A stretch of DNA of 64,000 nucleotides. Source: Candidatus Thorarchaeota archaeon (GTDB taxonomy: Archaea > Asgardarchaeota > Thorarchaeia > Thorarchaeales > Thorarchaeaceae). A model generated the notes under the pieces. The model was not told the origin of the DNA. It did not search any database and was given only the letters and a program-made list of their open reading frames with translations. The stretch spans positions 32,001 to 96,000 of the forward strand of contig DXJO01000004.1 in assembly GCA_019057475.1 (NCBI GenBank). The letters run 5' to 3'. This document shows positions 1 to 64,000 of the stretch, piece after piece. Every line of letters starts with the position of its first letter. The stretch's first letter is position 1. Made by a program: the position numbers and the translations under genes.

Positions 1-21
1 GAGAGTGGTGAGTTCAGTGGC

Positions 22-330
22 GTGGCTGTCATCGTTACAACCCCTGATGAACTGAATAGAGAGTGGGCTTCGAACGAGATTGCAGTATTGAAGCAAGACC
101 TTGAGTTGCACTTTGTATCAAATCCTGGCGACCTTGATGTTCTGTTCACGAATGTCGCAGCTGTTCTTGCGGAGTTTGGAGAACCAATAGGTGAGTTCGC
201 CGCGGTTGCATATTCTCGGGAAGCCATAGGTGTCGTAAAGGTGGATGACGCTACAAACGTCCTTGAGGCGGATATGCACATCAGGGTAGTGGCGATGGAG
301 AATCTTGGTGAAGTGTTTTTCATCGACTAA
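22..330 (+). CDS. hypothetical protein
   Basis: 102-aa ORF with protein-like composition and a GGTGA RBS-like motif upstream; no family recognised. Confidence 0.6.
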   Translation: MAVIVTTPDELNREWASNEIAVLKQDLELHFVSNPGDLDVLFTNVAAVLAEFGEPIGEFAAVAYSREAIGVVKVDDATNVLEADMHIRVVAMENLGEVFFID

Positions 331-560
331 TCCACATTTAATATCGTGATGGATTCCTTAAGATTGGTGGCGGATGCCGTTTCTCTTATTCTAGGTTTCG
401 ATGGTGTTCAATAGCCTCTTTGTTTCCGTGCTTGCTTCCAGCGATATGCATAAGTGCACAGGAGGAACGACCAGATAAGCGTCCAGAGATATTGCTTGAC
501 ACACTTCGCTGATTGTCTGTGGACACTGTCAACAATGTGAACAGGAGAACATGCTCTATC

Positions 561-1889
561 ATGAAAGTCAGATTCAAGGTGGACGATCAATGGCTCGAAG
601 TCGAGAGGAAGAGCATGAAGAAGATGAAACGTGACTACGAGTCTTGGGCTGAAAGCACTTTGAAGAAGGCCAAGGATGCTCAAGATCTCAGAGCTCTGCG
701 CGAAGTGTTCTACCAACTCGGAGATAGATGGGAGTGGGACCAAGCAACCGGGGCTTGGTTATCAAGTGGTGACCCTCTAGATGCGGTTGCATTCATCCTT
801 CGATTGCCTGGCCTCCAGCCCAACAAGGAACGCTACATTGTCTATGCGGTGATGGCCTACAGCAAGGGTTTCACGGACCAATTTGACCATCTTGGAGACA
901 AGGAACGAATAATCATAGAGCGCGACTTGGATACCAACACAATGCTGAGCTGGTCAACGACTGGACACGGTGCTATGGACCTGGTGCCCACTGACCTAAG
1001 CAGCTATGAGGGGCTTGAAGATGCGCTTCAGTCCAATTTTCTTGTTGCACAACCGGGCGACCATGCTCTAAGGATTGAAGTACCTCCATCCGGTAGCCTA
1101 GTGAGTACGCTTCTTCAGAGCCTGTGGGCGGTAGCTGGAGGCAATAAATCCTACACAGTCAAGGGAATTGAGATTCTCAGTGCCTCTGACATTGAGGACT
1201 CACTTGACTTCAAGTTTTACAGATATGCTAAGGCGGTCATTGATTTGGAGCGTCTTTGGAGCGAGCTAAAGGGAGGAGCAGTATCAAAGGCTCTAGAGGT
1301 GGTAGTAGATCAGATCCCAGCGCACATTGAGGATAGGAACAGGGAAACTTTGAGAAGAATCGAGGGTCTACTTCACATCCTTTGGTTTAAACCACCAAAA
1401 GCGCAGATTGATGTCATCCGACGAGTGTACGATAAACTGCGAACGGAACCCACTCCAACTGAGGTTCAGAGCAAGCTTCTTCCGTCTCTTGGGGAGCTTG
1501 CATACAGCTTGAACGATGTCATAGAGAAAGCCCAGTACCTGAAGTGGAAGAGCGTCATTGACCAAAAACGCTTCAGTGAGAGCGATGTCTTCCAAGGGCT
1601 CTCTCTCTCACGGATGGCCAAGGAAGCATTCGCTGTGGCTCTCGATGATATTCTTCGAGAACACACCCTCTCATACATTGGCTACCCTGAGCGGGGAACG
1701 GTGATGGACAAGGCTCTTCGAATCGTGTTTGGCATTATCGTGCTACCTACACGACTTAGTTCCGCTTTCATGGGGAGTATAATGAACACACTAGCAAGGT
1801 TAACCAGGCGTTTCAGAAGCCAAGAAACCAGCTCGGAATTGGATTCGGTATCCGAAGAAACTGCGGACGAACATTCTCCACAGCTATGA
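561..1889 (+). CDS. hypothetical protein (C-terminal hydrophobic helix)
   Basis: Long ORF 513..1889; ATG at 561 follows AGGAG and is the preferred start; no family recognised. Confidence 0.75.
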   Translation: MKVRFKVDDQWLEVERKSMKKMKRDYESWAESTLKKAKDAQDLRALREVFYQLGDRWEWDQATGAWLSSGDPLDAVAFILRLPGLQPNKERYIVYAVMAYSKGFTDQFDHLGDKERIIIERDLDTNTMLSWSTTGHGAMDLVPTDLSSYEGLEDALQSNFLVAQPGDHALRIEVPPSGSLVSTLLQSLWAVAGGNKSYTVKGIEILSASDIEDSLDFKFYRYAKAVIDLERLWSELKGGAVSKALEVVVDQIPAHIEDRNRETLRRIEGLLHILWFKPPKAQIDVIRRVYDKLRTEPTPTEVQSKLLPSLGELAYSLNDVIEKAQYLKWKSVIDQKRFSESDVFQGLSLSRMAKEAFAVALDDILREHTLSYIGYPERGTVMDKALRIVFGIIVLPTRLSSAFMGSIMNTLARLTRRFRSQETSSELDSVSEETADEHSPQL

Positions 1890-2630
1890 GCTGACTTGCG
1901 AGCCCTTGAACGTATGGAGCAGCTCCAACAAGGATTCAATCACAATTGTATCCTTTGGTGCCTTTTCAGCTTCCTTGGGGTCAGCCCATGTCACAAGTAT
2001 CGGGACCATCTCAGCTCTGGTCGCGGCACCGACGTCCGCATCCACCAAATTTCCAACGTAAGCACACAGTTTTGGGTTCACACCGATATCATCTGCAGCC
2101 ATGATTAGGCTGTAAGGATTTGGCTTCGCGTATCCTCGTACCCCCGTCCATCTCACTGTGGAGAAAAGATCGTACAATCCTGCTTTCTTGAGGAACGCAA
2201 TCGGACTAACGTGGCGTCTTGTGACGAGCCCAAGCATATAGCCGCGGGCGTGAAGCTCCTTCAGAACCGTTATGGCGTCATCCGTGAAGGTTTCATAATC
2301 GCCTTCCGTTATCTCCTTTTTCCACGCTCGCTCAATTTGCAGAATTGTGGAATCGCTTAGATCCAGGATGCCAAGTGATTCGAACACTCTTCTATCAAAA
2401 CTAATCCATTGCTCTGGTTTAGCTCCCCAAAGTGGACCAACATTGTGTTCCAGCTGAAACTGGTCCATCTGAGCATCCATTCTCGTTATGGCCATATCGA
2501 AGTTCTCGTGAGAGAATTTACTAGTATCGATCCCATGATTCTCGGATACTCTCTTGAACATTGAAAATGGAGGTTCTCGTGTCCTTGCGAGGGTGTGATG
2601 CAGGTCAAACAGGATAGCCCTAATATTCAA
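1884..2630 (-). CDS. HAD-superfamily hydrolase
   Basis: Motif I ILFDLHHTL, motif II GLVT, KPNP and YVGNLVDADV. Confidence 0.85.
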   Translation of the reverse strand: MNIRAILFDLHHTLARTREPPFSMFKRVSENHGIDTSKFSHENFDMAITRMDAQMDQFQLEHNVGPLWGAKPEQWISFDRRVFESLGILDLSDSTILQIERAWKKEITEGDYETFTDDAITVLKELHARGYMLGLVTRRHVSPIAFLKKAGLYDLFSTVRWTGVRGYAKPNPYSLIMAADDIGVNPKLCAYVGNLVDADVGAATRAEMVPILVTWADPKEAEKAPKDTIVIESLLELLHTFKGSQVSS

Positions 2631-2945
2631 GCGAGAATACTTCCTTAGTCCATTGAAACCCTGATGGTCGTTTTTATGTTAATGGTTTTTGCTACGGCCG
2701 CCCTCGGACCTGAAGCAGTGAGGGCCTAACGCTCTAAGCAGCAGCTGATAGCACAAAGAGGCCTTCAAATCCTTTCGAAGTGCTTAATCATCCGTCTTCT
2801 TGAGCACATAGGATTTCTGTTGGCGACTCCTTAGATACATCAAAGGCGCGAAATCTGTGAAACCCGATACTATCCGTCCTGCTATTGTTCAGGACTTTAA
2901 ATTGCATTGCGCTCGAGCTGAATTGATACAAGACGGTGTTTCACA

Positions 2946-4529
2946 ATGCAGATTATCACGGACGTATCCTTCATCCTGGAACTTCTTGCGATAGCGGTTT
3001 CTATTGTACTCGCATCCTATCTTATCCTGACCTGGTACCGGCAGGCGAACAGGTTGCTAACAGATCTTCCTCTGATGTTTGGGATTATCTTCATAGGGCA
3101 TGCCATAAACCAGATCCTGCTCAAGCTCCCACTGCTTGGGATACTGGAGGAATCATTGGAATTATTCCGAGTCAGGTCTTTTGTGGTTGGCTGCATTGCT
3201 TTGCCGCTTGTCGGTGTGCTTCTACATATCTGGTTGCCCCAACTCAGGAGGCATCACCTTCGAATCATGGGAGTAGTCACGCTCTACTGGATAATTGTGG
3301 CTCTGTTTGGTCCCACAATGGAAATTATTATACTCATGCATCTCCCCATCGTAATCACATTCATGCTTGGGATGGTTATAACATTCGCAGTGACTTGGAA
3401 AACAGGCAGGCTCAAGGAAGTGCGGAGTGACCTCATGGTGTTCTCCACGATTATGGGGCTCATCAGTCAGGTTGGAATGGTGCCGCTAATGAATGCGGGG
3501 CTCGGATTCGTGCCTGGCATCTTCATGGCGATAGGGACTCTATTTGCCACACTGGCTCTAGCAAACCCATGGTACCATTCGGAAAAGCAGGCTATTCAGA
3601 GTGGAGCCAGCGAGGCAATTGCGCCCGTGGCCACTGAGAGCGAAGTCAAGAAAGCCTCGTTCTGGTCGAGAGTGGGCCTAATCCCACTAGGGATACTACT
3701 GCTGACAATCGGCGTTATCTGGCGGAATGTGGATGTCTTTATCCTTGGTCTCAGCGAATCCTGGCTTAACATATTGCCATGCAAGCTCTTTCCCTTGCTG
3801 TTAATCGTCGGGGTCTTTTGGAAGTACCGACGAAGCGAGGTTGGATCAGTACTGGGCTTGCGCAGAAGCCGCATGAGAAGTCACTTGGTCATAGGAGTTT
3901 CAATGGGCGTGCTCTTCTACTTTCTTGGCAATGTCCTACCCACTATGATCTACTGGGCCTTCTTTGACTCTTCTTTTGATATCCAACTCGTAATCGTCAA
4001 TATGGACCTGTTGTGGTACAGCGCGTTTTTCTTCCTTGTGAACGCGATCTATGAAGAAGTGCTCTTCAGGGGTCTCCTGCAGAATGGTTTTAGGAGTCGA
4101 TTAACGCCCAATAAGGCCATCCTGCTGTCCGCTTCTATCTTCGGCGTTTATCACCTGATTTGGCCCATCTACCACGCCGCATCAGGCATTCTATCAATGT
4201 CACATATCTTCGTGTACGTGGTCTTCTCTGCTTTTCTTGCTGTAGTATTCGGAGTTTACTATGAAAAGTTCAGTGGCCGACGTACGCTTGCTGGTCCCAT
4301 TGCAGCGCACTGGCTCATCAATCTCCTGAATGAGAATTTCAAAATGTCATTTGATCAGGTGATAGAAGGTCCTGATGTCCTCCTTGTTGGTTCCACACAG
4401 ATGATCATTGCATTAACCTTGGTCGCGCTTGCATTCACAACTCTGATGCTTGTTTCGTGGAATCTACGTGTAGAGCAGGTTGAATCGTGGGCGGCCCGTC
4501 ACTTGGGACGACTGCCCCAACTTACCTAG
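2946..4529 (+). CDS. multi-TM N-terminal domain fused to CPBP/Abi (CAAX type II) intramembrane glutamic protease
   Basis: CPBP motifs EEVLFRG, FGVYH and HWLIN in the C-terminal half; separate ~210-aa hydrophobic N-terminal domain. Confidence 0.85.
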   Translation: MQIITDVSFILELLAIAVSIVLASYLILTWYRQANRLLTDLPLMFGIIFIGHAINQILLKLPLLGILEESLELFRVRSFVVGCIALPLVGVLLHIWLPQLRRHHLRIMGVVTLYWIIVALFGPTMEIIILMHLPIVITFMLGMVITFAVTWKTGRLKEVRSDLMVFSTIMGLISQVGMVPLMNAGLGFVPGIFMAIGTLFATLALANPWYHSEKQAIQSGASEAIAPVATESEVKKASFWSRVGLIPLGILLLTIGVIWRNVDVFILGLSESWLNILPCKLFPLLLIVGVFWKYRRSEVGSVLGLRRSRMRSHLVIGVSMGVLFYFLGNVLPTMIYWAFFDSSFDIQLVIVNMDLLWYSAFFFLVNAIYEEVLFRGLLQNGFRSRLTPNKAILLSASIFGVYHLIWPIYHAASGILSMSHIFVYVVFSAFLAVVFGVYYEKFSGRRTLAGPIAAHWLINLLNENFKMSFDQVIEGPDVLLVGSTQMIIALTLVALAFTTLMLVSWNLRVEQVESWAARHLGRLPQLT

Positions 4530-5059
4530 TGGGGGGGCCGCCACAAGGAGCCAGCATCCTCAGACCTGCCTGTCTTGTCATAGATCAACGCAAGATGAAC
4601 AAGCGCATCTGGATTGAGGGCTTCCAACGCCAGTGACATAACAAGAGCCTCCTCGCCTTTCTTCCTCATCGAGGCTGTCCAGCCGTGTGATACCGGAGGG
4701 TATAGATCGTCGGATAGTTGCTCTACCCGTGCTGAGTAAGGCCTCTTCGTCACCTCAATAGGTTTCAACATGATTCTTGCCGCTTTCTTGAGGGGGATAT
4801 GTTTCGAAAATCCAGTTTCGTCTACAACGATTTCATTATAGACTTCGTAAGAGTAGTCCTTAGTTTCGCCTGAGAACAATTCACCTGATTCCAAAGTGAT
4901 GTGGGGACCTATTTCATTCCAAGTTAGTTGACCTAAGACGCAGTCACCTGCAGGCGTGAACACCTTGACGGCGATTCCACCGCGCTTTGGTGACATAAAA
5001 TCAATTCCTTCTCGGGATTGATTCAACAAGGTAATAGCCTTGTCCATTGGTGGCTGCAA
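4526..5059 (-). CDS. hypothetical protein with C-terminal TPR-like repeat (possibly truncated)
   Basis: ALEALNPDALVHLALIYDKTGRSEDA resembles one TPR. Confidence 0.45.
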   Translation of the reverse strand: MQPPMDKAITLLNQSREGIDFMSPKRGGIAVKVFTPAGDCVLGQLTWNEIGPHITLESGELFSGETKDYSYEVYNEIVVDETGFSKHIPLKKAARIMLKPIEVTKRPYSARVEQLSDDLYPPVSHGWTASMRKKGEEALVMSLALEALNPDALVHLALIYDKTGRSEDAGSLWRPPH

Positions 5060-5136
5060 TTGGACTTACGGCATCATAATCTGTTGCCCGTCCGTGTAAC
5101 TGCTTTCCCATGGATCAACTCGATAGTAAAAGTGCC

Positions 5137-5210
5137 AAGAAAGAGAAAAAAAGATGATGCAGAGCATGGAAACCTTTGCGATATGTACCGCTTGAGTGTT
5201 CTATGCTCTG
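5137..5210 (-). terminator. hairpin plus U-rich tract
   Basis: Arms 5160-5171 and 5199-5210, followed on the minus strand by TTTTTTTCTCTTTCTT. Confidence 0.5.
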
Positions 5211-5219
5211 AAGTGTTGC

Positions 5220-5315
5220 TTATGCACTCCATGGCTCGGGTCGTGGCCGTGAAGGCTCTGTCATCTCATACAGTCTGGTCATGTTAATCATGGTCAAGTA
5301 GTCGCGAACACTCAA
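5220..5315 (-). CDS. putative 31-aa small protein MSVRDYLTMINMTRLYEMTEPSRPRPEPWSA
   Basis: Hand-translated; GGGGTGA RBS 3 nt before TTG, TATTTAAG box about 95 nt upstream, hairpin and U-tract downstream. Confidence 0.5.
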   Translation of the reverse strand: MSVRDYLTMINMTRLYEMTEPSRPRPEPWSA

Positions 5316-5640
5316 TTATCACCCCGACGGCTGGTGTGACAAGTTCGGATCAATTCCGAGCTATCACCGTGCCCTGCTCACATTTCTCAAGCTCTGTTTT
5401 TTATGAGCTTAAATACAATCTCGAACAAACAGTTATTGGCATCTGCCGCCTTTGCAGAGTGAATAACACACAGTCTAAAATCTGGGCTAGGAACTCTGAA
5501 ATCGTTGAGTGGAGAGTCATCAGAACAGCGGGCTAATTTCTCAACACAACCCTTCACACCCCCCAATTTCCCTCCCATAGATACCTGCTGACTCTGCTCT
5601 CCGCTCACACCCCAATCTGGTTTTGATCAGCGAACCGCGG

Positions 5641-5677
5641 GAAAAAAGGAATGTCACTTGGCCTAGCGGACCAAGTG
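5641..5677 (-). terminator. hairpin plus U-tract after rubrerythrin
   Basis: CACTTGG/CCAAGTG inverted repeat followed by TTTTTT on the minus strand. Confidence 0.55.
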
Positions 5678-5691
5678 TTGAATTGTTCGAT

Positions 5692-6276
5692 CTAGAAGAC
5701 TGCTTGGTGGACCATGAAGTAGCTCCTGGCATGGTCGCAAGCTGGGCATTTCTCGGGCGGGGACTCACTTTCGTGAATGTAGCCGCAGTTCTGACATCGC
5801 CACTTGATCTTCTTCTCTCGCTTGAAAACACGGTCCTTGGCAATGTTGTCAGCAAGCTCGATGAACCGGGCGTGATGCCAGGTTTCTGCCATGGCAATCA
5901 TTCTGAAGACGACTGCTATCTTTGAGAAACCCTCCTTCTCCGCGACTTCGGCGAAGCCAGGGTACATTTCTGTGAATTCGTATTTCTCGCCGGCTGCGGC
6001 TGCCCTTAGATTCTCCTCGGTGCCACCAAGAGGACCAGTCGGAAATCCAGCTTCGATTTTGAGCTCAGGAGTGGCTCCACCTTCCTTCAGTAGCTTGAAG
6101 AGCCGCTCTGCATGTTCCTTTTCGTGACCTGCAGTCTCCTTGAAGACTTCGCTGATCTGAACATACCCCTCCTTCTTGGCAATGCTGGCATCGAATGTGT
6201 AGCGATTCCTTGCTTGGGACTCGCCAGCGAAAGCAGTGAGGAGGCTAATCTCTGTTTTTGTACCTTCCAATTTCAT
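5692..6276 (-). CDS. rbr: rubrerythrin
   Basis: AFAGESQARNRY, ExxH di-iron motifs, C-terminal WRCQNCGYIH...CPAC rubredoxin-like domain. Confidence 0.97.
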   Translation of the reverse strand: MKLEGTKTEISLLTAFAGESQARNRYTFDASIAKKEGYVQISEVFKETAGHEKEHAERLFKLLKEGGATPELKIEAGFPTGPLGGTEENLRAAAAGEKYEFTEMYPGFAEVAEKEGFSKIAVVFRMIAMAETWHHARFIELADNIAKDRVFKREKKIKWRCQNCGYIHESESPPEKCPACDHARSYFMVHQAVF

Positions 6277-6404
6277 TGTTCTACCTCCATTCTCTCATAG
6301 GACGGCGAACGCATACATCACTCACCGCCTCGGAGTCAAGATACGGCGATTCGAGGCTGGTCTCTAATAAGGGATTGCTTAGGCCAGTCTAACTTGATGG
6401 ACGG

Positions 6405-7604
6405 TCACTTGAGTCTATCAGCAATTACCTGAGCGAGCTTCTTGCAATCCTCGATCTCTTGTTCGTTGGCCCTACCTCGCACGCGCACAACTGGCTCAAG
6501 TACCTCGCATTTCATGGCCTCAATCATCTTGCGCAGTTTGAAGACGCCACCACCGCCCCAACCAAAAGTACCGAAGAGAGCGATTGGTCGCTTCATGAAG
6601 CGTTTGCCTTGCATCTCGTTGACGAAGCTCCAGACCTTAGGAAATGGATACGCATCGTACGTGGGTGTTCCAATCACAAGGATGCCCGCACGCATGGTGT
6701 CTGTGATGACCTTGCTCAACTCGCTATATGACAGGTTGTGCAGTTTCACCTCAACGCCTAGGTTCATGAGTTCCTTCTTCAGATTGACCGCGAGTCGGTG
6801 AGTCATGCCGTACATAGTACCATAGACGATAACGGCGTTCTTCTCCAGCTCGGGGCTGCTCCATTCAAGGTACTTCTTGACAATCCACATTGGGTCCTTG
6901 CGGTATATCGGTCCATGGCTTGGAGCAATCATCTTTATTCCGATGCCGAGGTCTTGCACTTTTGCTATGCCCCTCTGCACGAATTTCAGATAGCTCGTGA
7001 TAATCGCTGAAACGTAGCGTCGACTTTCGGATTCAACCATCCGCATGTCAATCTCGTCATCGAAGATTTTTCCGTTCAATGCACCGAATGAACCAAATGC
7101 ATCACAAGAGAATACAATCTCATCCTCAACCAGGTATGTCAACATAGTCTCTGGCCAGTGTAGGAATTGGGCATGCACGAATTTGAGAGTCTTCTCGCCG
7201 AGTGATAGTTCCTCAAGGTCCTCTACTATCTTCTCCTTAAGCGGAACATCATAGAATGATTTCTGCATTGGTGCAGCCTTGGCAGTGTAGACCATAGTTG
7301 CGTTCTTGGCAATCTTGGCTAGGTCTGGAAGAGCACTCGTGTGGTCCGGCTCCATGTGATTCATAACAATGTAGTCGATCTTGGCTGGGTCCACTATTTC
7401 TCTGATGTTGTCGAGCAACTCGTCTACCCACGGATCCTTCACGCCTTCTATGAGGGCTATCTTCTCGTCGACAATTAGATAGCTGTTGTACGAAACACCG
7501 AACGGTAGTTCCCACAGACCCTCGAACAGTTCTGTATGGTGATCGTCGACTCCAACGTAGTATACTCCCTTGGCGATTTCTTTGTGCATTGTTTTGGGCT
7601 CCAA
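6405..7604 (-). CDS. fprA: flavodiiron protein (A-type flavoprotein)
   Basis: GVSYNSYL, HMEPDH, HWPE, SCDAFG, PSHG and a flavodoxin domain (YGTMYGMT, FGTFGWGGG). Confidence 0.95.
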   Translation of the reverse strand: MEPKTMHKEIAKGVYYVGVDDHHTELFEGLWELPFGVSYNSYLIVDEKIALIEGVKDPWVDELLDNIREIVDPAKIDYIVMNHMEPDHTSALPDLAKIAKNATMVYTAKAAPMQKSFYDVPLKEKIVEDLEELSLGEKTLKFVHAQFLHWPETMLTYLVEDEIVFSCDAFGSFGALNGKIFDDEIDMRMVESESRRYVSAIITSYLKFVQRGIAKVQDLGIGIKMIAPSHGPIYRKDPMWIVKKYLEWSSPELEKNAVIVYGTMYGMTHRLAVNLKKELMNLGVEVKLHNLSYSELSKVITDTMRAGILVIGTPTYDAYPFPKVWSFVNEMQGKRFMKRPIALFGTFGWGGGGVFKLRKMIEAMKCEVLEPVVRVRGRANEQEIEDCKKLAQVIADRLK

Positions 7605-7831
7605 TTCAATATAGTTATTTTTTGAACGCTCTTCAAACGAGCGCCTTGGTTAAAAGGTCTGCTATCGGTCTCAAGTAGAATGCTTCCAACATTGGATGGC
7701 ACACCGCATTGTTATACATGCATTGGCCGGATGCGTCATTGTCTTGGAACACGTGTTCCAACAATTGCGCCGTGAAAACACGTACGCGCAAATGGATCGA
7801 TCAGTTCGATTCTATTCTCTTTCAGCATAGG

Positions 7832-8284
7832 TCAAGCTTCAGGCTCGGACTCCGACTGTTCTTCTTGGACGGGAGCCGCCTCACTGCTTGTTTCGGGAGG
7901 TATCAGCTCATCTACCAGTTCAACTACTGACCTTCCAAGCAAGCCGCCGAAGCCACCAAGAAGTGCACCAAGAATGACGCTGATCACGATGACGAGCCAA
8001 CCCAGTCCCGAAAGCCCCAGCAGACCAATGAAGAACTCCGCTATCGCCATTGTCTGCGCCGTCAACGATAGGTATACGAAGATAGCAGACCACGCGATTG
8101 CCACGCCGATGAAACCAGCGAAGAATGCTGTCCGATGTCTTCTTGCAAGCAATGCGCCCAGTGCACCGGCAATGAGCATTGTCACCCATGCTCCGCTCAA
8201 CTGCAGTGCGATGGCAATCACTGTTACAACGAGAATCAGTTTCAGGAAGTTGAAATGTGGGAACATATCATCGAGCTTTTTCAT
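7832..8284 (-). CDS. small multi-pass membrane protein
   Basis: Four hydrophobic Gly-rich segments; 11 nt downstream of the acylase gene. Confidence 0.75.
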   Translation of the reverse strand: MKKLDDMFPHFNFLKLILVVTVIAIALQLSGAWVTMLIAGALGALLARRHRTAFFAGFIGVAIAWSAIFVYLSLTAQTMAIAEFFIGLLGLSGLGWLVIVISVILGALLGGFGGLLGRSVVELVDELIPPETSSEAAPVQEEQSESEPEA

Positions 8285-8295
8285 GCAATCTCCTC

Positions 8296-10893
8296 CTATG
8301 GTACAAACGTAATCATTCTCTCTACAAAGTGTTCACTGAGGTCAGCATCGCCAATCAACGTGAGAGTCGGATAGAAGCGCATCAGATGATATCCATACTG
8401 TTCTGTTTCCTCATCGTAGGCGTACCAGAGGTCGAAGATGTCATCCCAATGCTGGCTAAACATGTTGCCACTCTGGCCGCCGGTGTATACCCCGACTGCA
8501 TGCTCGATGTCGCCCATGTCTATGACCATCCGCCATGATGGTCCATGGGTTACTCTCCACTGCCCAGACTCATCATCCCACGAGCTCACTGCTCGATTGA
8601 GTGTGTTCCAACCGCGATGGGGGCCTCCACCTATCACTGTGAGGCTGGCTAAATGGTTAAAGTAGGTGACGTGGAAATTGCCGTAGTACCAATCCGTCAT
8701 ATTGCTCCCAAGCTTTAAGATCATCTCGTCCAGAGCGCGAAATAATGCGCGTGCGAGAATCTCATCACGGGTTTCCACGTCGCCGGTGGAGTGGTCATCC
8801 AAGTAGTAATTCTCATTTTCTCTGATTACTCTCTCCAGCACGGGGGTGGATGGCGTCCGCAAGTTGGCGTCAAGCGTTACACGTAGCTCGTCGAAAATCT
8901 CGTACTTTAATGCGTCAACAAGGAACCTCCATAGCGTAGGCGCCTGAATGTCTGTTTCCATCGAAAAGTCCCAATCAGACAACCAATCAACCGCAAGCTG
9001 AACAGTGGCATTGCCGTCCCCGGCCGCGTTCCATGCATCGATGACGTAAGGCACAATCCATTGAGCTGAAACATCCACAGAGTCGGCCTGCCATCTTTTC
9101 ATATCATCCATTGAAACGCTAGAGCTAGTGTTCAGTAGGTAGTTGATCCGACGTCCTCTGTATCCTGTGGCGTACGGCCCAATCACATCCCACCCGTAGG
9201 TTTCGGGATCGTAACTCCTCTGGTTCGCAGACTGCAGGTATCCCTGTGCCGGGTCAACTGACCTCGGTATGTAGGCATACGGGATGTTGGAGAGCATACC
9301 CACAGAGTCATTCAGTGCTTGAATTGGGAGGTCTCCTAGGTAGCCAGTTCTCAATGGATACCGACCTGCTGCTGTTATAGCGATGTGTCCTTCATCATCA
9401 GCATAGATGAAGTTGTGTGGCGGCGAGTCCCACCAGTACAGGGCGTCGTAGTAATCCTCTATGTTCTTAGCTTTGTTGAGAAGCGAGAGGGCCAGTAGCT
9501 CGTGAGTGATATCCAATCCAGTCCAGTTCATCGCAATGTTGGGCGTCTGAGTGCTGTCAAGATTGTATGTCCCCATCACCGAATCGATGCAAGGTCCATG
9601 TACCGAACACTTCACGTCAAAGGCGATGTCTCCCGCATCTTTCGTGTGAATCGTTTCATCGACAACCTCGAATGCACGCCATGCACCATTGTACCAGTAC
9701 TGGGAATCGTTGTCGGGGTTCACTTGCTCAACGAAGAAGTCCATGACATCATAGGCAGCCGACGTCATACCCCAAGCAATGTGGTCGCCGTGGCCAAGCA
9801 CGAATCCTGGAGTGCCTGGGAATGAGACCCCCATGACATCTATTCCTGGGGCCACAATGTGTGCTTCATACCACAGGGACGGTGCTTGGAGTGGCAGATG
9901 AGGATCATTGGCAAGGATCGAAGAACCCGTTTCTGAGAGGGAACCGCTCACTGCCCAACTGTTGCTGCCCATCGCTTCTCTTAGTTCGACGGGCAAAATG
10001 ACATCATCAATGATACTCAGCAAAGTCTTCAGCTTGTCAGCTGGTATCAAATCCTCAGATAGACTTGCTAGGTTTGCAGTAGGCGGAGGCGTTGGATCAG
10101 CTGGAAAGCCTCCGGCTGAGTTAGGATACTCGGCCAGACTGAGATTGTGCTGCTCTGGCATTATCGGCACGTTGTAAGGCATCAAGTCAGGAAAGAGATC
10201 ATTGTACATCGTGTCGTTAGCCATAGTGGTTCTGGCATATTCTCTATAGAGATCGTCAGCCCCTGACGCAAGACTCCAGCTCATCATCTTGGTCCAGATG
10301 AATACATCTACCGGTCTCCAATGTTGAGGCGTGAATCCCAATATCTTGAACTCAATTGGTGTCGTGGAGCTCGTCATTGAATCAATGAACGCGTTCACTC
10401 CTGCTACTTCCGCGTCTAAGATATCGAGGACGTAAGCAACATCTTCGTTCGTGTTTCTATTCTTAAGATACCATTGGTATGTTTCTTCAGCACCTCTTGC
10501 GAGACCGATTGCACGGTAGTATTTGTCCGAGCTGACTGCGTAGGACCCGACAATCTCGCAGATTCTACCTGCAGCCAAGTAGTTCTGCATCACCATCTGG
10601 AAAAGGCGTTCCTTGGCGTGAAGATAGCCAAGCGCCATGTAGGCGTCTGTCACCGCGTCAGCGTAGATGTGTGGGATACCCCACTCGTCAAAAAAGACTT
10701 CTACGTTAGCATCTAGACCTGGAAGATTGATTGTCTGTAAGGCGGGCTCTGGATACCCAACATCGAATATCCCGCCAGTTGGGGCGATTATTCCAAGGCC
10801 GCCAGAGAGCGGACCGATTGGCATTGTCAGCATAACAACCAGTGCAATGGGCCCTACCAAGGAGAGGCCCAGATTCAGAATCTTTCTCTTCAT
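8296..10893 (-). CDS. penicillin acylase family Ntn hydrolase (peptidase S45), membrane-anchored or secreted
   Basis: DEWGIPHIYA, GYLHAKERLFQM, GSNSWAV (catalytic Ser), ANDPHL, GGQSGN; N-terminal TM segment. Confidence 0.95.
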   Translation of the reverse strand: MKRKILNLGLSLVGPIALVVMLTMPIGPLSGGLGIIAPTGGIFDVGYPEPALQTINLPGLDANVEVFFDEWGIPHIYADAVTDAYMALGYLHAKERLFQMVMQNYLAAGRICEIVGSYAVSSDKYYRAIGLARGAEETYQWYLKNRNTNEDVAYVLDILDAEVAGVNAFIDSMTSSTTPIEFKILGFTPQHWRPVDVFIWTKMMSWSLASGADDLYREYARTTMANDTMYNDLFPDLMPYNVPIMPEQHNLSLAEYPNSAGGFPADPTPPPTANLASLSEDLIPADKLKTLLSIIDDVILPVELREAMGSNSWAVSGSLSETGSSILANDPHLPLQAPSLWYEAHIVAPGIDVMGVSFPGTPGFVLGHGDHIAWGMTSAAYDVMDFFVEQVNPDNDSQYWYNGAWRAFEVVDETIHTKDAGDIAFDVKCSVHGPCIDSVMGTYNLDSTQTPNIAMNWTGLDITHELLALSLLNKAKNIEDYYDALYWWDSPPHNFIYADDEGHIAITAAGRYPLRTGYLGDLPIQALNDSVGMLSNIPYAYIPRSVDPAQGYLQSANQRSYDPETYGWDVIGPYATGYRGRRINYLLNTSSSVSMDDMKRWQADSVDVSAQWIVPYVIDAWNAAGDGNATVQLAVDWLSDWDFSMETDIQAPTLWRFLVDALKYEIFDELRVTLDANLRTPSTPVLERVIRENENYYLDDHSTGDVETRDEILARALFRALDEMILKLGSNMTDWYYGNFHVTYFNHLASLTVIGGGPHRGWNTLNRAVSSWDDESGQWRVTHGPSWRMVIDMGDIEHAVGVYTGGQSGNMFSQHWDDIFDLWYAYDEETEQYGYHLMRFYPTLTLIGDADLSEHFVERMITFVP

Positions 10894-11026
10894 ATCTCAT
10901 CAGCGCCCGGAGTGCGATTCCACACAGTTACTCTTCCCTCCCTTTAAGCATTAGGTGCAAGCCGAATTGTCAGGTTGGCAAGCTTTTTCTGTGAGATGAG
11001 ACGCGATGTGGAGGTAGTGAGCGACA

Positions 11027-12073
11027 ATGGTAAAGACGGAAACATTTCGCGGTAGAGATTTCATAACACTCCTTGATTATACTAAAGAGGAGGTCGAGAC
11101 AATTCTTGACGTTGCCATAGACCTCAAGAAGAAGTTTGCAATAGGAGAGCCTCACAAGCTGCTTGATGCTAAGACGCTCTTCATGATATTTTACAACCAG
11201 TCCTTAAGGACGCGTAATTCGTTCGAGGCTGGAATGACTCAGTTAGGTGGTCATGCGCATTTTCTGGACCCGAGTAAGATATATGCTCCCGCTCTGGAGG
11301 GCGATGAGGTAGCTTATGCAACTGAGAGAGTGTCCGACGTTGCACGAGTTCTGGCCCGAATGGGGCATGGAATAGCTATTCGGTGCTACGGAGACCCAGT
11401 AGGATGGCAGTACGGCCGAGCAAATGAGATCATCAATAACTTCGCGCACTGGTCACACATTCCCATAATCAACATGGAGGATGACAAGTATCATCCATGT
11501 CAAGGATTAGCTGACGTGATGACGGTGAAGGAAAAGTTCGGGACCTTCAAGGATGTCAAATTCGTCATGAGCTGGGCGTATTCTCCCTCAGTTCACAAAC
11601 CCCTGGCCGTGCCGCAGAGCGCAGTGATTGCTGCGAGCAAAATGGGTTGTGAAACCGTCCTTGCACATCCAAAGGGATTGGAGCTGGATGATGAGGTCAT
11701 CAAACAGTGCAAGGTATACGCAGAAGAGAACAACGCCAGCTTCGAGATCATGAATGACATGGAGGAAGCGTTTGAGGGAGCACATGTCGTCTACCCGAAG
11801 GCATGGACCTGTAGGGACTTCATGCCACCTTGGAACGACAAACCTGAGCTCGAGAAGTCACAGGAATTATTTGACAAGAACAAGCACTGGATATGCGATG
11901 ATGATAAGATGAAGATTGCTGGTCCTAGGGCGTACTACATGCACTGCTTGCCTTGTGACCGCGGTTTCGAGGTTTCCAACAGTGTTATTGATGGGCCTCA
12001 GTCTATTGCATTCGACCAGGCCGAGAACAGACTACATGGCCAGAAGGCAGTCATGGCATTGACCATGCGTTAG
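11027..12073 (+). CDS. carbamoyltransferase (N-acyl-ornithine/YgeW-like, non-canonical OTC family)
   Basis: NQSLRTR, HPCQ, HCLP; WAYSPSVHKPLAVPQ loop; no SMG motif. Confidence 0.9.
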   Translation: MVKTETFRGRDFITLLDYTKEEVETILDVAIDLKKKFAIGEPHKLLDAKTLFMIFYNQSLRTRNSFEAGMTQLGGHAHFLDPSKIYAPALEGDEVAYATERVSDVARVLARMGHGIAIRCYGDPVGWQYGRANEIINNFAHWSHIPIINMEDDKYHPCQGLADVMTVKEKFGTFKDVKFVMSWAYSPSVHKPLAVPQSAVIAASKMGCETVLAHPKGLELDDEVIKQCKVYAEENNASFEIMNDMEEAFEGAHVVYPKAWTCRDFMPPWNDKPELEKSQELFDKNKHWICDDDKMKIAGPRAYYMHCLPCDRGFEVSNSVIDGPQSIAFDQAENRLHGQKAVMALTMR

Positions 12074-12127
12074 TGACTAGCTCCTCGGCTATCAGGGGTC
12101 CATGTTGGAAACAGTCAAGGATTCAGC

Positions 12128-13216
12128 ATGGCCCCTCCGATAGACCTTAAAACAGCCCTCTCTGTTGCAGAGATTGTGAACAAGATGAACAGTTTCTACG
12201 GACGCGACCTACTATGCACGCAAGATTGGAGCATTGACGAACTCGAGAAGACACTCGACCTGTCATTTGAGTTCAAGGCTAATCGTTTTGACCATGCACT
12301 GAACAACTGTCTTGACCGCCGGACATTTTTCATGTTCTTCTACAATCCAAGTGTCCGCACCAGGCAGTCGTTCGAAGCAGCAGCGACGGAGCTTGGCGGC
12401 CACGCTCAGTTCCTTGAGCCAAAGAGCATGCGACTTAAGTCCGCCAAATCCGCAGGAGAAACCATTGAGGATGCAGCCAATGTCATGAGTAGATACGCTT
12501 GTGGAATAGGAATCAGAATCTTAGAAACCGCCCTTGAATACTACGGCCAGGGTCATGAGATGCTTCAGGAGTACGCTAAGTATGCAAGTATCCCAATCGT
12601 ATCAATGGCGCACGATCGCTTCCACCCCTGCCAAGGGTTGGCTGATGTGATGGGCATGAGGATGCATGCCGGCAAGAACCTGAAGGGGAAGAAGATTCTG
12701 CAGGTTTGGGGCAAGGGAGCGCTTGTGCGTTCATGGTGTTCCGTGCAGGAAAGCATCTTGATCAATAGTCGGCTAGGCATGGATGTCACACTCGCACATC
12801 CTGAGGGATATGACCTTGATCCAGAGGTCATCAAATGGTGCGAGGAGAACGCTGCAGCTTCCGGTGGCAACTTTGAGGTTGTTCATGATATCGAGGAGGG
12901 CTACAAAGGAGCGGACTTTGTCTACTCACGCAACTGGATGACATCCGGTTTCTACGGAATAACCCAGAGCAAGGGAGCTGATGCTGCCAAGAAGAAGGAG
13001 ATTGAGCTTGCATCCAAGCACGACGAGTGGATCACGACCAGTGACTGGATGTCCAAGACAAATGATGCGTTCTTTACACACTGCGGACCAGTCGATAGGA
13101 ATGCAGAGGTAACCGATGAGGTCTGTGATGGTCCGAAGTCCATAGTGTACGATGTTGCCGAGAACCGACTGCACGTTCAGAAGGCGATTATGGCCCTAAC
13201 AATGGCGAAGCTGTAA
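12128..13216 (+). CDS. second carbamoyltransferase paralogue (non-canonical OTC family)
   Basis: NPSVRTR, HPCQ, AENRLH; HCGP instead of HCLP. Confidence 0.9.
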   Translation: MAPPIDLKTALSVAEIVNKMNSFYGRDLLCTQDWSIDELEKTLDLSFEFKANRFDHALNNCLDRRTFFMFFYNPSVRTRQSFEAAATELGGHAQFLEPKSMRLKSAKSAGETIEDAANVMSRYACGIGIRILETALEYYGQGHEMLQEYAKYASIPIVSMAHDRFHPCQGLADVMGMRMHAGKNLKGKKILQVWGKGALVRSWCSVQESILINSRLGMDVTLAHPEGYDLDPEVIKWCEENAAASGGNFEVVHDIEEGYKGADFVYSRNWMTSGFYGITQSKGADAAKKKEIELASKHDEWITTSDWMSKTNDAFFTHCGPVDRNAEVTDEVCDGPKSIVYDVAENRLHVQKAIMALTMAKL

Positions 13217-13225
13217 GCGACTAAT

Positions 13226-14116
13226 TTACCACGCACCCTCGGTTTCATCGAATGCTCGCATCAGGAACATAATGCTGACTGCCATCAGTATGAGAATGAT
13301 GATGAATGCGCCTATAAACGTGCCAGCAGTCAGGGGATTCCCCCATGGAGTAGTACGACTAAATAAGTCACTCCAGTACAATCCCCCTGTTGCCCTAGCA
13401 AACTCGGTCAGGATGAAGGGGACACTGACGAATGTTGCAATCGCGAGCATTATGTAACCTGCGCGTTTGAGCCAAACTTGTTTCGCAGTTTTTGTTTCCA
13501 TTGTTTTTTCCTCTATTCTCTCATCATTCAACGGCGCAACATCCTTGTTTTTCTTTGGGTCTGTCCCTCTTGTAATCAGATGGTCATGCACTCGGTTGTA
13601 CTTGTGTCTACAATAACTCTTGAATCCTTTGATAGATATGTCCCTATCCCGTGCCAATAGCTTCTCGGAAAAGAAGTAAGACACTAGGGCGACCAGTGCC
13701 CCCCAGAAAACCGGTTCTGGATTACCATAGAACAAGGTCACGTTATAGAGGGCTGCTCCAACTCTCAGACCCACAAGTCCCGAGAGCCAACTGGTATGGT
13801 TCTCGAAAATACTCCTTCTGGTATGGAGGTAATAAGATCCTGCAATCATTGCAAACAGGACGAAAGAAGCGATGTCCGCTACAATCCATATAACCCCCCA
13901 GTAGGTCGTCAGTGCAAAACGTACAATGGGGTTGTACTCGTAATCGGCACCATGCGCCTGGAACAAGAGGACGGTGTAAACCGCGTCAATCAACCCAATG
14001 GGCGAAATTGCCAATACAAGCCCTCGAACCCACTTCTCCTGCCACCAGAGAGAGAACATCTGACGAGAACTCATCGTAGATAGCGTGGGCTTTTGTCGCT
14101 TGACACCCATCGACAC
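13226..14116 (-). CDS. membrane protein (DUF5658-like N-terminus)
   Basis: IDAVYT...EYNPIV motif and several TM helices. Confidence 0.65.
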   Translation of the reverse strand: MSMGVKRQKPTLSTMSSRQMFSLWWQEKWVRGLVLAISPIGLIDAVYTVLLFQAHGADYEYNPIVRFALTTYWGVIWIVADIASFVLFAMIAGSYYLHTRRSIFENHTSWLSGLVGLRVGAALYNVTLFYGNPEPVFWGALVALVSYFFSEKLLARDRDISIKGFKSYCRHKYNRVHDHLITRGTDPKKNKDVAPLNDERIEEKTMETKTAKQVWLKRAGYIMLAIATFVSVPFILTEFARATGGLYWSDLFSRTTPWGNPLTAGTFIGAFIIILILMAVSIMFLMRAFDETEGAW

Positions 14117-14204
14117 GTTTCACCAAGCGCAATGTCTGCGGGTATTGTCTTTAAGTTCTACTAATTGCGCTATGTTCGACCTTTCTACTGCAGGTCTTAG
14201 AATG

Positions 14205-14241
14205 AAAAAAGAGAGGGGCGCAGAGAGTCAGACTCTCTGCG
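14205..14241 (-). terminator. hairpin plus U-tract after SBP gene
   Basis: Perfect 10-bp stem CGCAGAGAGT/ACTCTCTGCG (14219-14241), then TTTTTT on the minus strand. Confidence 0.7.
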
Positions 14242-14266
14242 TTCTAACTTGTATACCCTTTGGCTT

Positions 14267-16135
14267 CTACCCAGTTATATGGACGTGGTAGAAGTAGCAC
14301 TGGTGCATCGGGTTGCACGCATACTGGGCGTTGTACACATTGTGGCGAACGACGAGAAGGCTAGTTGCCTGATAGACCCAGATGTATCCAGCATGCTCAA
14401 TGATTGCATCTTGGACTAGGCCGTAGAGACGCTCTCGCTCCGCGATATCCGTTTCAACCGCAGCATCGTCAATCCAACCGTCGACTTGCGCTGCATTCCA
14501 GCCCGCTGACTCACCCAATCGTGCCCAGTACCCGTATGTACCAGTACTCTTCACGTATGGGGAAGCGTAGTTGTCTGGATCAGCGTAATCTGGAGCCCAG
14601 CCAATCATCCAACAACCCACTGTGCCATCAATGGCCGCACCGATGTAGCTTGACCATTCCATTCCCACAACGTCAATTGTGAGGGTCTCAGTGGGTTGAA
14701 TGGCACCATCCACTTCCAGCATGGCCATAATGCCATCCTTCAGAAGCAGCTGGCACTTCCGGCGAACCTCGTTACCAGTGTTGTAGTACAACACAAGGTG
14801 ATACGAGTTGTTGTTCAGAATAGCCTGAAAGCCGTCATCGTTCATCGCAGCATTCCAAGAATCCTTGGCCTTTTCAAGGTCATATGGATACTGGTACGCA
14901 GAGTAGTTGTGGGCAAACATCCCCTGCGGGATTGGTCCCTGTCCTTGGACACCAAAGCCGTTGATAACAGTGTCAATGGCAGTCTGGTAGTCGAACGCGT
15001 AGCTGAAGCACTGCCTGACGTTCTTGAGCCGGTATGGATTCTCGATAGTCTTACCTAGCGTGGCTTCGTTTATAATGTCGGACATCGTGAAGTGGATGTC
15101 TGCTATGCTGAAGGTTGGGTATTTCGCCCATATCTTGATGGCGGGATTAAGACTTTGATATGTCCCAGTGTTGGCCGCAAAAACAGGGGGCGACACGTTG
15201 TTGTAGAGTTCGTAAGCATGAGTCGCCGGCAAGTAAATGCCCAGCGAATCTCCAGTCAGGATGTTCTCAAGTCTGCTGGTGACTTCCTCATTTGTCTTGA
15301 TGATGACCGTGTCAATCGTACCTGCGTATGGGAACAAGGTCTTGGCATCATCTGCTCGCCAGTAGTCTTCGTACCTCCGCAAGACGACTCTCTCGTCCAT
15401 CACCCATTCTGTCATCATGTACGGTCCAGTGCCGCAAGTGTGCAAATCAATGTAGGTAGTGTGAGAACCGACGATAATACCCATGTGGGCTTCCACCCAT
15501 GTTGGGCTGATCATGGCGCCAACTTCATAGGTGATTGCAGCCAAGAATGGTGTGTAGGCATAGGCCAGCTTGATCACGATTTCGTATTCACTAGTCACAG
15601 TCAAAGCGCCAGTGCCTGCATCGTTTTGGGCTTTCCACGCAGTGTAGTTGCCTACGTGGTCCGCATGGGTACCTCCGAAGACAGCATCTTCAATTGCTTG
15701 ACCTCCGTAGATAGGCTCTGCAACCATCCATACAGGACCACTCGGGTCAAATGTTGCCAACATCCTCTCGAAGTTGTACTTGACACACGAAGCGTTGAAT
15801 GGTGTTCCATCATGGAATGTGACTCCTTCACGAAGGGTGAAGGTGTATTCCAACCCGTCGCTTGAGATGCTCAAGTCTGACGCCAGAAGTGGAACAACTG
15901 GGTCAGTTCTGAGACTATCCCATTCGTAGGTGTATAGTGTTTCATAGACGTTGTAGTGGACATGAGATCCGCGCGTTTCATAATTGGCGTGCGGGTCCAT
16001 ATACTTGGGATTGCCTATGGTTTCCGTGACTATTGTCTGGCCAGTAAGCACTGGTGGAGTCATCAAAATATATGCTCCAACAGACCCAACTATAACAACG
16101 ACCACTACAATCGCTATTAATTGATTTCGTTCCAA
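14267..16135 (-). CDS. peptide ABC transporter solute-binding protein (family 5)
   Basis: YTFTLREGVTFHDGTPFNA, GTGPY, GWAPDYADPD; N-terminal anchor. Confidence 0.95.
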   Translation of the reverse strand: MERNQLIAIVVVVVIVGSVGAYILMTPPVLTGQTIVTETIGNPKYMDPHANYETRGSHVHYNVYETLYTYEWDSLRTDPVVPLLASDLSISSDGLEYTFTLREGVTFHDGTPFNASCVKYNFERMLATFDPSGPVWMVAEPIYGGQAIEDAVFGGTHADHVGNYTAWKAQNDAGTGALTVTSEYEIVIKLAYAYTPFLAAITYEVGAMISPTWVEAHMGIIVGSHTTYIDLHTCGTGPYMMTEWVMDERVVLRRYEDYWRADDAKTLFPYAGTIDTVIIKTNEEVTSRLENILTGDSLGIYLPATHAYELYNNVSPPVFAANTGTYQSLNPAIKIWAKYPTFSIADIHFTMSDIINEATLGKTIENPYRLKNVRQCFSYAFDYQTAIDTVINGFGVQGQGPIPQGMFAHNYSAYQYPYDLEKAKDSWNAAMNDDGFQAILNNNSYHLVLYYNTGNEVRRKCQLLLKDGIMAMLEVDGAIQPTETLTIDVVGMEWSSYIGAAIDGTVGCWMIGWAPDYADPDNYASPYVKSTGTYGYWARLGESAGWNAAQVDGWIDDAAVETDIAERERLYGLVQDAIIEHAGYIWVYQATSLLVVRHNVYNAQYACNPMHQCYFYHVHITG

Positions 16136-16434
16136 TGTTATCTTCCTCTAATATATTAGCGAATGCCATTAGCATCCTGCTTTCTGCACTCGTTCTTCGC
16201 ATGCGCGAATGAGTCTTGTTTACAGATGGTTCTAATATAGCTTGCGCCTTATCTGACATTAGAGAATGGGCCAGTCGTTTCAAGTTCCAAGTTGCCAGTA
16301 AACAAGAAATATCTAAGCGCTACTTCTGTTGCTTATCCCTAAATCCTTAAATACGGCCACAATTGAACACGCTCCAACGAGCCGAGTGAGAACGACCAGA
16401 CCTTGAGTTCAATACAACCTACGGAGGCATTCGG

Positions 16435-17469
16435 ATGAAGCTTAGGGATTTCATATTGAGAAGGTTAATTTTGGCAATACCAGTTGTGTTTGGGGTTATG
16501 ACGATGACATGGTTTCTATCGTATATCATTGGGAATCCTGTCGCAATGTATATCAACACAAACACCCCTGCTAGCGCCATTCCTGCCATAAGACGAGCAC
16601 ACGGCTTTGACGAGCCCCTTTATGTTCAATACTTCTTGTACCTATCTGGTTTATTCCAAGGAGACTGGGGAATCAGCACATCGACTTCCTTTAGGCCAGT
16701 CACTGAGATCATCCTACTGAAATTTCCGGCGACGATAGAGCTTTCCATGATTGCAATGATTTTCGCGATTGTCCTAGGCATCCCTCTTGGGATTCTCTCG
16801 GCCACACACAAGGACCAGAAAATCGATCATATCATGAGGATCTTTGCACTCGCAGGAGTTTCTATGCCTATCTTCTGGTTTGCGCTGATGTTGAAGCATG
16901 TCCTATATTTCCAGCTCGCTATCGCGGGGTTGCCCCATTTGCCTGGGGGTGAGAGATATACCCTCATCCGATATTTGAGCTTTAAATATACGACCGGGTT
17001 CCTCCTGATTGATTCCTTGTTTTTCTACGGCGACTTTACACTCTTCGTTGATGCTCTGTTGCATTTGGCGATGCCGGGATTCTGTCTTGGCTATCTCACA
17101 ATCGCAATCATAACAAGAATGATGCGCTCAAGTATGCTGGAGGTTCTGAGGGAAGATTACATCACATTAGCAAGATCAAAGGGCCTGACTGAGCGAGTTG
17201 TCATCTACAGGCATGCACTCAGGAATGCAATGATTCCGACCGTTACAGTCATCGGTCTGGCGTTTGGCAGTCTAATAACTGGCGCTGTGCTGACTGAAAC
17301 AATCTTTAACTGGCCTGGCCTGGGAAAGTGGGCTGTAAGAGCGATTTTTAGTTCCGATTTAGCTGCGATAAATGGATTCACGCTGTTGGTGGCTTTCATA
17401 TTCGTCACTGCGAACTTGGTCGTAGACCTGATCTATGGAGTGCTAGACCCAAGGATACGATTCGGATAG
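16435..17469 (+). CDS. peptide ABC transporter permease (OppB/DppB-like)
   Basis: FPATIEL, RSSMLEVL..DYITLARSKGL, ETIFNWPGLG, LDPRIR. Confidence 0.95.
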   Translation: MKLRDFILRRLILAIPVVFGVMTMTWFLSYIIGNPVAMYINTNTPASAIPAIRRAHGFDEPLYVQYFLYLSGLFQGDWGISTSTSFRPVTEIILLKFPATIELSMIAMIFAIVLGIPLGILSATHKDQKIDHIMRIFALAGVSMPIFWFALMLKHVLYFQLAIAGLPHLPGGERYTLIRYLSFKYTTGFLLIDSLFFYGDFTLFVDALLHLAMPGFCLGYLTIAIITRMMRSSMLEVLREDYITLARSKGLTERVVIYRHALRNAMIPTVTVIGLAFGSLITGAVLTETIFNWPGLGKWAVRAIFSSDLAAINGFTLLVAFIFVTANLVVDLIYGVLDPRIRFG

Positions 17470-17473
17470 GAGA

Positions 17474-18808
17474 GTGGCATATGTAATGTCGTCAGAATCG
17501 ATTCAAGCAATGGCGGAAGGAAGCAATGACATGGAGGGACGTGGAACACAGTTTCAGATACTGGCACTAATCCAGCTTATAGTGTCCATGATGGGTTTCA
17601 TGTTCGGTGGAACGGTCGTACTCGGAAGTCTTGCAGTAATGATGGGTGGACTGGAGGCAGGTTCTTGGTTGTTTTTGACCGCTTGGTTTGTGCAATCAAT
17701 CATCATCCTAATTCTGAGCTACATGCTGCTGCGGATAGGAATCGCCCTTTTGAATCGCGATATGTGGGCGTTCTCAGCCGCACTCTACCTGAACCTTTTG
17801 CTTGTCCTCGTATTCCTTACAATCGGCGGTGCCGGAACAATATTCGCGACCGCAGCCATTGTTCCAGTCGTTGTTCTCTTCTTGCCTGATGTGAAAAAGT
17901 ACTGGTACCCGAGCTTTTACGAGGACACAGTGCCGCGCATCAAGGAGTTGCGCCACGCTCTGTATCTAATTCGCAAGAGTCCCCTTGTGGTTGCAGGCAT
18001 CGTGATACTGGTCTGCTTTGTTGCAATTGCACTGCTCGCTCCATTCATCACTACCTACGGCCCGGAGCAGAGAATCTGGGCTGATTCCAATCTTCCCCCA
18101 GGCTCTCCGAGTTCCGTGGAGGGCATGCCTGATCATATCTGGGGAACCGATGATTCCGGTGGGGACATATACAGTCGGCTTATCTGGGCTGCACAAGTTG
18201 ACCTAAGGATTTCTCTTTCGGTAGTCATAGTTGCAGTAATGATTGGCACATTCATTGGTGCGGTGGCAGGGTACTACGGTGGCAAGATAGACGAACTCGT
18301 CATGCGCGTCACCGACGTGTTTTTCGCCTTTCCAGGTCTAATACTGTGTATGGCCATCGTCATGGCGTTGGGAGAGAAAAGCCTCGACACTATATCCATT
18401 GCATTGATGGTGGTTTGGTGGCCTACATATGCTCGTCTTGTGAGAGGTCAGGTTCTTGCAGAGCGAGAGAAGCTCTATGTCGAAGCAGCTCGCTCTATTG
18501 GAGCTAGCGATGGTCGGATTCTGCTCTTCCATATTATCCCCAACACGATTCAGCCATTGATTGTCCAGTCCACAATGGACGTGGGTTCGGTCCTTCTGAC
18601 AGCTGCTGGTCTTGCTTTCATAGGATTCGGTCCTCCTGCTGGAGCTGCAGAATGGGGTCTGATGATTGCGATTGCTCAGCTGTATTTCTCGATGAATCAG
18701 TATGCAATTTTCTTCCCTGGGATGGCAATCCTGTTAACAGCATTGGCATCAAACTTGGTGGGTGACGGGTTACGTGATATTCTTGACCCCAAGCTAAGGA
18801 GGAGATAG
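17474..18808 (+). CDS. peptide ABC transporter permease (OppC/DppC-like) with extra N-terminal TM domain
   Basis: WGTDDSGGDIYSR, YVEAARSIGA, GDGLRDILDP. Confidence 0.95.
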   Translation: MAYVMSSESIQAMAEGSNDMEGRGTQFQILALIQLIVSMMGFMFGGTVVLGSLAVMMGGLEAGSWLFLTAWFVQSIIILILSYMLLRIGIALLNRDMWAFSAALYLNLLLVLVFLTIGGAGTIFATAAIVPVVVLFLPDVKKYWYPSFYEDTVPRIKELRHALYLIRKSPLVVAGIVILVCFVAIALLAPFITTYGPEQRIWADSNLPPGSPSSVEGMPDHIWGTDDSGGDIYSRLIWAAQVDLRISLSVVIVAVMIGTFIGAVAGYYGGKIDELVMRVTDVFFAFPGLILCMAIVMALGEKSLDTISIALMVVWWPTYARLVRGQVLAEREKLYVEAARSIGASDGRILLFHIIPNTIQPLIVQSTMDVGSVLLTAAGLAFIGFGPPAGAAEWGLMIAIAQLYFSMNQYAIFFPGMAILLTALASNLVGDGLRDILDPKLRRR

Positions 18809-18812
18809 ATCA

Positions 18813-19964
18813 ATGGCAACAGAAGAACTTGTGCTGAAGATAACGGGGCTCAAGACCAACTTCTATACCTACGAAGGTGTTGTTCTGGCGTTAGACGGCG
18901 TTGAGCTGTTTCTAAGGCGCGGCGACACGATGGGTCTGGTGGGCGAAACGGGCTGCGGGAAATCGGTCACGGCCAGATCAATTCTGAGGCTTGTTGAGCC
19001 GCCAGGAAAAATAGAGGAAGGTGAGATCATCTTCTTCGATTCGGATGACCGGTCCGGAAAGATTACACCAATCGATCTTCTCCAACTACACCCGGAAGAA
19101 ATGCTTCATGTTCGCGGAAAGAGAATTTCCATTGTATTCCAGGATCCGGCAACTTTTCCCAATCCAGTCTTTCGCATCGGCACTCAGATTGCTGAATCCG
19201 TCTTGCTTCATCAGGACCTCTCACGTGAAGTGGTTGAGATGAAGATTGGCGAGATGAGGAATTCCCTAACTGGCGATTTGCCCGAGGAACGCCGTAGTCA
19301 GGTAGTGGAAAAAATTAGGTACTATGAGCAGCAGCTTGATGAGCCTCCGGAACCTGATGACAAGGACAAGAAGAAAGCCGCACAGATCGTTGCTGAAGAA
19401 ATGCTGAAGCTTGTGAAAATGCCATCACCTTCTTCAGTGATGATGCAGTACCCCCATGAGCTGTCTGGTGGGATGAGGCAAAGAGCATTGATTGCAATGG
19501 CTCTTGTCTGTAATCCGGAGATCTTGATTTGTGACGAGGCCACAACAGCTCTGGATGTGACGGTTCAAGCACAAGTGCTCAATCTGTTAAACGAGCTGAA
19601 GAAGGAGATTGGGGCTTCAATAATAATAATAACACACGACATGGGTGTTGTGGCTGAAACCTGCAACTGGGTGAGCGTAATGTATGCAGGGACGACCGTA
19701 GAGTCCTGTGCAACCGTTGACCTTTTTGCAAATCCTGTTCACCCATACACTGCAGGCCTTCTGACTGCAGTTCCCAAACTACATGATACGAGGGAACGCT
19801 TCCCCCAGATACGGGGAACGGTGCCAAACCTAATTACACCCCCCTCAGGATGCCGATTTCATCCTCGATGTGACTATTGTACTGAGATATGCAAGAAGGA
19901 GAAACCCGAGCTCAAAGAGCATCGCCCAGGTCATTGGGTGGCATGTCACAACCCGTTGAGCTGA
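18813..19964 (+). CDS. peptide ABC transporter ATPase (OppD-like)
   Basis: GETGCGKS, LSGGMRQR, ICDEATTALD, C-terminal GCRFHPRC Cys motif; ~45-aa charged insertion. Confidence 0.95.
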   Translation: MATEELVLKITGLKTNFYTYEGVVLALDGVELFLRRGDTMGLVGETGCGKSVTARSILRLVEPPGKIEEGEIIFFDSDDRSGKITPIDLLQLHPEEMLHVRGKRISIVFQDPATFPNPVFRIGTQIAESVLLHQDLSREVVEMKIGEMRNSLTGDLPEERRSQVVEKIRYYEQQLDEPPEPDDKDKKKAAQIVAEEMLKLVKMPSPSSVMMQYPHELSGGMRQRALIAMALVCNPEILICDEATTALDVTVQAQVLNLLNELKKEIGASIIIITHDMGVVAETCNWVSVMYAGTTVESCATVDLFANPVHPYTAGLLTAVPKLHDTRERFPQIRGTVPNLITPPSGCRFHPRCDYCTEICKKEKPELKEHRPGHWVACHNPLS

Positions 19965-19981
19965 ACAGTGGAGGTTATGGA

Positions 19982-21007
19982 ATGTCTGACGACATATTAG
20001 TCAAAACTCGTGGACTCAAAAAGTACTTCCCCCTCACAGGTGGAGTATTCCGAAAGGTCATAGGGAAGGTTCATGCTGTCGATGGCGTAGATTTGGATAT
20101 CGCAAGAGGGGAGACCCTAGGCGTTGTGGGCGAGTCAGGCTGCGGCAAGACGACATTGGGCAGAACCATACTTCGATTACTCACCCCCACAGATGGCACT
20201 ATCGAGTTCGACGGGGTCGATATCACGGAGATTAAAGGTAGGGAACTCAGAGAAACTCGTAGGAACATGCAGATTATCTTTCAAGACCCGATGGCTTCTC
20301 TGAACCCCCGAGTCACTGTGAAGAACTCTGTAGGCGAACCATTTATTGTAAATAGAATCGCTAGAGGTCCGAGGATGCGAGATCTGGTGTTGGCCCTCTT
20401 TCTGAAGGTCGGACTCACGGAAGATCACTTGAATCGATTCCCACACGAGTTCAGCGGCGGCCAGCGTCAGCGAATTTGCATCGCAAGGGCTCTTGCACTG
20501 AACCCAAAGTTCATTGTGATGGACGAACCTACATCTAGTACCGATGTGTCAGTGCAAGCACAGACGCTCAATCTGATGAAGGACCTCCAAGATGAGTTCA
20601 AACTCACATACATGTTCATTTCACACAATCTTAGTGTTGTGAAGCATATGAGTGATCGCTTGGCGGTAATGTACCTAGGCAAGATTGTAGAGCTCACTCC
20701 TGGAGACATCTTCAGGGAAGCGCAGCATCCATACACGTTTGCACTGGTTTCGGCAGTTCCCATTCCTGACCCCAAGTTCGCTGGAAGAGCGCAGCTCCTC
20801 AAAGGGGAAGTGCCTAGCCCCATCAATCCTCCACGTGGCTGTCGTTTCCATCCAAGATGCATCTTCTGCAGGGATATCTGTACGCGTGAGGAGCCTGAGC
20901 TTAGGGACGTGGGCGATGGCCATCTGGTTGCATGCCATTTTGCTGGGGAGTTGGACTTCGGCGAGAGTGTTCAGCAAGAATACGCTGTTGCCTTGGCGGA
21001 TATGTAG
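19982..21007 (+). CDS. peptide ABC transporter ATPase (OppF-like)
   Basis: [16 protein letters not shown]; start set to the ATG after GGAGG. Confidence 0.95.
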
Positions 21008-21066
21008 TTCACGACCCAATCGAGCCATTAATGAACTCTACTCTCAATAATGGAGAGTGGTTAGCC

Positions 21067-21285
21067 ATGAGTTCGGAATTCACCCAACAGGACGAAAACG
21101 ATAACGAAGATGTGCCTTGGGATGATATCGTATACTATGAAGAGCAACAGGACCAGACCATTTACTTGGAAGCAACCGATTATGTCGCTCTATTCATTGC
21201 CGCCCTTCAAACGATTTTCCTGCCTTGTGTTATCTTGATGATAGTATTTGGGGCACTTGCGATTTTCCTCACCCTCATATTCTAG
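21067..21285 (+). CDS. small membrane protein
   Basis: Acidic N-terminus, then DYVALFIAALQTIFLP hydrophobic tail. Confidence 0.6.
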   Translation: MSSEFTQQDENDNEDVPWDDIVYYEEQQDQTIYLEATDYVALFIAALQTIFLPCVILMIVFGALAIFLTLIF

Positions 21286-21303
21286 GCTTCAGCAGGTGGT
21301 ACC

Positions 21304-21642
21304 GTGAGTAGCAGGAAACACTTCATTCTAGGAGCAATGACCCTTGCGAGTGTGTTGGCTGTCTTGGATATTCTTCTTGCTCTCCTGCTTCTGGCAGCAT
21401 TTGGCAATGTTTCTGTATTCCACATGGCTTCGAATTTCTTGTTTATGGAGTTTGCAGGGATGCTCATCATTGGGGGCTGTCTTATGGCAAGAGAACCTCT
21501 TGAGGATAGTAAACGATATGATGACAATGGCAACCCTGTGATGTCATGGAGAGCTGCTCTTAAGGGAAGAAAGCTCCTAGGCGCTTCATTCTTCGTGCTG
21601 GTTATGTGTGGGCTCTTTGTAGTCATAGGGAACTACATTTAG
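21304..21642 (+). CDS. small membrane protein
   Basis: Three hydrophobic segments; GGTGG RBS before GTG. Confidence 0.65.
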   Translation: MSSRKHFILGAMTLASVLAVLDILLALLLLAAFGNVSVFHMASNFLFMEFAGMLIIGGCLMAREPLEDSKRYDDNGNPVMSWRAALKGRKLLGASFFVLVMCGLFVVIGNYI

Positions 21643-22446
21643 CCGCTTACCATCCTGAATGTCGGACGGTTTCCTATTTTGTATCCTACGCCTTCGCAAT
21701 GAAGCGATAATGACCTTGGGGATGATGTAGATTAAGAGAACTGACATCGTAATCAGGTAGAAGAAGGCGAGTGGGAACCACAGATCATTTGCTACAAGTG
21801 CTGGGTCAAACAGAAGCGTGTTAGAAAACGTGACAACCAGCCATGCAAGCATTGCAGGCAAGTCTTCTCCAAGGGGTGAGATTACTATGAAGGATATGCC
21901 TATTAATCCGGAGATGCGAAGCCATCTCCCAATGGATCTGACCGCTAGGCTCACGTAGACATAATCCCCTTGATTCAGTTGCGAGAATTCCTGCTCGCTA
22001 ACTTTGGCAAGAAGCAGCTCTGATATCTTCGCTTCTCCTGGACCCATGATTACAAGCGCTCCGACTAGGAACACAATCGCTGCAGGCCCGAATGCAATGA
22101 GCGACGCCATAAAGAATACTACCACAATCAATAACGAAAGAGATACTACAATGCCAATCCCCATTACGGCAAACAAGGTCTTGCCCATCAGGAGCTCCTG
22201 AAGATATCTTCCGAGTCTGCCATGAGGGGTCCTGATTACATTCTCGGTGACCCAAGCGTGGGAGAAACAGTCTGTGTACTCGGTCTTCCCTGACAGGTCC
22301 ACTTCCGAGGTGTCAAAAAAGCCTTCCATTCTCTCTTGAAGACGAATATGGCCTGCGGTTCGGTGATAACGCCGGAGTGTCGCAGCGACGATGATGACCC
22401 CAGTGAAAAACAAGGTGAGGATAAGTTCCATATCATTCAACCGCAT
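21586..22446 (-). CDS. hypothetical membrane protein
   Basis: 286-aa ORF with about 5 TM helices. Confidence 0.7.
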   Translation of the reverse strand: MRLNDMELILTLFFTGVIIVAATLRRYHRTAGHIRLQERMEGFFDTSEVDLSGKTEYTDCFSHAWVTENVIRTPHGRLGRYLQELLMGKTLFAVMGIGIVVSLSLLIVVVFFMASLIAFGPAAIVFLVGALVIMGPGEAKISELLLAKVSEQEFSQLNQGDYVYVSLAVRSIGRWLRISGLIGISFIVISPLGEDLPAMLAWLVVTFSNTLLFDPALVANDLWFPLAFFYLITMSVLLIYIIPKVIIASLRRRRIQNRKPSDIQDGKRLNVVPYDYKEPTHNQHEE

Positions 22447-22506
22447 TCATAGTTAGATGCTTGGCATAATTCCCTCAATTGAAACAAGCGTTAGAATTGT
22501 TTGTGT

Positions 22507-23442
22507 TCATTTACAGGTGACCGCCTTGTACAAAGTGTTCAGCCAGATGTGATGTGACAGCAGATCATCGCGTGCTTCAGTACCTGAGCCTGGTCCACCT
22601 ATGAAGATTCTGACTTCCCCTCGGAGTTGTGACTCTCGTCTGTTGCCAACACGTAGCCTGACATTGCTTCCGTCTGTCCTAAGTAACAATCCATGTTCAA
22701 AATACGCTCTTGGGCTTTCACAGAAAGTGTAGTCGAGCTCCTTCTGAGGTCGCGGATATATATCAGCGTCAAGGTGGCCAATCGATACACTCACAGCAAC
22801 TGGCAGACTTTCATAGTGCGGAACAGGTTTCGTTTGCCCCGGAAACTCGGGGGCAACTGCTCGCCACCTGGAATATTCAGTCTGCGTGATGCGGCCCTCA
22901 ACGATGCCGCTGAAGTCACCCCCGTTTCCACTGATTACAAGCAAGGAGTTCTTCGGGTCCATCCGGACCTTGCCATCAGACGGCCCAAGTCTCGTAACGC
23001 CCCAAGGGTTACTTGGGGACTCCGCTTTCTCCTCCCAAAGGAACCAGGGAATTGTGGTCATTGGAAGCATTCTTTCGGGGTTCTTCTCCTTTTTCTCCAT
23101 CAACTTCCAAGTGTCATCATTAATGACAAACAGTGACATACTCACGCCTGGTTTACGGGGATGGAAACGCTCGATGATGTCAGGAAGTGAGTCCCCCCCT
23201 GCTAAAAGCTCCTGTACTAGCTGAACGAGTTGACTGTGTTGTAGCTTTGTCTTCCCACTATCATCCATATCGATGCGTTGCTCAGGCGTCAGAGGGACCT
23301 CGATCATTTGCTTTCTCTCAAAGGATTCGATAGCCTCACGAGTAAAATCACAATGGGTTGACACAAGAGTGACTTTGGATGGACTGGGATAGGCTTTTCG
23401 GTCCGTGCCATCGCGACTGAGCAAATAGCTTGAAAAAGACAC
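22507..23442 (-). CDS. hypothetical protein
   Basis: 311-aa ORF; no family recognised. Confidence 0.7.
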   Translation of the reverse strand: MSFSSYLLSRDGTDRKAYPSPSKVTLVSTHCDFTREAIESFERKQMIEVPLTPEQRIDMDDSGKTKLQHSQLVQLVQELLAGGDSLPDIIERFHPRKPGVSMSLFVINDDTWKLMEKKEKNPERMLPMTTIPWFLWEEKAESPSNPWGVTRLGPSDGKVRMDPKNSLLVISGNGGDFSGIVEGRITQTEYSRWRAVAPEFPGQTKPVPHYESLPVAVSVSIGHLDADIYPRPQKELDYTFCESPRAYFEHGLLLRTDGSNVRLRVGNRRESQLRGEVRIFIGGPGSGTEARDDLLSHHIWLNTLYKAVTCK

Positions 23443-23467
23443 AGCAGTTCGTGACGCCGAGCTAATC

Positions 23468-24352
23468 TTGAAGAAGTGTACTGTGCAGGAGCTCTCTTCC
23501 GAGAACCTCGATGATTGGGTTAGGGTTTACAATCAAGGTCATCAGAGGTATAAGGGGTTTGTGCCATTCACTGAGGGTGATTTGACACATATGCTTCGCA
23601 ACAAGACCATAGACGGCGCATCGATGTACTTGGCACTGGAGGGAGTAAGGCCCGCCGCAACAGGTTGTCTCTGTTTTCCATCTCGGTCAGACACGGCGAT
23701 TCTTACAGACTTCAGCATTGTCCCAGGGTTGAATCTTGCTGCAAGTGCACTAATCGAGCACTGCTTGAAGCTTTCCAGAGAGAAGCACGCCCGTGCGCTT
23801 GTGAACTGGGTCCCTGAGGTAGCAGTTGCAGCTTCGGATGCCCTTGGTGACTTCACATTCGAGCCTTATCAAGTTCATCTCATTATGAGAAATGTTCTGT
23901 TACTAAAGCCGGAGCACACACCAGTGACTGGTATCACTGTCAAAGAAATGACTTCTTGTGAGAAGAATCCCGCAATCCCTGAGTTGCGCCAGCTTCTTCG
24001 CGAATGTCTTGACCTTCGAGAGATCCGTGATGTCAAGGCAAAGCATTGGCTACCACGTGTCATAGCGGTTGACGACGCCACCCCCAATCTTACGCTTATT
24101 GGTTTCGTATCGAAATCGAACAGGCGTGAAGCATGGATGCAGCTCATGGATTCGGAAGGTGCTGGCTTCCCGGACATTCCTCCATCGGAGGGCTTAATCC
24201 AGGAAGTGCTTGCTGTCTTGTTCAAGAAAGGAGTTCGCGATGTCAAGACGGAGATCCGATCGGAATTTCGCGTGAAGTCGCCTTTCATGTCAGCGGACTT
24301 TGAGGTCATGGAAACGGTTTACGAACTAATTCTTCCTCTTTCACATGCATAG
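23468..24352 (+). CDS. GNAT-like (tandem-domain) acetyltransferase
   Basis: N-terminal VQELSSENLDDWVRVYN helix and beta pattern, repeated C-terminal LFKKGVRDV...ADFEV element. Confidence 0.5.
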   Translation: MKKCTVQELSSENLDDWVRVYNQGHQRYKGFVPFTEGDLTHMLRNKTIDGASMYLALEGVRPAATGCLCFPSRSDTAILTDFSIVPGLNLAASALIEHCLKLSREKHARALVNWVPEVAVAASDALGDFTFEPYQVHLIMRNVLLLKPEHTPVTGITVKEMTSCEKNPAIPELRQLLRECLDLREIRDVKAKHWLPRVIAVDDATPNLTLIGFVSKSNRREAWMQLMDSEGAGFPDIPPSEGLIQEVLAVLFKKGVRDVKTEIRSEFRVKSPFMSADFEVMETVYELILPLSHA

Positions 24353-24420
24353 CATACGGTTTCGCGCCTTAGATTTTACGCGAAGAAATACTGGGCAAGA
24401 TTATAATACTAGGGTAATAC

Positions 24421-24560
24421 GTCGTCGAGCTCGTCTTTTGCCGGGAGGATAAGACACACGAGCCGCGAGGACACACCAGACAAACGCGGACATTCATCCG
24501 AGAATCGGATTGGTAACAGGAAACCCCTTTCGTGGGCGTCCGAGTTGGGCGCTCACCCCT
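24421..24560 (+). ncRNA. candidate structured small RNA
   Basis: TATA-like TTATAATA at 24401, three hairpins, no start codon in the structured part. Confidence 0.3.
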
Positions 24561-25657
24561 TATTCTTCTTCTATGTCACCCCAGCGATGACAACGAATCC
24601 AATGGTCGGTTTCAACTTCACGGTACTCTGGTATTTCCTCCTTGCAGATATCGATGGCAAATCTGCACCTTGGATGAAATGGACAGCCCTCCGGGAGGTT
24701 GGTAGGATCGGGCGGGTCTCCAGGAATCCCTCGCAGAGTAGGACGTTCGCCCCCAGCAGCCATTCTCATCATGGCGATTGTAGGGAAGCTTGACATGAGT
24801 CCCATGGTGTAGGGGTGACCCGGTTTGTGGAACATCTGGACTGCAGGACCTAGCTCCATGAACTTCCCTGCGTACATCACCGCCACTCTGTCAGACAGTT
24901 CTGCGACAACCCCTGCATCATGACTTATCAGAAGCAACGAAACATCAAACTCGTCACGAACCATTCGGAGTACATCTAGAATCTGTCGCTGGATTGTCAC
25001 GTCGAGAGCGGATGTTGGCTCATCTGCTATGACGAAACATGGTCCAGCTATGAGAGACATTGCAATGAGTATGCGCTGCGCTTCTCCTCCGCTGAAACAA
25101 CTTGGGTCCATTACAAAACGAGTACCAGAGTCAGCAAGCTTTACCAGATCAAGAAACTCGAGGACCTTCCTCTTCAACTGTATGAGTTTGAGATTACTTT
25201 CATGGACCTCCACGGGTTCTCCGGTTTGCATTCCGACGCTGAATTGAGGGTTCAGTGCATGGGCAAGCCCTTGGGGCATCATTGATATCTGGGAACCTCG
25301 AAGCTTCGTGAACTCCTCTTCAGGCAGCCCCGTCAGCTCGATGCCCTTGAAGTATACATGTCCACGAACCCCCGGCCGTTCTTCCTCCTCATGGACGCGT
25401 TTGTTGAACTGTTTACGTAGTCCGGGAATGTTTGAGCTCCCTGCTGCATACCGTGCAATTCTCTCGAAAAGGCCCATTATTGCCAAGGCCATGCTACTCT
25501 TGCCGCATCCTGATTCACCGAGCAACCCGACGCACTCTCCCTTTCTAATTTCAAAGGTTACATCATCCACTGCTTTGACGATTCCTCTTTTCGAGGTATG
25601 GTATGCCTTTAGATTTTCAACAACGAGTAATGCGTCACCTTCGGGCATGGCAATCAC
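24560..25657 (-). CDS. stand-alone OppD-like ABC ATPase
   Basis: GESGCGKS, FSGGEAQR, IADEPTSALD, GCPFHPRC. Confidence 0.92.
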   Translation of the reverse strand: MIAMPEGDALLVVENLKAYHTSKRGIVKAVDDVTFEIRKGECVGLLGESGCGKSSMALAIMGLFERIARYAAGSSNIPGLRKQFNKRVHEEEERPGVRGHVYFKGIELTGLPEEEFTKLRGSQISMMPQGLAHALNPQFSVGMQTGEPVEVHESNLKLIQLKRKVLEFLDLVKLADSGTRFVMDPSCFSGGEAQRILIAMSLIAGPCFVIADEPTSALDVTIQRQILDVLRMVRDEFDVSLLLISHDAGVVAELSDRVAVMYAGKFMELGPAVQMFHKPGHPYTMGLMSSFPTIAMMRMAAGGERPTLRGIPGDPPDPTNLPEGCPFHPRCRFAIDICKEEIPEYREVETDHWIRCHRWGDIEEE

Positions 25658-25875
25658 GAGGGCCGAACAATCCTTCCCAGTATTAAACCGTCGGTTTCAC
25701 GTAACGCTATGAAAAGAAAAAGAGAGCAGGGAATGGATTCGTAGTGTTATTGCGATGATCGAACCGGAACCGGGCAATTCCTGATGCTTTGTATGCGCAG
25801 CCATCCAAGATGAACTAATAAGATTCGGCACCAGATGATTGCATCCTTCATCTCTCGTGGAGGATTGAATAAGCA

Positions 25876-26930
25876 ATGCCGGTTTTCGAGTCCAGTGGTT
25901 TGGTGCGGGACATCATCCTAGTGCTACATTTCGGCGTTATTTTTTACACGGTCCTCTTCGCCGCAGTGTTAATGGGAGATGGGCGCGGGACCCGAAACGG
26001 GCTTTACTCGATATTCGGTTTGCATGGGGAATCTTCCTTTTGGGTATGTGCTTGAATACAATCGCGTTCGCAATTGGGGATTTCTATTTCAATATAGCCC
26101 CATTTCACTTACTCTGGATAAAAGCTGGTTACATTGCAATGATACTGGCATTAGTTGCATTTTACTTTGCCATGGAACGAGTGCTGCCCTATCCCACTCA
26201 TCACGCTTTCTCGATATCTGGAATCATAACTGCCGCTCTAATCATCGTGTCGCCAAGTCACCTCATGGTGTATCTTGCTCTGGCAATGACCTTGGTTACT
26301 CTCTTTGGTCTCATTCTGTTCTTCATTCATTCAAGGAGGGGTACAACTGGCGAGGTGAGAAGAGACATAAATCGCATGACTATTGGCTTTCTTGTAGCCA
26401 TTATTGGGTTCATGGGGCGAGCTGACTTCTTTTACTACAACATTGGCGAATTCGTCTATCTAGCTGGGGCCGCGTTGCTTGTTACTGGGTTAGCAGTCTT
26501 CGGGTATGTGATGATTGGTTCTCCGGCCATGGCGGAACTTGACTGGAGGACGCATCTAACTAGGCTCTATGTCATAAACAAGGGTGGTGTCCTTATTTAC
26601 TATCATCACTTTGTGGATGTCCAATTTAAAGCTCAAGAGCTCACGGCCGCCGGGATTTCAGGGATACAATCACTCATGCAAGAAACAATGCAAAGCGATG
26701 CGGGACTGAACCATCTGTCGATCGGAAACTACGAAATCCTATTTGCTTATAGCGATTATTCAACTTGCATCCTTCTCTGCACGAAACCTTACCGAGTACT
26801 ACTCGACAAAGTGATCGAGTTTTCCAATCGATTCCAAAATTTGTTTGGCCCGGAACTTCGCAGCTTTGGAGGCGACATTACGCCCTTCAAATCAGCATTA
26901 GAAATAGTCGATGCTCTATTTCTAGAATGA
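25876..26930 (+). pseudogene. multi-TM membrane protein with C-terminal longin-like domain; one frameshift near 25974-25976 (real or sequencing error)
   Basis: ATG 25876 frame gives a TM helix; adding one G in ATGGGAGA joins it to the 26040..26930 frame; C-terminus LYVINKGGVLIY...AGISGIQSLMQE...FSNRFQNLF. Confidence 0.75.
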
Positions 26931-26949
26931 TATGACATCCATCGTGCCG

Positions 26950-28095
26950 TCAGAACTTCGGTAGTTCTTCGTACCTATGACAGAAAATCCAATGGCTTGG
27001 CTCTACTTCCCTGTATTCGGGGATTTGCTCTCTGCAGATGTCCTGAGCGTAATCACAACGTGGGCTAAACGGGCAACCTGGGGGCAGGTTCGTCATGTCC
27101 GGGGGTTTGCCGGGTATGCCTCGGATGCGAAACCCCTTCTCCCGTATCTTCCTGATGGTTTCCATCGAAGGATTGCTCATTATCAAGGCCCTAGTGAATG
27201 GGTGTCCGGGACTCATGAGCACAGTCTTGACGTCACCAAACTCCATTATTCTTCCCGCTGACATCACCGCTACACTATCGCAGGTTTGTGCAATCACACC
27301 TTGGTCGTTGCTTATGATCAAGAAGGCAATCTTCAGTTTATCGCGAACGAGCATGATTGCATCCAAGACTCTGCGTTGCACTCCAACATCAACTGCTGTG
27401 GTTGGCTCGTCTGCAATCATCAGCACTGGGTTTGTAATGATTGCCATCGCTATGAGGATTCTTTGGTCCTCTCCCATGCTGAATTGGCTTGGTTTCAGAT
27501 TCTTTCTGATGTCGGGGTCTGCCAATTCAACCAGGTCCAGCGCTTCCAAGACTAGTCTCGCTACTTCATGCTCCCACAAGATGGAGTCTTCATCATGAGT
27601 CCAGACCGCCTCGGCGATTTGAAGCGAAATCTTGCTGTATGGATTGAGCGACATTGCTGTTCCTTGAGGCACATATGTAATCTCGTTTCCCCGAATCTTG
27701 CGGTACTCCTTCTCATCAAGCGCAACTAGGTCATTGCCTCTGTACCATATGTGACCCTCAACTCCAGGCAACTCAATGTCCATCTCCGCCGATGCAAGGC
27801 CCTTCTTCTTGGCCTTATCTCTCAATGCCCAGAGTTGCTGGTTCTCTTTGTCCCCTGAGGTACTAGCATAATATCGTGACATTCTGTCAAAGATGCCAAG
27901 AATTGAGAGTGCGACAGATGTCTTTCCAGAGCCTGACTCACCAAAAAGCCCAACAGCCTCTCCCTCCTTAATCTCAAATGTAACATCGTTGACAGCTCTC
28001 ACAAGGCCTCTCTTCGACGTGAAGAATGCGCGAAGGTTTTCAACTCTCAGAATGGATTTATCCTTGCTGTCGGACATAGGTGAAGGACTAACCAT
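26950..28095 (-). CDS. stand-alone OppD-like ABC ATPase with degenerate signature
   Basis: GESGSGKT, FSMGEDQR, IADEPTT, H-loop ISND, GCPFSPRC. Confidence 0.9.
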   Translation of the reverse strand: MVSPSPMSDSKDKSILRVENLRAFFTSKRGLVRAVNDVTFEIKEGEAVGLFGESGSGKTSVALSILGIFDRMSRYYASTSGDKENQQLWALRDKAKKKGLASAEMDIELPGVEGHIWYRGNDLVALDEKEYRKIRGNEITYVPQGTAMSLNPYSKISLQIAEAVWTHDEDSILWEHEVARLVLEALDLVELADPDIRKNLKPSQFSMGEDQRILIAMAIITNPVLMIADEPTTAVDVGVQRRVLDAIMLVRDKLKIAFLIISNDQGVIAQTCDSVAVMSAGRIMEFGDVKTVLMSPGHPFTRALIMSNPSMETIRKIREKGFRIRGIPGKPPDMTNLPPGCPFSPRCDYAQDICREQIPEYREVEPSHWIFCHRYEELPKF

Positions 28096-28165
28096 CTTCC
28101 CACAAATAGTCTGCGGCTAAGGCATAAGGTCATGACAAGAAGATGATTATAGTGGCTCATACCTT

Positions 28166-28954
28166 GTGTGCTTAGCGATGGGACGGATACAAGTACGGTA
28201 CACAACAGCTAACGGACGTAAGGAAACTGAGGAGTTTGGCACAAGTGACCACGTCCTTAAACTAAGCTTCAGAAATATCGCTGCAATTGATCTCTCTCCG
28301 TTAGGCCTGTGCAGCGATTTGAAACTGCTTGACCTATCGAACAACGAGCTTGAGTGTCTTGATGTATCTCCATTGAAGCATTGCTTTAACTTGCAGTTTA
28401 TTCGGTGTCAACAGAACCGCCTGGAAGATATAGATCTGTCACCCCTTAGTCAGTGTGTCCGTCTTGAACTGCTGAATTTCTCAGGGAATTTGTTACAATG
28501 CGTTGCATTTCCAGACCTTGGGCATGACTGTAATCTCAAAGAGATATTTCTCTCGAATAACCAACTCGAAGGTATTGACCTCTCACAGTTGAGTCAATGC
28601 TCGCGGCTGAAGTGGCTCAAGATCGCGCATAACCGTCTACCGAATATTGATCTCTCAGCGCTCAGTAACTGTTCCTCTCTGGAGGAGCTTGACCTAAGCG
28701 CGAATAGACTTGAAGAATTGAATGTTGAACCTCTTGGCCTGTGCCCGGCTCTCCGCGAATTGTGGCTTCATGACAACGGGATGCAGAGTCTTGACGTGTC
28801 AGCGCTGTTCGAATGTCCTCAGCTGGCAACACTTCAAACCGAAGCACCAACATCGCAATTTGCACTAACTCTGAGAGCAGATGAGCAGCTAAGTAGCAGG
28901 ACACGCATCCCACCTGCTTTGGAAGACCTTCGAAGCCGAATTCATTGGGTCTAG
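28166..28954 (+). CDS. leucine-rich repeat protein
   Basis: About eight 24-aa repeats of IDLSPLxxCxxLxxLxLxxNxL. Confidence 0.92.
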   Translation: MCLAMGRIQVRYTTANGRKETEEFGTSDHVLKLSFRNIAAIDLSPLGLCSDLKLLDLSNNELECLDVSPLKHCFNLQFIRCQQNRLEDIDLSPLSQCVRLELLNFSGNLLQCVAFPDLGHDCNLKEIFLSNNQLEGIDLSQLSQCSRLKWLKIAHNRLPNIDLSALSNCSSLEELDLSANRLEELNVEPLGLCPALRELWLHDNGMQSLDVSALFECPQLATLQTEAPTSQFALTLRADEQLSSRTRIPPALEDLRSRIHWV

Positions 28955-29139
28955 GATTGCTTTCCAACTGTATCCGTTTCAATAGCTCTTTGAGGTAGAT
29001 TGCATACTCCAGACTCTGCTTGAAGAATAGGTGAGAAGAAGGTGCTTCTTGCCTGGCGAAGAGATGGCCGTCACTGGCATCAACCAGAATGGTTAATATC
29101 CGCTAAGTTTCGGTACACTGCTAACCGAGCGATTTCTAC

Positions 29140-30363
29140 ATGAGACCTCTGAACAACACCTCTCTGCCAGTCTACGTCGCCTATGCCCTTCACTCACTTG
29201 GGTTGGCGATATCATGGCAGTTTGTCACGCATTTCATCAAGTGGGAGCTTGATGTGCCATCAGAGTTCCTTCTTACTGTGGCTCTCGCCCTTCCCGCACT
29301 TGTCACAATGCTTTCTGTTAATGTCTGGGGCGCGTTGTCAGACAGGATCAACAAAAGGCGGCCCTTCATGGTGCTTGGTTTCTTCAGCTATGCGACAACC
29401 TTCATGTTCACATCTTTTGTTTCTAGTTACGCGCAATACCTGATTGTGGTTTCTATTGGAGCTGCCTTCTCGTCGGCAGCATTGCCAATGGGACAAGCGT
29501 ATCTCACGGACAGGACATCAAAAAAGGGGGAAACTCTTGGCTACTTCTTGATGGCCCAGTCCGCAGGCTGGTTCTTTGGAGCCCTATTCAGTGGGCTTAT
29601 TTACACTCCGGAAATGATGTTCATCCTCTACAGGGTAGCCGCTCTACTTAGTGGCGGAGCTGCAATTAGTAGCATCTTCTTTGTCAAGGAGCAGCCTTTG
29701 GAACGCCTGAAAGATGAATCTCATACAGGATTCTTAGCCCTGCTGAAACGCCGCGGCATGATTATTTTGGTTATAGCAGCTGCAGTCAGCGCCCTTGGAA
29801 TGCACTCAATCGCTGGACTCATGGCAATTATGATCACGGATGAGCTTGGAGGCCCGTTCGCATACGTGGGATATGCCAATGCTGCAGCAACCCTGATAGC
29901 GGTCCTGATTACGGGCTACGTTGGAAAAATCGTTGACAAACGCGGCCCAGTACAGGTGCTTGTGGTTGCCTATTTCTCCTACATACTGTTCGCAATTGGT
30001 TTCGCTATGGCAACAAGTCCGGAAATTGCTTTAATTCTGTGGGCACTGCCAATCTATCCATTGTCTTCAACCGCCGCATTTGCCTTGGGAGCGCGGATTT
30101 CCGGAGAGCGTGAGCGTGGTCGCGCGATGTCGCTGGTAAATGGTGCGCAGAATCTCGGCATGGTGCTTGGCCCTCTCATCGGGGGATTCTTTGCCGAACT
30201 GATGAATCGGGTTCAACCGGTTTCGTGGGCCAACGTGGCTTTCAATTTTCTCGCTCTCTTCTTGGCACTAGGCCTAGTGCGTCGATTAGGGTGGAGAACT
30301 GAAAGAATCAGCCAGACTGACCAACACTTTGAAATAACGGAGCAGCCTCCTGCAAGCATATGA
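29140..30363 (+). CDS. MFS transporter
   Basis: GALSDRINKRRP and GKIVDKRG motif A; 12 TM pattern. Confidence 0.93.
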   Translation: MRPLNNTSLPVYVAYALHSLGLAISWQFVTHFIKWELDVPSEFLLTVALALPALVTMLSVNVWGALSDRINKRRPFMVLGFFSYATTFMFTSFVSSYAQYLIVVSIGAAFSSAALPMGQAYLTDRTSKKGETLGYFLMAQSAGWFFGALFSGLIYTPEMMFILYRVAALLSGGAAISSIFFVKEQPLERLKDESHTGFLALLKRRGMIILVIAAAVSALGMHSIAGLMAIMITDELGGPFAYVGYANAAATLIAVLITGYVGKIVDKRGPVQVLVVAYFSYILFAIGFAMATSPEIALILWALPIYPLSSTAAFALGARISGERERGRAMSLVNGAQNLGMVLGPLIGGFFAELMNRVQPVSWANVAFNFLALFLALGLVRRLGWRTERISQTDQHFEITEQPPASI

Positions 30364-31196
30364 CTGGTGATTGCACAATCGGAGCCAAGATTGTTGGTGA
30401 CAGATACCTCCTTTTCAAGAATCGAGACCTTGTCTATGAAGATTACAAAGACCAATGCATCTTTGAGGATGACATCTTCGCGGTGATTGGCATTAAGATT
30501 GGTGCGGGTATTGACATGGGCGCGTCTATTGGTGTCAACCGATGGGGTCTTGCTGCCTGCAACTCAACCGTTCTAATTAATTCTGAAGAAGCGTATGACG
30601 TTCTCATGGAGCGCTTGCTACGAAGAGCCAAGACCCTCGATGAGGCCTATGACATCGTGGTGAAATCCCTCGACAGTGGGGAAAGATATCAGTGGGGGAA
30701 TTTTGTAATTGCGACGCCCGATGAGGTTGGAGCAATTGAAATCGGCGATGGCGTGTATGAAATCGAGCGTGGCTCAGATTCGATTGCTCGTACGAATCAT
30801 CATCTCGTCCTCTCAACAAGGGACGCCCTGCTCAGAGCATCGCCTGAGGAGCGCGAAGCTGGAGGGCCTCTCAGCGCGAGTCAGAACAGAAGGCAGATTG
30901 CAGCAAGGATGCTTGAATCCGCAAGGTCCACCCAAGATATAATCGAGATACTCAGTACACACGCCAAGGGAAAGGGCTATGATTCGATATGTCGGCACAG
31001 AACTGGCGTGCGGGGTGAAGACCCGTGGTTGGGTGAAACCTCCTATAGCTATATCATTGAGGTCGAAACGAAGCCGCTTGACTTCCGCATTCATGTTGCA
31101 CCTGGGAACCCTTGCAGTACTACGTACCACGAGGTGCAACTAGACTTCAAAACTTCCAGTGAAGCAAAAGGACAACTAATTCGCGATTTTCCATGA
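30360..31196 (+). CDS. Ntn-hydrolase (C45/choloylglycine hydrolase-like)
   Basis: N-terminal DCT nucleophile, KNRD, GVNRWGLA, ARTNH. Confidence 0.8.
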   Translation: MTGDCTIGAKIVGDRYLLFKNRDLVYEDYKDQCIFEDDIFAVIGIKIGAGIDMGASIGVNRWGLAACNSTVLINSEEAYDVLMERLLRRAKTLDEAYDIVVKSLDSGERYQWGNFVIATPDEVGAIEIGDGVYEIERGSDSIARTNHHLVLSTRDALLRASPEEREAGGPLSASQNRRQIAARMLESARSTQDIIEILSTHAKGKGYDSICRHRTGVRGEDPWLGETSYSYIIEVETKPLDFRIHVAPGNPCSTTYHEVQLDFKTSSEAKGQLIRDFP

Positions 31197-31220
31197 ACAC
31201 GTGGAACAGCTGGTGATCTG

Positions 31221-32120
31221 ATGGACCTCACACGACTTCAACAAGCACTGCAAGGAGTTGCCATAACGACAGCCACTCCTTTTTCTAAAGACCTCCGCTC
31301 AGTAGATCTAGATGCATTGACTGGAAACATGAAGTATCTATTGAGGGCGGACGGGAAGTTACTTGTTCCCTGTGGCAACACCGGAGAGTTCTACGCACTT
31401 ATGTTCGATGAATGGAAGCAGGTGTTGAGAACTACCCTTGATGTTGTTGCTGACAAGATGATAGTGACTGTGGGCATCGGTCACTCCATTGGCACTGCCC
31501 TCGAAATGATCCGGTACGCTGAGACTGAAGGGGCAGATGGAGTAATGGTGATGTACCCTCGGCATGTATTCAGCTCTGAGGAAGGCGTCCTGAACTACTA
31601 TCGAAGAATCATAGATGCGGCAAAGGAAGTTGGCGTAGTCCTGTACAAGAAGGGTCCGCTCTTGACGGATGAAGTCTTGAGTAAGTTACTAGAGAGCGGC
31701 AAAGTCGCAGGCGTGAAGTATGCTTACGGCCGAATAGTCAACTTCGCCAGGACGGTATACACACTTGGAGAAGATGTGATTTGGTCTTGCGGCGTCGCAG
31801 AGAGGTTCGCTCCATTCTATTGGCTCGCAGGCGCAAGAGGCCTCACGACTGGTCTTGGCAACTTTGCACCAAAGGTTTCACTTGGGATGTTCGATGCTCT
31901 GGTCAGGAGTGATTGGACTGAAGCAATGCGTATTCACAAGATGATAACTCCTCTTGAGGACTTGCGTGAGGGGCGAGGTAGTGCAAATAATGTTCCTGTG
32001 GTAAAGGCTGTGATGGACTCCTTGGGATTAGCTGGAGGAAACTGCCGACCTCCCATTCACAAGCTAACTGAGGCCGAAAGGCAGGCAGCGATTGATGCAG
32101 TTTCGGGATGGGGTCTCTAG
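31221..32120 (+). CDS. DapA/NanA-family class I aldolase/dehydratase
   Basis: ATPF, GNTGEF, VVLY, GVKYA (Schiff-base Lys), RPP. Confidence 0.9.
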   Translation: MDLTRLQQALQGVAITTATPFSKDLRSVDLDALTGNMKYLLRADGKLLVPCGNTGEFYALMFDEWKQVLRTTLDVVADKMIVTVGIGHSIGTALEMIRYAETEGADGVMVMYPRHVFSSEEGVLNYYRRIIDAAKEVGVVLYKKGPLLTDEVLSKLLESGKVAGVKYAYGRIVNFARTVYTLGEDVIWSCGVAERFAPFYWLAGARGLTTGLGNFAPKVSLGMFDALVRSDWTEAMRIHKMITPLEDLREGRGSANNVPVVKAVMDSLGLAGGNCRPPIHKLTEAERQAAIDAVSGWGL

Positions 32121-32129
32121 ACCAAGCAC

Positions 32130-33320
32130 TTACTCCAGAAGTATCTTCTTGCCATTGATGAAGACCTGCAAAACTTCACTGTAGAAGTCGAATGGGTCAC
32201 CAGACCAAATCACTAAATCTGCATCTTTGCCCGGTTCAAGAGAGCCCACTCGGTCTTCAATCGCAAGGATCTCAGCAGGATTCAGAGTGACACACTTCAA
32301 GGCGTCTTCACGGCTCATGCCATGCTTAATCGCATACATTGGCAGGAGGGGGAAATAGTTCATTGGCGTGAGCGAGTCTGTCTGAAGCGCTACCTTCACA
32401 CCAGCCTTGTTGAGAATGACTGCTGTCTTGAAGCCACGCTCTTTTACTTCCGGTTTGGTGACCCAGAGCATGGTAGGCCCAATAACTGCTGGGACTCCCT
32501 TCCTGGCTATGTACTTGGCAATCTTGTGGCCTTCTGTGCAGTGGATGATAACGAGCCTTAGGTTGAACTCTTCTGCGATTCTAATGATGGTAGCTATGTC
32601 ATCAGCCCGATGAGAATGTGCATGAAGTGGTATCTGTCTCTTGAGAACCTTGGCGATGGTTTCTAGACCCAAGTCTCTCTTGGGCGGCTTAGGTATCGCT
32701 TCACCTTTCTCCTTCGCCTCTCTGGCTTTCGCACCGAAGGCTTTCCACTCGTCCAAGTAATTCTGACCATTTGTGAGTGTCTTTCTCAGAAGTGCGGCAA
32801 CACCCATCCGAGTCGAAGGCATTCTCTTGTTGTCTACTCCATGTACTCTTTTTGGGTTCTCTCCAAGTGCGATCTTGAGCGCAGATGGAGACATCACAAT
32901 CATCTCATCAACGACATTGCCGCCCATTGGCTTGATAACAAAAGCCTCACCAGATACCACGTTCCCTGACCCGGGACCGGTATTGATGCAGGTCACGCCT
33001 CCTCTTGTTATCTCCTTGAGTGACGCTTCGAACGGGTTGAAGCCGTCCATACCGCGCATCTCAGGAGTGATTGGAGTTGTCATCTCATTCCCGTCCATTC
33101 CAGCCCACCCAATCGAACCGTCGAACAATCCGTGGTGACAATGCGCGTCAATGAAGCCTGGCAATACATACTGTCCCTTGGCATTAATCTTCTTGGCCTT
33201 GGTGGGTATAGTTATCGATTTGCCAACCTTGACGATTTTGCCCTTGTCAAACAGAACAATGCCATTCTTTATCACGCCCTGTACGGGGCACATTATCGTT
33301 GCATTTGTAATCGCAATCAT
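32130..33320 (-). CDS. amidohydrolase family protein
   Basis: PGFIDAHCH, KIALGENPK, HSHRADDI, HCTEG, GSLEPGKDAD. Confidence 0.92.
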   Translation of the reverse strand: MIAITNATIMCPVQGVIKNGIVLFDKGKIVKVGKSITIPTKAKKINAKGQYVLPGFIDAHCHHGLFDGSIGWAGMDGNEMTTPITPEMRGMDGFNPFEASLKEITRGGVTCINTGPGSGNVVSGEAFVIKPMGGNVVDEMIVMSPSALKIALGENPKRVHGVDNKRMPSTRMGVAALLRKTLTNGQNYLDEWKAFGAKAREAKEKGEAIPKPPKRDLGLETIAKVLKRQIPLHAHSHRADDIATIIRIAEEFNLRLVIIHCTEGHKIAKYIARKGVPAVIGPTMLWVTKPEVKERGFKTAVILNKAGVKVALQTDSLTPMNYFPLLPMYAIKHGMSREDALKCVTLNPAEILAIEDRVGSLEPGKDADLVIWSGDPFDFYSEVLQVFINGKKILLE

Positions 33321-33388
33321 GCTCGCTCATCCACTTGCAGGTACATCATGGTGTTGAGAAAAGTCTTCTCGTTTGTGAGGGGCATCTG

Positions 33389-34403
33389 CTACTTGCTTGG
33401 TGCGGCCTTCCAGTCAAGAATATGTGCCATCCAACCAGCAGTTCGTGCCATGGCAAACAGTGAGGTGTTGAGTTCTGCGGGTATGCCCAAAGTTGTGTAA
33501 ACAGCAGCATTGTAGAGATCCACGTTTGGATGCAGTGTCAACCCCTTTCGTTCACGCGCAAGCAATGGTCCCACGCTCGCCACTTCCTCCACGAGTTTGT
33601 AGAGTTGGTCATGCCTTGTTCCTAAGGCACGTCTCTTGAGGATGTTTCTTAGGATCACTGCTCTTGGATCAATTGTGCGATAAATCCTATGTCCGATCCC
33701 AAATATCCTCTGTCCTGAGTCCAGCCTCTTTGCCAGCTTGGCTCTAACCATGGTCGGATCAGCGATATCCTCTATCATCTTCATGGCTCTTAGGCCGGCT
33801 CCATGATGAAGAGGGTTTCCGTGAATTAACAATGCGGAACCTAGAGCTTCAGAGAGGGAAACCCCAGCTTTGACCCCACGTTCCAGCGCAGAGAGCGAGG
33901 GATTATCGGGGTCGTCCATGTGAAGAATGACCGTGGTTTCAAGGTCCTTAAGGTCTCGAGTCGATGGAAGTGATCCTGTTAGCGTCCAGATGAAGTTGGC
34001 CACATGGTTCAGATCCGTTCTTGGTTCGATGAGTTTGAGTTTCTCACACTCCCGCCAAGAGTTCGCAATCACAATGGGGGTGAGAGCAACCATTGTGAGC
34101 AGAGTTTCAAATTGATCTAGGCGAAGCTCCGTTCTAATCATATTAAGACTCTCACTCAGCCAAATCAGAGCAGACATGCAGTCGCCTTTTTGTACGGAAC
34201 CCAAACTTAGAGTTTCAATAGCTGATTCTCGCAGGCGTATTATCGAGGACACAAAATCATCATGCTGTTCCGCGGAAGGACGGCTGCTGTGAACCAACAG
34301 ATAGAGAATGGACTCGAAATCATAATCCAGAGCCAAGTCGGCTACATTTAGTCCCCTGAATAAGCTGTCCTTCCTCGGGGTCAATTCTACTTATGGGTTG
34401 CAA
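33389..34403 (-). CDS. divergent citrate/2-methylcitrate synthase-like protein; apparent frameshift near 5' end (~34360)
   Basis: GIGHRIY, DPRA, PNVDLY, FAMARTAGWMAH; an alternative frame upstream reads PISRIDPEEGQL. Confidence 0.8.
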
Positions 34404-34545
34404 GAAACTCTTCCAGTTCGACCCCGCCCAATCAAGCTGATAAGGCTAGCTATTATGGGTCACTTGCAAACTGATTCGGGGTGAACAGTTAAGTTATGTA
34501 GTGAAGCAATGAGCATCGATGCTTGAAGTGGAGGGATGAATACCT

Positions 34546-35583
34546 GTGGTACGACCCGGTCCAGGCTGTGCTGTTTGGGAGATCACACTGAAGTGCAATC
34601 TGAATTGCATGCATTGCGGCTCCGCAGCTGGAAAAGCACGAAGCGATGAGCTTACCACAGATGAAGCACTGCAACTATGTGATGACCTGAAAGGCATCGG
34701 TTGTCAGGGCGTCGCTATGATGGGTGGCGAGCCACTACTTAGAAAAGATTGGCCATCTATCGCAGAGCGAGTACGCGAAGTAGGCATGGACCTGTCGATT
34801 ATCACTAACGGGTACAAAATCACTGAGAGCAAATTTCAGCGAATCTTCGATGTCAACCCCGAGTTGGTTACAGTAAGTATTGATGGCGGGCACGCCGCTA
34901 TTCATGATACGATACGCGGAGTTCCGGGCTCCTTCAAACAGGTAGTAGCAACTCTTCGCCGACTCGTGAAATCTGGCTTGCCAACTGGTGTCATCACCAC
35001 TGTCCACAAGATGAACCTAGGCGAGCTTCCCACTATCCGAAAATTCTTGCTGGGCACGGGCGTAGCGTGGCAGATACAGATGGCCACGCCCTACGGGCGT
35101 CTTACATATGATCATGTTCTCTCAAAGGAAGAATACTATTCACTGGCTCTATTCATTGCTGCCACCCGGAAGAGGTACTCCAAGAAGGAGCTCATGATTG
35201 CAGGTGCACATGACATGGGCTACTTCTCACGGGTTCTCCCCCCCTTGCAAGTGTATCCGTGGCAAGGCTGTCAAGCTGGCATCTCAACACTTGGGATTGA
35301 GAGCAATGGAAACATCCTTGGGTGTCTTGCATTGCCTCCGGAGTACGTGGAGGGCAACATTCGCGAACGGCCTCTGAAAGAGATCTGGAACGATGACGCT
35401 TTTTCCTCGTACACTCGCAGAGTTCGGCGGACTGACTTGGGCAGCGAGTGCGCCAGCTGTACATACAGTAAGATATGCAAGGGTGGCTGTTCTGCCGTTT
35501 CTCATTCGATGGCAGGTGGACTTCATCGAGATCCATATTGCCTTCGTCTTATTGAAGAGGGACTCAAGAAAAGCAACAGTTGA
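34546..35583 (+). CDS. radical SAM/SPASM peptide maturase, PlpX (splicease)-like
   Basis: VWEITLKCNLNCMHCGS, GGEP, AWQIQMATPYGR, WQGCQAGISTLGIESNGNILGC, CASC...CKGGC...DPYC. Confidence 0.9.
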   Translation: MVRPGPGCAVWEITLKCNLNCMHCGSAAGKARSDELTTDEALQLCDDLKGIGCQGVAMMGGEPLLRKDWPSIAERVREVGMDLSIITNGYKITESKFQRIFDVNPELVTVSIDGGHAAIHDTIRGVPGSFKQVVATLRRLVKSGLPTGVITTVHKMNLGELPTIRKFLLGTGVAWQIQMATPYGRLTYDHVLSKEEYYSLALFIAATRKRYSKKELMIAGAHDMGYFSRVLPPLQVYPWQGCQAGISTLGIESNGNILGCLALPPEYVEGNIRERPLKEIWNDDAFSSYTRRVRRTDLGSECASCTYSKICKGGCSAVSHSMAGGLHRDPYCLRLIEEGLKKSNS

Positions 35584-35627
35584 CATCTTGGGAAAAACAT
35601 TTCTTCTAAGGACTACTCTATTACATC

Positions 35628-35993
35628 ATGTCATTGATGGATATGATTCCAGTTGGGATTGAACTACTCCGACTTAGTGGGCGAGACGGCGTGTACGCTA
35701 TTCTATCACGGGTGTTCAAAGCTCAACCGACACCTCTGGCATATAGAAGAAGAATCAGGCCGCTCGGCGCTAGCGTAGGATTGTCAGAGGCTGAGGTTGA
35801 CGAGGTTATTAGCGGGAGTTCTAATGTTACGGTCCTTCCATCTTGGTTGAAGTGGGGTCTTGTTGCTTTCATAGTCGTTGTGTTGATTCTTAGTGCCATC
35901 GCGGTGACCGGGTCGTACGTGCCCTGGTATACGAATCCGACCTACGTTCCAGGTACCGACTATGCAAGCATCAGGCCTAAGGATTTCTTGTAG
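35628..35993 (+). CDS. single-TM candidate precursor 1 (tail TYVPGTDYASIRPKDFL)
   Basis: Paralogue of the next three ORFs: LGAxxGLxxxE motif, TM helix, conserved tail. Confidence 0.85.
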   Translation: MSLMDMIPVGIELLRLSGRDGVYAILSRVFKAQPTPLAYRRRIRPLGASVGLSEAEVDEVISGSSNVTVLPSWLKWGLVAFIVVVLILSAIAVTGSYVPWYTNPTYVPGTDYASIRPKDFL

Positions 35994-36452
35994 GAATGGC
36001 CTATTGAGTTCGTGCATATACCTAAAGATCAAGTGGCATTACGCTATTCAATGAATTATCTCATCCCTTTGCGTTGCGTAAGTTTCTTATTGGAGTTAGT
36101 CTAATGTTCATACATGCTTCTAGATAAACCTCCCACCGTCGGACTTGACATCCTCCGTACCCGGGGCGGAGAGCGTCTTTACCGATTGATTCTTCGAATT
36201 GCGGGGATTCCAACAGTCAGGGCAATGCCCTCGAAGGAATTAGTGCGTCTTGGAGCCAAGGTCGGGCTTGAAGCGTCGGAGGTTGAACAGGTTGCAGAGA
36301 GCAGACCTGATGTAAATGTGCTTCCCGATTGGTTGAAGGCAATTCTAGCCCTCATTGTGATTGTTGGCTCGTACTATCTGGGGCGAAGAATGACCTATCT
36401 CCCCGGGACGTTGTATGGAGCCATAGGTCCACGGGACTTCTTGTAGGAATGG
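35985..36452 (+). repeat. direct repeat TTCTTGTAGGAATGG spanning the stops of precursors 1 and 2
   Basis: Exact 15-mer at 35985-35999 and 36438-36452. Confidence 0.8.
36114..36446 (+). CDS. single-TM candidate precursor 2 (tail TYLPGTLYGAIGPRDFL)
   Basis: Same architecture; LYG motif. Confidence 0.85.
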   Translation: MLLDKPPTVGLDILRTRGGERLYRLILRIAGIPTVRAMPSKELVRLGAKVGLEASEVEQVAESRPDVNVLPDWLKAILALIVIVGSYYLGRRMTYLPGTLYGAIGPRDFL

Positions 36453-36539
36453 TCCAGAGGGTTCATCTGAATAACTTGGAAACTGGCTTGCATTACGCGT
36501 ATCAATAGCTTTTATGCTTCGGAGCCCTACCGTCTTCTC

Positions 36540-36923
36540 ATGACTTGGAGGGAATCCATTCTCTATGAACTGAACGCAACTCGCTTTCGACGGCTAGGCG
36601 GGCTTGGAGGGCTCAAAGATTGGGTGTGCGGTTTCTTAGCAACTTCAGTTCTTGATACAGAGAAAGCCGAGCAGTTAGGCGCTCAAGCTGGTCTGACTTC
36701 CGACGAGGTTGGAGCTGTTATGGACGCTCGAATGAGCAGAAAAGAGAGCATCCTGTTCAAGCTGACGGTAGTAGTTTTTACGCTCATAATTGTGGGAGCA
36801 GTTATTATGGCAGACCCATTAGGTGTTTTTGGCCAATACCCCGCCACCAACACCACGTACGTGCCGGGTACGCGCTATGGCAGCATCAGCCCGAAGGACT
36901 TCCAGTGGGGATTCGCACATTAA
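36540..36923 (+). CDS. single-TM candidate precursor 3 (tail TYVPGTRYGSISPKDFQWGFAH)
   Basis: Same architecture; RYG motif. Confidence 0.85.
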   Translation: MTWRESILYELNATRFRRLGGLGGLKDWVCGFLATSVLDTEKAEQLGAQAGLTSDEVGAVMDARMSRKESILFKLTVVVFTLIIVGAVIMADPLGVFGQYPATNTTYVPGTRYGSISPKDFQWGFAH

Positions 36924-37000
36924 CACTTGTCGATTATTCAGGGCCAGTCGCTCTACGCCAACCGATAATCTTAACGGCTTTGACCCCATACTATACAACT

Positions 37001-37369
37001 ATGAATTGGATGGAACTCTGTCTGTATCAACTGGATGTGGTTTCTATCCGAGGGAGCCGCCGCTTCCTTGGGCCTATGGAATGGCTTCGCAGTTTCTTGA
37101 CAAAACCAGTCCTTGGGTCAGAGAAGATCGAGCTGCTCGGTGCTCAAGCAGGTCTCGAACCCAATGAGGCTCGAGACGCAGTAAGCATGCCCGCAAGCAA
37201 GGGTGAGAGCATAGTGTTCAAGCTGGTTGTGGGGATTGTGCTTTTCTCAATCTTGATTTCGATTGTGATTATGAGCCCAATAGGCGCCTACATCAATCAG
37301 GAGCTCTTCAACACAACTTACCTGCCAGGGACACTCTATGGAAGCATCAGTCCGAAAGACTTCAGGTAA
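37001..37369 (+). CDS. single-TM candidate precursor 4 (tail TYLPGTLYGSISPKDFR)
   Basis: Start moved to ATG 37001 because MNWMELCLYQL aligns with MTWRESILYEL of copy 3; LYG motif. Confidence 0.85.
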   Translation: MNWMELCLYQLDVVSIRGSRRFLGPMEWLRSFLTKPVLGSEKIELLGAQAGLEPNEARDAVSMPASKGESIVFKLVVGIVLFSILISIVIMSPIGAYINQELFNTTYLPGTLYGSISPKDFR

Positions 37370-37374
37370 GCACG

Positions 37375-38688
37375 ATGCGAATCCACGTGGGCTGCGGCCC
37401 GGTCTACAAGAAGGGCTACGTCAACATTGACGTCTTTGATCCTACTGTTGCAGATCGTATCATGTCTGCATATCATCTGGAATTTCCCGATGACTCAGCA
37501 AGTCTTGTGGAGTGTATGCACACTCTCGAACACCTGGGTGCAGCGAAGAGCATCTATGCATTGGCTGAATTCTTTCGCGTATTGAAACCTGGGGGTGTCT
37601 TACTTCTGGAAATCCCAGACATAGAAGCAACCTTTGCAAACTTTCTCAAGCACGGGGAAAAACAAAGGAAGCTCCTAATGAACTGGATCTACGGCTTAGA
37701 TTCGCCAGGGATGGGCCATCGCTACTGCTTCCCCCGGGAACTGCTCAGTCGCATGTTGAAAGAGTCTGGGTTCAAAGATATCCTGTTGAAGCGGCTCGCG
37801 ACCAAATCTATCCAACCATCATTGCGGGTCAAGTGCAGGAAACCTGAATCGTATATTGCCCATCAGATTATTTCACGTGTACGACGTTCTCTGGTAGACA
37901 ATGGCCTAGTTGATCTTGATGACCAAGTCAGTGCACTTGACCGCGAAACTCTCATCCAATCTCTTGCTTCACTGACACATCAGCTGTGTGCCAAATGGGA
38001 TGAACTGGCGCTAAGGCAGATGACCATAGAATCAGCGGTGCAGAATCCGCGAATGGGGTTGGCTTTCATCGAGCAACTTGAGAGCCAGGTTTCTGAGTCG
38101 GCTTCTCGGGTGAAGAGGTATGGGCGGATTCTCGAAACACTGGGGTCTCTTGACTTCCCTGCAGTTTTGTTGCATCTACTTATGCAGGTTCCTCCACAGG
38201 TAGGAACTCAGAACCAGACGTACCTGACTGTCCGAAATATGGGGGTTGCCACTGTCAAGAAGCTTCTTGCAGGAAAGGAAGAACAGGCAGTCTCGAAGGA
38301 GCTGCGACGAACACGTGCGGCGTTGTCTGGCGATAAAATTCTGAGCCACTTCTCTGAAGAAGGAGTGAAGCGCCTTGCAGAGCAGAGTTTCGCTCACGGT
38401 GCAAAAGCTTTTGCTAATCATGAACTAACTGAGGCCGTTCGATTGTTCGAAGAGGCGTTCAGTCTTAATCGTGATGATCTTCTTATTACATGGAACCTAG
38501 CGCGTCTGAAGGCGATCGAAGGAAAAGGAGATACGTCAAAGAAGTACTATGAAATGACTTCCTTGCTTGCCCAACGCTACAAGCAACCCTTCCGTCGAAG
38601 GATGCTCGAGCGGCTTCGCTCTGAAATCAGTCTTGCATCCGAGGGCCAGATGGATGGCCTAGCAGCACCAGTCTACCAGGCCTTCTAG
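37375..38688 (+). CDS. class I SAM-dependent methyltransferase with C-terminal TPR
   Basis: IHVGCG...VNID, HTLEHL, RVLKPGG; C-terminal EAVRLFEEAFSLN...WNLARL. Confidence 0.88.
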   Translation: MRIHVGCGPVYKKGYVNIDVFDPTVADRIMSAYHLEFPDDSASLVECMHTLEHLGAAKSIYALAEFFRVLKPGGVLLLEIPDIEATFANFLKHGEKQRKLLMNWIYGLDSPGMGHRYCFPRELLSRMLKESGFKDILLKRLATKSIQPSLRVKCRKPESYIAHQIISRVRRSLVDNGLVDLDDQVSALDRETLIQSLASLTHQLCAKWDELALRQMTIESAVQNPRMGLAFIEQLESQVSESASRVKRYGRILETLGSLDFPAVLLHLLMQVPPQVGTQNQTYLTVRNMGVATVKKLLAGKEEQAVSKELRRTRAALSGDKILSHFSEEGVKRLAEQSFAHGAKAFANHELTEAVRLFEEAFSLNRDDLLITWNLARLKAIEGKGDTSKKYYEMTSLLAQRYKQPFRRRMLERLRSEISLASEGQMDGLAAPVYQAF

Positions 38689-38712
38689 CAACACAATATG
38701 TCGACTGACTAT

Positions 38713-39717
38713 CTACAGCTTCTTTGCTATTAACGCTGCCAAATCAGCTAGGCGATGTGCGTAGCCTGCCTCATTGTCATACCAGCCAAGAACCTTTACC
38801 ATATTCCCCTGAGTCATCGTCGCAAGGGAGTCAAAAGAGCAGGAATCTGTATCGTTAATGAAGTCGGATGAAACAAGCGGCTCGTCAACGTACCCTAGAT
38901 ACGGAGCCATATCTCCCTTCTCGGAGGCTTTCTTGAATGCCGCATTGACAACGTCTACAGTTACTTCCTTGTCAACCTCAGCAACCAAGTCGACCAACGA
39001 AACGTCCATCAATGGAACTCTGATTGCCATGCCGTTCAACCGGCCGACCATTTTTGGATAGACCAGACCGATAGCTTTGGCAGCTCCGGTGGTCGTGGGG
39101 ATCATGTTCCATGCTCCAGCTCTGGCCCTTCTGAGGTCCTTATGCCACATGTCTAACATCCGTTGATCGTTTGTCACGGCGTGAATTGTGGTCATCAAGC
39201 CTGTTTCAAGTCCGAAGTTCTGGTCCAGAACCTTGACCAGTGGAGCAAGGCAGTTTGTGGTGCAGGAGGCGTTGGAGATAACGTGATGCTTTGAGGAGTC
39301 ATAATCGCCATCATTAACGCCAAGCACGACGGTGAACATCTCGCCACTGCCGGGGGCACTTATCACGACCTTCTTGGCTCCTGCAGTGAGATGTTTCTCT
39401 GCGTCTTCCCGTTTTCTGAAAAAGCCGGTACACTCCATCACGATGTCAATGCCCATCTCCTTCCATGGAAGCTTAGCAGGATCCCTCTCGGAAAGAATCT
39501 TGACCTCTTTGCCGTTGACAGTTATGCTTCCCTTCTCATACTCAACAGTACCGTCGAATCTGCCCATGACGGTATCGTACTTGAGGAGGTGGGCATTGGT
39601 GTGTTCGTCAGTGAGGTCATTTGCTGCTACGACTTCAAACTCTTTACTCTTCAACGCAGCCTTGAGAAAGCCACGTCCTATTCTTCCAAAACCGTTGATA
39701 GCTACTCTCGCAGTCAT
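38713..39717 (-). CDS. gap: glyceraldehyde-3-phosphate dehydrogenase, type I (bacterial/eukaryotic class)
   Basis: VAINGFGRIGR, SNASCTTNCLAP, PTTTGAAKA, WYDNE; start set to ATG 39717. Confidence 0.97.
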   Translation of the reverse strand: MTARVAINGFGRIGRGFLKAALKSKEFEVVAANDLTDEHTNAHLLKYDTVMGRFDGTVEYEKGSITVNGKEVKILSERDPAKLPWKEMGIDIVMECTGFFRKREDAEKHLTAGAKKVVISAPGSGEMFTVVLGVNDGDYDSSKHHVISNASCTTNCLAPLVKVLDQNFGLETGLMTTIHAVTNDQRMLDMWHKDLRRARAGAWNMIPTTTGAAKAIGLVYPKMVGRLNGMAIRVPLMDVSLVDLVAEVDKEVTVDVVNAAFKKASEKGDMAPYLGYVDEPLVSSDFINDTDSCSFDSLATMTQGNMVKVLGWYDNEAGYAHRLADLAALIAKKL

Positions 39718-39946
39718 ATTGTAGCACCCTTCTGCGCCTGCTCGTAGTGTTCGCCTATATTGTTTGCTATCAAACCAAGTACCTCCGCATACAAAGGAAA
39801 GATGGGTGCGCCTTGGACAATATGTAAGGTCTTCAGCTGTCACATCTCAAATGACACTTCAACTAGTCCATCCTGTTTGTTTTGCTATTCGATTGATTTT
39901 TATCAGCGATAAGCAATGGTAATCGAAACGTGAAGGGGAAACAGTA

Positions 39947-41800
39947 TTGAGCAAAGAACGGAAGAAGAAAGAAGACATCTCTTTGGAAGATCTGATAGCT
40001 CTACCTGTCCAGTTCATGGGCAACCCTGGTAGAACTAGTCGAAGAATATGCTTTGCATCAAATAAGACTGGCCGAATGGAATTACATTTACTTGATCTTG
40101 AAACGCAAGAGTTCTCTCAACTATCAAATGGTGAGTATCCAATATCTCCAGTGGGTTGGCATAAATGGGCTCCAGATGACACATATCTCCTATTTCCTAA
40201 GGACCCAATTCAGGGAAATGAGAAGAATGACATCTACAAAATATCAGTCCCAGATGGAAGAGTAACGCAAATTACCAATACTCCTGAATCCAGCGATGAC
40301 TTGGGAGAGGTTAGCCATGATGGGAAATGGATTGTCTTCCGCTCCGATCGTGTTGAGGGTATTGATCAACTGTTCAGAATGCGCCCTGATGGAACGGAAG
40401 TCACGCAGCTCACAGAGCATACCCGCCCGATTTCATTCTGGTCAGATGTTAGTATATCCCCAGATGATGAGTGGATTGCTTATACTGCAAATGAATCAGA
40501 GAATCTCCAGAATATCGATGTATGGGTTGTGAAAATGGATGGTTCTGATAGGAAGAAGCTCTTTGGAGTCCAAGATGGATCAAAGGAGTTGGTTCGGGCT
40601 TGGTCACGCGATGGTACTATGTTATTAGTATCATCTGACTATGCGGGGACTGACCAAGCTGGAGTTTATTTCCTGAACTCAGGTAATGTGAAATGGTTTG
40701 GAGAAGCAAGTGCTCCTGAGTCACCAGTGAAATTCACTGCTGATGGTAAACAAATCATAGTTGGACGTGACATTGATGCTGAGCAGAAACTTCTCCTCTA
40801 TGATATAAAAACTGGAGAGGAAACCACACTCGATATCCCCTCTGGATTTGCAGGTGCAGTATACACTACATTTGACGGAAATCATCTACTTGTGGGTCAT
40901 CAAGACTCGACCCATCGAATGCGTTTCATACTATACGATCTCATCAAGCATTCCTTTGAAGAGGTCATCCCTGCAGAGTATGGGAGATTTTCTCCTGAAG
41001 ATTTCCTCCCAGATGAATACATCAGCTATCCTTCTGGTGACACGACGGTTCATGCGATTCTATACAGGCCAAAGAATCTCAAGCGTGGTGTGAAGCTACC
41101 TGCTATCGTAGTACCCCATGGAGGTCCTACTGGACACTATATCCGCGTCTTCCTTGATGATGCTCAGGTACTTGCAAATGAAGGATATGTCTTATTGTAC
41201 CCGAATGTAAGAGGATCCACAGGATATGGTGTAGAATTCAGAGATGCATGTCTGAATGACTGGGGGGGCAAGGATCTTGATGACGTTGAGGCTGGGGTTG
41301 AGTATCTACGTAGTCTAGATTATGTGAATCCTGACCGAATAGGAATACATGGTGGTAGCTATGGAGGTTATTTGACATTCATGGCTGTCACAAAAAAGCC
41401 AGACCTCTGGAAAGCAGCCTCAGCTTGGATGGGAATCACTTCATTAAAGCATCTCCACGAGAAGTGCAAGGAAACATTCCCGGCTCTGCCATATTACCTT
41501 GAGGAGCAGATGGGCAAACCTGAGGACGAAGGAGTTCTTGAACTATGGGAAGACAGAAGCGCAATCAACTTCGTGAAGAATATGTCCGCCAAGCTTCAAA
41601 TGATTCATGCTGAGAACGACCCGCGATGTCCCATCGAGCAGTCTGAGATGTTCAGAGACCGATTAGTCGAATTGGGACGAAAAGAGGGAGAAGACTTCGA
41701 GTATGTCCATCTAACAGAAGAGGGACACGGGTCATTCGATAAAGACCAACGCGTACGGATGATGCGTCACGTCTTTGACTTCTTTAATCGAAACCTCTGA
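39947..41800 (+). CDS. S9 family peptidase (acylaminoacyl peptidase-like) with beta-propeller
   Basis: HGGP, NVRGSTGYG, GGSYGG, NDPRC, EGH. Confidence 0.95.
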   Translation: MSKERKKKEDISLEDLIALPVQFMGNPGRTSRRICFASNKTGRMELHLLDLETQEFSQLSNGEYPISPVGWHKWAPDDTYLLFPKDPIQGNEKNDIYKISVPDGRVTQITNTPESSDDLGEVSHDGKWIVFRSDRVEGIDQLFRMRPDGTEVTQLTEHTRPISFWSDVSISPDDEWIAYTANESENLQNIDVWVVKMDGSDRKKLFGVQDGSKELVRAWSRDGTMLLVSSDYAGTDQAGVYFLNSGNVKWFGEASAPESPVKFTADGKQIIVGRDIDAEQKLLLYDIKTGEETTLDIPSGFAGAVYTTFDGNHLLVGHQDSTHRMRFILYDLIKHSFEEVIPAEYGRFSPEDFLPDEYISYPSGDTTVHAILYRPKNLKRGVKLPAIVVPHGGPTGHYIRVFLDDAQVLANEGYVLLYPNVRGSTGYGVEFRDACLNDWGGKDLDDVEAGVEYLRSLDYVNPDRIGIHGGSYGGYLTFMAVTKKPDLWKAASAWMGITSLKHLHEKCKETFPALPYYLEEQMGKPEDEGVLELWEDRSAINFVKNMSAKLQMIHAENDPRCPIEQSEMFRDRLVELGRKEGEDFEYVHLTEEGHGSFDKDQRVRMMRHVFDFFNRNL

Positions 41801-41949
41801 TTCGATTAGTAAACATATGATGGGGAGTTCTGGTGGCCTTTCATACCGCGAACTCTCCTGATGGGATTTCACTAGAGTCATTCTGTCTAGTCTCAAGTAC
41901 CTGTTTCTTCTGAATATAACTCGCGCAATAGGCGTTTGAACAAGGTAAT

Positions 41950-43151
41950 TCACTCAGGTTCCTGGGGTCTCGCAAGCAGCGCCTGCTGATATCGTTTCAT
42001 GCCAACATAATACACGGGAACCGGAAGCAGTTCCATAATTCCCACCATGACGAATGGAGCAGCGGGGTTGAGTGAAACCCACATCATTCCTCCCATAATG
42101 GGCGCAACGAATCTCGCGAAGGCCAGCACACCGCGGAAGTGACCAAACCCTTCGTGAGCCTTCCCCTCGTACGCTGTGCCAAATACAGAAGACATCACAG
42201 TGTGACCTGCTGTCCCAACAACGGTCTGAACGATGAAGATTGCGGCAATCCACCACAGGTTGGGGGCAAAGACGAACATGATGTTTGTTGCAAACCCAAT
42301 CAGGGATGCGAATGCAACCACGTGGATTTTGTTGGCTTTGTCTGCATATCTCCCTATAGGCTCGCTCACGAATGAAATGATGATACCCGGGGGAAGGTAA
42401 ACCAGTGCTATGAGCATGATGTCTGTGGTGAATCTCTCGAGAATGAATAGCTCGACAAATGGCGATAGAAGTGACATCCCAAAGGCATTGATGGCTGCAG
42501 CTATCACCAACGCTACAATACCAACGGCAATTGCGGCCTGCTTGTTTTGAGAGAGAACCGGCGCTTCTTACTCGATTGGCGGCACTCGACTTGCTAGCAC
42601 TATCACTCCACCGATTAGGCTAGTCGCAGCAAAGAACAAGAACGGAACAATTCCGTTGAAGATGGTTAATAGGCTGAAACCAATAAACGCCCCTATTATG
42701 GACTCACGCCCGTTTGCAGCTTCCCGACGCCCGAAAGCTTCTGCTCGATTCTCATGAATTGCTCGCTCGGAAATCTCTGCATCACTGCCTACATAGTAGA
42801 AGGCCGCTCCGCATCCCCATACAAGACTATTGAGAATGAGCAAATCCACCAATCCGAGGTAGATTGCCATAGCCATTCCGATGTATGATAGTGATCGAAA
42901 CAGAGCTCCTGCAAAGATTGCTTGACGCCTTCGTTTTCTCTTCACGATTCTTCCGGCCAATGGTGAGAATATCGCAATTCCAAGAGTGAATGAAGCGAAG
43001 ATCATCCCCACCTGGATTGCATTGGCTCCATTGTGACCGCCATGATTGGAAGAATGAATGCCACATAGAAAAAGCCCAAACTGCAGAAAAGCGATGAATT
43101 GTAGATTGACTTGGGGCTCGCCCAATCAGTCTTCCTTTGCGAATCTTCTAT
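41950..43151 (-). pseudogene. disrupted MFS transporter
   Basis: In-frame TAA at 42568-42570 separates two same-frame ORFs; frameshift near 43030; ATA in the expected start position after GGAGG. Confidence 0.8.
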
Positions 43152-43198
43152 GTTATCCCTCCCCCTCAGTTTGCTTTCCTGTCTGGGTGTTCTATCCG

Positions 43199-44182
43199 CT
43201 AGAGATAACAGGCTACGAATCTACCGGGCTTGACTTCAACCAGTTCCGGCTCCTCGGCTTTGCACTGAGGACCGAATTCCTGACAGCGAGGCTTGAAGCG
43301 GCATCCCGGAGGAAGGTCAATGGGAGTTGGGGTTTCTCCAGGCAGCATTATCCTATGCCTCTTATGTGTGGGGTCTGGTATCGGGATGTTTGAAACCAAC
43401 GCCTTTGTGTAAGGATGAAGCGGATCCATGATGACCTCCTCCATTGGGCCCGTTTCCACAAGGCGTCCAAGATACATTATGACGATGTAATCGGCGATGT
43501 ATCGTGCTTGAGCCAAATCGTGAGTGATGAAGATATAGGTGAGGCCATGTTCCTCCTGCAGGTCTTCCATTAGGTTCATGATCTCGGTTCGAATGCTTGC
43601 ATCAAGCATGGACACTGGTTCATCAGCGATTATGAGCTTCGGCTCCAAGATGAGTGAACGTGCGATTGCCACTCTCTGAAGCTGACCTCCGCTGAGCTCA
43701 TGTGTGTAGCGCCTTGCAAAATCCTTTGCCGGCATGAGCCTTACATTCTCGAGAGCAGCAAGAACGCGACGGCGCAGTTCGGCTTCATTTTCTTCGATTT
43801 TGTGAATGGTGAGCCCCTCACCGACAAGTGTTTCAACGGTAAGCCGGGGGTCTAGGACCTCGAAGGGGTTCTGGAAGATGATCTGCATTTTCAGTCTCAA
43901 CAGGCGGAGTTCCTCTCGCGTCAAATCGGATATGTTGACTCCTTCGAAGTATGCACTTCCTGACGTGGGTTCAATAAGACGAAGGATAGTCCTAGCTAGT
44001 GTTGTTTTACCGCAGCCAGACTCTCCTGCAATGGCGATTGAGCCGCCTCTCGGGACATCAAAGCTCACATCGTCTACAGCCTTTACGTATTTCTTTTCCT
44101 GCATGAAAGAAAGGAGTCCTGAACGCACAGGAAACCATTTCTTTAGGTTCCGAACTTCAAGGATGGGCTCTACTGATGTCAT
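43199..44182 (-). CDS. peptide ABC transporter ATPase (OppF-like)
   Basis: [23 protein letters not shown]. Confidence 0.95.
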   Translation of the reverse strand: MTSVEPILEVRNLKKWFPVRSGLLSFMQEKKYVKAVDDVSFDVPRGGSIAIAGESGCGKTTLARTILRLIEPTSGSAYFEGVNISDLTREELRLLRLKMQIIFQNPFEVLDPRLTVETLVGEGLTIHKIEENEAELRRRVLAALENVRLMPAKDFARRYTHELSGGQLQRVAIARSLILEPKLIIADEPVSMLDASIRTEIMNLMEDLQEEHGLTYIFITHDLAQARYIADYIVIMYLGRLVETGPMEEVIMDPLHPYTKALVSNIPIPDPTHKRHRIMLPGETPTPIDLPPGCRFKPRCQEFGPQCKAEEPELVEVKPGRFVACYL

Positions 44183-45156
44183 TCAATCACCTCGAAAGAC
44201 AGTTCTCCAGCGAAGTGACACTTTGCGTAATGTCCCTGCTTGATTTCTCTATACATAGGTTCTTTCTCTTTGCAGATATCCTGAGCGTAGGGACACCTTG
44301 GATGGAACCTGCAGCCAGCGGGAGGATTCAGTAGGTTTGGAGGAGTACCTGGAATGAACTGCAGGCGCTTCTTTTCCCCGATTACACTCGGGAATGCACC
44401 AATCAACTTGGATGTGTACGGATGCAGATTGTGCTTGAACACTGCCTTCGCACTGCCCACTTCAACTAGGTTGCCTGCGTACATTATGCCTACGTTGTGA
44501 CAGTTCTCTGCAACAACTGACAGGTCGTGAGTGATGAACAGGACTGCAAGCTCGTACTTTTCCTGCAGCTTCCTGAGCAAGTCCAGTATCTTGTTCTGGA
44601 CTATCACGTCAAGGGCTGTCACCGGCTCGTCAGCAATGACGAGCATTGGATCACACGCAAGAGACTGGGCAATGATGGCACGTTGGAGCATTCCGCCACT
44701 GAACTCATGAGGGTAGTCTCTTTGCCTCTTCGGTTCTAGACCCACCTCATCGAAAAGATCGGAAACAGTTGCTCTTGCCTCTTCCTTGCTGACACCTTCC
44801 TTCTCACGAATCACCTCAACAATCTGGGCGCCTATGCGAAGCACAGGATTGAACGCATTCATGGCGTACTGGAAAATTATGGATGCTTTTCTCCATCTTA
44901 AATACCTTATCTCCTCTTCACTGAGAGCGGTAATTTCCTCATCTCCAAGCCTTATCGTGCCCTGTACTATCCGACCGTTCTCAGGGAGCAGACGCATGAT
45001 GCTGTATGCAGTAGTTGTCTTGCCGCAGCCTGACTCACCAGCGAGCCCAAGAGTTTCCTTCGCCTCTATCTTGAAGGACACACCATCTACGGCCTTGACT
45101 GACTCCTTGCCGAGGTAGTAGTAGGTCTTGAGATTCTCAACTTCAAGAACTGCCAT
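44179..45156 (-). CDS. peptide ABC transporter ATPase (OppD-like)
   Basis: [16 protein letters not shown]; start set to ATG 45156. Confidence 0.95.
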   Translation of the reverse strand: MAVLEVENLKTYYYLGKESVKAVDGVSFKIEAKETLGLAGESGCGKTTTAYSIMRLLPENGRIVQGTIRLGDEEITALSEEEIRYLRWRKASIIFQYAMNAFNPVLRIGAQIVEVIREKEGVSKEEARATVSDLFDEVGLEPKRQRDYPHEFSGGMLQRAIIAQSLACDPMLVIADEPVTALDVIVQNKILDLLRKLQEKYELAVLFITHDLSVVAENCHNVGIMYAGNLVEVGSAKAVFKHNLHPYTSKLIGAFPSVIGEKKRLQFIPGTPPNLLNPPAGCRFHPRCPYAQDICKEKEPMYREIKQGHYAKCHFAGELSFEVIE

Positions 45157-45157
45157 T

Positions 45158-46705
45158 TCAGCGTCGCCTCCCTCGTAAGCGTGGATTGACAACTTTGTCC
45201 GCTGCGTGACTCACGAACACGAAACCTAACGAGGTCAGTAGGATCAGCAATCCCGGTGGAAGAATCCACCACCATGCCATATTGAGAAGTGCCGCGTTCT
45301 TGTTTGCCCAATGAAGCATGATACCCCAGCTGGGTGGCCCGTGAATATCCACGAAACCAAGGAACGCGATACCTGCCTCACCAAGAATAGCACTAACAAC
45401 ACCAAGAATCATGTTTGCCAAGATAAGTGGCAAAGTGTTTGGAAGAATGTGTTTGATGAGGATGTATCTATCCGAAGCACCTAATGCATGGGCCGCCTCT
45501 GTAAGAGGTCTCTCCCTGAGAGATAGCGCCTCACTTCGTACCATTCTCGCTGTTCCTGTCCAACCAAGAATTGCAATGACAAAAATGATGTTGTGAAGAC
45601 CCTGTCCAAACATAATCAGAAATACTAACATCAGTGGGAGTGTTGGAAGTGAAAGGAATACATCAGTTATTCGCATTAGAATAGTATCAACAGATCCGCC
45701 ATAATAGCCAGATATCAAACCCACTGTAGTACCTAGACCCACGGCGACAATACTAGCTGTGAATCCAACTATAAGTGAAATTTGAGTTCCATAAACTAGG
45801 CGACTCAAGATATCCTGACCGATGTGATTAGTTCCCAGCGGAAATTCTGCTGAAGGTGGTAGAAGCAGATTCTCTCCAATTCCAGCTGTTAATTCGCCCC
45901 AGTTTCGTATCAACCCTGCCCATTCAAGCACTGGTGCAATTAATGCTAGACCAACGATTGCGCCAATAATGCCCAGACCGACAAGCCCCATCCGTTCATG
46001 AACGAACTCGCTCCAGAATGATTCAATGCTCCTGCGATAATTCCAAATCGATTCGATTATTTTGGGAAGGATCATGTATGCTGGAATTAGGATGAATGTT
46101 GCGATAAGTGAGATTCCACCCAGTGTATTGTTTAGTGGCACCGAAAGCACTGCTGGCAAAATAGTAGTTCCAGTTGCTGCTTCGGAGAGGAATCCTTCTA
46201 ACACAATCCAGATTCCTACACTGCCAACTGCGATTCCACGATAAAGATCAATCTGTCGATTCGACCAATGGGCGAGTAGTTTTGGATTCCATAGAAAGAG
46301 CACGAATGCGAAAATGAATCCTATTCCTATACCAAATGCAAAGAAGAAGAGTATTGTAAGTCCAACTAGTAATAATGGTTGTAGAATTTTTACCAGACGA
46401 TAATTATAGAACTGCTTGTAATAAAGTGCGAGGAACATTGTTCCTCCGAACAATGCCCAACCGCTGATTCGATATGATGTTGTTATGAACAAACTGTAAT
46501 CTTCAGACAACCCTGTTACTTCGAAGGACAACCATCCAACTAAGATGTTTGTCACTGAATCTACAATGAATATGACTAAGAGAGTAAGTAAGATGAACGA
46601 TCCTAGTGAAGCCAATTTTACATGCCAGGGTTTCTTCTTACTTGCTGTTTCGAATATTTCATTGTCTGAATCCGTTGAGATATCTTGGTGTGTCATTTTC
46701 TGCAT
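45158..46705 (-). CDS. peptide ABC transporter permease (OppC-like) with large N-terminal TM extension
   Basis: PLGTNHIGQDILSR, EAAHALGA, PSWG. Confidence 0.93.
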   Translation of the reverse strand: MQKMTHQDISTDSDNEIFETASKKKPWHVKLASLGSFILLTLLVIFIVDSVTNILVGWLSFEVTGLSEDYSLFITTSYRISGWALFGGTMFLALYYKQFYNYRLVKILQPLLLVGLTILFFFAFGIGIGFIFAFVLFLWNPKLLAHWSNRQIDLYRGIAVGSVGIWIVLEGFLSEAATGTTILPAVLSVPLNNTLGGISLIATFILIPAYMILPKIIESIWNYRRSIESFWSEFVHERMGLVGLGIIGAIVGLALIAPVLEWAGLIRNWGELTAGIGENLLLPPSAEFPLGTNHIGQDILSRLVYGTQISLIVGFTASIVAVGLGTTVGLISGYYGGSVDTILMRITDVFLSLPTLPLMLVFLIMFGQGLHNIIFVIAILGWTGTARMVRSEALSLRERPLTEAAHALGASDRYILIKHILPNTLPLILANMILGVVSAILGEAGIAFLGFVDIHGPPSWGIMLHWANKNAALLNMAWWWILPPGLLILLTSLGFVFVSHAADKVVNPRLRGRRR

Positions 46706-46711
46706 TCCTCC

Positions 46712-47731
46712 TTAATATCTAATTCTTGGATCCAGGTACAAGTACAACACATCCGCTAGAAAATTCGCAAAAACTGTGATACTTGCTAAGAATAGAAATA
46801 TCCCCTGTAAAACCGGATAATCTACTGATAATACAGAATGATACGTCAACAATCCTAATCCTGACCAACTAAAAACGAATTCAGTAATCATAGCGCCACT
46901 GATAAGGTACGGTAGGTTGACTGCAACAACGCTGACCATCGGTAACATTGCATTTCTCATAGCATGTCCAAAGAGTATTGTGCGTTCTTTGAGCCCTTTT
47001 GCTCTAGCTGCAAGAATATAATCTTGTGTGAACACATCTAGTACCGAATCTCTCATTATCAGGTAGAAACCTCCAATGAACGATAATGTTAGAACTATCC
47101 ATGGCCCTGTCATATGCCACAAGTAATCACGCCAATAATCAAGGAAATTCACATGCACATAGCCTCTTGTGATTGTTCCTGCAAGAGGAATAATTCCTAA
47201 TTGAAATCCGAAAAACATCAGCATTAGTAGACCAATCCAAAATACGGGCATTGCGTATGCGACAAGAAAAGTTACAGTGGATCCAGTGTCAATTAAGGTG
47301 TCGCGTCGAGCTGCTGCAATAACACCGACTACTATTCCGATGATTATTGCTGCGGCCATTGAAGCTCCCATCAGAATGAATGTGTTTGCAAATCTGAAAT
47401 CAAAAATCGTTTTCCAAACTGGCTCTCCGAAATGTGAAAAGGAATAGCCCATGTCTCCTTGAAAGAGATTAACCAGATAGATGAAATATTGTTCAATGAG
47501 ACTCTTGTCTAACCCAAATCGTTCAACGATTGCTTGTCTAAGTTCTGGAGGGATGCCTTCACCTAGAAGTGCCTGACGAGGATCTCCTGGCATAACTCTG
47601 AAAATGATAAAATTCAGTGTTATGATCATAAACCACACTATGATTGTTTGTACGAAACGCTGAGCAATATACCGCCGGGTTCCAACACTAGTTCTTGCTG
47701 ACACAGCACCACTCTCATTCAATATATGCAA
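46712..47731 (-). CDS. peptide ABC transporter permease (OppB-like)
   Basis: MPGDP, DYILAARAKGL, LDPRIR; true start may be slightly downstream. Confidence 0.93.
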   Translation of the reverse strand: MHILNESGAVSARTSVGTRRYIAQRFVQTIIVWFMIITLNFIIFRVMPGDPRQALLGEGIPPELRQAIVERFGLDKSLIEQYFIYLVNLFQGDMGYSFSHFGEPVWKTIFDFRFANTFILMGASMAAAIIIGIVVGVIAAARRDTLIDTGSTVTFLVAYAMPVFWIGLLMLMFFGFQLGIIPLAGTITRGYVHVNFLDYWRDYLWHMTGPWIVLTLSFIGGFYLIMRDSVLDVFTQDYILAARAKGLKERTILFGHAMRNAMLPMVSVVAVNLPYLISGAMITEFVFSWSGLGLLTYHSVLSVDYPVLQGIFLFLASITVFANFLADVLYLYLDPRIRY

Positions 47732-47817
47732 TTATGTACTACTTAAAAGACCGCGGAATTACGTGGGCAAAAAGAAAGGAGTAGGGACCTAAGCTAGGCC
47801 CCTTAAACCAGTTTGAA

Positions 47818-49548
47818 TTATTTCTTCTTCATGAAGAGGTAGGTCACAATTACACCTACAATCAGCGCACCAGCACCAATTCCAATCACGAGAACCCAGT
47901 CAACGCCTGTTGGAGGTTCAGTAACTAAACCAGAGTCGTACATAAAGACCATAGCTCGTGGGTTGAATGATGTAAATGGTCCACCGGGTGGTGTAGTGAA
48001 GTTGACCCACTCAGCTCTCATTGCGTGAGTGTCATCAGACAAGAAGAGTGGTATGAATGGCTTGTGCTCAAGGCAGTCAAGTTGAACTTGCCTTGCTGCA
48101 GCAGCTATTGTCGCGGGTGTAGCGCCCACGAAGTCATCCAAATGTGTGTCTACTGCAGTATCACTGAGACCATAACAGTTGTCACCCCAGTCAACAATGT
48201 TGTCTGAGTGCATTCTCCACCAGACATGGTCTGGTACAGCACTGTAACCGTGACTCATCTCATAAGCGATGAATGCACGTGGTTCTGCATAAATGCCTTC
48301 ATACATTGGACCATCATCCATAACTTTGACGTTACAGTCGATACCTATTTTGGCTAGTTGAAGCTTGATACCTGTTCCAGTTGCTACGCTGATGTCATCC
48401 CATGAGAGGACCCAGAGGTCAAAATCTAGATCATCAAAGAAGCCATCCTCGTCTCCGTCTGTGTATGTATCATTCAAAAGGTCGATTGCTGCATCAATGT
48501 CCTGAGTTGGGAATGCGCCATCATTATCAAAGTATGCTGGGAAGAACTCGGCTGGAATGCAACTGTTAGTTGGTGTTCCAAATCCAAGTCTGCCAATGTT
48601 GATAAGTTCTTGACGATCAATTCCTAGTGCAATTGCATCTCTAACATCAGGATCATCGAATGGTGCAACTGTTGTATTAAATCCTAGAACATAATCCCAT
48701 TGGGATACAACACCTGTAACTAGTTGTAGTTCGGGTGCATTTAGGATTGAGTTTACATAAGCACCAAAGACTTCGTAGCGTTCTGTGTCAGCTTCACCAC
48801 TTCTCATTGCGAGAATACGAGCATCCTGACCGAGTACCACATCAATTCGAAGGCTTTCGATATTCGGTAGTTGACCCACATATGGATTATCAGGACCCCA
48901 CCAGTCGTCGTTTCTTTCCATCTGAATAAATTCACTGGGGGTTCGTGAAACGAACTTGAATGGACCTGAACCAATGTGAGCAGTTACGTTTGTAGCATCA
49001 TCCCACACAGCTGCATCGGCAGCAACACCTTCTCGAATGTGTTTTGGCAGAAGATGCATTGAACCTAAGTTATCAACAGCAAATGTAAATGGTTCATCAA
49101 ATACAACTGTAACAACCTGACCGCTAACGGTAATTGTTGTTGTATGCTGTAGTAGTGACCAATAGTTTGCATCTGCCGGTGCGGCCTTGTGATGGTCAAA
49201 AGTGAATTTGACATCTGCAGGTGTTAACGCAGTACCATCATGCCAAGTAGCACCCTCTCTTATGGTGAAGGTGACACTCATTCCATCTGCGGACACTGTC
49301 CACGCCTCGGCTAACCAAGGTATCATTTCTAGGTCGTCATCGTATGAGATAAGTGTATCATAAATCAGCATGTCGTACTAGGTTGAGCGTGCGCTACGGG
49401 CAAATATTGGGTTTTGTTCACCAATATCTGAAGGATATGCCATGACGAATTCCATGACATCATCCTGAGCCGCAACGGGTGCGCCCATCACTGGAAAGAA
49501 CAAGAGAATAGCTAGAATGATACAGCTTGCTCTCTGAGTGTTTTTCAT
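47818..49548 (-). CDS. peptide ABC solute-binding protein with in-frame TAG at 49378-49380
   Basis: Signal peptide MKNTQRASCIILAILLFFPVMGAPVAA in frame upstream of TAG; FTIREGATWHDG, GSGPF; C-terminal TM anchor. Confidence 0.88.
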
Positions 49549-49678
49549 ACAATCTTTCCTCCTATAACAACTAGAAGTAGAGTACTCTAGTGAACTTAAT
49601 CATTTGCATCGTATGGTTTAAAGCTTTTGAAAATAGTGATATCGCATGAAGAAAAAGCTGAATGGAAAGATTCGCTAA

Positions 49679-50473
49679 TCAACAGAAATCATGTTTCAAT
49701 TTCTTCTGATACAAATCATCCTTTTCACAGATACGTGATAGCGCGATACCGTTCTGAAGTGCCTTATCTAGAGAACCTTCACCTATGTTCTCTAGAAATA
49801 GGAACCTTTCCTTTCCTGATTCTATGTTTTGGAAAATCGCCATTATTGTTTGAATATATACGCGTTCCTCAATCTCAAAACTGTCAACTCGATATTCTAG
49901 TGGGCAATTTGTCACAAGTGATGCAGCTACTGAAAAACTGTGAATTGATTTTCGCTTCAGAGCTAGATCATTCTCTCTGTGCCGAGATTTTGGTGATCTT
50001 GGAATGAAAAGTGGAAATGCCGCACCTGATCCCAATTGAATCCCTCTAAGTTCCTCATCCATTCCAAGGAGTGTTTTCTTAGATTCTTGGATTTTGTTCA
50101 CAAATGCATCAATGAAATTTCGAAGATTATCATCATCTGAGTCTAATGCATTAGTTGAGATAATCGATTTGTCAATGCTCTGAATTCGTTTTTCAGTATG
50201 CATCGGTCTCCACAATAGAAACCAATCGTCTGAAATAATGGCAAGAGGTGCAAGTGTTTCATCTACTAGTGAGCGAAATGTTTCCTTCTGGTTTGTCTTT
50301 ATTCTTGATGCACCAAATCGCACGAACCTGAAAGGTCTCCAAATTGGTTGAGATACTGTTACAGATTCCAATTCTTGTTTACTAAGGATTCCTTTACGTT
50401 TGGCCCTCTTTCGAAAGAAGGATTCAATTTCGCCATCATCGAATTCTTCTATTTCAAAAACTTTCATCTTCAC
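49679..50473 (-). CDS. hypothetical protein
   Basis: 264-aa ORF in an AT-rich block; GAGGA RBS. Confidence 0.7.
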   Translation of the reverse strand: MKMKVFEIEEFDDGEIESFFRKRAKRKGILSKQELESVTVSQPIWRPFRFVRFGASRIKTNQKETFRSLVDETLAPLAIISDDWFLLWRPMHTEKRIQSIDKSIISTNALDSDDDNLRNFIDAFVNKIQESKKTLLGMDEELRGIQLGSGAAFPLFIPRSPKSRHRENDLALKRKSIHSFSVAASLVTNCPLEYRVDSFEIEERVYIQTIMAIFQNIESGKERFLFLENIGEGSLDKALQNGIALSRICEKDDLYQKKLKHDFC

Positions 50474-50578
50474 TCCTCTAGAAACGTCGAATTAAGCACA
50501 AACTAGAACCAAATAAGAAGTTCGACTGATTCTGCATCAGAGGGAGGATAGTTCACAAGGAACTTCTTCATACAATTT

Positions 50579-50866
50579 ATGACTTCCATGATTGACAAAC
50601 TTGAGAAGCACATAGAGGAGAATCTTGAGAATGCTTTGAACGATTTGAAAGAGTTCGTTCGTATTCCTTCTATTGCAACTAAGAATCAAGGCATAGTGGA
50701 GGCTGCTGAATTTCTAAAAAGCCATCTTAGTAGTGCGGGAGTGAAAGTGAAAATTCACAATACATCAGGTTCACCTGTTGTTACAGGCCATCTTGATGTT
50801 GGCGCAAAACGAGCTCCTGAGTTTATTTAAAAGAACGCCGATTTTCTGAAGGCTGATGGAGGGATA
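50579..50866 (+). pseudogene. M20 peptidase remnant (internal deletion plus stop)
   Basis: N-terminus aligns with 51453..52793 up to DVGAKR, then jumps to PEFI*KNADFLKADGGI. Confidence 0.85.
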
Positions 50867-50974
50867 TCGGCGGACTATGTCTGTGCTTTCATGAATAGAG
50901 GCGTTGCACACGACCGTCCTGCGAAGGAACAAAAGCGCGGACCAGGATGGGCATCTCTAAGAGAAAAAGGGTGG

Positions 50975-51216
50975 ACTGTACTGCCTGTTTTGCACATAGA
51001 CGAAGCCTCGCTTGTCTTTGGCGGACGGAAGGAGGATGCTGATCCGCGACTTGGACTGAAATACTTTGGGCCATTCCACACGGACGAGAGAAACCAACGC
51101 CACAGATGCGTATCGGAATCATAGCAATGGGCAGTACACATGCCTTAGCAAGAGCGTTTCTGGAGATGCTAGGGATTGAGCAGAAGTCACATAGTAGTAC
51201 GACGAATTCTCTTTGA
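50975..51216 (+). pseudogene. prokaryotic Argonaute-like remnant (L2/MID-proximal segment)
   Basis: HIDEASLVFGGRKEDADPRLGLKYFGPF, then after a frameshift (~51088) QMRIGII...ALARAFLEML. Confidence 0.6.
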
Positions 51217-51452
51217 TGAATTCTATTCGACGTATCTCTTTGATAGAGTCCGGGTTAGAGTTTCTTTGTTGAAGATGGGTCCGTCGAGAGCAATCATCAT
51301 GTTGGCGTCCTTATGGTGGGAAGATGTCCTTAATGTATATGGTTCGGGTATTCGAAGATAAGCAGTTCGTTTCGACGTTCCGCACATATCGGTCCTCCTA
51401 GATGGGAGAGTATTTGACTAAGCAAGGTTCCCCAAGACACTGGTCGATGCAT

Positions 51453-52793
51453 ATGTACGATGCTGTGATTGAGTTCATTGATGATAACATAGAGCGTTCG
51501 ATAGATTCTCTCAAGGAGCTCTGTCGTATCCCAACTGTGGCCGCGAAAGGACAGGGTCTTGAAGAGACCGCGGAACTGGTGAGCAAGATGCTTGAGGACG
51601 CAGGTCTTGAGACCCAGCTTCATAAAACATCCGGAGCACCGGTTGTCACAGCGATTTTCGACGTTGGGGCAAAGAGGACACTCATGTTCTATGACCATTA
51701 TGACGTCCAGCCAGCGGAGCCACTCGACCTCTGGGATTCAGAGCCCTTTGAGCCCGAAGCCCGGAATGGCAGGCTGTACGGTCGGGGGGTGGCTGACAAT
51801 AAAGGCGACACGGTTTCAAGAATCTGGACAATCAAAGCATTCACTGAAACCAAAACCGACCTGCCGGTCAACATCAAGTTCGTTGTGGAAGGTGAAGAGG
51901 AGATTGGAAGCTTGCACCTTCCTGAGTTCACCAAGAAGAATACTGAATTCCTGAAGGCTGATGGAGGGATTTGGGAGTTCGGCGGCGCTGGAATCGATGG
52001 CGTGCAAGAAGCCTGGCTCGGTCTGAAAGGGGTCTTTTTCGTAGAGCTTGAGGTCGAACGCTTAAACAAGGATGTTCACTCAAGCACGGCCTGCATCCTC
52101 CCGTCGGCGGCATATCGTCTAGTTTGGGCGCTGGCTTCACTGAAGGACGAGAATGATAAGATACTCATCGAAGGCTTCTATGATGACGCCAAGCCGCTAT
52201 CAGCAGCTGAGCTTGATGCGATCAAGAAGATAGACATGCACGAGCAGATGTGGAAGACTGAATACGGACTAGACGAGTATCTAATGAGCCTGTCTGGTGA
52301 TGCACTGAAGGAGGCCTACTATAATGCTCCAACCTGCAACATCTGTGGTTTGACGAGTGGTTATCAAGGCAAAGGCTCCATGACAGTTCTTCCTGCAAAA
52401 GCATCGGTCAAGATTGATTTCAGGCTCGTGGAAGACATGGGTCCGAATGACATTCATCGGAAGCTCAGGTTGCACCTAGATAGACGCGGGTTCACAGACG
52501 TGAAGATTTCCTACTCCGAGGGATATCCGGCAGCCAAAACACCGGTTGACCATCCTTTTGTTGAGATTGTCGCAAAGGCTAATCAAAAGGTGTTCGGAGA
52601 CTTGAGGATACAAGTAACGAGCCCTGGCTCTGGGCCTCTCTATCTTTTCAAGGAACATGTTCCAATGGTGTCTATTGGATGTGGAGATTCCAAGAGTAGC
52701 GTGCACTCTCCAAACGAGAGCATAATCTTGGAGAACTATAGGAAATCCATGCATCGTCTTGTCTATGTCATTGACGAGATGGGTCGCTGGTGA
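51453..52793 (+). CDS. M20/M25/M40 metallopeptidase (dipeptidase-like)
   Basis: DHYDVQP, GRGVADNKG, EGEEE, HSPNE. Confidence 0.95.
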   Translation: MYDAVIEFIDDNIERSIDSLKELCRIPTVAAKGQGLEETAELVSKMLEDAGLETQLHKTSGAPVVTAIFDVGAKRTLMFYDHYDVQPAEPLDLWDSEPFEPEARNGRLYGRGVADNKGDTVSRIWTIKAFTETKTDLPVNIKFVVEGEEEIGSLHLPEFTKKNTEFLKADGGIWEFGGAGIDGVQEAWLGLKGVFFVELEVERLNKDVHSSTACILPSAAYRLVWALASLKDENDKILIEGFYDDAKPLSAAELDAIKKIDMHEQMWKTEYGLDEYLMSLSGDALKEAYYNAPTCNICGLTSGYQGKGSMTVLPAKASVKIDFRLVEDMGPNDIHRKLRLHLDRRGFTDVKISYSEGYPAAKTPVDHPFVEIVAKANQKVFGDLRIQVTSPGSGPLYLFKEHVPMVSIGCGDSKSSVHSPNESIILENYRKSMHRLVYVIDEMGRW

Positions 52794-52805
52794 TTGCTCG
52801 ACGAT

Positions 52806-53783
52806 TTAGAAAAGGTGACATGCAACAGAATGGCCCGTTTCCACCTCTCGGAATTCAGGGTCCTCCGTCTTGCATTTCTCCATGCACTTCGGGCAGCGCG
52901 GATGAAATCGACAGCCTGAGGGTGGATCTATGGGACTGGGTATCTCTCCCGGTGGAATTGCTTCTGACCTCCGAGCCTTCGGATCAGGCACTGGAATCGC
53001 ACCTATCAGTCCCACAGTATAAGGATGAAGAGGGTTCTCGTAGACTTGGTTCCTGTCTCCGAGCTCAATGACTCGGCCAAGATACATTATCGCTATGCGA
53101 TCACAGACATGTCTTGCTGTCGCTAGATCGTGCGATATGAAGAGGTACGTCAGATCAAGGTCCTTCTTCAGGTCAAGCATGAGTTCAAGCAACTGAGCCT
53201 TGATGGACACGTCTACCATCGCGACTGGTTCGTCTGTGACCACGAATTCGGGGTCCATTATGATAGCTCTTCCGAAGACAACCCTCTGCTTCTGTCCACC
53301 ACTGAGTTGATGTGGGAGCCTATCATAGAATGAACTAGCAGGAGACAATCCCACCTTCTCAAGCACCTCTTCGGCTTTCTCCTTCCTTTCTGCGGGGGTG
53401 CCAAGCTTTTGGAACTTCAATGCGTCCGCTATCGCTTTACCAACTGACAGGCGCGGATTCAACGAAGATGTAGGATCTTGAAACGTGAACTGAAGTCTAC
53501 GCCTGAGAAGCCTGAGTTCCTTCCCTCTGATATCTGCGATATCCTCTCCATCATAGATGATCTGACCCTCAGTGGGTTTGAGTAGACGCACGCATAATCT
53601 TCCCATTGTAGTCTTTCCCGAACCACTCTCGCCAGCAAGACCAAGGGTTTCGCCCTTTTCTATTTGGAGTGAAACATCGTCAATTGCTCTGACAAAAGTT
53701 GTTTCTCCTTTGAACAGTGAATCGATAAAGCCCCTCTGAACGGGGAAGTACATCTTGACATTCTTTGCTTCTATGAGTGCCAT
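52806..53783 (-). CDS. peptide ABC transporter ATPase (OppF-like)
   Basis: GESGSGKT, LSGGQKQR; start trimmed to follow the upstream gene. Confidence 0.95.
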   Translation of the reverse strand: MALIEAKNVKMYFPVQRGFIDSLFKGETTFVRAIDDVSLQIEKGETLGLAGESGSGKTTMGRLCVRLLKPTEGQIIYDGEDIADIRGKELRLLRRRLQFTFQDPTSSLNPRLSVGKAIADALKFQKLGTPAERKEKAEEVLEKVGLSPASSFYDRLPHQLSGGQKQRVVFGRAIIMDPEFVVTDEPVAMVDVSIKAQLLELMLDLKKDLDLTYLFISHDLATARHVCDRIAIMYLGRVIELGDRNQVYENPLHPYTVGLIGAIPVPDPKARRSEAIPPGEIPSPIDPPSGCRFHPRCPKCMEKCKTEDPEFREVETGHSVACHLF

Positions 53784-53785
53784 CC

Positions 53786-54796
53786 TCATTTCCCTCCATA
53801 AAGGTGGCATGCCACTAGTCCACCTGTTTCGCTCTCGATAAGGGGCGGAACCTGCGTCTTGCAGATATCCATTGCCATGGGACATCTGGGATTGAACATA
53901 CACCCAGGGATGGGATCAACCAGATCAGGGGGAGCTCCTGGAATCCACACAAGCTTCTTGTCTGGCTTTGTGACATCCGGAACTGAGAGGAGCAGTGCCT
54001 GGGCATAGGGGTGCTGAGGAGCCTCAAATACGTTCTCTACAGATGCAAGCTCAACTAGTCGACCACAATACATGATTGCGATGTCATCTGCAGTTTGCGC
54101 CAATACGCCGAGATTGTGAGTGATGAGAATCATTGTCAGATTGAACTTCTTTTTCAGTTCCGCCATCTGTTCGAGGATTTGCGCCTCCACAATTACGTCA
54201 AGCGATGTTGTTGGCTCGTCTGATATCAATAGCCGCGGCCGCAAGACCAGACCAAGGCCAATCATCACTCTTTGACGCATTCCTCCGCTGAACTGGTGAG
54301 GGTAGTCTGTCACACGCTCAGGCAAAATACCTAGGCCTTCGAGAACCTCCTTTCCTCGATCAAGAGCTTCTTCTTTTTCTATCTCTGGGTCATGGGCGCG
54401 TATCATCTGAACGAAATGGCTACCAATGGTCAGCATGGGATTCAACGATGTCATGGGGTCCTGAAAGATATAGGCTATCTCCTTGCCGCGAAGAACCCTC
54501 ATTTGCTCTTCATTCAGCTCCGTGATATCGACCTCTCCTTTCGGAATATCTCCCTCCTTACATGGAATATCCTCATCGATGTTGATGTAGATATTTCCAT
54601 CCGCGATTTGCCCAGGATAAGGGACTAGTCGCATTATCGCCCTACCAAGAGTAGATTTACCGCACCCTGATTCCCCAGCCAGACCGAGCGTTCTGTTTTC
54701 CTCGAGACTTAGTCGAATCCGATCCACCGCACGAGCAACGCCCCTGCGTGTCTTGTACTCCACCGTCAAATCCTGAATCCTTAGTGCATTGGTCAT
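53786..54796 (-). CDS. peptide ABC transporter ATPase (OppD-like)
   Basis: GESGCGKS, FSGGMRQR, ISDEPTT. Confidence 0.95.
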   Translation of the reverse strand: MTNALRIQDLTVEYKTRRGVARAVDRIRLSLEENRTLGLAGESGCGKSTLGRAIMRLVPYPGQIADGNIYINIDEDIPCKEGDIPKGEVDITELNEEQMRVLRGKEIAYIFQDPMTSLNPMLTIGSHFVQMIRAHDPEIEKEEALDRGKEVLEGLGILPERVTDYPHQFSGGMRQRVMIGLGLVLRPRLLISDEPTTSLDVIVEAQILEQMAELKKKFNLTMILITHNLGVLAQTADDIAIMYCGRLVELASVENVFEAPQHPYAQALLLSVPDVTKPDKKLVWIPGAPPDLVDPIPGCMFNPRCPMAMDICKTQVPPLIESETGGLVACHLYGGK

Positions 54797-54802
54797 TCAG
54801 CA

Positions 54803-56068
54803 TCACTCTCTAAGTTTCGGTGTAAGTATTTCGCTCAGGCCTTCTCCAGCTAGCGTGAATCCAAGCGCGAGGAGCACAATCATTATTCCTGGAAATACCA
54901 TCAGCCACCATTTTCCAATTATCAGCACGCCCCAGCCCGCCGTCAAGTCGTATCCCCAATCAGCAATATCAATGGGGAATCCAAGTCCCACGAAGGTCAG
55001 TCCCGCGGCTGTTAGGATTGCATCTGCGAAGTTAATGGAGAGGACGACTATGGCTGATGGCAGTGCATTCGGGAGAATATACTGGAACAGGATTTCCCAA
55101 TCCCTAGCACCCATGACTACAGCCGCTTCGACATATGGAAGCTCCTTGATTGAGAGCACTTGACTGCGAATGACTCGATAGTACGAGGGAACGTACACTA
55201 CAGCGATAGATATCGCCATGTTGATAATTCCGGGGCCAAGCATGGCCGCGATTGCGATTGCGAGCACGAGGCCTGGAAAGGCAAAGATGCTGTCCATCAC
55301 GAGTGAAACCACTCGGTCGACCATTCCTCCCCTATACGCAGCAGCCAAGCCCGTAGGAACACCTATGATGAAACATACGATCACAGATACAACTGCCACC
55401 TGTAGCATAATTGCTCCCCCTGCGATTGTTCTGCTAAGGAGGTCCTGTCCAAGTTCAGTGGTGCCGAGTGGTGTTCTTGAGCTTGGTGGGGCGAGTGGGA
55501 GACCAACGTCAAGAGTGAAGGGGTCGTGAGGAACAATCCAGTAGGAAATGAATGTCATGTAGACAATTGAGAGTACAAGTAGGATGCCTGCTGTAACTGC
55601 TAGACCTGGATTACCTCGTTCCTTCAGCACTGGGTAGAAATCGTACAGCAAGAGACACGCAAAACCAAGTGTGAATCCGCCAGACACAAGTGCGAACCAG
55701 AGATCCAATGCAGCAGCAGGTAGGACCGCAAAGCTTGCAACAGACACGGCTATCACAATGATGACGCAGAAACCAATGAACCAAATGAATGCCCGCTTCT
55801 TAGTCAGAAACTCCTGTTCAACCATCCATCTACGCCAGGCACTGCTGACCAGCACCAGGAGTCCAATGACGAAGGTTCCCGCAACAACTTGGAGTCCTAT
55901 CCCACTATTGGATCCTACCGCAACCAGAATCAGACCTGAAATATAGATCAATGCCAAGCCAACAAGAGCCAGAAGTGCGAACCACCACTTTCCAGAACGG
56001 TTTTCGAATGTTTCTTTTGTGGGGATTAGTTGGAAGAATACACCACTGATCAATTTTGTTCTATCCAT
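54803..56068 (-). CDS. peptide ABC transporter permease (OppC-like) with N-terminal TM extension
   Basis: PLGTTELGQDLLSR, YVEAAVVMGA. Confidence 0.93.
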   Translation of the reverse strand: MDRTKLISGVFFQLIPTKETFENRSGKWWFALLALVGLALIYISGLILVAVGSNSGIGLQVVAGTFVIGLLVLVSSAWRRWMVEQEFLTKKRAFIWFIGFCVIIVIAVSVASFAVLPAAALDLWFALVSGGFTLGFACLLLYDFYPVLKERGNPGLAVTAGILLVLSIVYMTFISYWIVPHDPFTLDVGLPLAPPSSRTPLGTTELGQDLLSRTIAGGAIMLQVAVVSVIVCFIIGVPTGLAAAYRGGMVDRVVSLVMDSIFAFPGLVLAIAIAAMLGPGIINMAISIAVVYVPSYYRVIRSQVLSIKELPYVEAAVVMGARDWEILFQYILPNALPSAIVVLSINFADAILTAAGLTFVGLGFPIDIADWGYDLTAGWGVLIIGKWWLMVFPGIMIVLLALGFTLAGEGLSEILTPKLRE

Positions 56069-56080
56069 CGATATCTCTCC

Positions 56081-57091
56081 TCACAATCTGATTCTCGGGT
56101 CAAGGTAAGCGTAGAGAATATCTACAAACAGCGTTAGCATGCTCACGAGAACACCAAAGAAGACGACTGTCCCTTGGATGGCTGTATAGTCCCGGCGACT
56201 GATGCGGGCCACAAGATAAGTTCCCAAGCCCGGCCAGCTGAACGTGGTTTCGGTAAGTATAGCTCCTGCTAGGAGAGCTGCAAATTGAATTCCAATCATC
56301 GTTAGAATTGGCAGGAATGCGTTCCTGAGAGCGTATCTATAGGTGACTGTGCCATTGGAGAGTCCTCTAGCTTGCGCTGCTATGACAAAGTCCATCCTGA
56401 GGGTTTCGAGCATGTTAGTCCGTGTGAAGCGGATGAAGATGCCACACAGTATGGTACCCAATGTTATGGTTGGTAGGATGAGGTACGTGACAGAAGTCAC
56501 CAATGAGAACAAGTCGCCCGCTAGGATACTATCAATTGTGTACAATCCGGTAATTGTTGGTGGAGGAGTATAGCGTCCGGGAAATCTTCTTCCTGTGGGT
56601 AACCATCCAAGCCATATCGAGAAAATGAATTGGAGAACCATTCCTAGGAAAAAGACTGGAATCGCGTACGTCACAATGGAAAAGAGCCTTATCGAGTGAT
56701 CTGTGGTTGTATCATAATTCTTTGAAGCCTTAACACCAAGTGCAAGCCCTAGAAGAACGGCGAAGAGTATGGAGTAGATTGACAGCTCGAGGGTTGCGGG
56801 GAATCTCCCGAACAGGTGCGTGCTAATTGGCTGATAATCTTGCATCGATATACCAAAGTCACCGTGAAATATTCCCCACAGGTAATCAAAATACTGCTCA
56901 AGAATTGGCTTGTCAAGCCCGAGTCTGGTCCGGAACTCGGCAAGGACTACTGGGTCTACACCCTTCTCAAAATGAAGCAAGGCGGGATCACCTGGAATAA
57001 TCCGTAGTATAACAAATACGAGGGTGAGAAGCAGCATGACCATGGGAATCATGAGCAGCACGCGAGAGGTAACATACGATCTTAGAGTCAT
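56081..57091 (-). CDS. peptide ABC transporter permease (OppB-like)
   Basis: IPGDPA, FPATLEL, FSWPGLG, LDPRIR; start set to ATG 57091. Confidence 0.95.
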   Translation of the reverse strand: MTLRSYVTSRVLLMIPMVMLLLTLVFVILRIIPGDPALLHFEKGVDPVVLAEFRTRLGLDKPILEQYFDYLWGIFHGDFGISMQDYQPISTHLFGRFPATLELSIYSILFAVLLGLALGVKASKNYDTTTDHSIRLFSIVTYAIPVFFLGMVLQFIFSIWLGWLPTGRRFPGRYTPPPTITGLYTIDSILAGDLFSLVTSVTYLILPTITLGTILCGIFIRFTRTNMLETLRMDFVIAAQARGLSNGTVTYRYALRNAFLPILTMIGIQFAALLAGAILTETTFSWPGLGTYLVARISRRDYTAIQGTVVFFGVLVSMLTLFVDILYAYLDPRIRL

Positions 57092-57202
57092 CCAACACCA
57101 CAACAGCACGTTTCTTTTCTCTACAGCATACTCACACAAACTGAGTCTTAAGGCATGCGGATTAAGCGAAATCCCAATTCAGATCGACTAGTTCCTTTGA
57201 AC

Positions 57203-57253
57203 GAAGAAAAAAGAGAGTTCGGTGCCGCTAAACCGATTAGGATTCAGCAGCAC
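57203..57253 (-). terminator. hairpin plus U-tract between SBP and permease genes
   Basis: Minus strand GGTGCTGCTGAATC/GGTTTAGCGGCACC stem with GU pairs, then CTCTCTTTTTTCTTC. Confidence 0.65.
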
Positions 57254-57272
57254 CTACCTTTATTGATATATT

Positions 57273-58937
57273 CTACGGGCCGGTTGTTGCCGGAGCTCCC
57301 CAGTACACTAGCCAGTGGCGCCAGCTCACTGTGATGTCAAGAACAACACCGTGAATGCTTGGGCTTGTCACTGCTACAGTGCGGCCTTGCCAGAGCGGAA
57401 TCATTGAGCACTGCTCGGCTTGAAGGTCCTGCAAATCGTAGTAGGCTTCCTGCCTGCCAGCGTCAGTTGTTGCGCTGCGGCCATCAACCCAGAGATTGTA
57501 CTCCGCGACGCCCGCCGCTGGATACGTTTCATTGAAGCCCATGTTGAGCCAAGAGGCAAATGGCAAGAACGCGTAGTTGTCCGGATCGATGTAGTCTGGA
57601 TACCAGCCGTATACATATACGGGCATCGTGCCAGCGTTTCTCTGATCTCTGTATGCAGACCACTCAAGTGATTTTAGGTTGACTTTCATTACACCGCTTG
57701 CTTCAAAATCACTCTTGTATACTGCAGCCTGTTCGGCGCTCTGAGGATAGTGTCCTGAGCTCTCGTAGTACAGGTCAAATTCCAGCTTGTTGTCTGCATC
57801 GTAACCATGCAGAGCAAACATCGCCAAGGTATGGGAGTAGTTTGCACCAGTTCCATAGATCTCAAATGACGGCCTGTGATATGCCATACCGGCAGGCACT
57901 ATGGTTTCCAATGGATCTGCATTGCCAAGGAATACAGTTTCGCAGACGTGGCTCTTGTTAAGAGCTGCTGCTATACCCTGCCTGATATCAGTTTCATTGA
58001 ATGGATAGATGTCTTGCTGGAAGCACATGTACTGTATCGCAGCACCAATTCCATCCCAGACACGAACATCGGCGTTCTCTCTGAAAGCATTTACTTGTGC
58101 GGCCGACATGTGCCTGTATGCAATGTCAATATCGCCAGCTAGCATTGCTGACGTTAAGGCTGTGTCAGTCGAATAGAATTGGATGATAATCACATCTGCC
58201 TTGGGGTATACTGGGCCATTCCAGTAGTTGGGGTTCTTCTCTAGCCGCATCTGTTGATCTTCACCGCCAACCCGTGTCCAGTTCGCCAAGATGAATGGTC
58301 CTAGACCATTTGGATGGCTGCCCCGTGTATCACCTTCAGTATACTCCACGTAATGATCAAGTGGTGCATAATCTGGATGAACCATGTATGATGCCGCGCA
58401 GGACATCAGTTGCAGAAACGGAGCGAATGACATATGCAGATTGAATCTTACGACATAGTCGCTGATTATTTCAACATTGTCGATGATGTCAGCATAACCC
58501 ATGTTGAATTGCGGGCCATCAGGCTCTTGCAGTCCGGTACCTGTGAGATTGCAGTTTCTGTCAAAGGTGTATTTAACGACCGAAGCATTGAATGCTGTTC
58601 CATCCTCGAAAGTTATACCTTCTCGCAGATTGAAATCCCATTGTTTTCCCCCATCGGTTGCTAACCAACTTTCGGCGAGTGCGGGCAGAATATCATCTGC
58701 TCCACCGGCCGACCCGGGTTCGATTTCAACTAGCCCCGAACTGAGAGCTGTAATAATTTCCCAGCCGAAGTAGTCATATGATTGGGCCATGTCAATGCTC
58801 GCTTCCACAGAGTCAGTGGTTCCCATAAGGATAGTACCACCTGGGGGAATTGGCGGAAACATAATCATGTATCCGGCTACCGCCCCCGCGATAACAACGA
58901 TAATGACCACAATAGCAATAGTTTGTTTTTGTTCCAA
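57273..58937 (-). CDS. peptide ABC transporter solute-binding protein (family 5)
   Basis: FNLREGITFEDGTAFNA, GWYPDYIDPD; TTG start after GGAGG. Confidence 0.95.
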   Translation of the reverse strand: MEQKQTIAIVVIIVVIAGAVAGYMIMFPPIPPGGTILMGTTDSVEASIDMAQSYDYFGWEIITALSSGLVEIEPGSAGGADDILPALAESWLATDGGKQWDFNLREGITFEDGTAFNASVVKYTFDRNCNLTGTGLQEPDGPQFNMGYADIIDNVEIISDYVVRFNLHMSFAPFLQLMSCAASYMVHPDYAPLDHYVEYTEGDTRGSHPNGLGPFILANWTRVGGEDQQMRLEKNPNYWNGPVYPKADVIIIQFYSTDTALTSAMLAGDIDIAYRHMSAAQVNAFRENADVRVWDGIGAAIQYMCFQQDIYPFNETDIRQGIAAALNKSHVCETVFLGNADPLETIVPAGMAYHRPSFEIYGTGANYSHTLAMFALHGYDADNKLEFDLYYESSGHYPQSAEQAAVYKSDFEASGVMKVNLKSLEWSAYRDQRNAGTMPVYVYGWYPDYIDPDNYAFLPFASWLNMGFNETYPAAGVAEYNLWVDGRSATTDAGRQEAYYDLQDLQAEQCSMIPLWQGRTVAVTSPSIHGVVLDITVSWRHWLVYWGAPATTGP

Positions 58938-59169
58938 GAGGAATCCTCCTTTCACGCAGCACAAATAATTGTGTGTGTGCTATAAACTCCCCCTTATGCT
59001 GTATATAAGTAATCCCACAAAAGCCATTGTAACAGCGACGATGGTTCGGCAAGTGACGATGGTGTTATCGAGCTAATCGTTACATTGCTGACCCTTTTGG
59101 AACCATATGTGGTGTGCGGCCTTTAATATGTCATAGCCAAGTCTGAGGGACTAAGGGAAGCAAAACTGG

Positions 59170-60765
59170 TCAGGGAAGTGGTGGTCTTATCGAAACCTCT
59201 TTCTCCCATTCAACCGCAAAGCTGTACTCTATGGCTAATTTCTTCTGCGATTCGATACTCGTTTCCCACTCAATGACACCAAGCTCGGTCTTCTTGGGAA
59301 TCAATGAAGGCGTCTTCAACTCGACCTCAATCTTCTCGGATGAGCTATATGGTATTCTGTCCACAATTCGGATCTCTATGGTATCCTTTGAGAAGTTCTT
59401 CAGCTCAATCCTGTACTTGTAGTCGCGCCTCTTCTTGCCTCTGGTGAATCCAGCCTTTTCCGTGTCCTTCTCGACTAGCTTCTTTTCAGCCTTAACATCA
59501 TATGACGTCCTGGTGCCAAGCTGAAACTTCTCGCGAGGTGCTATGAGTGATAGATTGGTTTCGCCTATGAAATCACCAGCCGCATAGACTTTAACATTTC
59601 CAGGTAGCAGAACAGAATCGCCATTCGTAATCTCGTCCTGTGCAACAACTTCGGGCATTGCATAAGCATTCCAGAAGTGCAGCCGTCTGGATTCGAACTT
59701 CTCCTCTGTGAGAGTGACTGGATGAGGGTCATCATCTGAGGGAATGTCGAGTCTGCCAGGCACGTCGTAGATTACCGTACCTCCCAAGGTTTCTGTTGCC
59801 TCAGCATAGGTTTCAATCATATCAACCAATGGTTCCTCTTCATAGGCCTTCTCTACTTCATCGTCGAGGTAGTCCATGTCTTTGGACATTTCCGCCTTGG
59901 CAACGCGGGTTTCTCCGAAACCAGATGGCCCAGATCCTTCCGCAGCATATGGTCTATAGACATCCACATAGAACGGTGTTGGTTCTACTGCCTCAACTGG
60001 GCGTGCTGATGCTGTGGAGACCACGAGCTCGATATCCTCCCAATCCTCAAGGGTGTGGTTGTAGATCTGTGCGATTCTCTTTACTGATGCAGTGTTTTCA
60101 CCAACGTCAACATCATAGGTCGGACTCCATCCTGCTCCCCCTATCTGATATGTCACCTCGAGTTCGATTCTGGTGTTCTCCTGAACTTCTACCGTAACGT
60201 TTACGTCCGTGGTTGTGATTATCCGCATCTGACCTTGGACTCTCTGAATGTTGCTGTGGAGTACTTGTATCTCAGCATCTAACTTCTCAAGATCTTCGCG
60301 AAGCTCTCGCTGTTTCTTCTTGGCATCGCTCAGAAGCTTGAGCGTAGTCCTGTCCATCGTGCTGAGATGATCCATTGTACTTTCGCCGGCCGCAAACCAC
60401 TTTCCAAACTCAGCCGAGAACTGTTGCATTATGGATGACAAATGGGCAGCTCTAGATTCTTGATACTGGATGCTGTCTGAAACTTCAACTCGCTTCTTCT
60501 CCAGGACCTCTAGGTTCTTCTTCATCTCCTTGAGTTCACCTGGGGGCTCGAAGACTGAACTCGTTTTCTTTACATCAATGCCCCTTAGGATGGCAGCTCC
60601 CTTGCCTTTCACTCGGAAACTATCATCATGCGCATACTCGGAGATGCCTGTTATCAGAACAACGTGTTCTCCGGGTATGAGCTCTGTCTTGCCGGAACGA
60701 GTAATTCTAGCACCATCGCGGAATACTGTAACCTCGGTAATCCTTGTAGTCATTTCTTTTTTCAT
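59170..60765 (-). CDS. DUF4140/DUF4139 (MuiA-like) protein
   Basis: ITEVTVFRDGARITR, coiled coil, AGWSPTYD, VSTA, DRIP. Confidence 0.9.
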   Translation of the reverse strand: MKKEMTTRITEVTVFRDGARITRSGKTELIPGEHVVLITGISEYAHDDSFRVKGKGAAILRGIDVKKTSSVFEPPGELKEMKKNLEVLEKKRVEVSDSIQYQESRAAHLSSIMQQFSAEFGKWFAAGESTMDHLSTMDRTTLKLLSDAKKKQRELREDLEKLDAEIQVLHSNIQRVQGQMRIITTTDVNVTVEVQENTRIELEVTYQIGGAGWSPTYDVDVGENTASVKRIAQIYNHTLEDWEDIELVVSTASARPVEAVEPTPFYVDVYRPYAAEGSGPSGFGETRVAKAEMSKDMDYLDDEVEKAYEEEPLVDMIETYAEATETLGGTVIYDVPGRLDIPSDDDPHPVTLTEEKFESRRLHFWNAYAMPEVVAQDEITNGDSVLLPGNVKVYAAGDFIGETNLSLIAPREKFQLGTRTSYDVKAEKKLVEKDTEKAGFTRGKKRRDYKYRIELKNFSKDTIEIRIVDRIPYSSSEKIEVELKTPSLIPKKTELGVIEWETSIESQKKLAIEYSFAVEWEKEVSIRPPLP

Positions 60766-60776
60766 GTTCTCTCACC

Positions 60777-62366
60777 TCATGGCAATGGAGGATTGATTGA
60801 AATCCCTCGTTCCCATTGCACCTCGAAGGCGTACTCGATCTCTGCTTTCTTGCCAGCGTCCACCTTGCGGTGCCACTCCATAATTCCAAGTTCATGCTTA
60901 TCGACACCAAGCTTCTCCCAGTCCGCATTCACCTCTATTGAAGTGCTGAGGCTATGGGGTATTCTATCTAATATCTCAATGTCAATCATTTGCTTGGCAA
61001 AGTTTTCGAGCTCAAGTCGATACTTGTAGCTCCTTCTCAGCTTGCCGCGAGCGATGCCTGCTTTCTCCACTTCGCGTTCAACCAGTTTCTTCTTCGCCTT
61101 GACATTGTGGGCAACGCGTGTCCCCAACTTGAACTTCTCTCTGGGGGACATCAATTCCAGGCTTGTTTCGCCAATGTACTCTCCTTCAGAGTAGACTTTG
61201 ACTTTTCCAGGAAGGAGAACTGTGTCGCCGTTGGTGACTTCATCCTGAGCAACAACCTCTGACATGGCGTCTGCGAACCAGTAGTGGAGTGTGCGTGAGT
61301 CCATCTCCTCTTCTATCAAGGTCACTGGGTGTTTCTCGCCATCAGCAGGGACTGTGAAGGGCTTGGGTACTTCGTATACTGCAATTCCCGACACTGTTTC
61401 AGTGACTTCTGCAAACTCCTCCTCCATCTCTGGCGGGGGTGGAGGGATAGCTACCTCCATTAGAGACGCTGATGGCATCGGTGCACGTTTAGCCATCTTC
61501 TTCCTGGCTACAGGTCTAGATGCCATCGTTGCCATCCTTCTGCGATCTTCCTCTGGATCGTAAGCCGCTATCATAAATGGCGTTGGTTCTACTGCTTCAA
61601 CTGGTCGTGCCGTGGCAGTTGAAACAACTAGATCTACTTCTTCCCACTGTTCTCTTGTGCGATTCCGAACAACTGCTATTCTTCTGATTTTCGCGATCTT
61701 CGGAAGTAGGTCAATGTCGTAAGTCGGAATCCATCCTGCTCCCCTGCACTGGTATGTTACCTCAAGCTCAATGATGCCTGCCTTTGAAGCCTCCAAGCTG
61801 ACCTCAACCTCGTAGAAGGTTTCGGTTCTTTTTCTAGATTCAATTGTCCCAAGGTTCTGCCTAAGAACTTGAATCTGATCGTCTATGTCCTTGAGCCTGT
61901 ATTTCAGCTCTCTCAGCTTCTTCTTCGTCTGAGCAATCATCTTGCCAGAGGCATTGTCAATCTCAGTCAGCTGCGATATTTCCGCTTCATCAGCAGCGTA
62001 GACCATTCCAAATGTGGAGGCAAACTCTCCCATCATCCCATTGAGATAGGTCAATCTACTAGTGTGCATCTCAATCTCGTCAGTAGTGGTCTTGCGATTG
62101 CCCTCAAGCTTCTTGAGTTGAGCAATCAGTTGTTTCTTGTCTTCCATTGGCTCGTAGACGGTTTCCATTCTTCTTACATCAATGCTGGAAATGGTAGCAG
62201 GTCCTTTTCCCTTGACGCGAAAACTGTCTTCTTGTGCCCACGCGGTTATCCCTGATATGAGCACCTTCTGAGCGCCGGCCGCTAAATTCGTCTGGCCTGT
62301 TCTCGTCACGCGAGCGCCATCGCGGAAGACGGTGACGTTTGATATTCTGGTTTCAAGCTCTGTCAA
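60777..62366 (-). CDS. DUF4140/DUF4139 (MuiA-like) protein
   Basis: ISNVTVFRDGARVTR, AGWIPTYD, DRIP; paralogue of the neighbour. Confidence 0.9.
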   Translation of the reverse strand: MTELETRISNVTVFRDGARVTRTGQTNLAAGAQKVLISGITAWAQEDSFRVKGKGPATISSIDVRRMETVYEPMEDKKQLIAQLKKLEGNRKTTTDEIEMHTSRLTYLNGMMGEFASTFGMVYAADEAEISQLTEIDNASGKMIAQTKKKLRELKYRLKDIDDQIQVLRQNLGTIESRKRTETFYEVEVSLEASKAGIIELEVTYQCRGAGWIPTYDIDLLPKIAKIRRIAVVRNRTREQWEEVDLVVSTATARPVEAVEPTPFMIAAYDPEEDRRRMATMASRPVARKKMAKRAPMPSASLMEVAIPPPPPEMEEEFAEVTETVSGIAVYEVPKPFTVPADGEKHPVTLIEEEMDSRTLHYWFADAMSEVVAQDEVTNGDTVLLPGKVKVYSEGEYIGETSLELMSPREKFKLGTRVAHNVKAKKKLVEREVEKAGIARGKLRRSYKYRLELENFAKQMIDIEILDRIPHSLSTSIEVNADWEKLGVDKHELGIMEWHRKVDAGKKAEIEYAFEVQWERGISINPPLP

Positions 62367-62600
62367 AGTCCTCTCCTCACGCCCTTCAACCTTTGTCGCA
62401 TTTATGCTTTGAGTCAGCTGCCTCCGGCCCTATTATCCCGGCTTGTCAGCAATTGCGATTTACCTGGGTTGCCCGTCAATGAATAGGGATATATAAGCGA
62501 ATATCTTATAATAAAGAATATTATCATCACTCTTGCTAGGAGACATGAAACATTGACTTTGAACTGCCGGGAAGCCAATGGAGGCGCTAACCTCACACTC

Positions 62601-62816
62601 ATGAGAGTACAACATGATGCACTTGGAAAAACCTTCAATGACATACGTCGCAAGAGATTCGAGCTTGACGAAAAAAAGGACAGAGGACACATCTCAGGAC
62701 CACTCTATCAAAGGTTACTGCTCAATCTAATCGTCGGGAGCAATGGCATTCGCTCAGAGCGCGAAGATTTGGAGGGCACAATCAGCCTATTCGAATCAAG
62801 CGAGTTCGCCGCATAG
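62601..62816 (+). CDS. possible small hypothetical protein
   Basis: Helical, protein-like composition in a gap; no family recognised. Confidence 0.3.
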   Translation: MRVQHDALGKTFNDIRRKRFELDEKKDRGHISGPLYQRLLLNLIVGSNGIRSEREDLEGTISLFESSEFAA

Positions 62817-62831
62817 GCATGATGGTTATGT

Positions 62832-63395
62832 TCACTTCTTTTTACCCCATGCAAATCTCGCTAGAATAACTAGCAGAGTCAATGCCAGAATTATACATGA
62901 CCACTTCAGTTGAGTGAAGATGTTGGCAATACTGACAGCCAACGGCGAGAGATTCGGGTATGACGCAATCAATGCTGCAATCGTGATATTCTCTAGATAG
63001 TCGAAGATCATGCCGAGGATGGGTATGAAAACTGCCTTCTCCATTGGGTGCCCTTCAGGAAACAATCTTGTGACGACACCAGTCAGTGCCAGGGTCATGC
63101 TCATGCCATAGGCCAACGGAAAGATTAGATCAAGAACCTGCAGCGTGGTATACAATTGCCTACCCTGCTCGCCAAGCACAGTGAAGAGATGTTCGACATC
63201 AGCAAAAGTGTAACCTGGTCTGGTATCTAGGATTGGCAAGCCTCCGGACAGCGCCAGTATCTGGGGATGGACATATCCCATCATTACTACGGCTACAATT
63301 ATCGTCAGAACGAGGAACAGCAGGAAAAATCTCAGGGTTGTCAGTTTCTTGATATGGTCTAGGAGTTTCATCTCTCTATTCTCCGGCATTTTCAT
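62832..63395 (-). CDS. membrane protein
   Basis: Four TM helices; LDTRPGY, GEQGRQLY, DLIFP, FDYLEN, LKW. Confidence 0.8.
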   Translation of the reverse strand: MKMPENREMKLLDHIKKLTTLRFFLLFLVLTIIVAVVMMGYVHPQILALSGGLPILDTRPGYTFADVEHLFTVLGEQGRQLYTTLQVLDLIFPLAYGMSMTLALTGVVTRLFPEGHPMEKAVFIPILGMIFDYLENITIAALIASYPNLSPLAVSIANIFTQLKWSCIILALTLLVILARFAWGKKK

Positions 63396-63727
63396 CGACT
63401 TAGTGCACCCTTTAAGAATCCGCGTGATTAACTGTCGGTGCTCAGGTGGAGGTTATTAGACTTCATCATGATTTGCTGCTATGAGAGCGGAGAAGTGGCT
63501 GCTTGTCGGAGGCCAGGTCTTCAGACTCGAACGCGCTTCCATGAACCTCAGAGAAGCGATTCAGCCTGCGAGTGATTTAAGTCAAGAGAGACAGGTTGTC
63601 GTAAAAAAGAGCCGGGCAAATAAATGGATTGTATATTGGAGACACAAGAAAGACAGATCGATGTGTCCTTCGTTCACTGAGAGTCTTATTGAGAACGATT
63701 GCGCTTGCTGAATCGCTGTTCACGGAT

Positions 63728-63755
63728 AAGAAAGGGAATTTGGGGGCATTCAGCC
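63728..63755 (-). terminator. hairpin after rubredoxin
   Basis: GGGGGC/GCCCCC inverted repeat followed by a pyrimidine tract on the minus strand. Confidence 0.5.
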
Positions 63756-63766
63756 CCCGAGAATAT

Positions 63767-63928
63767 TCACTCTAATTTCTCGAAATCTTTCTTAGAAGCG
63801 CCGCACATCGGACAGACCCAATCATCAGGTAGGTCTTCGAACTTCGTGCCCGCTGCAATTCCGCTGTCCTCATCGCCTTTGTCTTCGTCGTATACCCAGC
63901 CACAAACTAGACATTCCCATCGTGCCAT
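63767..63928 (-). CDS. rubredoxin
   Basis: [11 protein letters not shown]...[14 protein letters not shown]; start at 63928 or 63964. Confidence 0.96.
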
Positions 63929-64000
63929 TTTAGCATTCTCCGGTTTCAATTGAGTATTGCTCATTCAAGGTCGTAATGACCCTATGTGCATTTCTTCATT

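What the first reader, a model, noticed from the sequence alone, without database searches (positions are those of the whole stretch)
34546..38688. Candidate archaeal (Asgard) spliceotide system: PlpX-like radical SAM splicease, four membrane-anchored substrates and a methyltransferase
Seen: a radical SAM/SPASM gene directly followed by four paralogous 110-127-aa genes with a conserved Tyr-containing tail, then a methyltransferase, all co-directional. Established (from recall): the cyanobacterial splicease PlpX excises a tyramine equivalent from XYG motifs to leave an alpha-keto-beta-amino acid, and its substrate context is MYGVVFP. This enzyme shares the PlpX-type segments VWEITLKCNL.C.HCGS.AG, AWQIQ...P.GR and WQGC.AG.STLGIE..G.I.GC..LP. 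Three tails read LYGAIGP, RYGSISP and LYGSISP, the same YG-x-x-x-P spacing. Inference: backbone splicing installs ketoamide groups, a known protease-inhibiting warhead, on membrane-tethered proteins of a peptide-degrading archaeon. Spliceases are known to be widespread, but I know of no description of this precursor architecture or of an Asgard example.
Basis: partly seen in the sequence, partly recalled or inferred. Interest (0 to 1): 0.95.

Follow-up and report, generated by a model that had tools for sequence, protein, structure and literature searches.

The report
Asgard-wide splicease-like membrane-protein modification cassette
About a quarter of sampled Asgard archaeal genomes, including the cultured strain MK-D1, carry an enzyme related to bacterial tyrosine-excising 'spliceases', next to small membrane proteins whose tyrosine-bearing tails it probably rewrites, perhaps into protease-blocking groups; this is untested but now directly testable.

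Summary
Observation confirmed. A Thorarchaeota radical SAM/SPASM gene is followed by four single-helix membrane paralogs with a shared Tyr tail, then a methyltransferase-TPR gene. The enzyme falls in the clade holding the splicease-type families TIGR04103/TIGR03913/TIGR04133 (99/98); grouping with Ahb/NirJ, PqqE or MftC is rejected. It is below every family cut-off and forms its own subfamily. The enzyme occurs in 108 of 400 Asgard genomes, 99 of them with the methyltransferase, including cultured Promethearchaeum syntrophicum MK-D1. Precursor logic is strong: a conserved leader helix, soluble relatives with 2-5 tandem cores, and a predicted complex (0.81; best control 0.01) that places leader and tail on the enzyme. 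Correction: the motif is Tyr-x6-Asp-Phe, not YG-x3-P. The residue after Tyr is often Ser or Ala, and Tyr/Phe in bacterial relatives that fuse a Kunitz inhibitor domain. Tyramine splicing is the best guess (~0.62); a surface protease-inhibitor role is weaker (~0.35-0.4). The methyltransferase target is unknown. Archaeal spliceotide clusters were reported generally; I could not read that paper. This scan found the same cassette before in another Thorarchaeota genome. Verdict: new variant of a known kind.

The parts
34546..35583 (+). Radical SAM/SPASM maturase (345 aa) of the splicease clade. CxxxCxxC at C17/C21/C24; seven invariant SPASM Cys (242, 260, 302, 305, 311, 315, 332); lacks the C-terminal extension of TIGR04103/TIGR03913 proteins
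35628..35993 (+). Precursor A1 (121 aa): leader helix 46-52, hydrophobic helix ~77-95, tail Tyr112 (nt 35961-35963) in D-Y-A context (non-YG)
36114..36446 (+). Precursor A2 (110 aa): leader 46-52, short and weaker hydrophobic helix, tail Tyr101 (nt 36414-36416), L-Y-G
36540..36923 (+). Precursor A3 (127 aa): leader 46-52, hydrophobic helix ~71-89, tail Tyr113 (nt 36876-36878), R-Y-G; 5 residues longer than most orthologues
37001..37369 (+). Precursor A4 (122 aa): leader 46-52 (nt 37136-37156), hydrophobic helix ~72-90, tail Tyr113 (nt 37337-37339), L-Y-G; used in the complex prediction
37375..38688 (+). Class I SAM-dependent methyltransferase domain (~1-155) plus helical region with a TPR-like pair (437 aa); co-inherited with the rSAM in Asgard; substrate unknown

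Best explanation
A RiPP-type protein-modification system forming its own subfamily within the splicease clade. (1, shown) The rSAM, small proteins and methyltransferase are co-inherited. (2, modelled) The cytosolic rSAM binds each small protein through its G-x-x-x-G-L leader helix and takes the C-terminal tail, from the invariant Tyr of Y-x6-DF, into its barrel. [quoted passage not shown] (4, inferred) The membrane helix ends only about 30 residues before the C-terminus, so insertion is probably post-translational, tail-anchored style. The tail could be modified in the cytoplasm and then displayed outside, N-in/C-out. No peptidase or exporter travels with the cassette. (5, weakly inferred) The displayed ketoamide acts as a tethered Ser/Cys protease inhibitor; the paralogs offer different side chains. 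(6, unknown) The methyltransferase-TPR adds a second modification to the same substrate or product.
For: Top NCBIfam hits are TIGR04103 (227.9 bits) and TIGR03913 (211.9), ahead of AhbD (166); all six other family members scanned have the same two best hits. The family plus TIGR04103/03913/04133 form one clade at 98/95 and 99/98. AU tests reject grouping with Ahb/NirJ (p 0.0012), PqqE (0.0055) or MftC (0.015). Sixteen positions are shared with TIGR04103/03913-type enzymes and rare in outgroups, including W175-Q-I-Q178, G225-Y226, W239. In four Asgard families (243 genomes) the rSAM is in 82, the precursor in 81, both in 78; rSAM and methyltransferase co-occur in 99 of 108/105. Only the leader Gly and the second Tyr are invariant in 43 diverse precursors; the -1 residue varies. 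Soluble relatives keep the leader and carry 2-5 tandem Tyr cores next to the same rSAM. Complex prediction: score 0.81, best control 0.01 (mark reached by 58 of 80 solved and 2 of 110 mismatched pairs; counts only rough with own alignments; runs agree on at least 63% of contacts; partner pLDDT at least 61); confident contacts at leader 46-52 and tail 113-121, not at the first Tyr. Leader-helix docking is the logic reported for Y-less spliceases (PMC11414181). Positive-inside bias favours N-in in 58/74 Thor-type and 22/24 Loki-type precursors. Bacterial relatives insert a Kunitz domain (Pfam 51.5 bits) between a signal-like segment and the tail, directly upstream of rSAM and methyltransferase. 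Ketoamide spliceotides inhibit Ser/Cys proteases (PMC11626197).
Against: No biochemical test. Scores are far below the cut-offs (725, 591.75, 425) and identity to reference enzymes is about 34-35%. A position as sister to all other splicease-type rows is not rejected (p 0.19), so the family is not shown to be bracketed by characterised spliceases. My references are HMM-assigned family members, not PlpX/PcpX themselves. The spliceotide motif is described as XYG, yet +1 is S in 32 and A in 13 of 126 precursors, and Y/F in 14 Kunitz-type ones. Fifteen family-invariant enzyme residues differ from TIGR04103/03913 (e.g. N88 vs G, I150 vs N, H222 vs N). No such methyltransferase was found next to the seven bacterial reference enzymes checked. 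A Kunitz domain inhibits proteases without any ketoamide, so the fusion is suggestive only.
Confidence: 0.62

Rival explanations
1. Same enzyme-substrate pairing, different Tyr chemistry: a radical at the invariant Tyr leads to a crosslink (for example to the Tyr six residues upstream), backbone cleavage/amidation, or a new product that the methyltransferase then caps.
For: Gly at +1 is not kept; a second Tyr at -6 is present in 102 of 110 DF-type precursors; barrel residues differ from TIGR04103/03913; basal position in the clade not rejected; a dedicated methyltransferase is co-inherited.
Against: The -6 Tyr is absent from Thermoplasmatales-type and most multi-pass precursors and is outside the confident interface. 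YA/YM variants also occur among DUF1843 precursors of TIGR03913-type loci. The variable -1 residue fits splicing, where X is permissive (PMC9811515).
Confidence: 0.25
2. Splicing occurs, but the active product is a peptide released from the membrane by a housekeeping protease, or the ketone serves as a reactive handle for signalling or surface linkage; the membrane helix is only an export device.
For: Soluble multi-core precursors without a membrane helix exist; Kunitz-type precursors have a signal-peptidase-like A-x-A site; final native spliceotide products are unknown (PMC9811515).
Against: No conserved cleavage motif after the helix in Asgard precursors; no peptidase or transporter in the cassette; MK-D1-type precursors are multi-pass membrane proteins. 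This rival shares steps 1-3 with the best explanation and differs only in fate and function.
Confidence: 0.3
3. The rSAM is a cofactor-biosynthesis enzyme (AhbC/AhbD/NirJ/PqqE/MftC type) and the small genes are unrelated neighbours.
For: AhbD, NirJ2, AhbC and MftC profiles all hit at 141-166 bits.
Against: AU rejection; near-perfect co-occurrence in both directions; flanking genes change while the cassette persists; the model supports binding to the small protein.
Confidence: 0.03

Closest known systems
Type I spliceotides: PlpX/PlpY/PlpA, PcpXYA (NCBIfam TIGR04103, nif11-class peptide radical SAM maturase 3)
   Same: rSAM/SPASM clade and diagnostic residues; adjacent small precursors with a Tyr site and variable preceding residue; three window precursors have XYG.
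   Different: 35% identity, 228 of 725 bits; enzyme about 70 aa shorter; no Nif11/NHLP leader; no Y protein; precursors have a membrane helix and a Y-x6-DF tail; +1 often not Gly; methyltransferase-TPR partner.
Y-less binary spliceases, e.g. Rheinheimera RhaX/RasX/RcsX (PMC11414181, PMC11626197), and TIGR03913 (GDL-motif/DUF1843-associated maturases)
   Same: Two-component logic in which a precursor helix docks on the enzyme; tandem precursor paralogs; YA/YM variants seen among DUF1843 paralogs.
   Different: Different leader motif; DUF1843 precursors are soluble with the Tyr near the N-terminus; 212 of 592 bits. Whether the leader uses the same enzyme surface as PlpY was not tested.
TIGR04133/TIGR04134 rSAM-lipoprotein systems (Parabacteroides and Treponema examples here)
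   Same: Same enzyme clade; a membrane-anchored partner with a YG motif (C-Y-G after the lipobox in Treponema), so membrane anchoring has a precedent. From memory, some were shown to be spliced in Scott et al. 2022; not verified.
   Different: Lipid anchor and N-terminal YG versus a transmembrane helix and C-terminal Tyr tail; 154 of 425 bits.
AhbC/AhbD/NirJ, PqqE, MftC
   Same: rSAM/SPASM fold only.
   Different: Rejected as sister groups; lack the diagnostic residues.

Membership tests
Spliceotide/splicease (broad) | Radical SAM enzyme with SPASM domain | tested here: met
   PF04055 and PF13186 over threshold; CxxxCxxC and seven SPASM Cys invariant
Spliceotide/splicease (broad) | Enzyme groups with PlpX-type enzymes rather than other SPASM families | tested here: met
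   Clade 99/98 with TIGR04103/03913/04133 members; rivals rejected. Caveat: nesting among characterised enzymes not shown (p 0.19)
Spliceotide/splicease (broad) | Adjacent dedicated precursor gene(s) | tested here: met
   81 of 92 loci (not deduplicated) by pattern; 78 genomes with both, of 82 and 81
Spliceotide/splicease (broad) | XYG splice motif in the precursor | tested here: inconclusive
   Met in A2, A3, A4 and 78 of 126 precursors; not met in A1 or in genomes with only YA/YS precursors
Spliceotide/splicease (broad) | [quoted passage not shown] | not testable with these tools
   Needs co-expression and MS
TIGR04103 (PlpX equivalog, type I) | Score above curated cut-off 725 | tested here: not met
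   227.9 bits; a Nostoc control scores 853
TIGR04103 (PlpX equivalog, type I) | Nif11/NHLP leader and separate Y protein | tested here: not met
   No significant Pfam or NCBIfam hit for A1-A4; no extra small gene conserved in the cassette
TIGR03913 (GDL-motif maturase) | Score above 591.75 and Y-x10-GDL/DUF1843 precursor | tested here: not met
   211.9 bits; tail is Y-x6-DF
TIGR04133/TIGR04134 (rSAM-lipoprotein) | Score above 425 and lipoprotein partner | tested here: not met
   153.7 bits; A1-A4 do not hit TIGR04134
AhbC/AhbD/NirJ/PqqE/MftC | Clusters with these families and reaches their cut-offs | tested here: not met
Tail-anchored membrane protein (works-like claim) | Membrane helix within about 30-35 residues of the C-terminus, N-in | tested here: inconclusive
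   Hydropathy and charge counts only: median 31-33 residues, range 19-50; no topology experiment

The most novel reading that the evidence does not exclude
A large share of Asgard archaea, including cultured MK-D1, use an undescribed splicease subfamily to build beta-amino-acid ketoamides into the backbone of integral membrane proteins at non-Gly sites (YA, YS, YN), tailor them with a dedicated methyltransferase, and display them on the cell surface as tethered protease inhibitors; bacterial relatives pair the same tail with a Kunitz domain.
Probability: 0.28. Interest if true: 0.88.

Novelty: new variant of a known kind. Interest (0 to 1): 0.72.

Why it matters
Native spliceotide products and their roles are still unknown (PMC9811515), and I found no characterised Asgard RiPP pathway in the papers searched. 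This cassette is in about 27% of sampled Asgard species genomes and in a cultured strain with named accessions (QEE16170.1 rSAM, QEE16169.1 methyltransferase, QEE16168.1 and QEE16166.1 precursors), so the native product can be sought by membrane proteomics. If it splices, it would extend backbone editing to integral membrane proteins in the lineage closest to eukaryotes, relax the XYG rule, and give compact 345-aa Y-independent enzymes for protein labelling. If the chemistry differs, it is a new radical SAM reaction. The methyltransferase is a second unexplained activity either way.

Tried and rejected
Upstream ATG at 34537 is out of frame (searches failed); GTG 34546 kept. Scott et al. 2022 (Chem) and a mechanistic paper recalled from memory are not held; no supplements were available, so I cannot exclude that this clade is among the 939 predicted systems mentioned in PMC10533398. 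Ten literature searches found no description of this cassette. PDB sequence search gave only distant SPASM enzymes. The methyltransferase model is confident (pLDDT 90.9) but matches only generic class I methyltransferases at 12-22% identity, so no substrate could be assigned. ESM Atlas hits for A4 (Piezo anchor, 0.84 or lower) are below the reliable range and were discarded. The promoter/terminator scan was close to shuffle level and uses a bacterial model. GC content is unremarkable, with no sign of recent transfer. My first AU test was mis-specified as an outgroup test; it really tests a basal position and is reported as such. The Pro at +5 argument was rejected. The precursor profile does not detect the longer multi-pass precursors of families f3, f8, f11, f20, f21; only their leader aligns (hhalign E 3e-4), so they were counted from loci only. 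The +1 counts come from a pattern that limits which residues are allowed, so they are approximate. Related genomes are not independent, so no p-value is given for co-occurrence.
Full report
Observation. The window carries six co-directional genes at 34546-38688: a 345-aa radical SAM/SPASM protein, four paralogs of 121, 110, 127 and 122 aa, and a 437-aa methyltransferase starting 5 bases after the last paralog. The four share a leader motif at residues 46-52, a hydrophobic helix and a tail T-Y-[VL]-P-G-T-x-Y-[GA]-[SA]-I-x-P-x-D-F. Three have XYG; A1 has D-Y-A. The tail pattern occurs four times in the whole genome, all here. Orthologous cassettes at 77-97% identity lie in named Thorarchaeota MAGs, and diverged ones in different gene neighbourhoods.

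The enzyme. Best NCBIfam hits are TIGR04103 (227.9 bits, cut-off 725) and TIGR03913 (211.9, cut-off 591.75), then AhbD (166) and TIGR04133 (154). In two maximum-likelihood trees it lies in one clade with annotated TIGR04103, TIGR03913/DUF1843 and TIGR04133 proteins (98/95; 99/98), and inside that clade in its own mostly archaeal subfamily (96/97 and 100/99). AU tests reject joining the subfamily to Ahb/NirJ (p 0.0012), PqqE (0.0055) or MftC (0.015), and do not reject joining it to TIGR04103/03913 (0.22) or TIGR04133 (0.29). A position as sister to all other splicease-type rows is also not rejected (0.19). Sixteen residues are shared with TIGR04103/03913-type enzymes and rare in outgroups; fifteen family-invariant residues are not shared. 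So it is a splicease-clade enzyme but not a member of any curated family. The references are HMM-assigned members, not PlpX itself.

Linkage and range. The rSAM was found in 108 of 400 Asgard-phylum genomes and the methyltransferase in 105, with 99 in common. In the four families where the precursor profile is sensitive (243 genomes), 82 have the rSAM, 81 a precursor and 78 both. The three precursor-only cases are a 52%-complete genome, one weak hit and one 88%-complete draft. Loki-type genomes carry ~85-aa precursors ending Y-P-x-G-T-x-Y-S-[ST]-[IV]-x3-D-F; other families carry 145-175-aa multi-pass forms ending Y-G-V-[YF]. One such cassette is in the complete genome of the cultured Promethearchaeum syntrophicum MK-D1: rSAM QEE16170.1, methyltransferase QEE16169.1, precursors QEE16168.1 and QEE16166.1 plus a third between them, with tails L-Y-N, K-Y-G and D-Y-D. 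The subfamily also reaches Thermoplasmatales-labelled archaea and bacteria.

Why the small proteins are precursors. In 43 diverse members only the leader Gly and the second Tyr are invariant. The residue before the Tyr varies (L 46, R 28, D 11, F 11, Y 10, K 9, M 5 of 126), as known for splice sites (PMC9811515). A library-wide profile search found 164 clusters, among them many soluble proteins that keep the leader, lack the membrane helix and repeat the Tyr core two to five times; those checked sit directly beside a subfamily rSAM. Leader plus repeated cores is the usual RiPP layout (established knowledge). The complex prediction for rSAM and A4 scored 0.81 against a best control of 0.01; that mark was reached by 58 of 80 solved complexes and 2 of 110 mismatched pairs, counts that hold only roughly with my own alignments; the runs agree on at least 63% of contacts and partner pLDDT is at least 61. 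It supports binding but does not show it. The leader docks on enzyme residues 158-162 and 196-206, and tail residues 113-121 touch residues that by sequence position belong to the barrel strands (my reading); the upstream Tyr107 is not among confident contacts. Y-less spliceases are reported to use a precursor helix in this way (PMC11414181).

The conserved feature is Tyr-x6-Asp-Phe, not YG-x3-P. The +1 residue is G in 78, S in 32 and A in 13 of 126 precursors (pattern-limited). Several Thorarchaeota genomes have only YA precursors and Loki-type genomes only YS, so these must be substrates if the system works. This departs from the XYG motif used to define spliceotides and is the main reason to keep a different Tyr reaction in play (0.25). 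YA and YM variants also occur among DUF1843 paralogs, which softens the objection.

Fate and function. Charge counts favour N-in (58/74 and 22/24) and the helix ends a median 31-33 residues before the C-terminus. I infer post-translational insertion, which would let a cytosolic Fe-S enzyme modify a tail that ends up outside. No peptidase or exporter is part of the cassette. In bacterial members, one labelled Geobacter metallireducens, the same leader is followed by a signal-like segment, a Kunitz protease-inhibitor domain (51.5 bits) and the tail K-Y-[YF]-T-V-S-x-x-D-F, directly upstream of the rSAM and methyltransferase; another Kunitz-type precursor has canonical K-Y-G. This points to an exported tail and a protease-related role, in line with the inhibitory activity of ketoamide spliceotides (PMC11626197), but it is circumstantial (about 0.35-0.4). 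The methyltransferase has invariant G6, G8, D19, E52, H53 and a TPR-like pair; its fold matches only generic enzymes. It is near-universal in Asgard cassettes, was not found in several non-Asgard loci (some short) nor beside the bacterial references. It is probably an accessory tailoring step; target unknown.

Comparison and novelty. It probably works like a splicease system; it is not a member of TIGR04103, TIGR03913 or TIGR04133. Spliceotide clusters were already detected in archaeal genomes (PMC11626197, citing Scott et al. 2022, not held), and lipid-anchored YG partners exist in TIGR04133/04134 loci, so neither 'archaeal' nor 'membrane-anchored' is without precedent. In the literature I could search I found no account of this subfamily, its transmembrane precursors, non-Gly sites, methyltransferase partner, Kunitz fusions or presence in MK-D1.

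Verdict. Real, conserved, widespread in Asgard archaea and testable in a cultured strain. New variant of a known kind. Confidence that it is a Tyr-tail modifying system about 0.9, that the reaction is tyramine splicing about 0.62. Interest 0.72.

Noticed in passing
L017:2695-2901 (Agathobacter rectalis plasmid record NZ_CP143948.1): Unannotated 68-aa ORF ending in an M-Y-G motif directly upstream of a splicease-clade rSAM and an MFS transporter; a probable gut-bacterial spliceotide precursor missing from the annotation.
   Followed up: partly
L036-L038, L148: Two or three tandem paralogs of the subfamily rSAM, interleaved with short soluble precursors.
   Followed up: partly
L045:4482-4964, L047:412-831, L141-L143, P0337-P0351: Bacterial Kunitz-domain precursors with the same leader and Tyr tail; several loci continue into an ankyrin-repeat protein gene.
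   Followed up: partly
P0315: A 133-aa protein with two complete leader-plus-core units in one chain.
   Followed up: no
L052, L055, L057, L058: Further splicease-clade rSAMs (34-37% identity) outside this subfamily, with no precursor found by my patterns.
   Followed up: no
window 33389-34384 (-): Citrate-synthase-like gene (by sequence appearance) divergent from the rSAM; absent in L003 and truncated in L006, so not part of the cassette.
   Followed up: partly
window 36540-37369: A3 and A4 carry an N-T-T sequon between the helix and the Tyr; 27 of 121 membrane precursors have a sequon there, weakly consistent with an outside-facing tail.
   Followed up: partly
window 28166-28954 (+): Leucine-rich-repeat protein gene (by sequence appearance), unrelated to the cassette.
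   Followed up: no
window 26950-28095, 39947-47731: Peptide ABC transporter subunits and an S9-type peptidase near the cassette (by sequence appearance); not conserved beside it in related loci.
   Followed up: partly

Follow-up and report, generated by a model that had tools for sequence, protein, structure and literature searches.

A candidate splicease-like radical SAM cassette with small membrane-helix proteins as its probable substrates in a Thorarchaeota genome

The tyramine splicease that was described first, PlpX, modifies Nif11-type precursors at an XYG site (PMC11002830), and XYG is the target of the described spliceases in general (PMC11414181, PMC10533398). In the binary spliceases RhaX/RhaA, RcsX and RasX, no RRE is present and a helix of the precursor is predicted to bind the enzyme (PMC11414181, PMC11626197); the leader helix replaces the Y protein, and that of RhaA is activating (PMC11414181). 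Archaeal spliceotide clusters are attributed to the survey of Scott et al. 2022 (Chem 8:2659), as cited in PMC11626197, and the literature we searched holds no characterised archaeal splicease. Bufferins, a different group of RiPPs, are modified before Sec export and set a precedent for this order of events (PMC12452194).

The window analysed here is a stretch of 64,000 nucleotides of a Candidatus Thorarchaeota contig, an assignment with which the names of its homologs agree. It contains a gene for a radical SAM/SPASM enzyme that is followed, after 44 bases, by four co-oriented genes for small proteins and, after a further 5 bases, by the gene of a methyltransferase-TPR protein (Table 1). We compared this cassette with the known splicing systems and with its relatives in other genomes, and we propose that the small proteins are precursors carrying a leader, a hydrophobic helix and a tyrosine-containing core.

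Table 1. Features of the cassette, in positions of the window
Feature	Positions	Strand	Details
Radical SAM/SPASM enzyme	34546..35583	+	345 aa, Pfam Radical_SAM + SPASM, no RRE
Candidate precursor 1	35628..35993	+	121 aa, core site Asp-Tyr-Ala
Leader motif LGAxxGLxxxE, copy 1	35763..35795	+	helix-turn-helix, predicted to dock on enzyme
Hydrophobic helix, copy 1	35856..35912	+	aa 77-95, hydropathy
16-residue core, copy 1	35940..35987	+	invariant Tyr codon 35961
Candidate precursor 2	36114..36446	+	110 aa, core site Leu-Tyr-Gly
Leader motif, copy 2	36249..36281	+	sequence comparison
Hydrophobic helix, copy 2	36312..36368	+	about aa 67-85, weakest of four, hydropathy
16-residue core, copy 2	36393..36440	+	invariant Tyr codon 36414
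Candidate precursor 3	36540..36923	+	127 aa, core site Arg-Tyr-Gly
Leader motif, copy 3	36675..36707	+	sequence comparison + structure model
Hydrophobic helix, copy 3	36750..36806	+	aa 71-89, hydropathy; helix 68-91 in model
16-residue core, copy 3	36855..36902	+	invariant Tyr codon 36876
Candidate precursor 4	37001..37369	+	122 aa from ATG 37001, core site Leu-Tyr-Gly
Leader motif, copy 4	37136..37168	+	sequence comparison
Hydrophobic helix, copy 4	37214..37270	+	aa 72-90, hydropathy
16-residue core, copy 4	37316..37363	+	invariant Tyr codon 37337
Class I SAM-dependent methyltransferase + helical/TPR domain	37375..38688	+	437 aa, Pfam, TPR matches, fold

The cysteine motifs of the radical SAM enzyme are intact (Cys 17/21/24 and Cys 242, 260, 302, 305, 311, 315 and 332) and invariant in its clade. 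All of its NCBIfam scores lie well below the curated cut-offs: 228 of 725 bits for TIGR04103, which we take to be the family of PlpX, 212 of 592 for TIGR03913 and 154 of 425 for TIGR04133. Among annotated bacterial proteins, members of TIGR04103 and TIGR03913 are closest to it (33-35% identity), and MftC and PqqE come after them. In a 42-row tree with 7-9 outgroups, no darobactin, dynobactin or cyclophane maturases among them, the archaeal-type enzymes form a clade of their own (support 99/99), which groups with the splicease families (83/87); after removal of long branches, the joint splicease branch receives 100/99 against MftC, PqqE and TIGR04053/04347, and its inner order stays unresolved.

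Type I spliceotide systems (PlpX/PcpX with PlpY and a Nif11-type PlpA; TIGR04103) have the same best NCBIfam match as the window enzyme. They also resemble the cassette in having small precursors next to the enzyme, each with a single invariant Tyr towards the C-terminus; in the window, three of the four copies have XYG at this site. The cassette differs in the low score (228/725 bits, 35% identity), an unrelated leader, a hydrophobic helix between leader and core, a variable residue in place of the Gly after the Tyr, a methyltransferase-TPR partner and the lack of a Y protein. The first-pass annotation had seen no separate PlpY/RRE gene, and none is found in the cassette; this gene and a Nif11-type leader are both absent by ORF inspection, Pfam and NCBIfam.

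With the binary spliceases and the GDL-motif trios of TIGR03913 and DUF1843, the cassette shares the lack of an RRE, a precursor helix predicted to lie on the enzyme, tandem paralogous small precursors beside the enzyme gene, and a Tyr followed by a small residue. Unlike these systems, the window enzyme falls in a separate clade and its precursors have no homology to theirs. The Tyr of DUF1843 precursors is close to the N-terminus; that of the window family follows a membrane helix and is close to the C-terminus. No DUF1843 precursor with Tyr-X10-GDL is matched by Pfam in the window, and the HMM of the window family gives DUF1843 proteins no score. Besides Tyr-Gly, Tyr-Ala and Tyr-Met occur in the DUF1843 precursors encoded next to TIGR03913-type enzymes (L089:3159-3872, L091:2037-2752). 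The Aureibacter locus among these has a methyltransferase gene directly after the enzyme, with no BLAST match to the window methyltransferase.

Two further systems bring membranes into the comparison. The TIGR04133/TIGR04134 radical SAM and lipoprotein system of Bacteroidota combines a related enzyme (154 bits) with a membrane-anchored, exported Tyr-Gly partner; its enzyme sits on a long branch of unresolved position, its motif comes right after the N-terminal lipoprotein signal, and it has no LGxxxGL leader. Bufferins and the TIGR04222 membrane proteins, which are MNIO RiPPs (PMC12452194), have export signals or membrane helices and are modified in the cytoplasm before export, but they involve another enzyme class and Cys chemistry, with no homology to the window proteins. 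The cassette works like a binary splicease system, but we do not class it as a member, since the enzyme scores below the family cut-offs, the XYG site is retained in part only and the reaction is predicted from kinship.

The small proteins were first noted as four genes with a common tail, and alignment bears this out: 10 of 16 tail positions are invariant, compared with 10 of the 91 gap-free columns in the remainder of the proteins (Fisher p=2e-5; four copies). Codons differ between copies at about half of the identical tail residues, which places the conservation at the protein level and rules out a DNA repeat or gene conversion as its source. Within the genus, dN/dS is 0.12 for the tail and 0.38 for the remainder, in pairs that were all taken against the window sequence and are not independent. 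The proposed division into two pairs is likewise recovered, with E values of 1e-13 for copies 1 and 2, 1e-25 for copies 3 and 4, and 1e-5 to 1e-7 across pairs. The motif LGA[SKQ][VA]GLxxxE occurs in all four copies, as originally reported, and nowhere else in the genome, which holds no further copies of the small genes. We place the start of copy 4 at the ATG used by its orthologs; the GTG at 36905 chosen by the ORF caller would overlap copy 3. Copy 3 ends with five extra C-terminal residues (36903-36923), while its relatives stop one residue after Asp-Phe, and a recent stop-codon loss is the likely origin of this extension. A scan for sigma-70 promoters, whose consensus does not suit archaea, gave hits at chance level.

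The description of the small proteins as an unrecognised family holds across Pfam, NCBIfam, PDB folds and the ESM Atlas. Neither Pfam nor NCBIfam gives anything above noise for any copy, and fold searches with the precursor model return nothing significant (homeodomain rows at E>2). One ESM Atlas feature match, SurA_N (0.88, low recognition), was treated as a lead only and dropped. Our literature search found no description of the family; the clade may be listed by bioinformatics in the survey of Scott et al. 2022. No known family of unrelated function matches the small proteins, and the tail is conserved in other genomes, namely those of Asgard archaea, Thermoplasmata and some anaerobic bacteria.

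The leader motif is the first of the two conserved parts of the family. In a set of 233 representatives at 70% identity, its Gly residues are conserved in 91% and 95%, its Leu in 91% and its Glu/Asp in 97%. In the AlphaFold model of copy 3, the motif lies in a helix-turn-helix, followed by the long hydrophobic helix and an unstructured tail. The question of where the motif docks was addressed with a homologous helix-less enzyme/precursor pair, distinct from the window pair, whose predicted complex reaches an ipSAE of 0.79 against 0.00 for the best control; 58 of 80 solved complexes attain this mark, as do 2 of 110 mismatched pairs; at least 30% of contacts recur between runs, and the partner pLDDT is at least 61. 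The confident contacts join leader residues 6-31 to enzyme helix 198-209 (195-206 in the window enzyme); the predicted docking site is a surface helix. Only the leader is placed with confidence in this complex, which holds no evidence either way on the core Tyr reaching the active site. The prediction supports binding of the leader to the radical SAM enzyme and would parallel the activating leader helix of RhaA (PMC11414181). No similarity was detected between the leader and DUF1843 or Nif11 precursors, and a profile comparison with a single Nostoc Y-like protein, a weak test with one sequence, gave no match. A 62-residue ORF elsewhere (L084:7694-7882), adjoining two enzyme paralogs, has the leader motif without the Tyr core; it may serve as an activator in its own right, as PlpY does, or have arisen by decay of a precursor.

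Each of the four copies contains one hydrophobic segment, in agreement with the transmembrane helix assigned at first pass, with 19-residue Kyte-Doolittle means of 2.7, 1.9, 2.7 and 2.9 in copies 1 to 4. The helix, part of the original description of the family, does not define it, since about a fifth of members have none. Lys/Arg residues precede the helix in 132 members and follow it in 14, a bias that also holds within the lysine-rich Loki-type group; among multi-helix members, 31 of 34 have three helices, and the bias at the last helix is 33:0. The 132:14 ratio, together with the leader motif at the predicted enzyme interface, supports a cytoplasmic N-terminal leader. The odd helix numbers, combined with the lipoboxes and disulfide-bonded Kunitz domains of bacterial members, argue that the core ends outside. 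Both placements follow the original proposal. The iron-sulfur, SAM-dependent enzyme has no export signal and is presumably cytoplasmic, so that modification would have to precede insertion; as a counterpoint to the model, such an enzyme would need access to a core behind a membrane helix before that helix is inserted. The NTT sequon reported in copies 3 and 4 is present, but as evidence it carries no weight, since sequons are at chance level in the family (28 observed, 34 expected from shuffles; present in 25 of 161 transmembrane members). The surface-sorting signal families of Pfam and NCBIfam do not match the precursors. With sequons at 28 against 34 in shuffles and no sorting-signal match, we set aside a reading of the tail as that of an archaeal N-glycoprotein or surface-sorted protein.

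The tail is the second conserved part. In the same set of 233 representatives, the upstream Tyr is conserved in 92%, Gly in 91%, the second Tyr in about 100%, and Asp and Phe in 94% each; among 215 aligned representatives, the second Tyr is missing in just one. The residue that follows is Gly in 54% of the family, Ser in 28% and Ala in 13%, so that an invariant Tyr stands in an incompletely kept XYG motif, and the Tyr-Ala site of copy 1 is retained in every relative. Some members without a helix carry a 15-residue core in 2-5 tandem copies behind a single leader, beside a homologous enzyme; such tandem cores are typical of RiPP precursors and are the best argument for the tail as substrate. 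In multi-helix members, the upstream Tyr-Pro and the C-terminal Tyr are each found in 34 of 34, despite the helix hairpin of 56-85 residues between them. Two conserved Tyr could be a sign of a crosslink.

The upstream Tyr follows the methyltransferase. All precursors of a locus have it at 49 of 49 methyltransferase-bearing loci, compared with 4 of 10 methyltransferase-less ones; the latter belong mostly to one Thermoplasmatales group and are not independent lineages, for which reason we treat the correlation as a lead and not as a statistical result. The pattern suggests that the radical SAM enzyme needs the second Tyr alone and that the methyltransferase uses the upstream one. The methyltransferase domain is intact, with the motif I Gly residues invariant in 27 homologs, and fold searches return generic class I matches alone, with no clue to the substrate. 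A Ser/Thr two residues after the Tyr was also considered as methyl acceptor, as among one-helix members its occurrence follows that of the methyltransferase (44 of 49 loci); three-helix members have Val at this position and keep the enzyme, so that this acceptor cannot be universal.

The cassette occurs in about a quarter of 400 Asgard genomes, with the small family in 81, the enzyme (counted at E<=1e-90) in 105 and both in 77. Four genomes have the small family with the enzyme unmatched; one of them is a 52%-complete bin, one has a split enzyme, and one is cut at a contig end. At L064:8063-9131 (genome G061), the enzyme gene lies in two pieces beside intact precursors and methyltransferase, as the result of a frameshift or assembly error. 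Most of the enzyme-only Asgard genomes examined have divergent three-helix precursors. The enzyme is found at 20 of 20 small-gene loci examined and the methyltransferase at 19 of 20; conversely, within 4 kb of GTDB enzyme loci, a family member is present at 71 of 79 and the methyltransferase at 56 of 79. Enzyme loci span Thor-, Promethe(Loki)-, Hod- and Hermodarchaeota, Thermoplasmatota, Elusimicrobiota, Syntrophus, Geobacteraceae and Nitrospiraceae, with 1-5 paralogous precursors per locus.

The family is modular, with a leader, a variable middle and a Tyr core. The middle is a single helix in most of the family, absent in about 43 Thermoplasmata-type members, made of three helices in others, a lipobox (lipoprotein signal) in Elusimicrobiota, and a signal with a Kunitz domain in Geobacteraceae and Syntrophus. 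The Kunitz domain stands between signal and core in three bacterial members (L131:3490-3963, L118:3559-3987, L123:3610-4014), which fits a protease-inhibitor role. The cultured Promethearchaeum syntrophicum MK-D1, one of the genomes that count above as enzyme-only, encodes the enzyme as QEE16170.1, the methyltransferase as QEE16169.1 and precursors as DSAG12_01996 and DSAG12_01997, and its locus (L182:3295-7143) shows three three-helix precursors with Tyr-Gly, Tyr-Asp or Tyr-Asn in the core. Some Thermoplasmata loci (L081, L097-L106, L120, L139) combine two or three enzyme paralogs with helix-less precursors, and L081 has a B12-dependent radical SAM gene as well; such multi-paralog loci may install more than one modification.

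Around the cassette, the window holds genes for an MFS transporter, a C45/AAT-family Ntn hydrolase, a DHDPS-like protein and an amidohydrolase upstream (29140-33320); these are syntenic in genome G027 and not in G010, and are thus probably not part of the cassette. By eye, 28166-28954 encodes a 262-residue leucine-rich-repeat protein, and 39947-41800 a 617-residue S9 peptidase with a beta-propeller-like N-terminal part and a Gly-Gly-Ser-Tyr-Gly-Gly motif. Positions 46001-52000 have a G+C of 0.41-0.45, compared with about 0.49 elsewhere, and are a possible insertion.

The four proteins show the traits of RiPP precursors, with a leader predicted to bind the maturase, a hypervariable linker, a conserved or repeated core and linkage to the maturase gene, and they are very probably leader-bearing substrates of the neighbouring enzyme. 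We propose the following model. The LGAxxGLxxxE helix-turn-helix, conserved throughout the family, would act as the leader and bind a surface helix of the enzyme, in place of a separate PlpY/RRE. In the cytoplasm, the enzyme would modify the second Tyr of the tail, the residue to which invariance points. Judging by kinship, it would most likely excise tyramine (C8H9NO) and leave an alpha-keto-beta-amide, the reaction of the spliceases; we give this reading roughly an even chance. The methyltransferase-TPR protein may add a second change, and its co-occurrence with the upstream Tyr makes this residue the best candidate. The hydrophobic helix would then serve as a signal anchor, as charge bias and helix parity suggest, leaving the leader inside and the modified tail outside near the membrane, with insertion after modification. 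The most likely use, as a speculation, would be a surface ketoamide that traps proteases. A two-component, splicease-like system with a membrane-displayed product is, taken as a whole, slightly favoured. Its most specific form is a tentative possibility: a widespread archaeal route in which the leader keeps one- or three-helix proteins on the cytoplasmic radical SAM enzyme, one Tyr is spliced without a following Gly, the second is methylated, and a ketoamide warhead is displayed on the Asgard surface.

The main rival keeps precursors, leader and topology unchanged and replaces splicing by other Tyr chemistry, such as a crosslink between the two Tyr or between Tyr and a neighbour, or backbone cleavage at Tyr; a Tyr-Tyr crosslink is its chief form. 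Crosslinking of aromatic residues is common among SPASM enzymes, the upstream Tyr is kept in 92% of the family and both Tyr are invariant across the hairpin of multi-helix members, and the residue after the second Tyr is often other than Gly. Against this, Tyr-Ala and Tyr-Met also occur in the DUF1843 precursors beside TIGR03913 enzymes, and the closest characterised families splice. Moreover, six of the ten methyltransferase-less loci lack the upstream Tyr yet keep the enzyme and the second Tyr, so that a Tyr-Tyr link is not the universal reaction, and we consider this rival rather unlikely.

Two other explanations change the role of the helix or of the whole protein. The hydrophobic segment may be a cleaved export signal that releases a modified peptide of 25-35 residues, as would suit the bacterial members, where a lipobox Cys terminates it or a Kunitz domain comes after it as after a signal peptide, and Sec-exported RiPPs are known in the bufferins (PMC12452194). 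However, the stretch behind the helix shows no conserved peptidase site in the archaeal alignment, members with three helices are integral to the membrane and the lipoprotein form stays anchored, all of which makes release improbable. It is less probable still, and indeed very unlikely, that the small proteins are membrane tethers or activators of an enzyme acting elsewhere, for example on a lipid or cofactor. A leader-only ORF does exist, PlpY-type helices are activators (PMC11414181), and the leader alone is confidently placed in the predicted complex; on the other hand, some helix-less members carry tandem Tyr cores, loci hold up to five paralogs, and the strongest selection falls on the tail, which would lie across the membrane from the enzyme and make no sense in a tether.

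The splicease-like model with a displayed product lends itself to tests, since soluble helix-less homologs of 52-65 residues suit co-expression in E. coli and a cultured archaeon, P. syntrophicum MK-D1, has the cassette. Known splicease substrates are soluble XYG peptides; if the model is true, integral membrane proteins and sites without Gly would come within reach of backbone editing, which would be useful for protein engineering. With its enzyme in 105 of 400 genomes, the cassette would be among the commonest RiPP-like cassettes in Asgard archaea.
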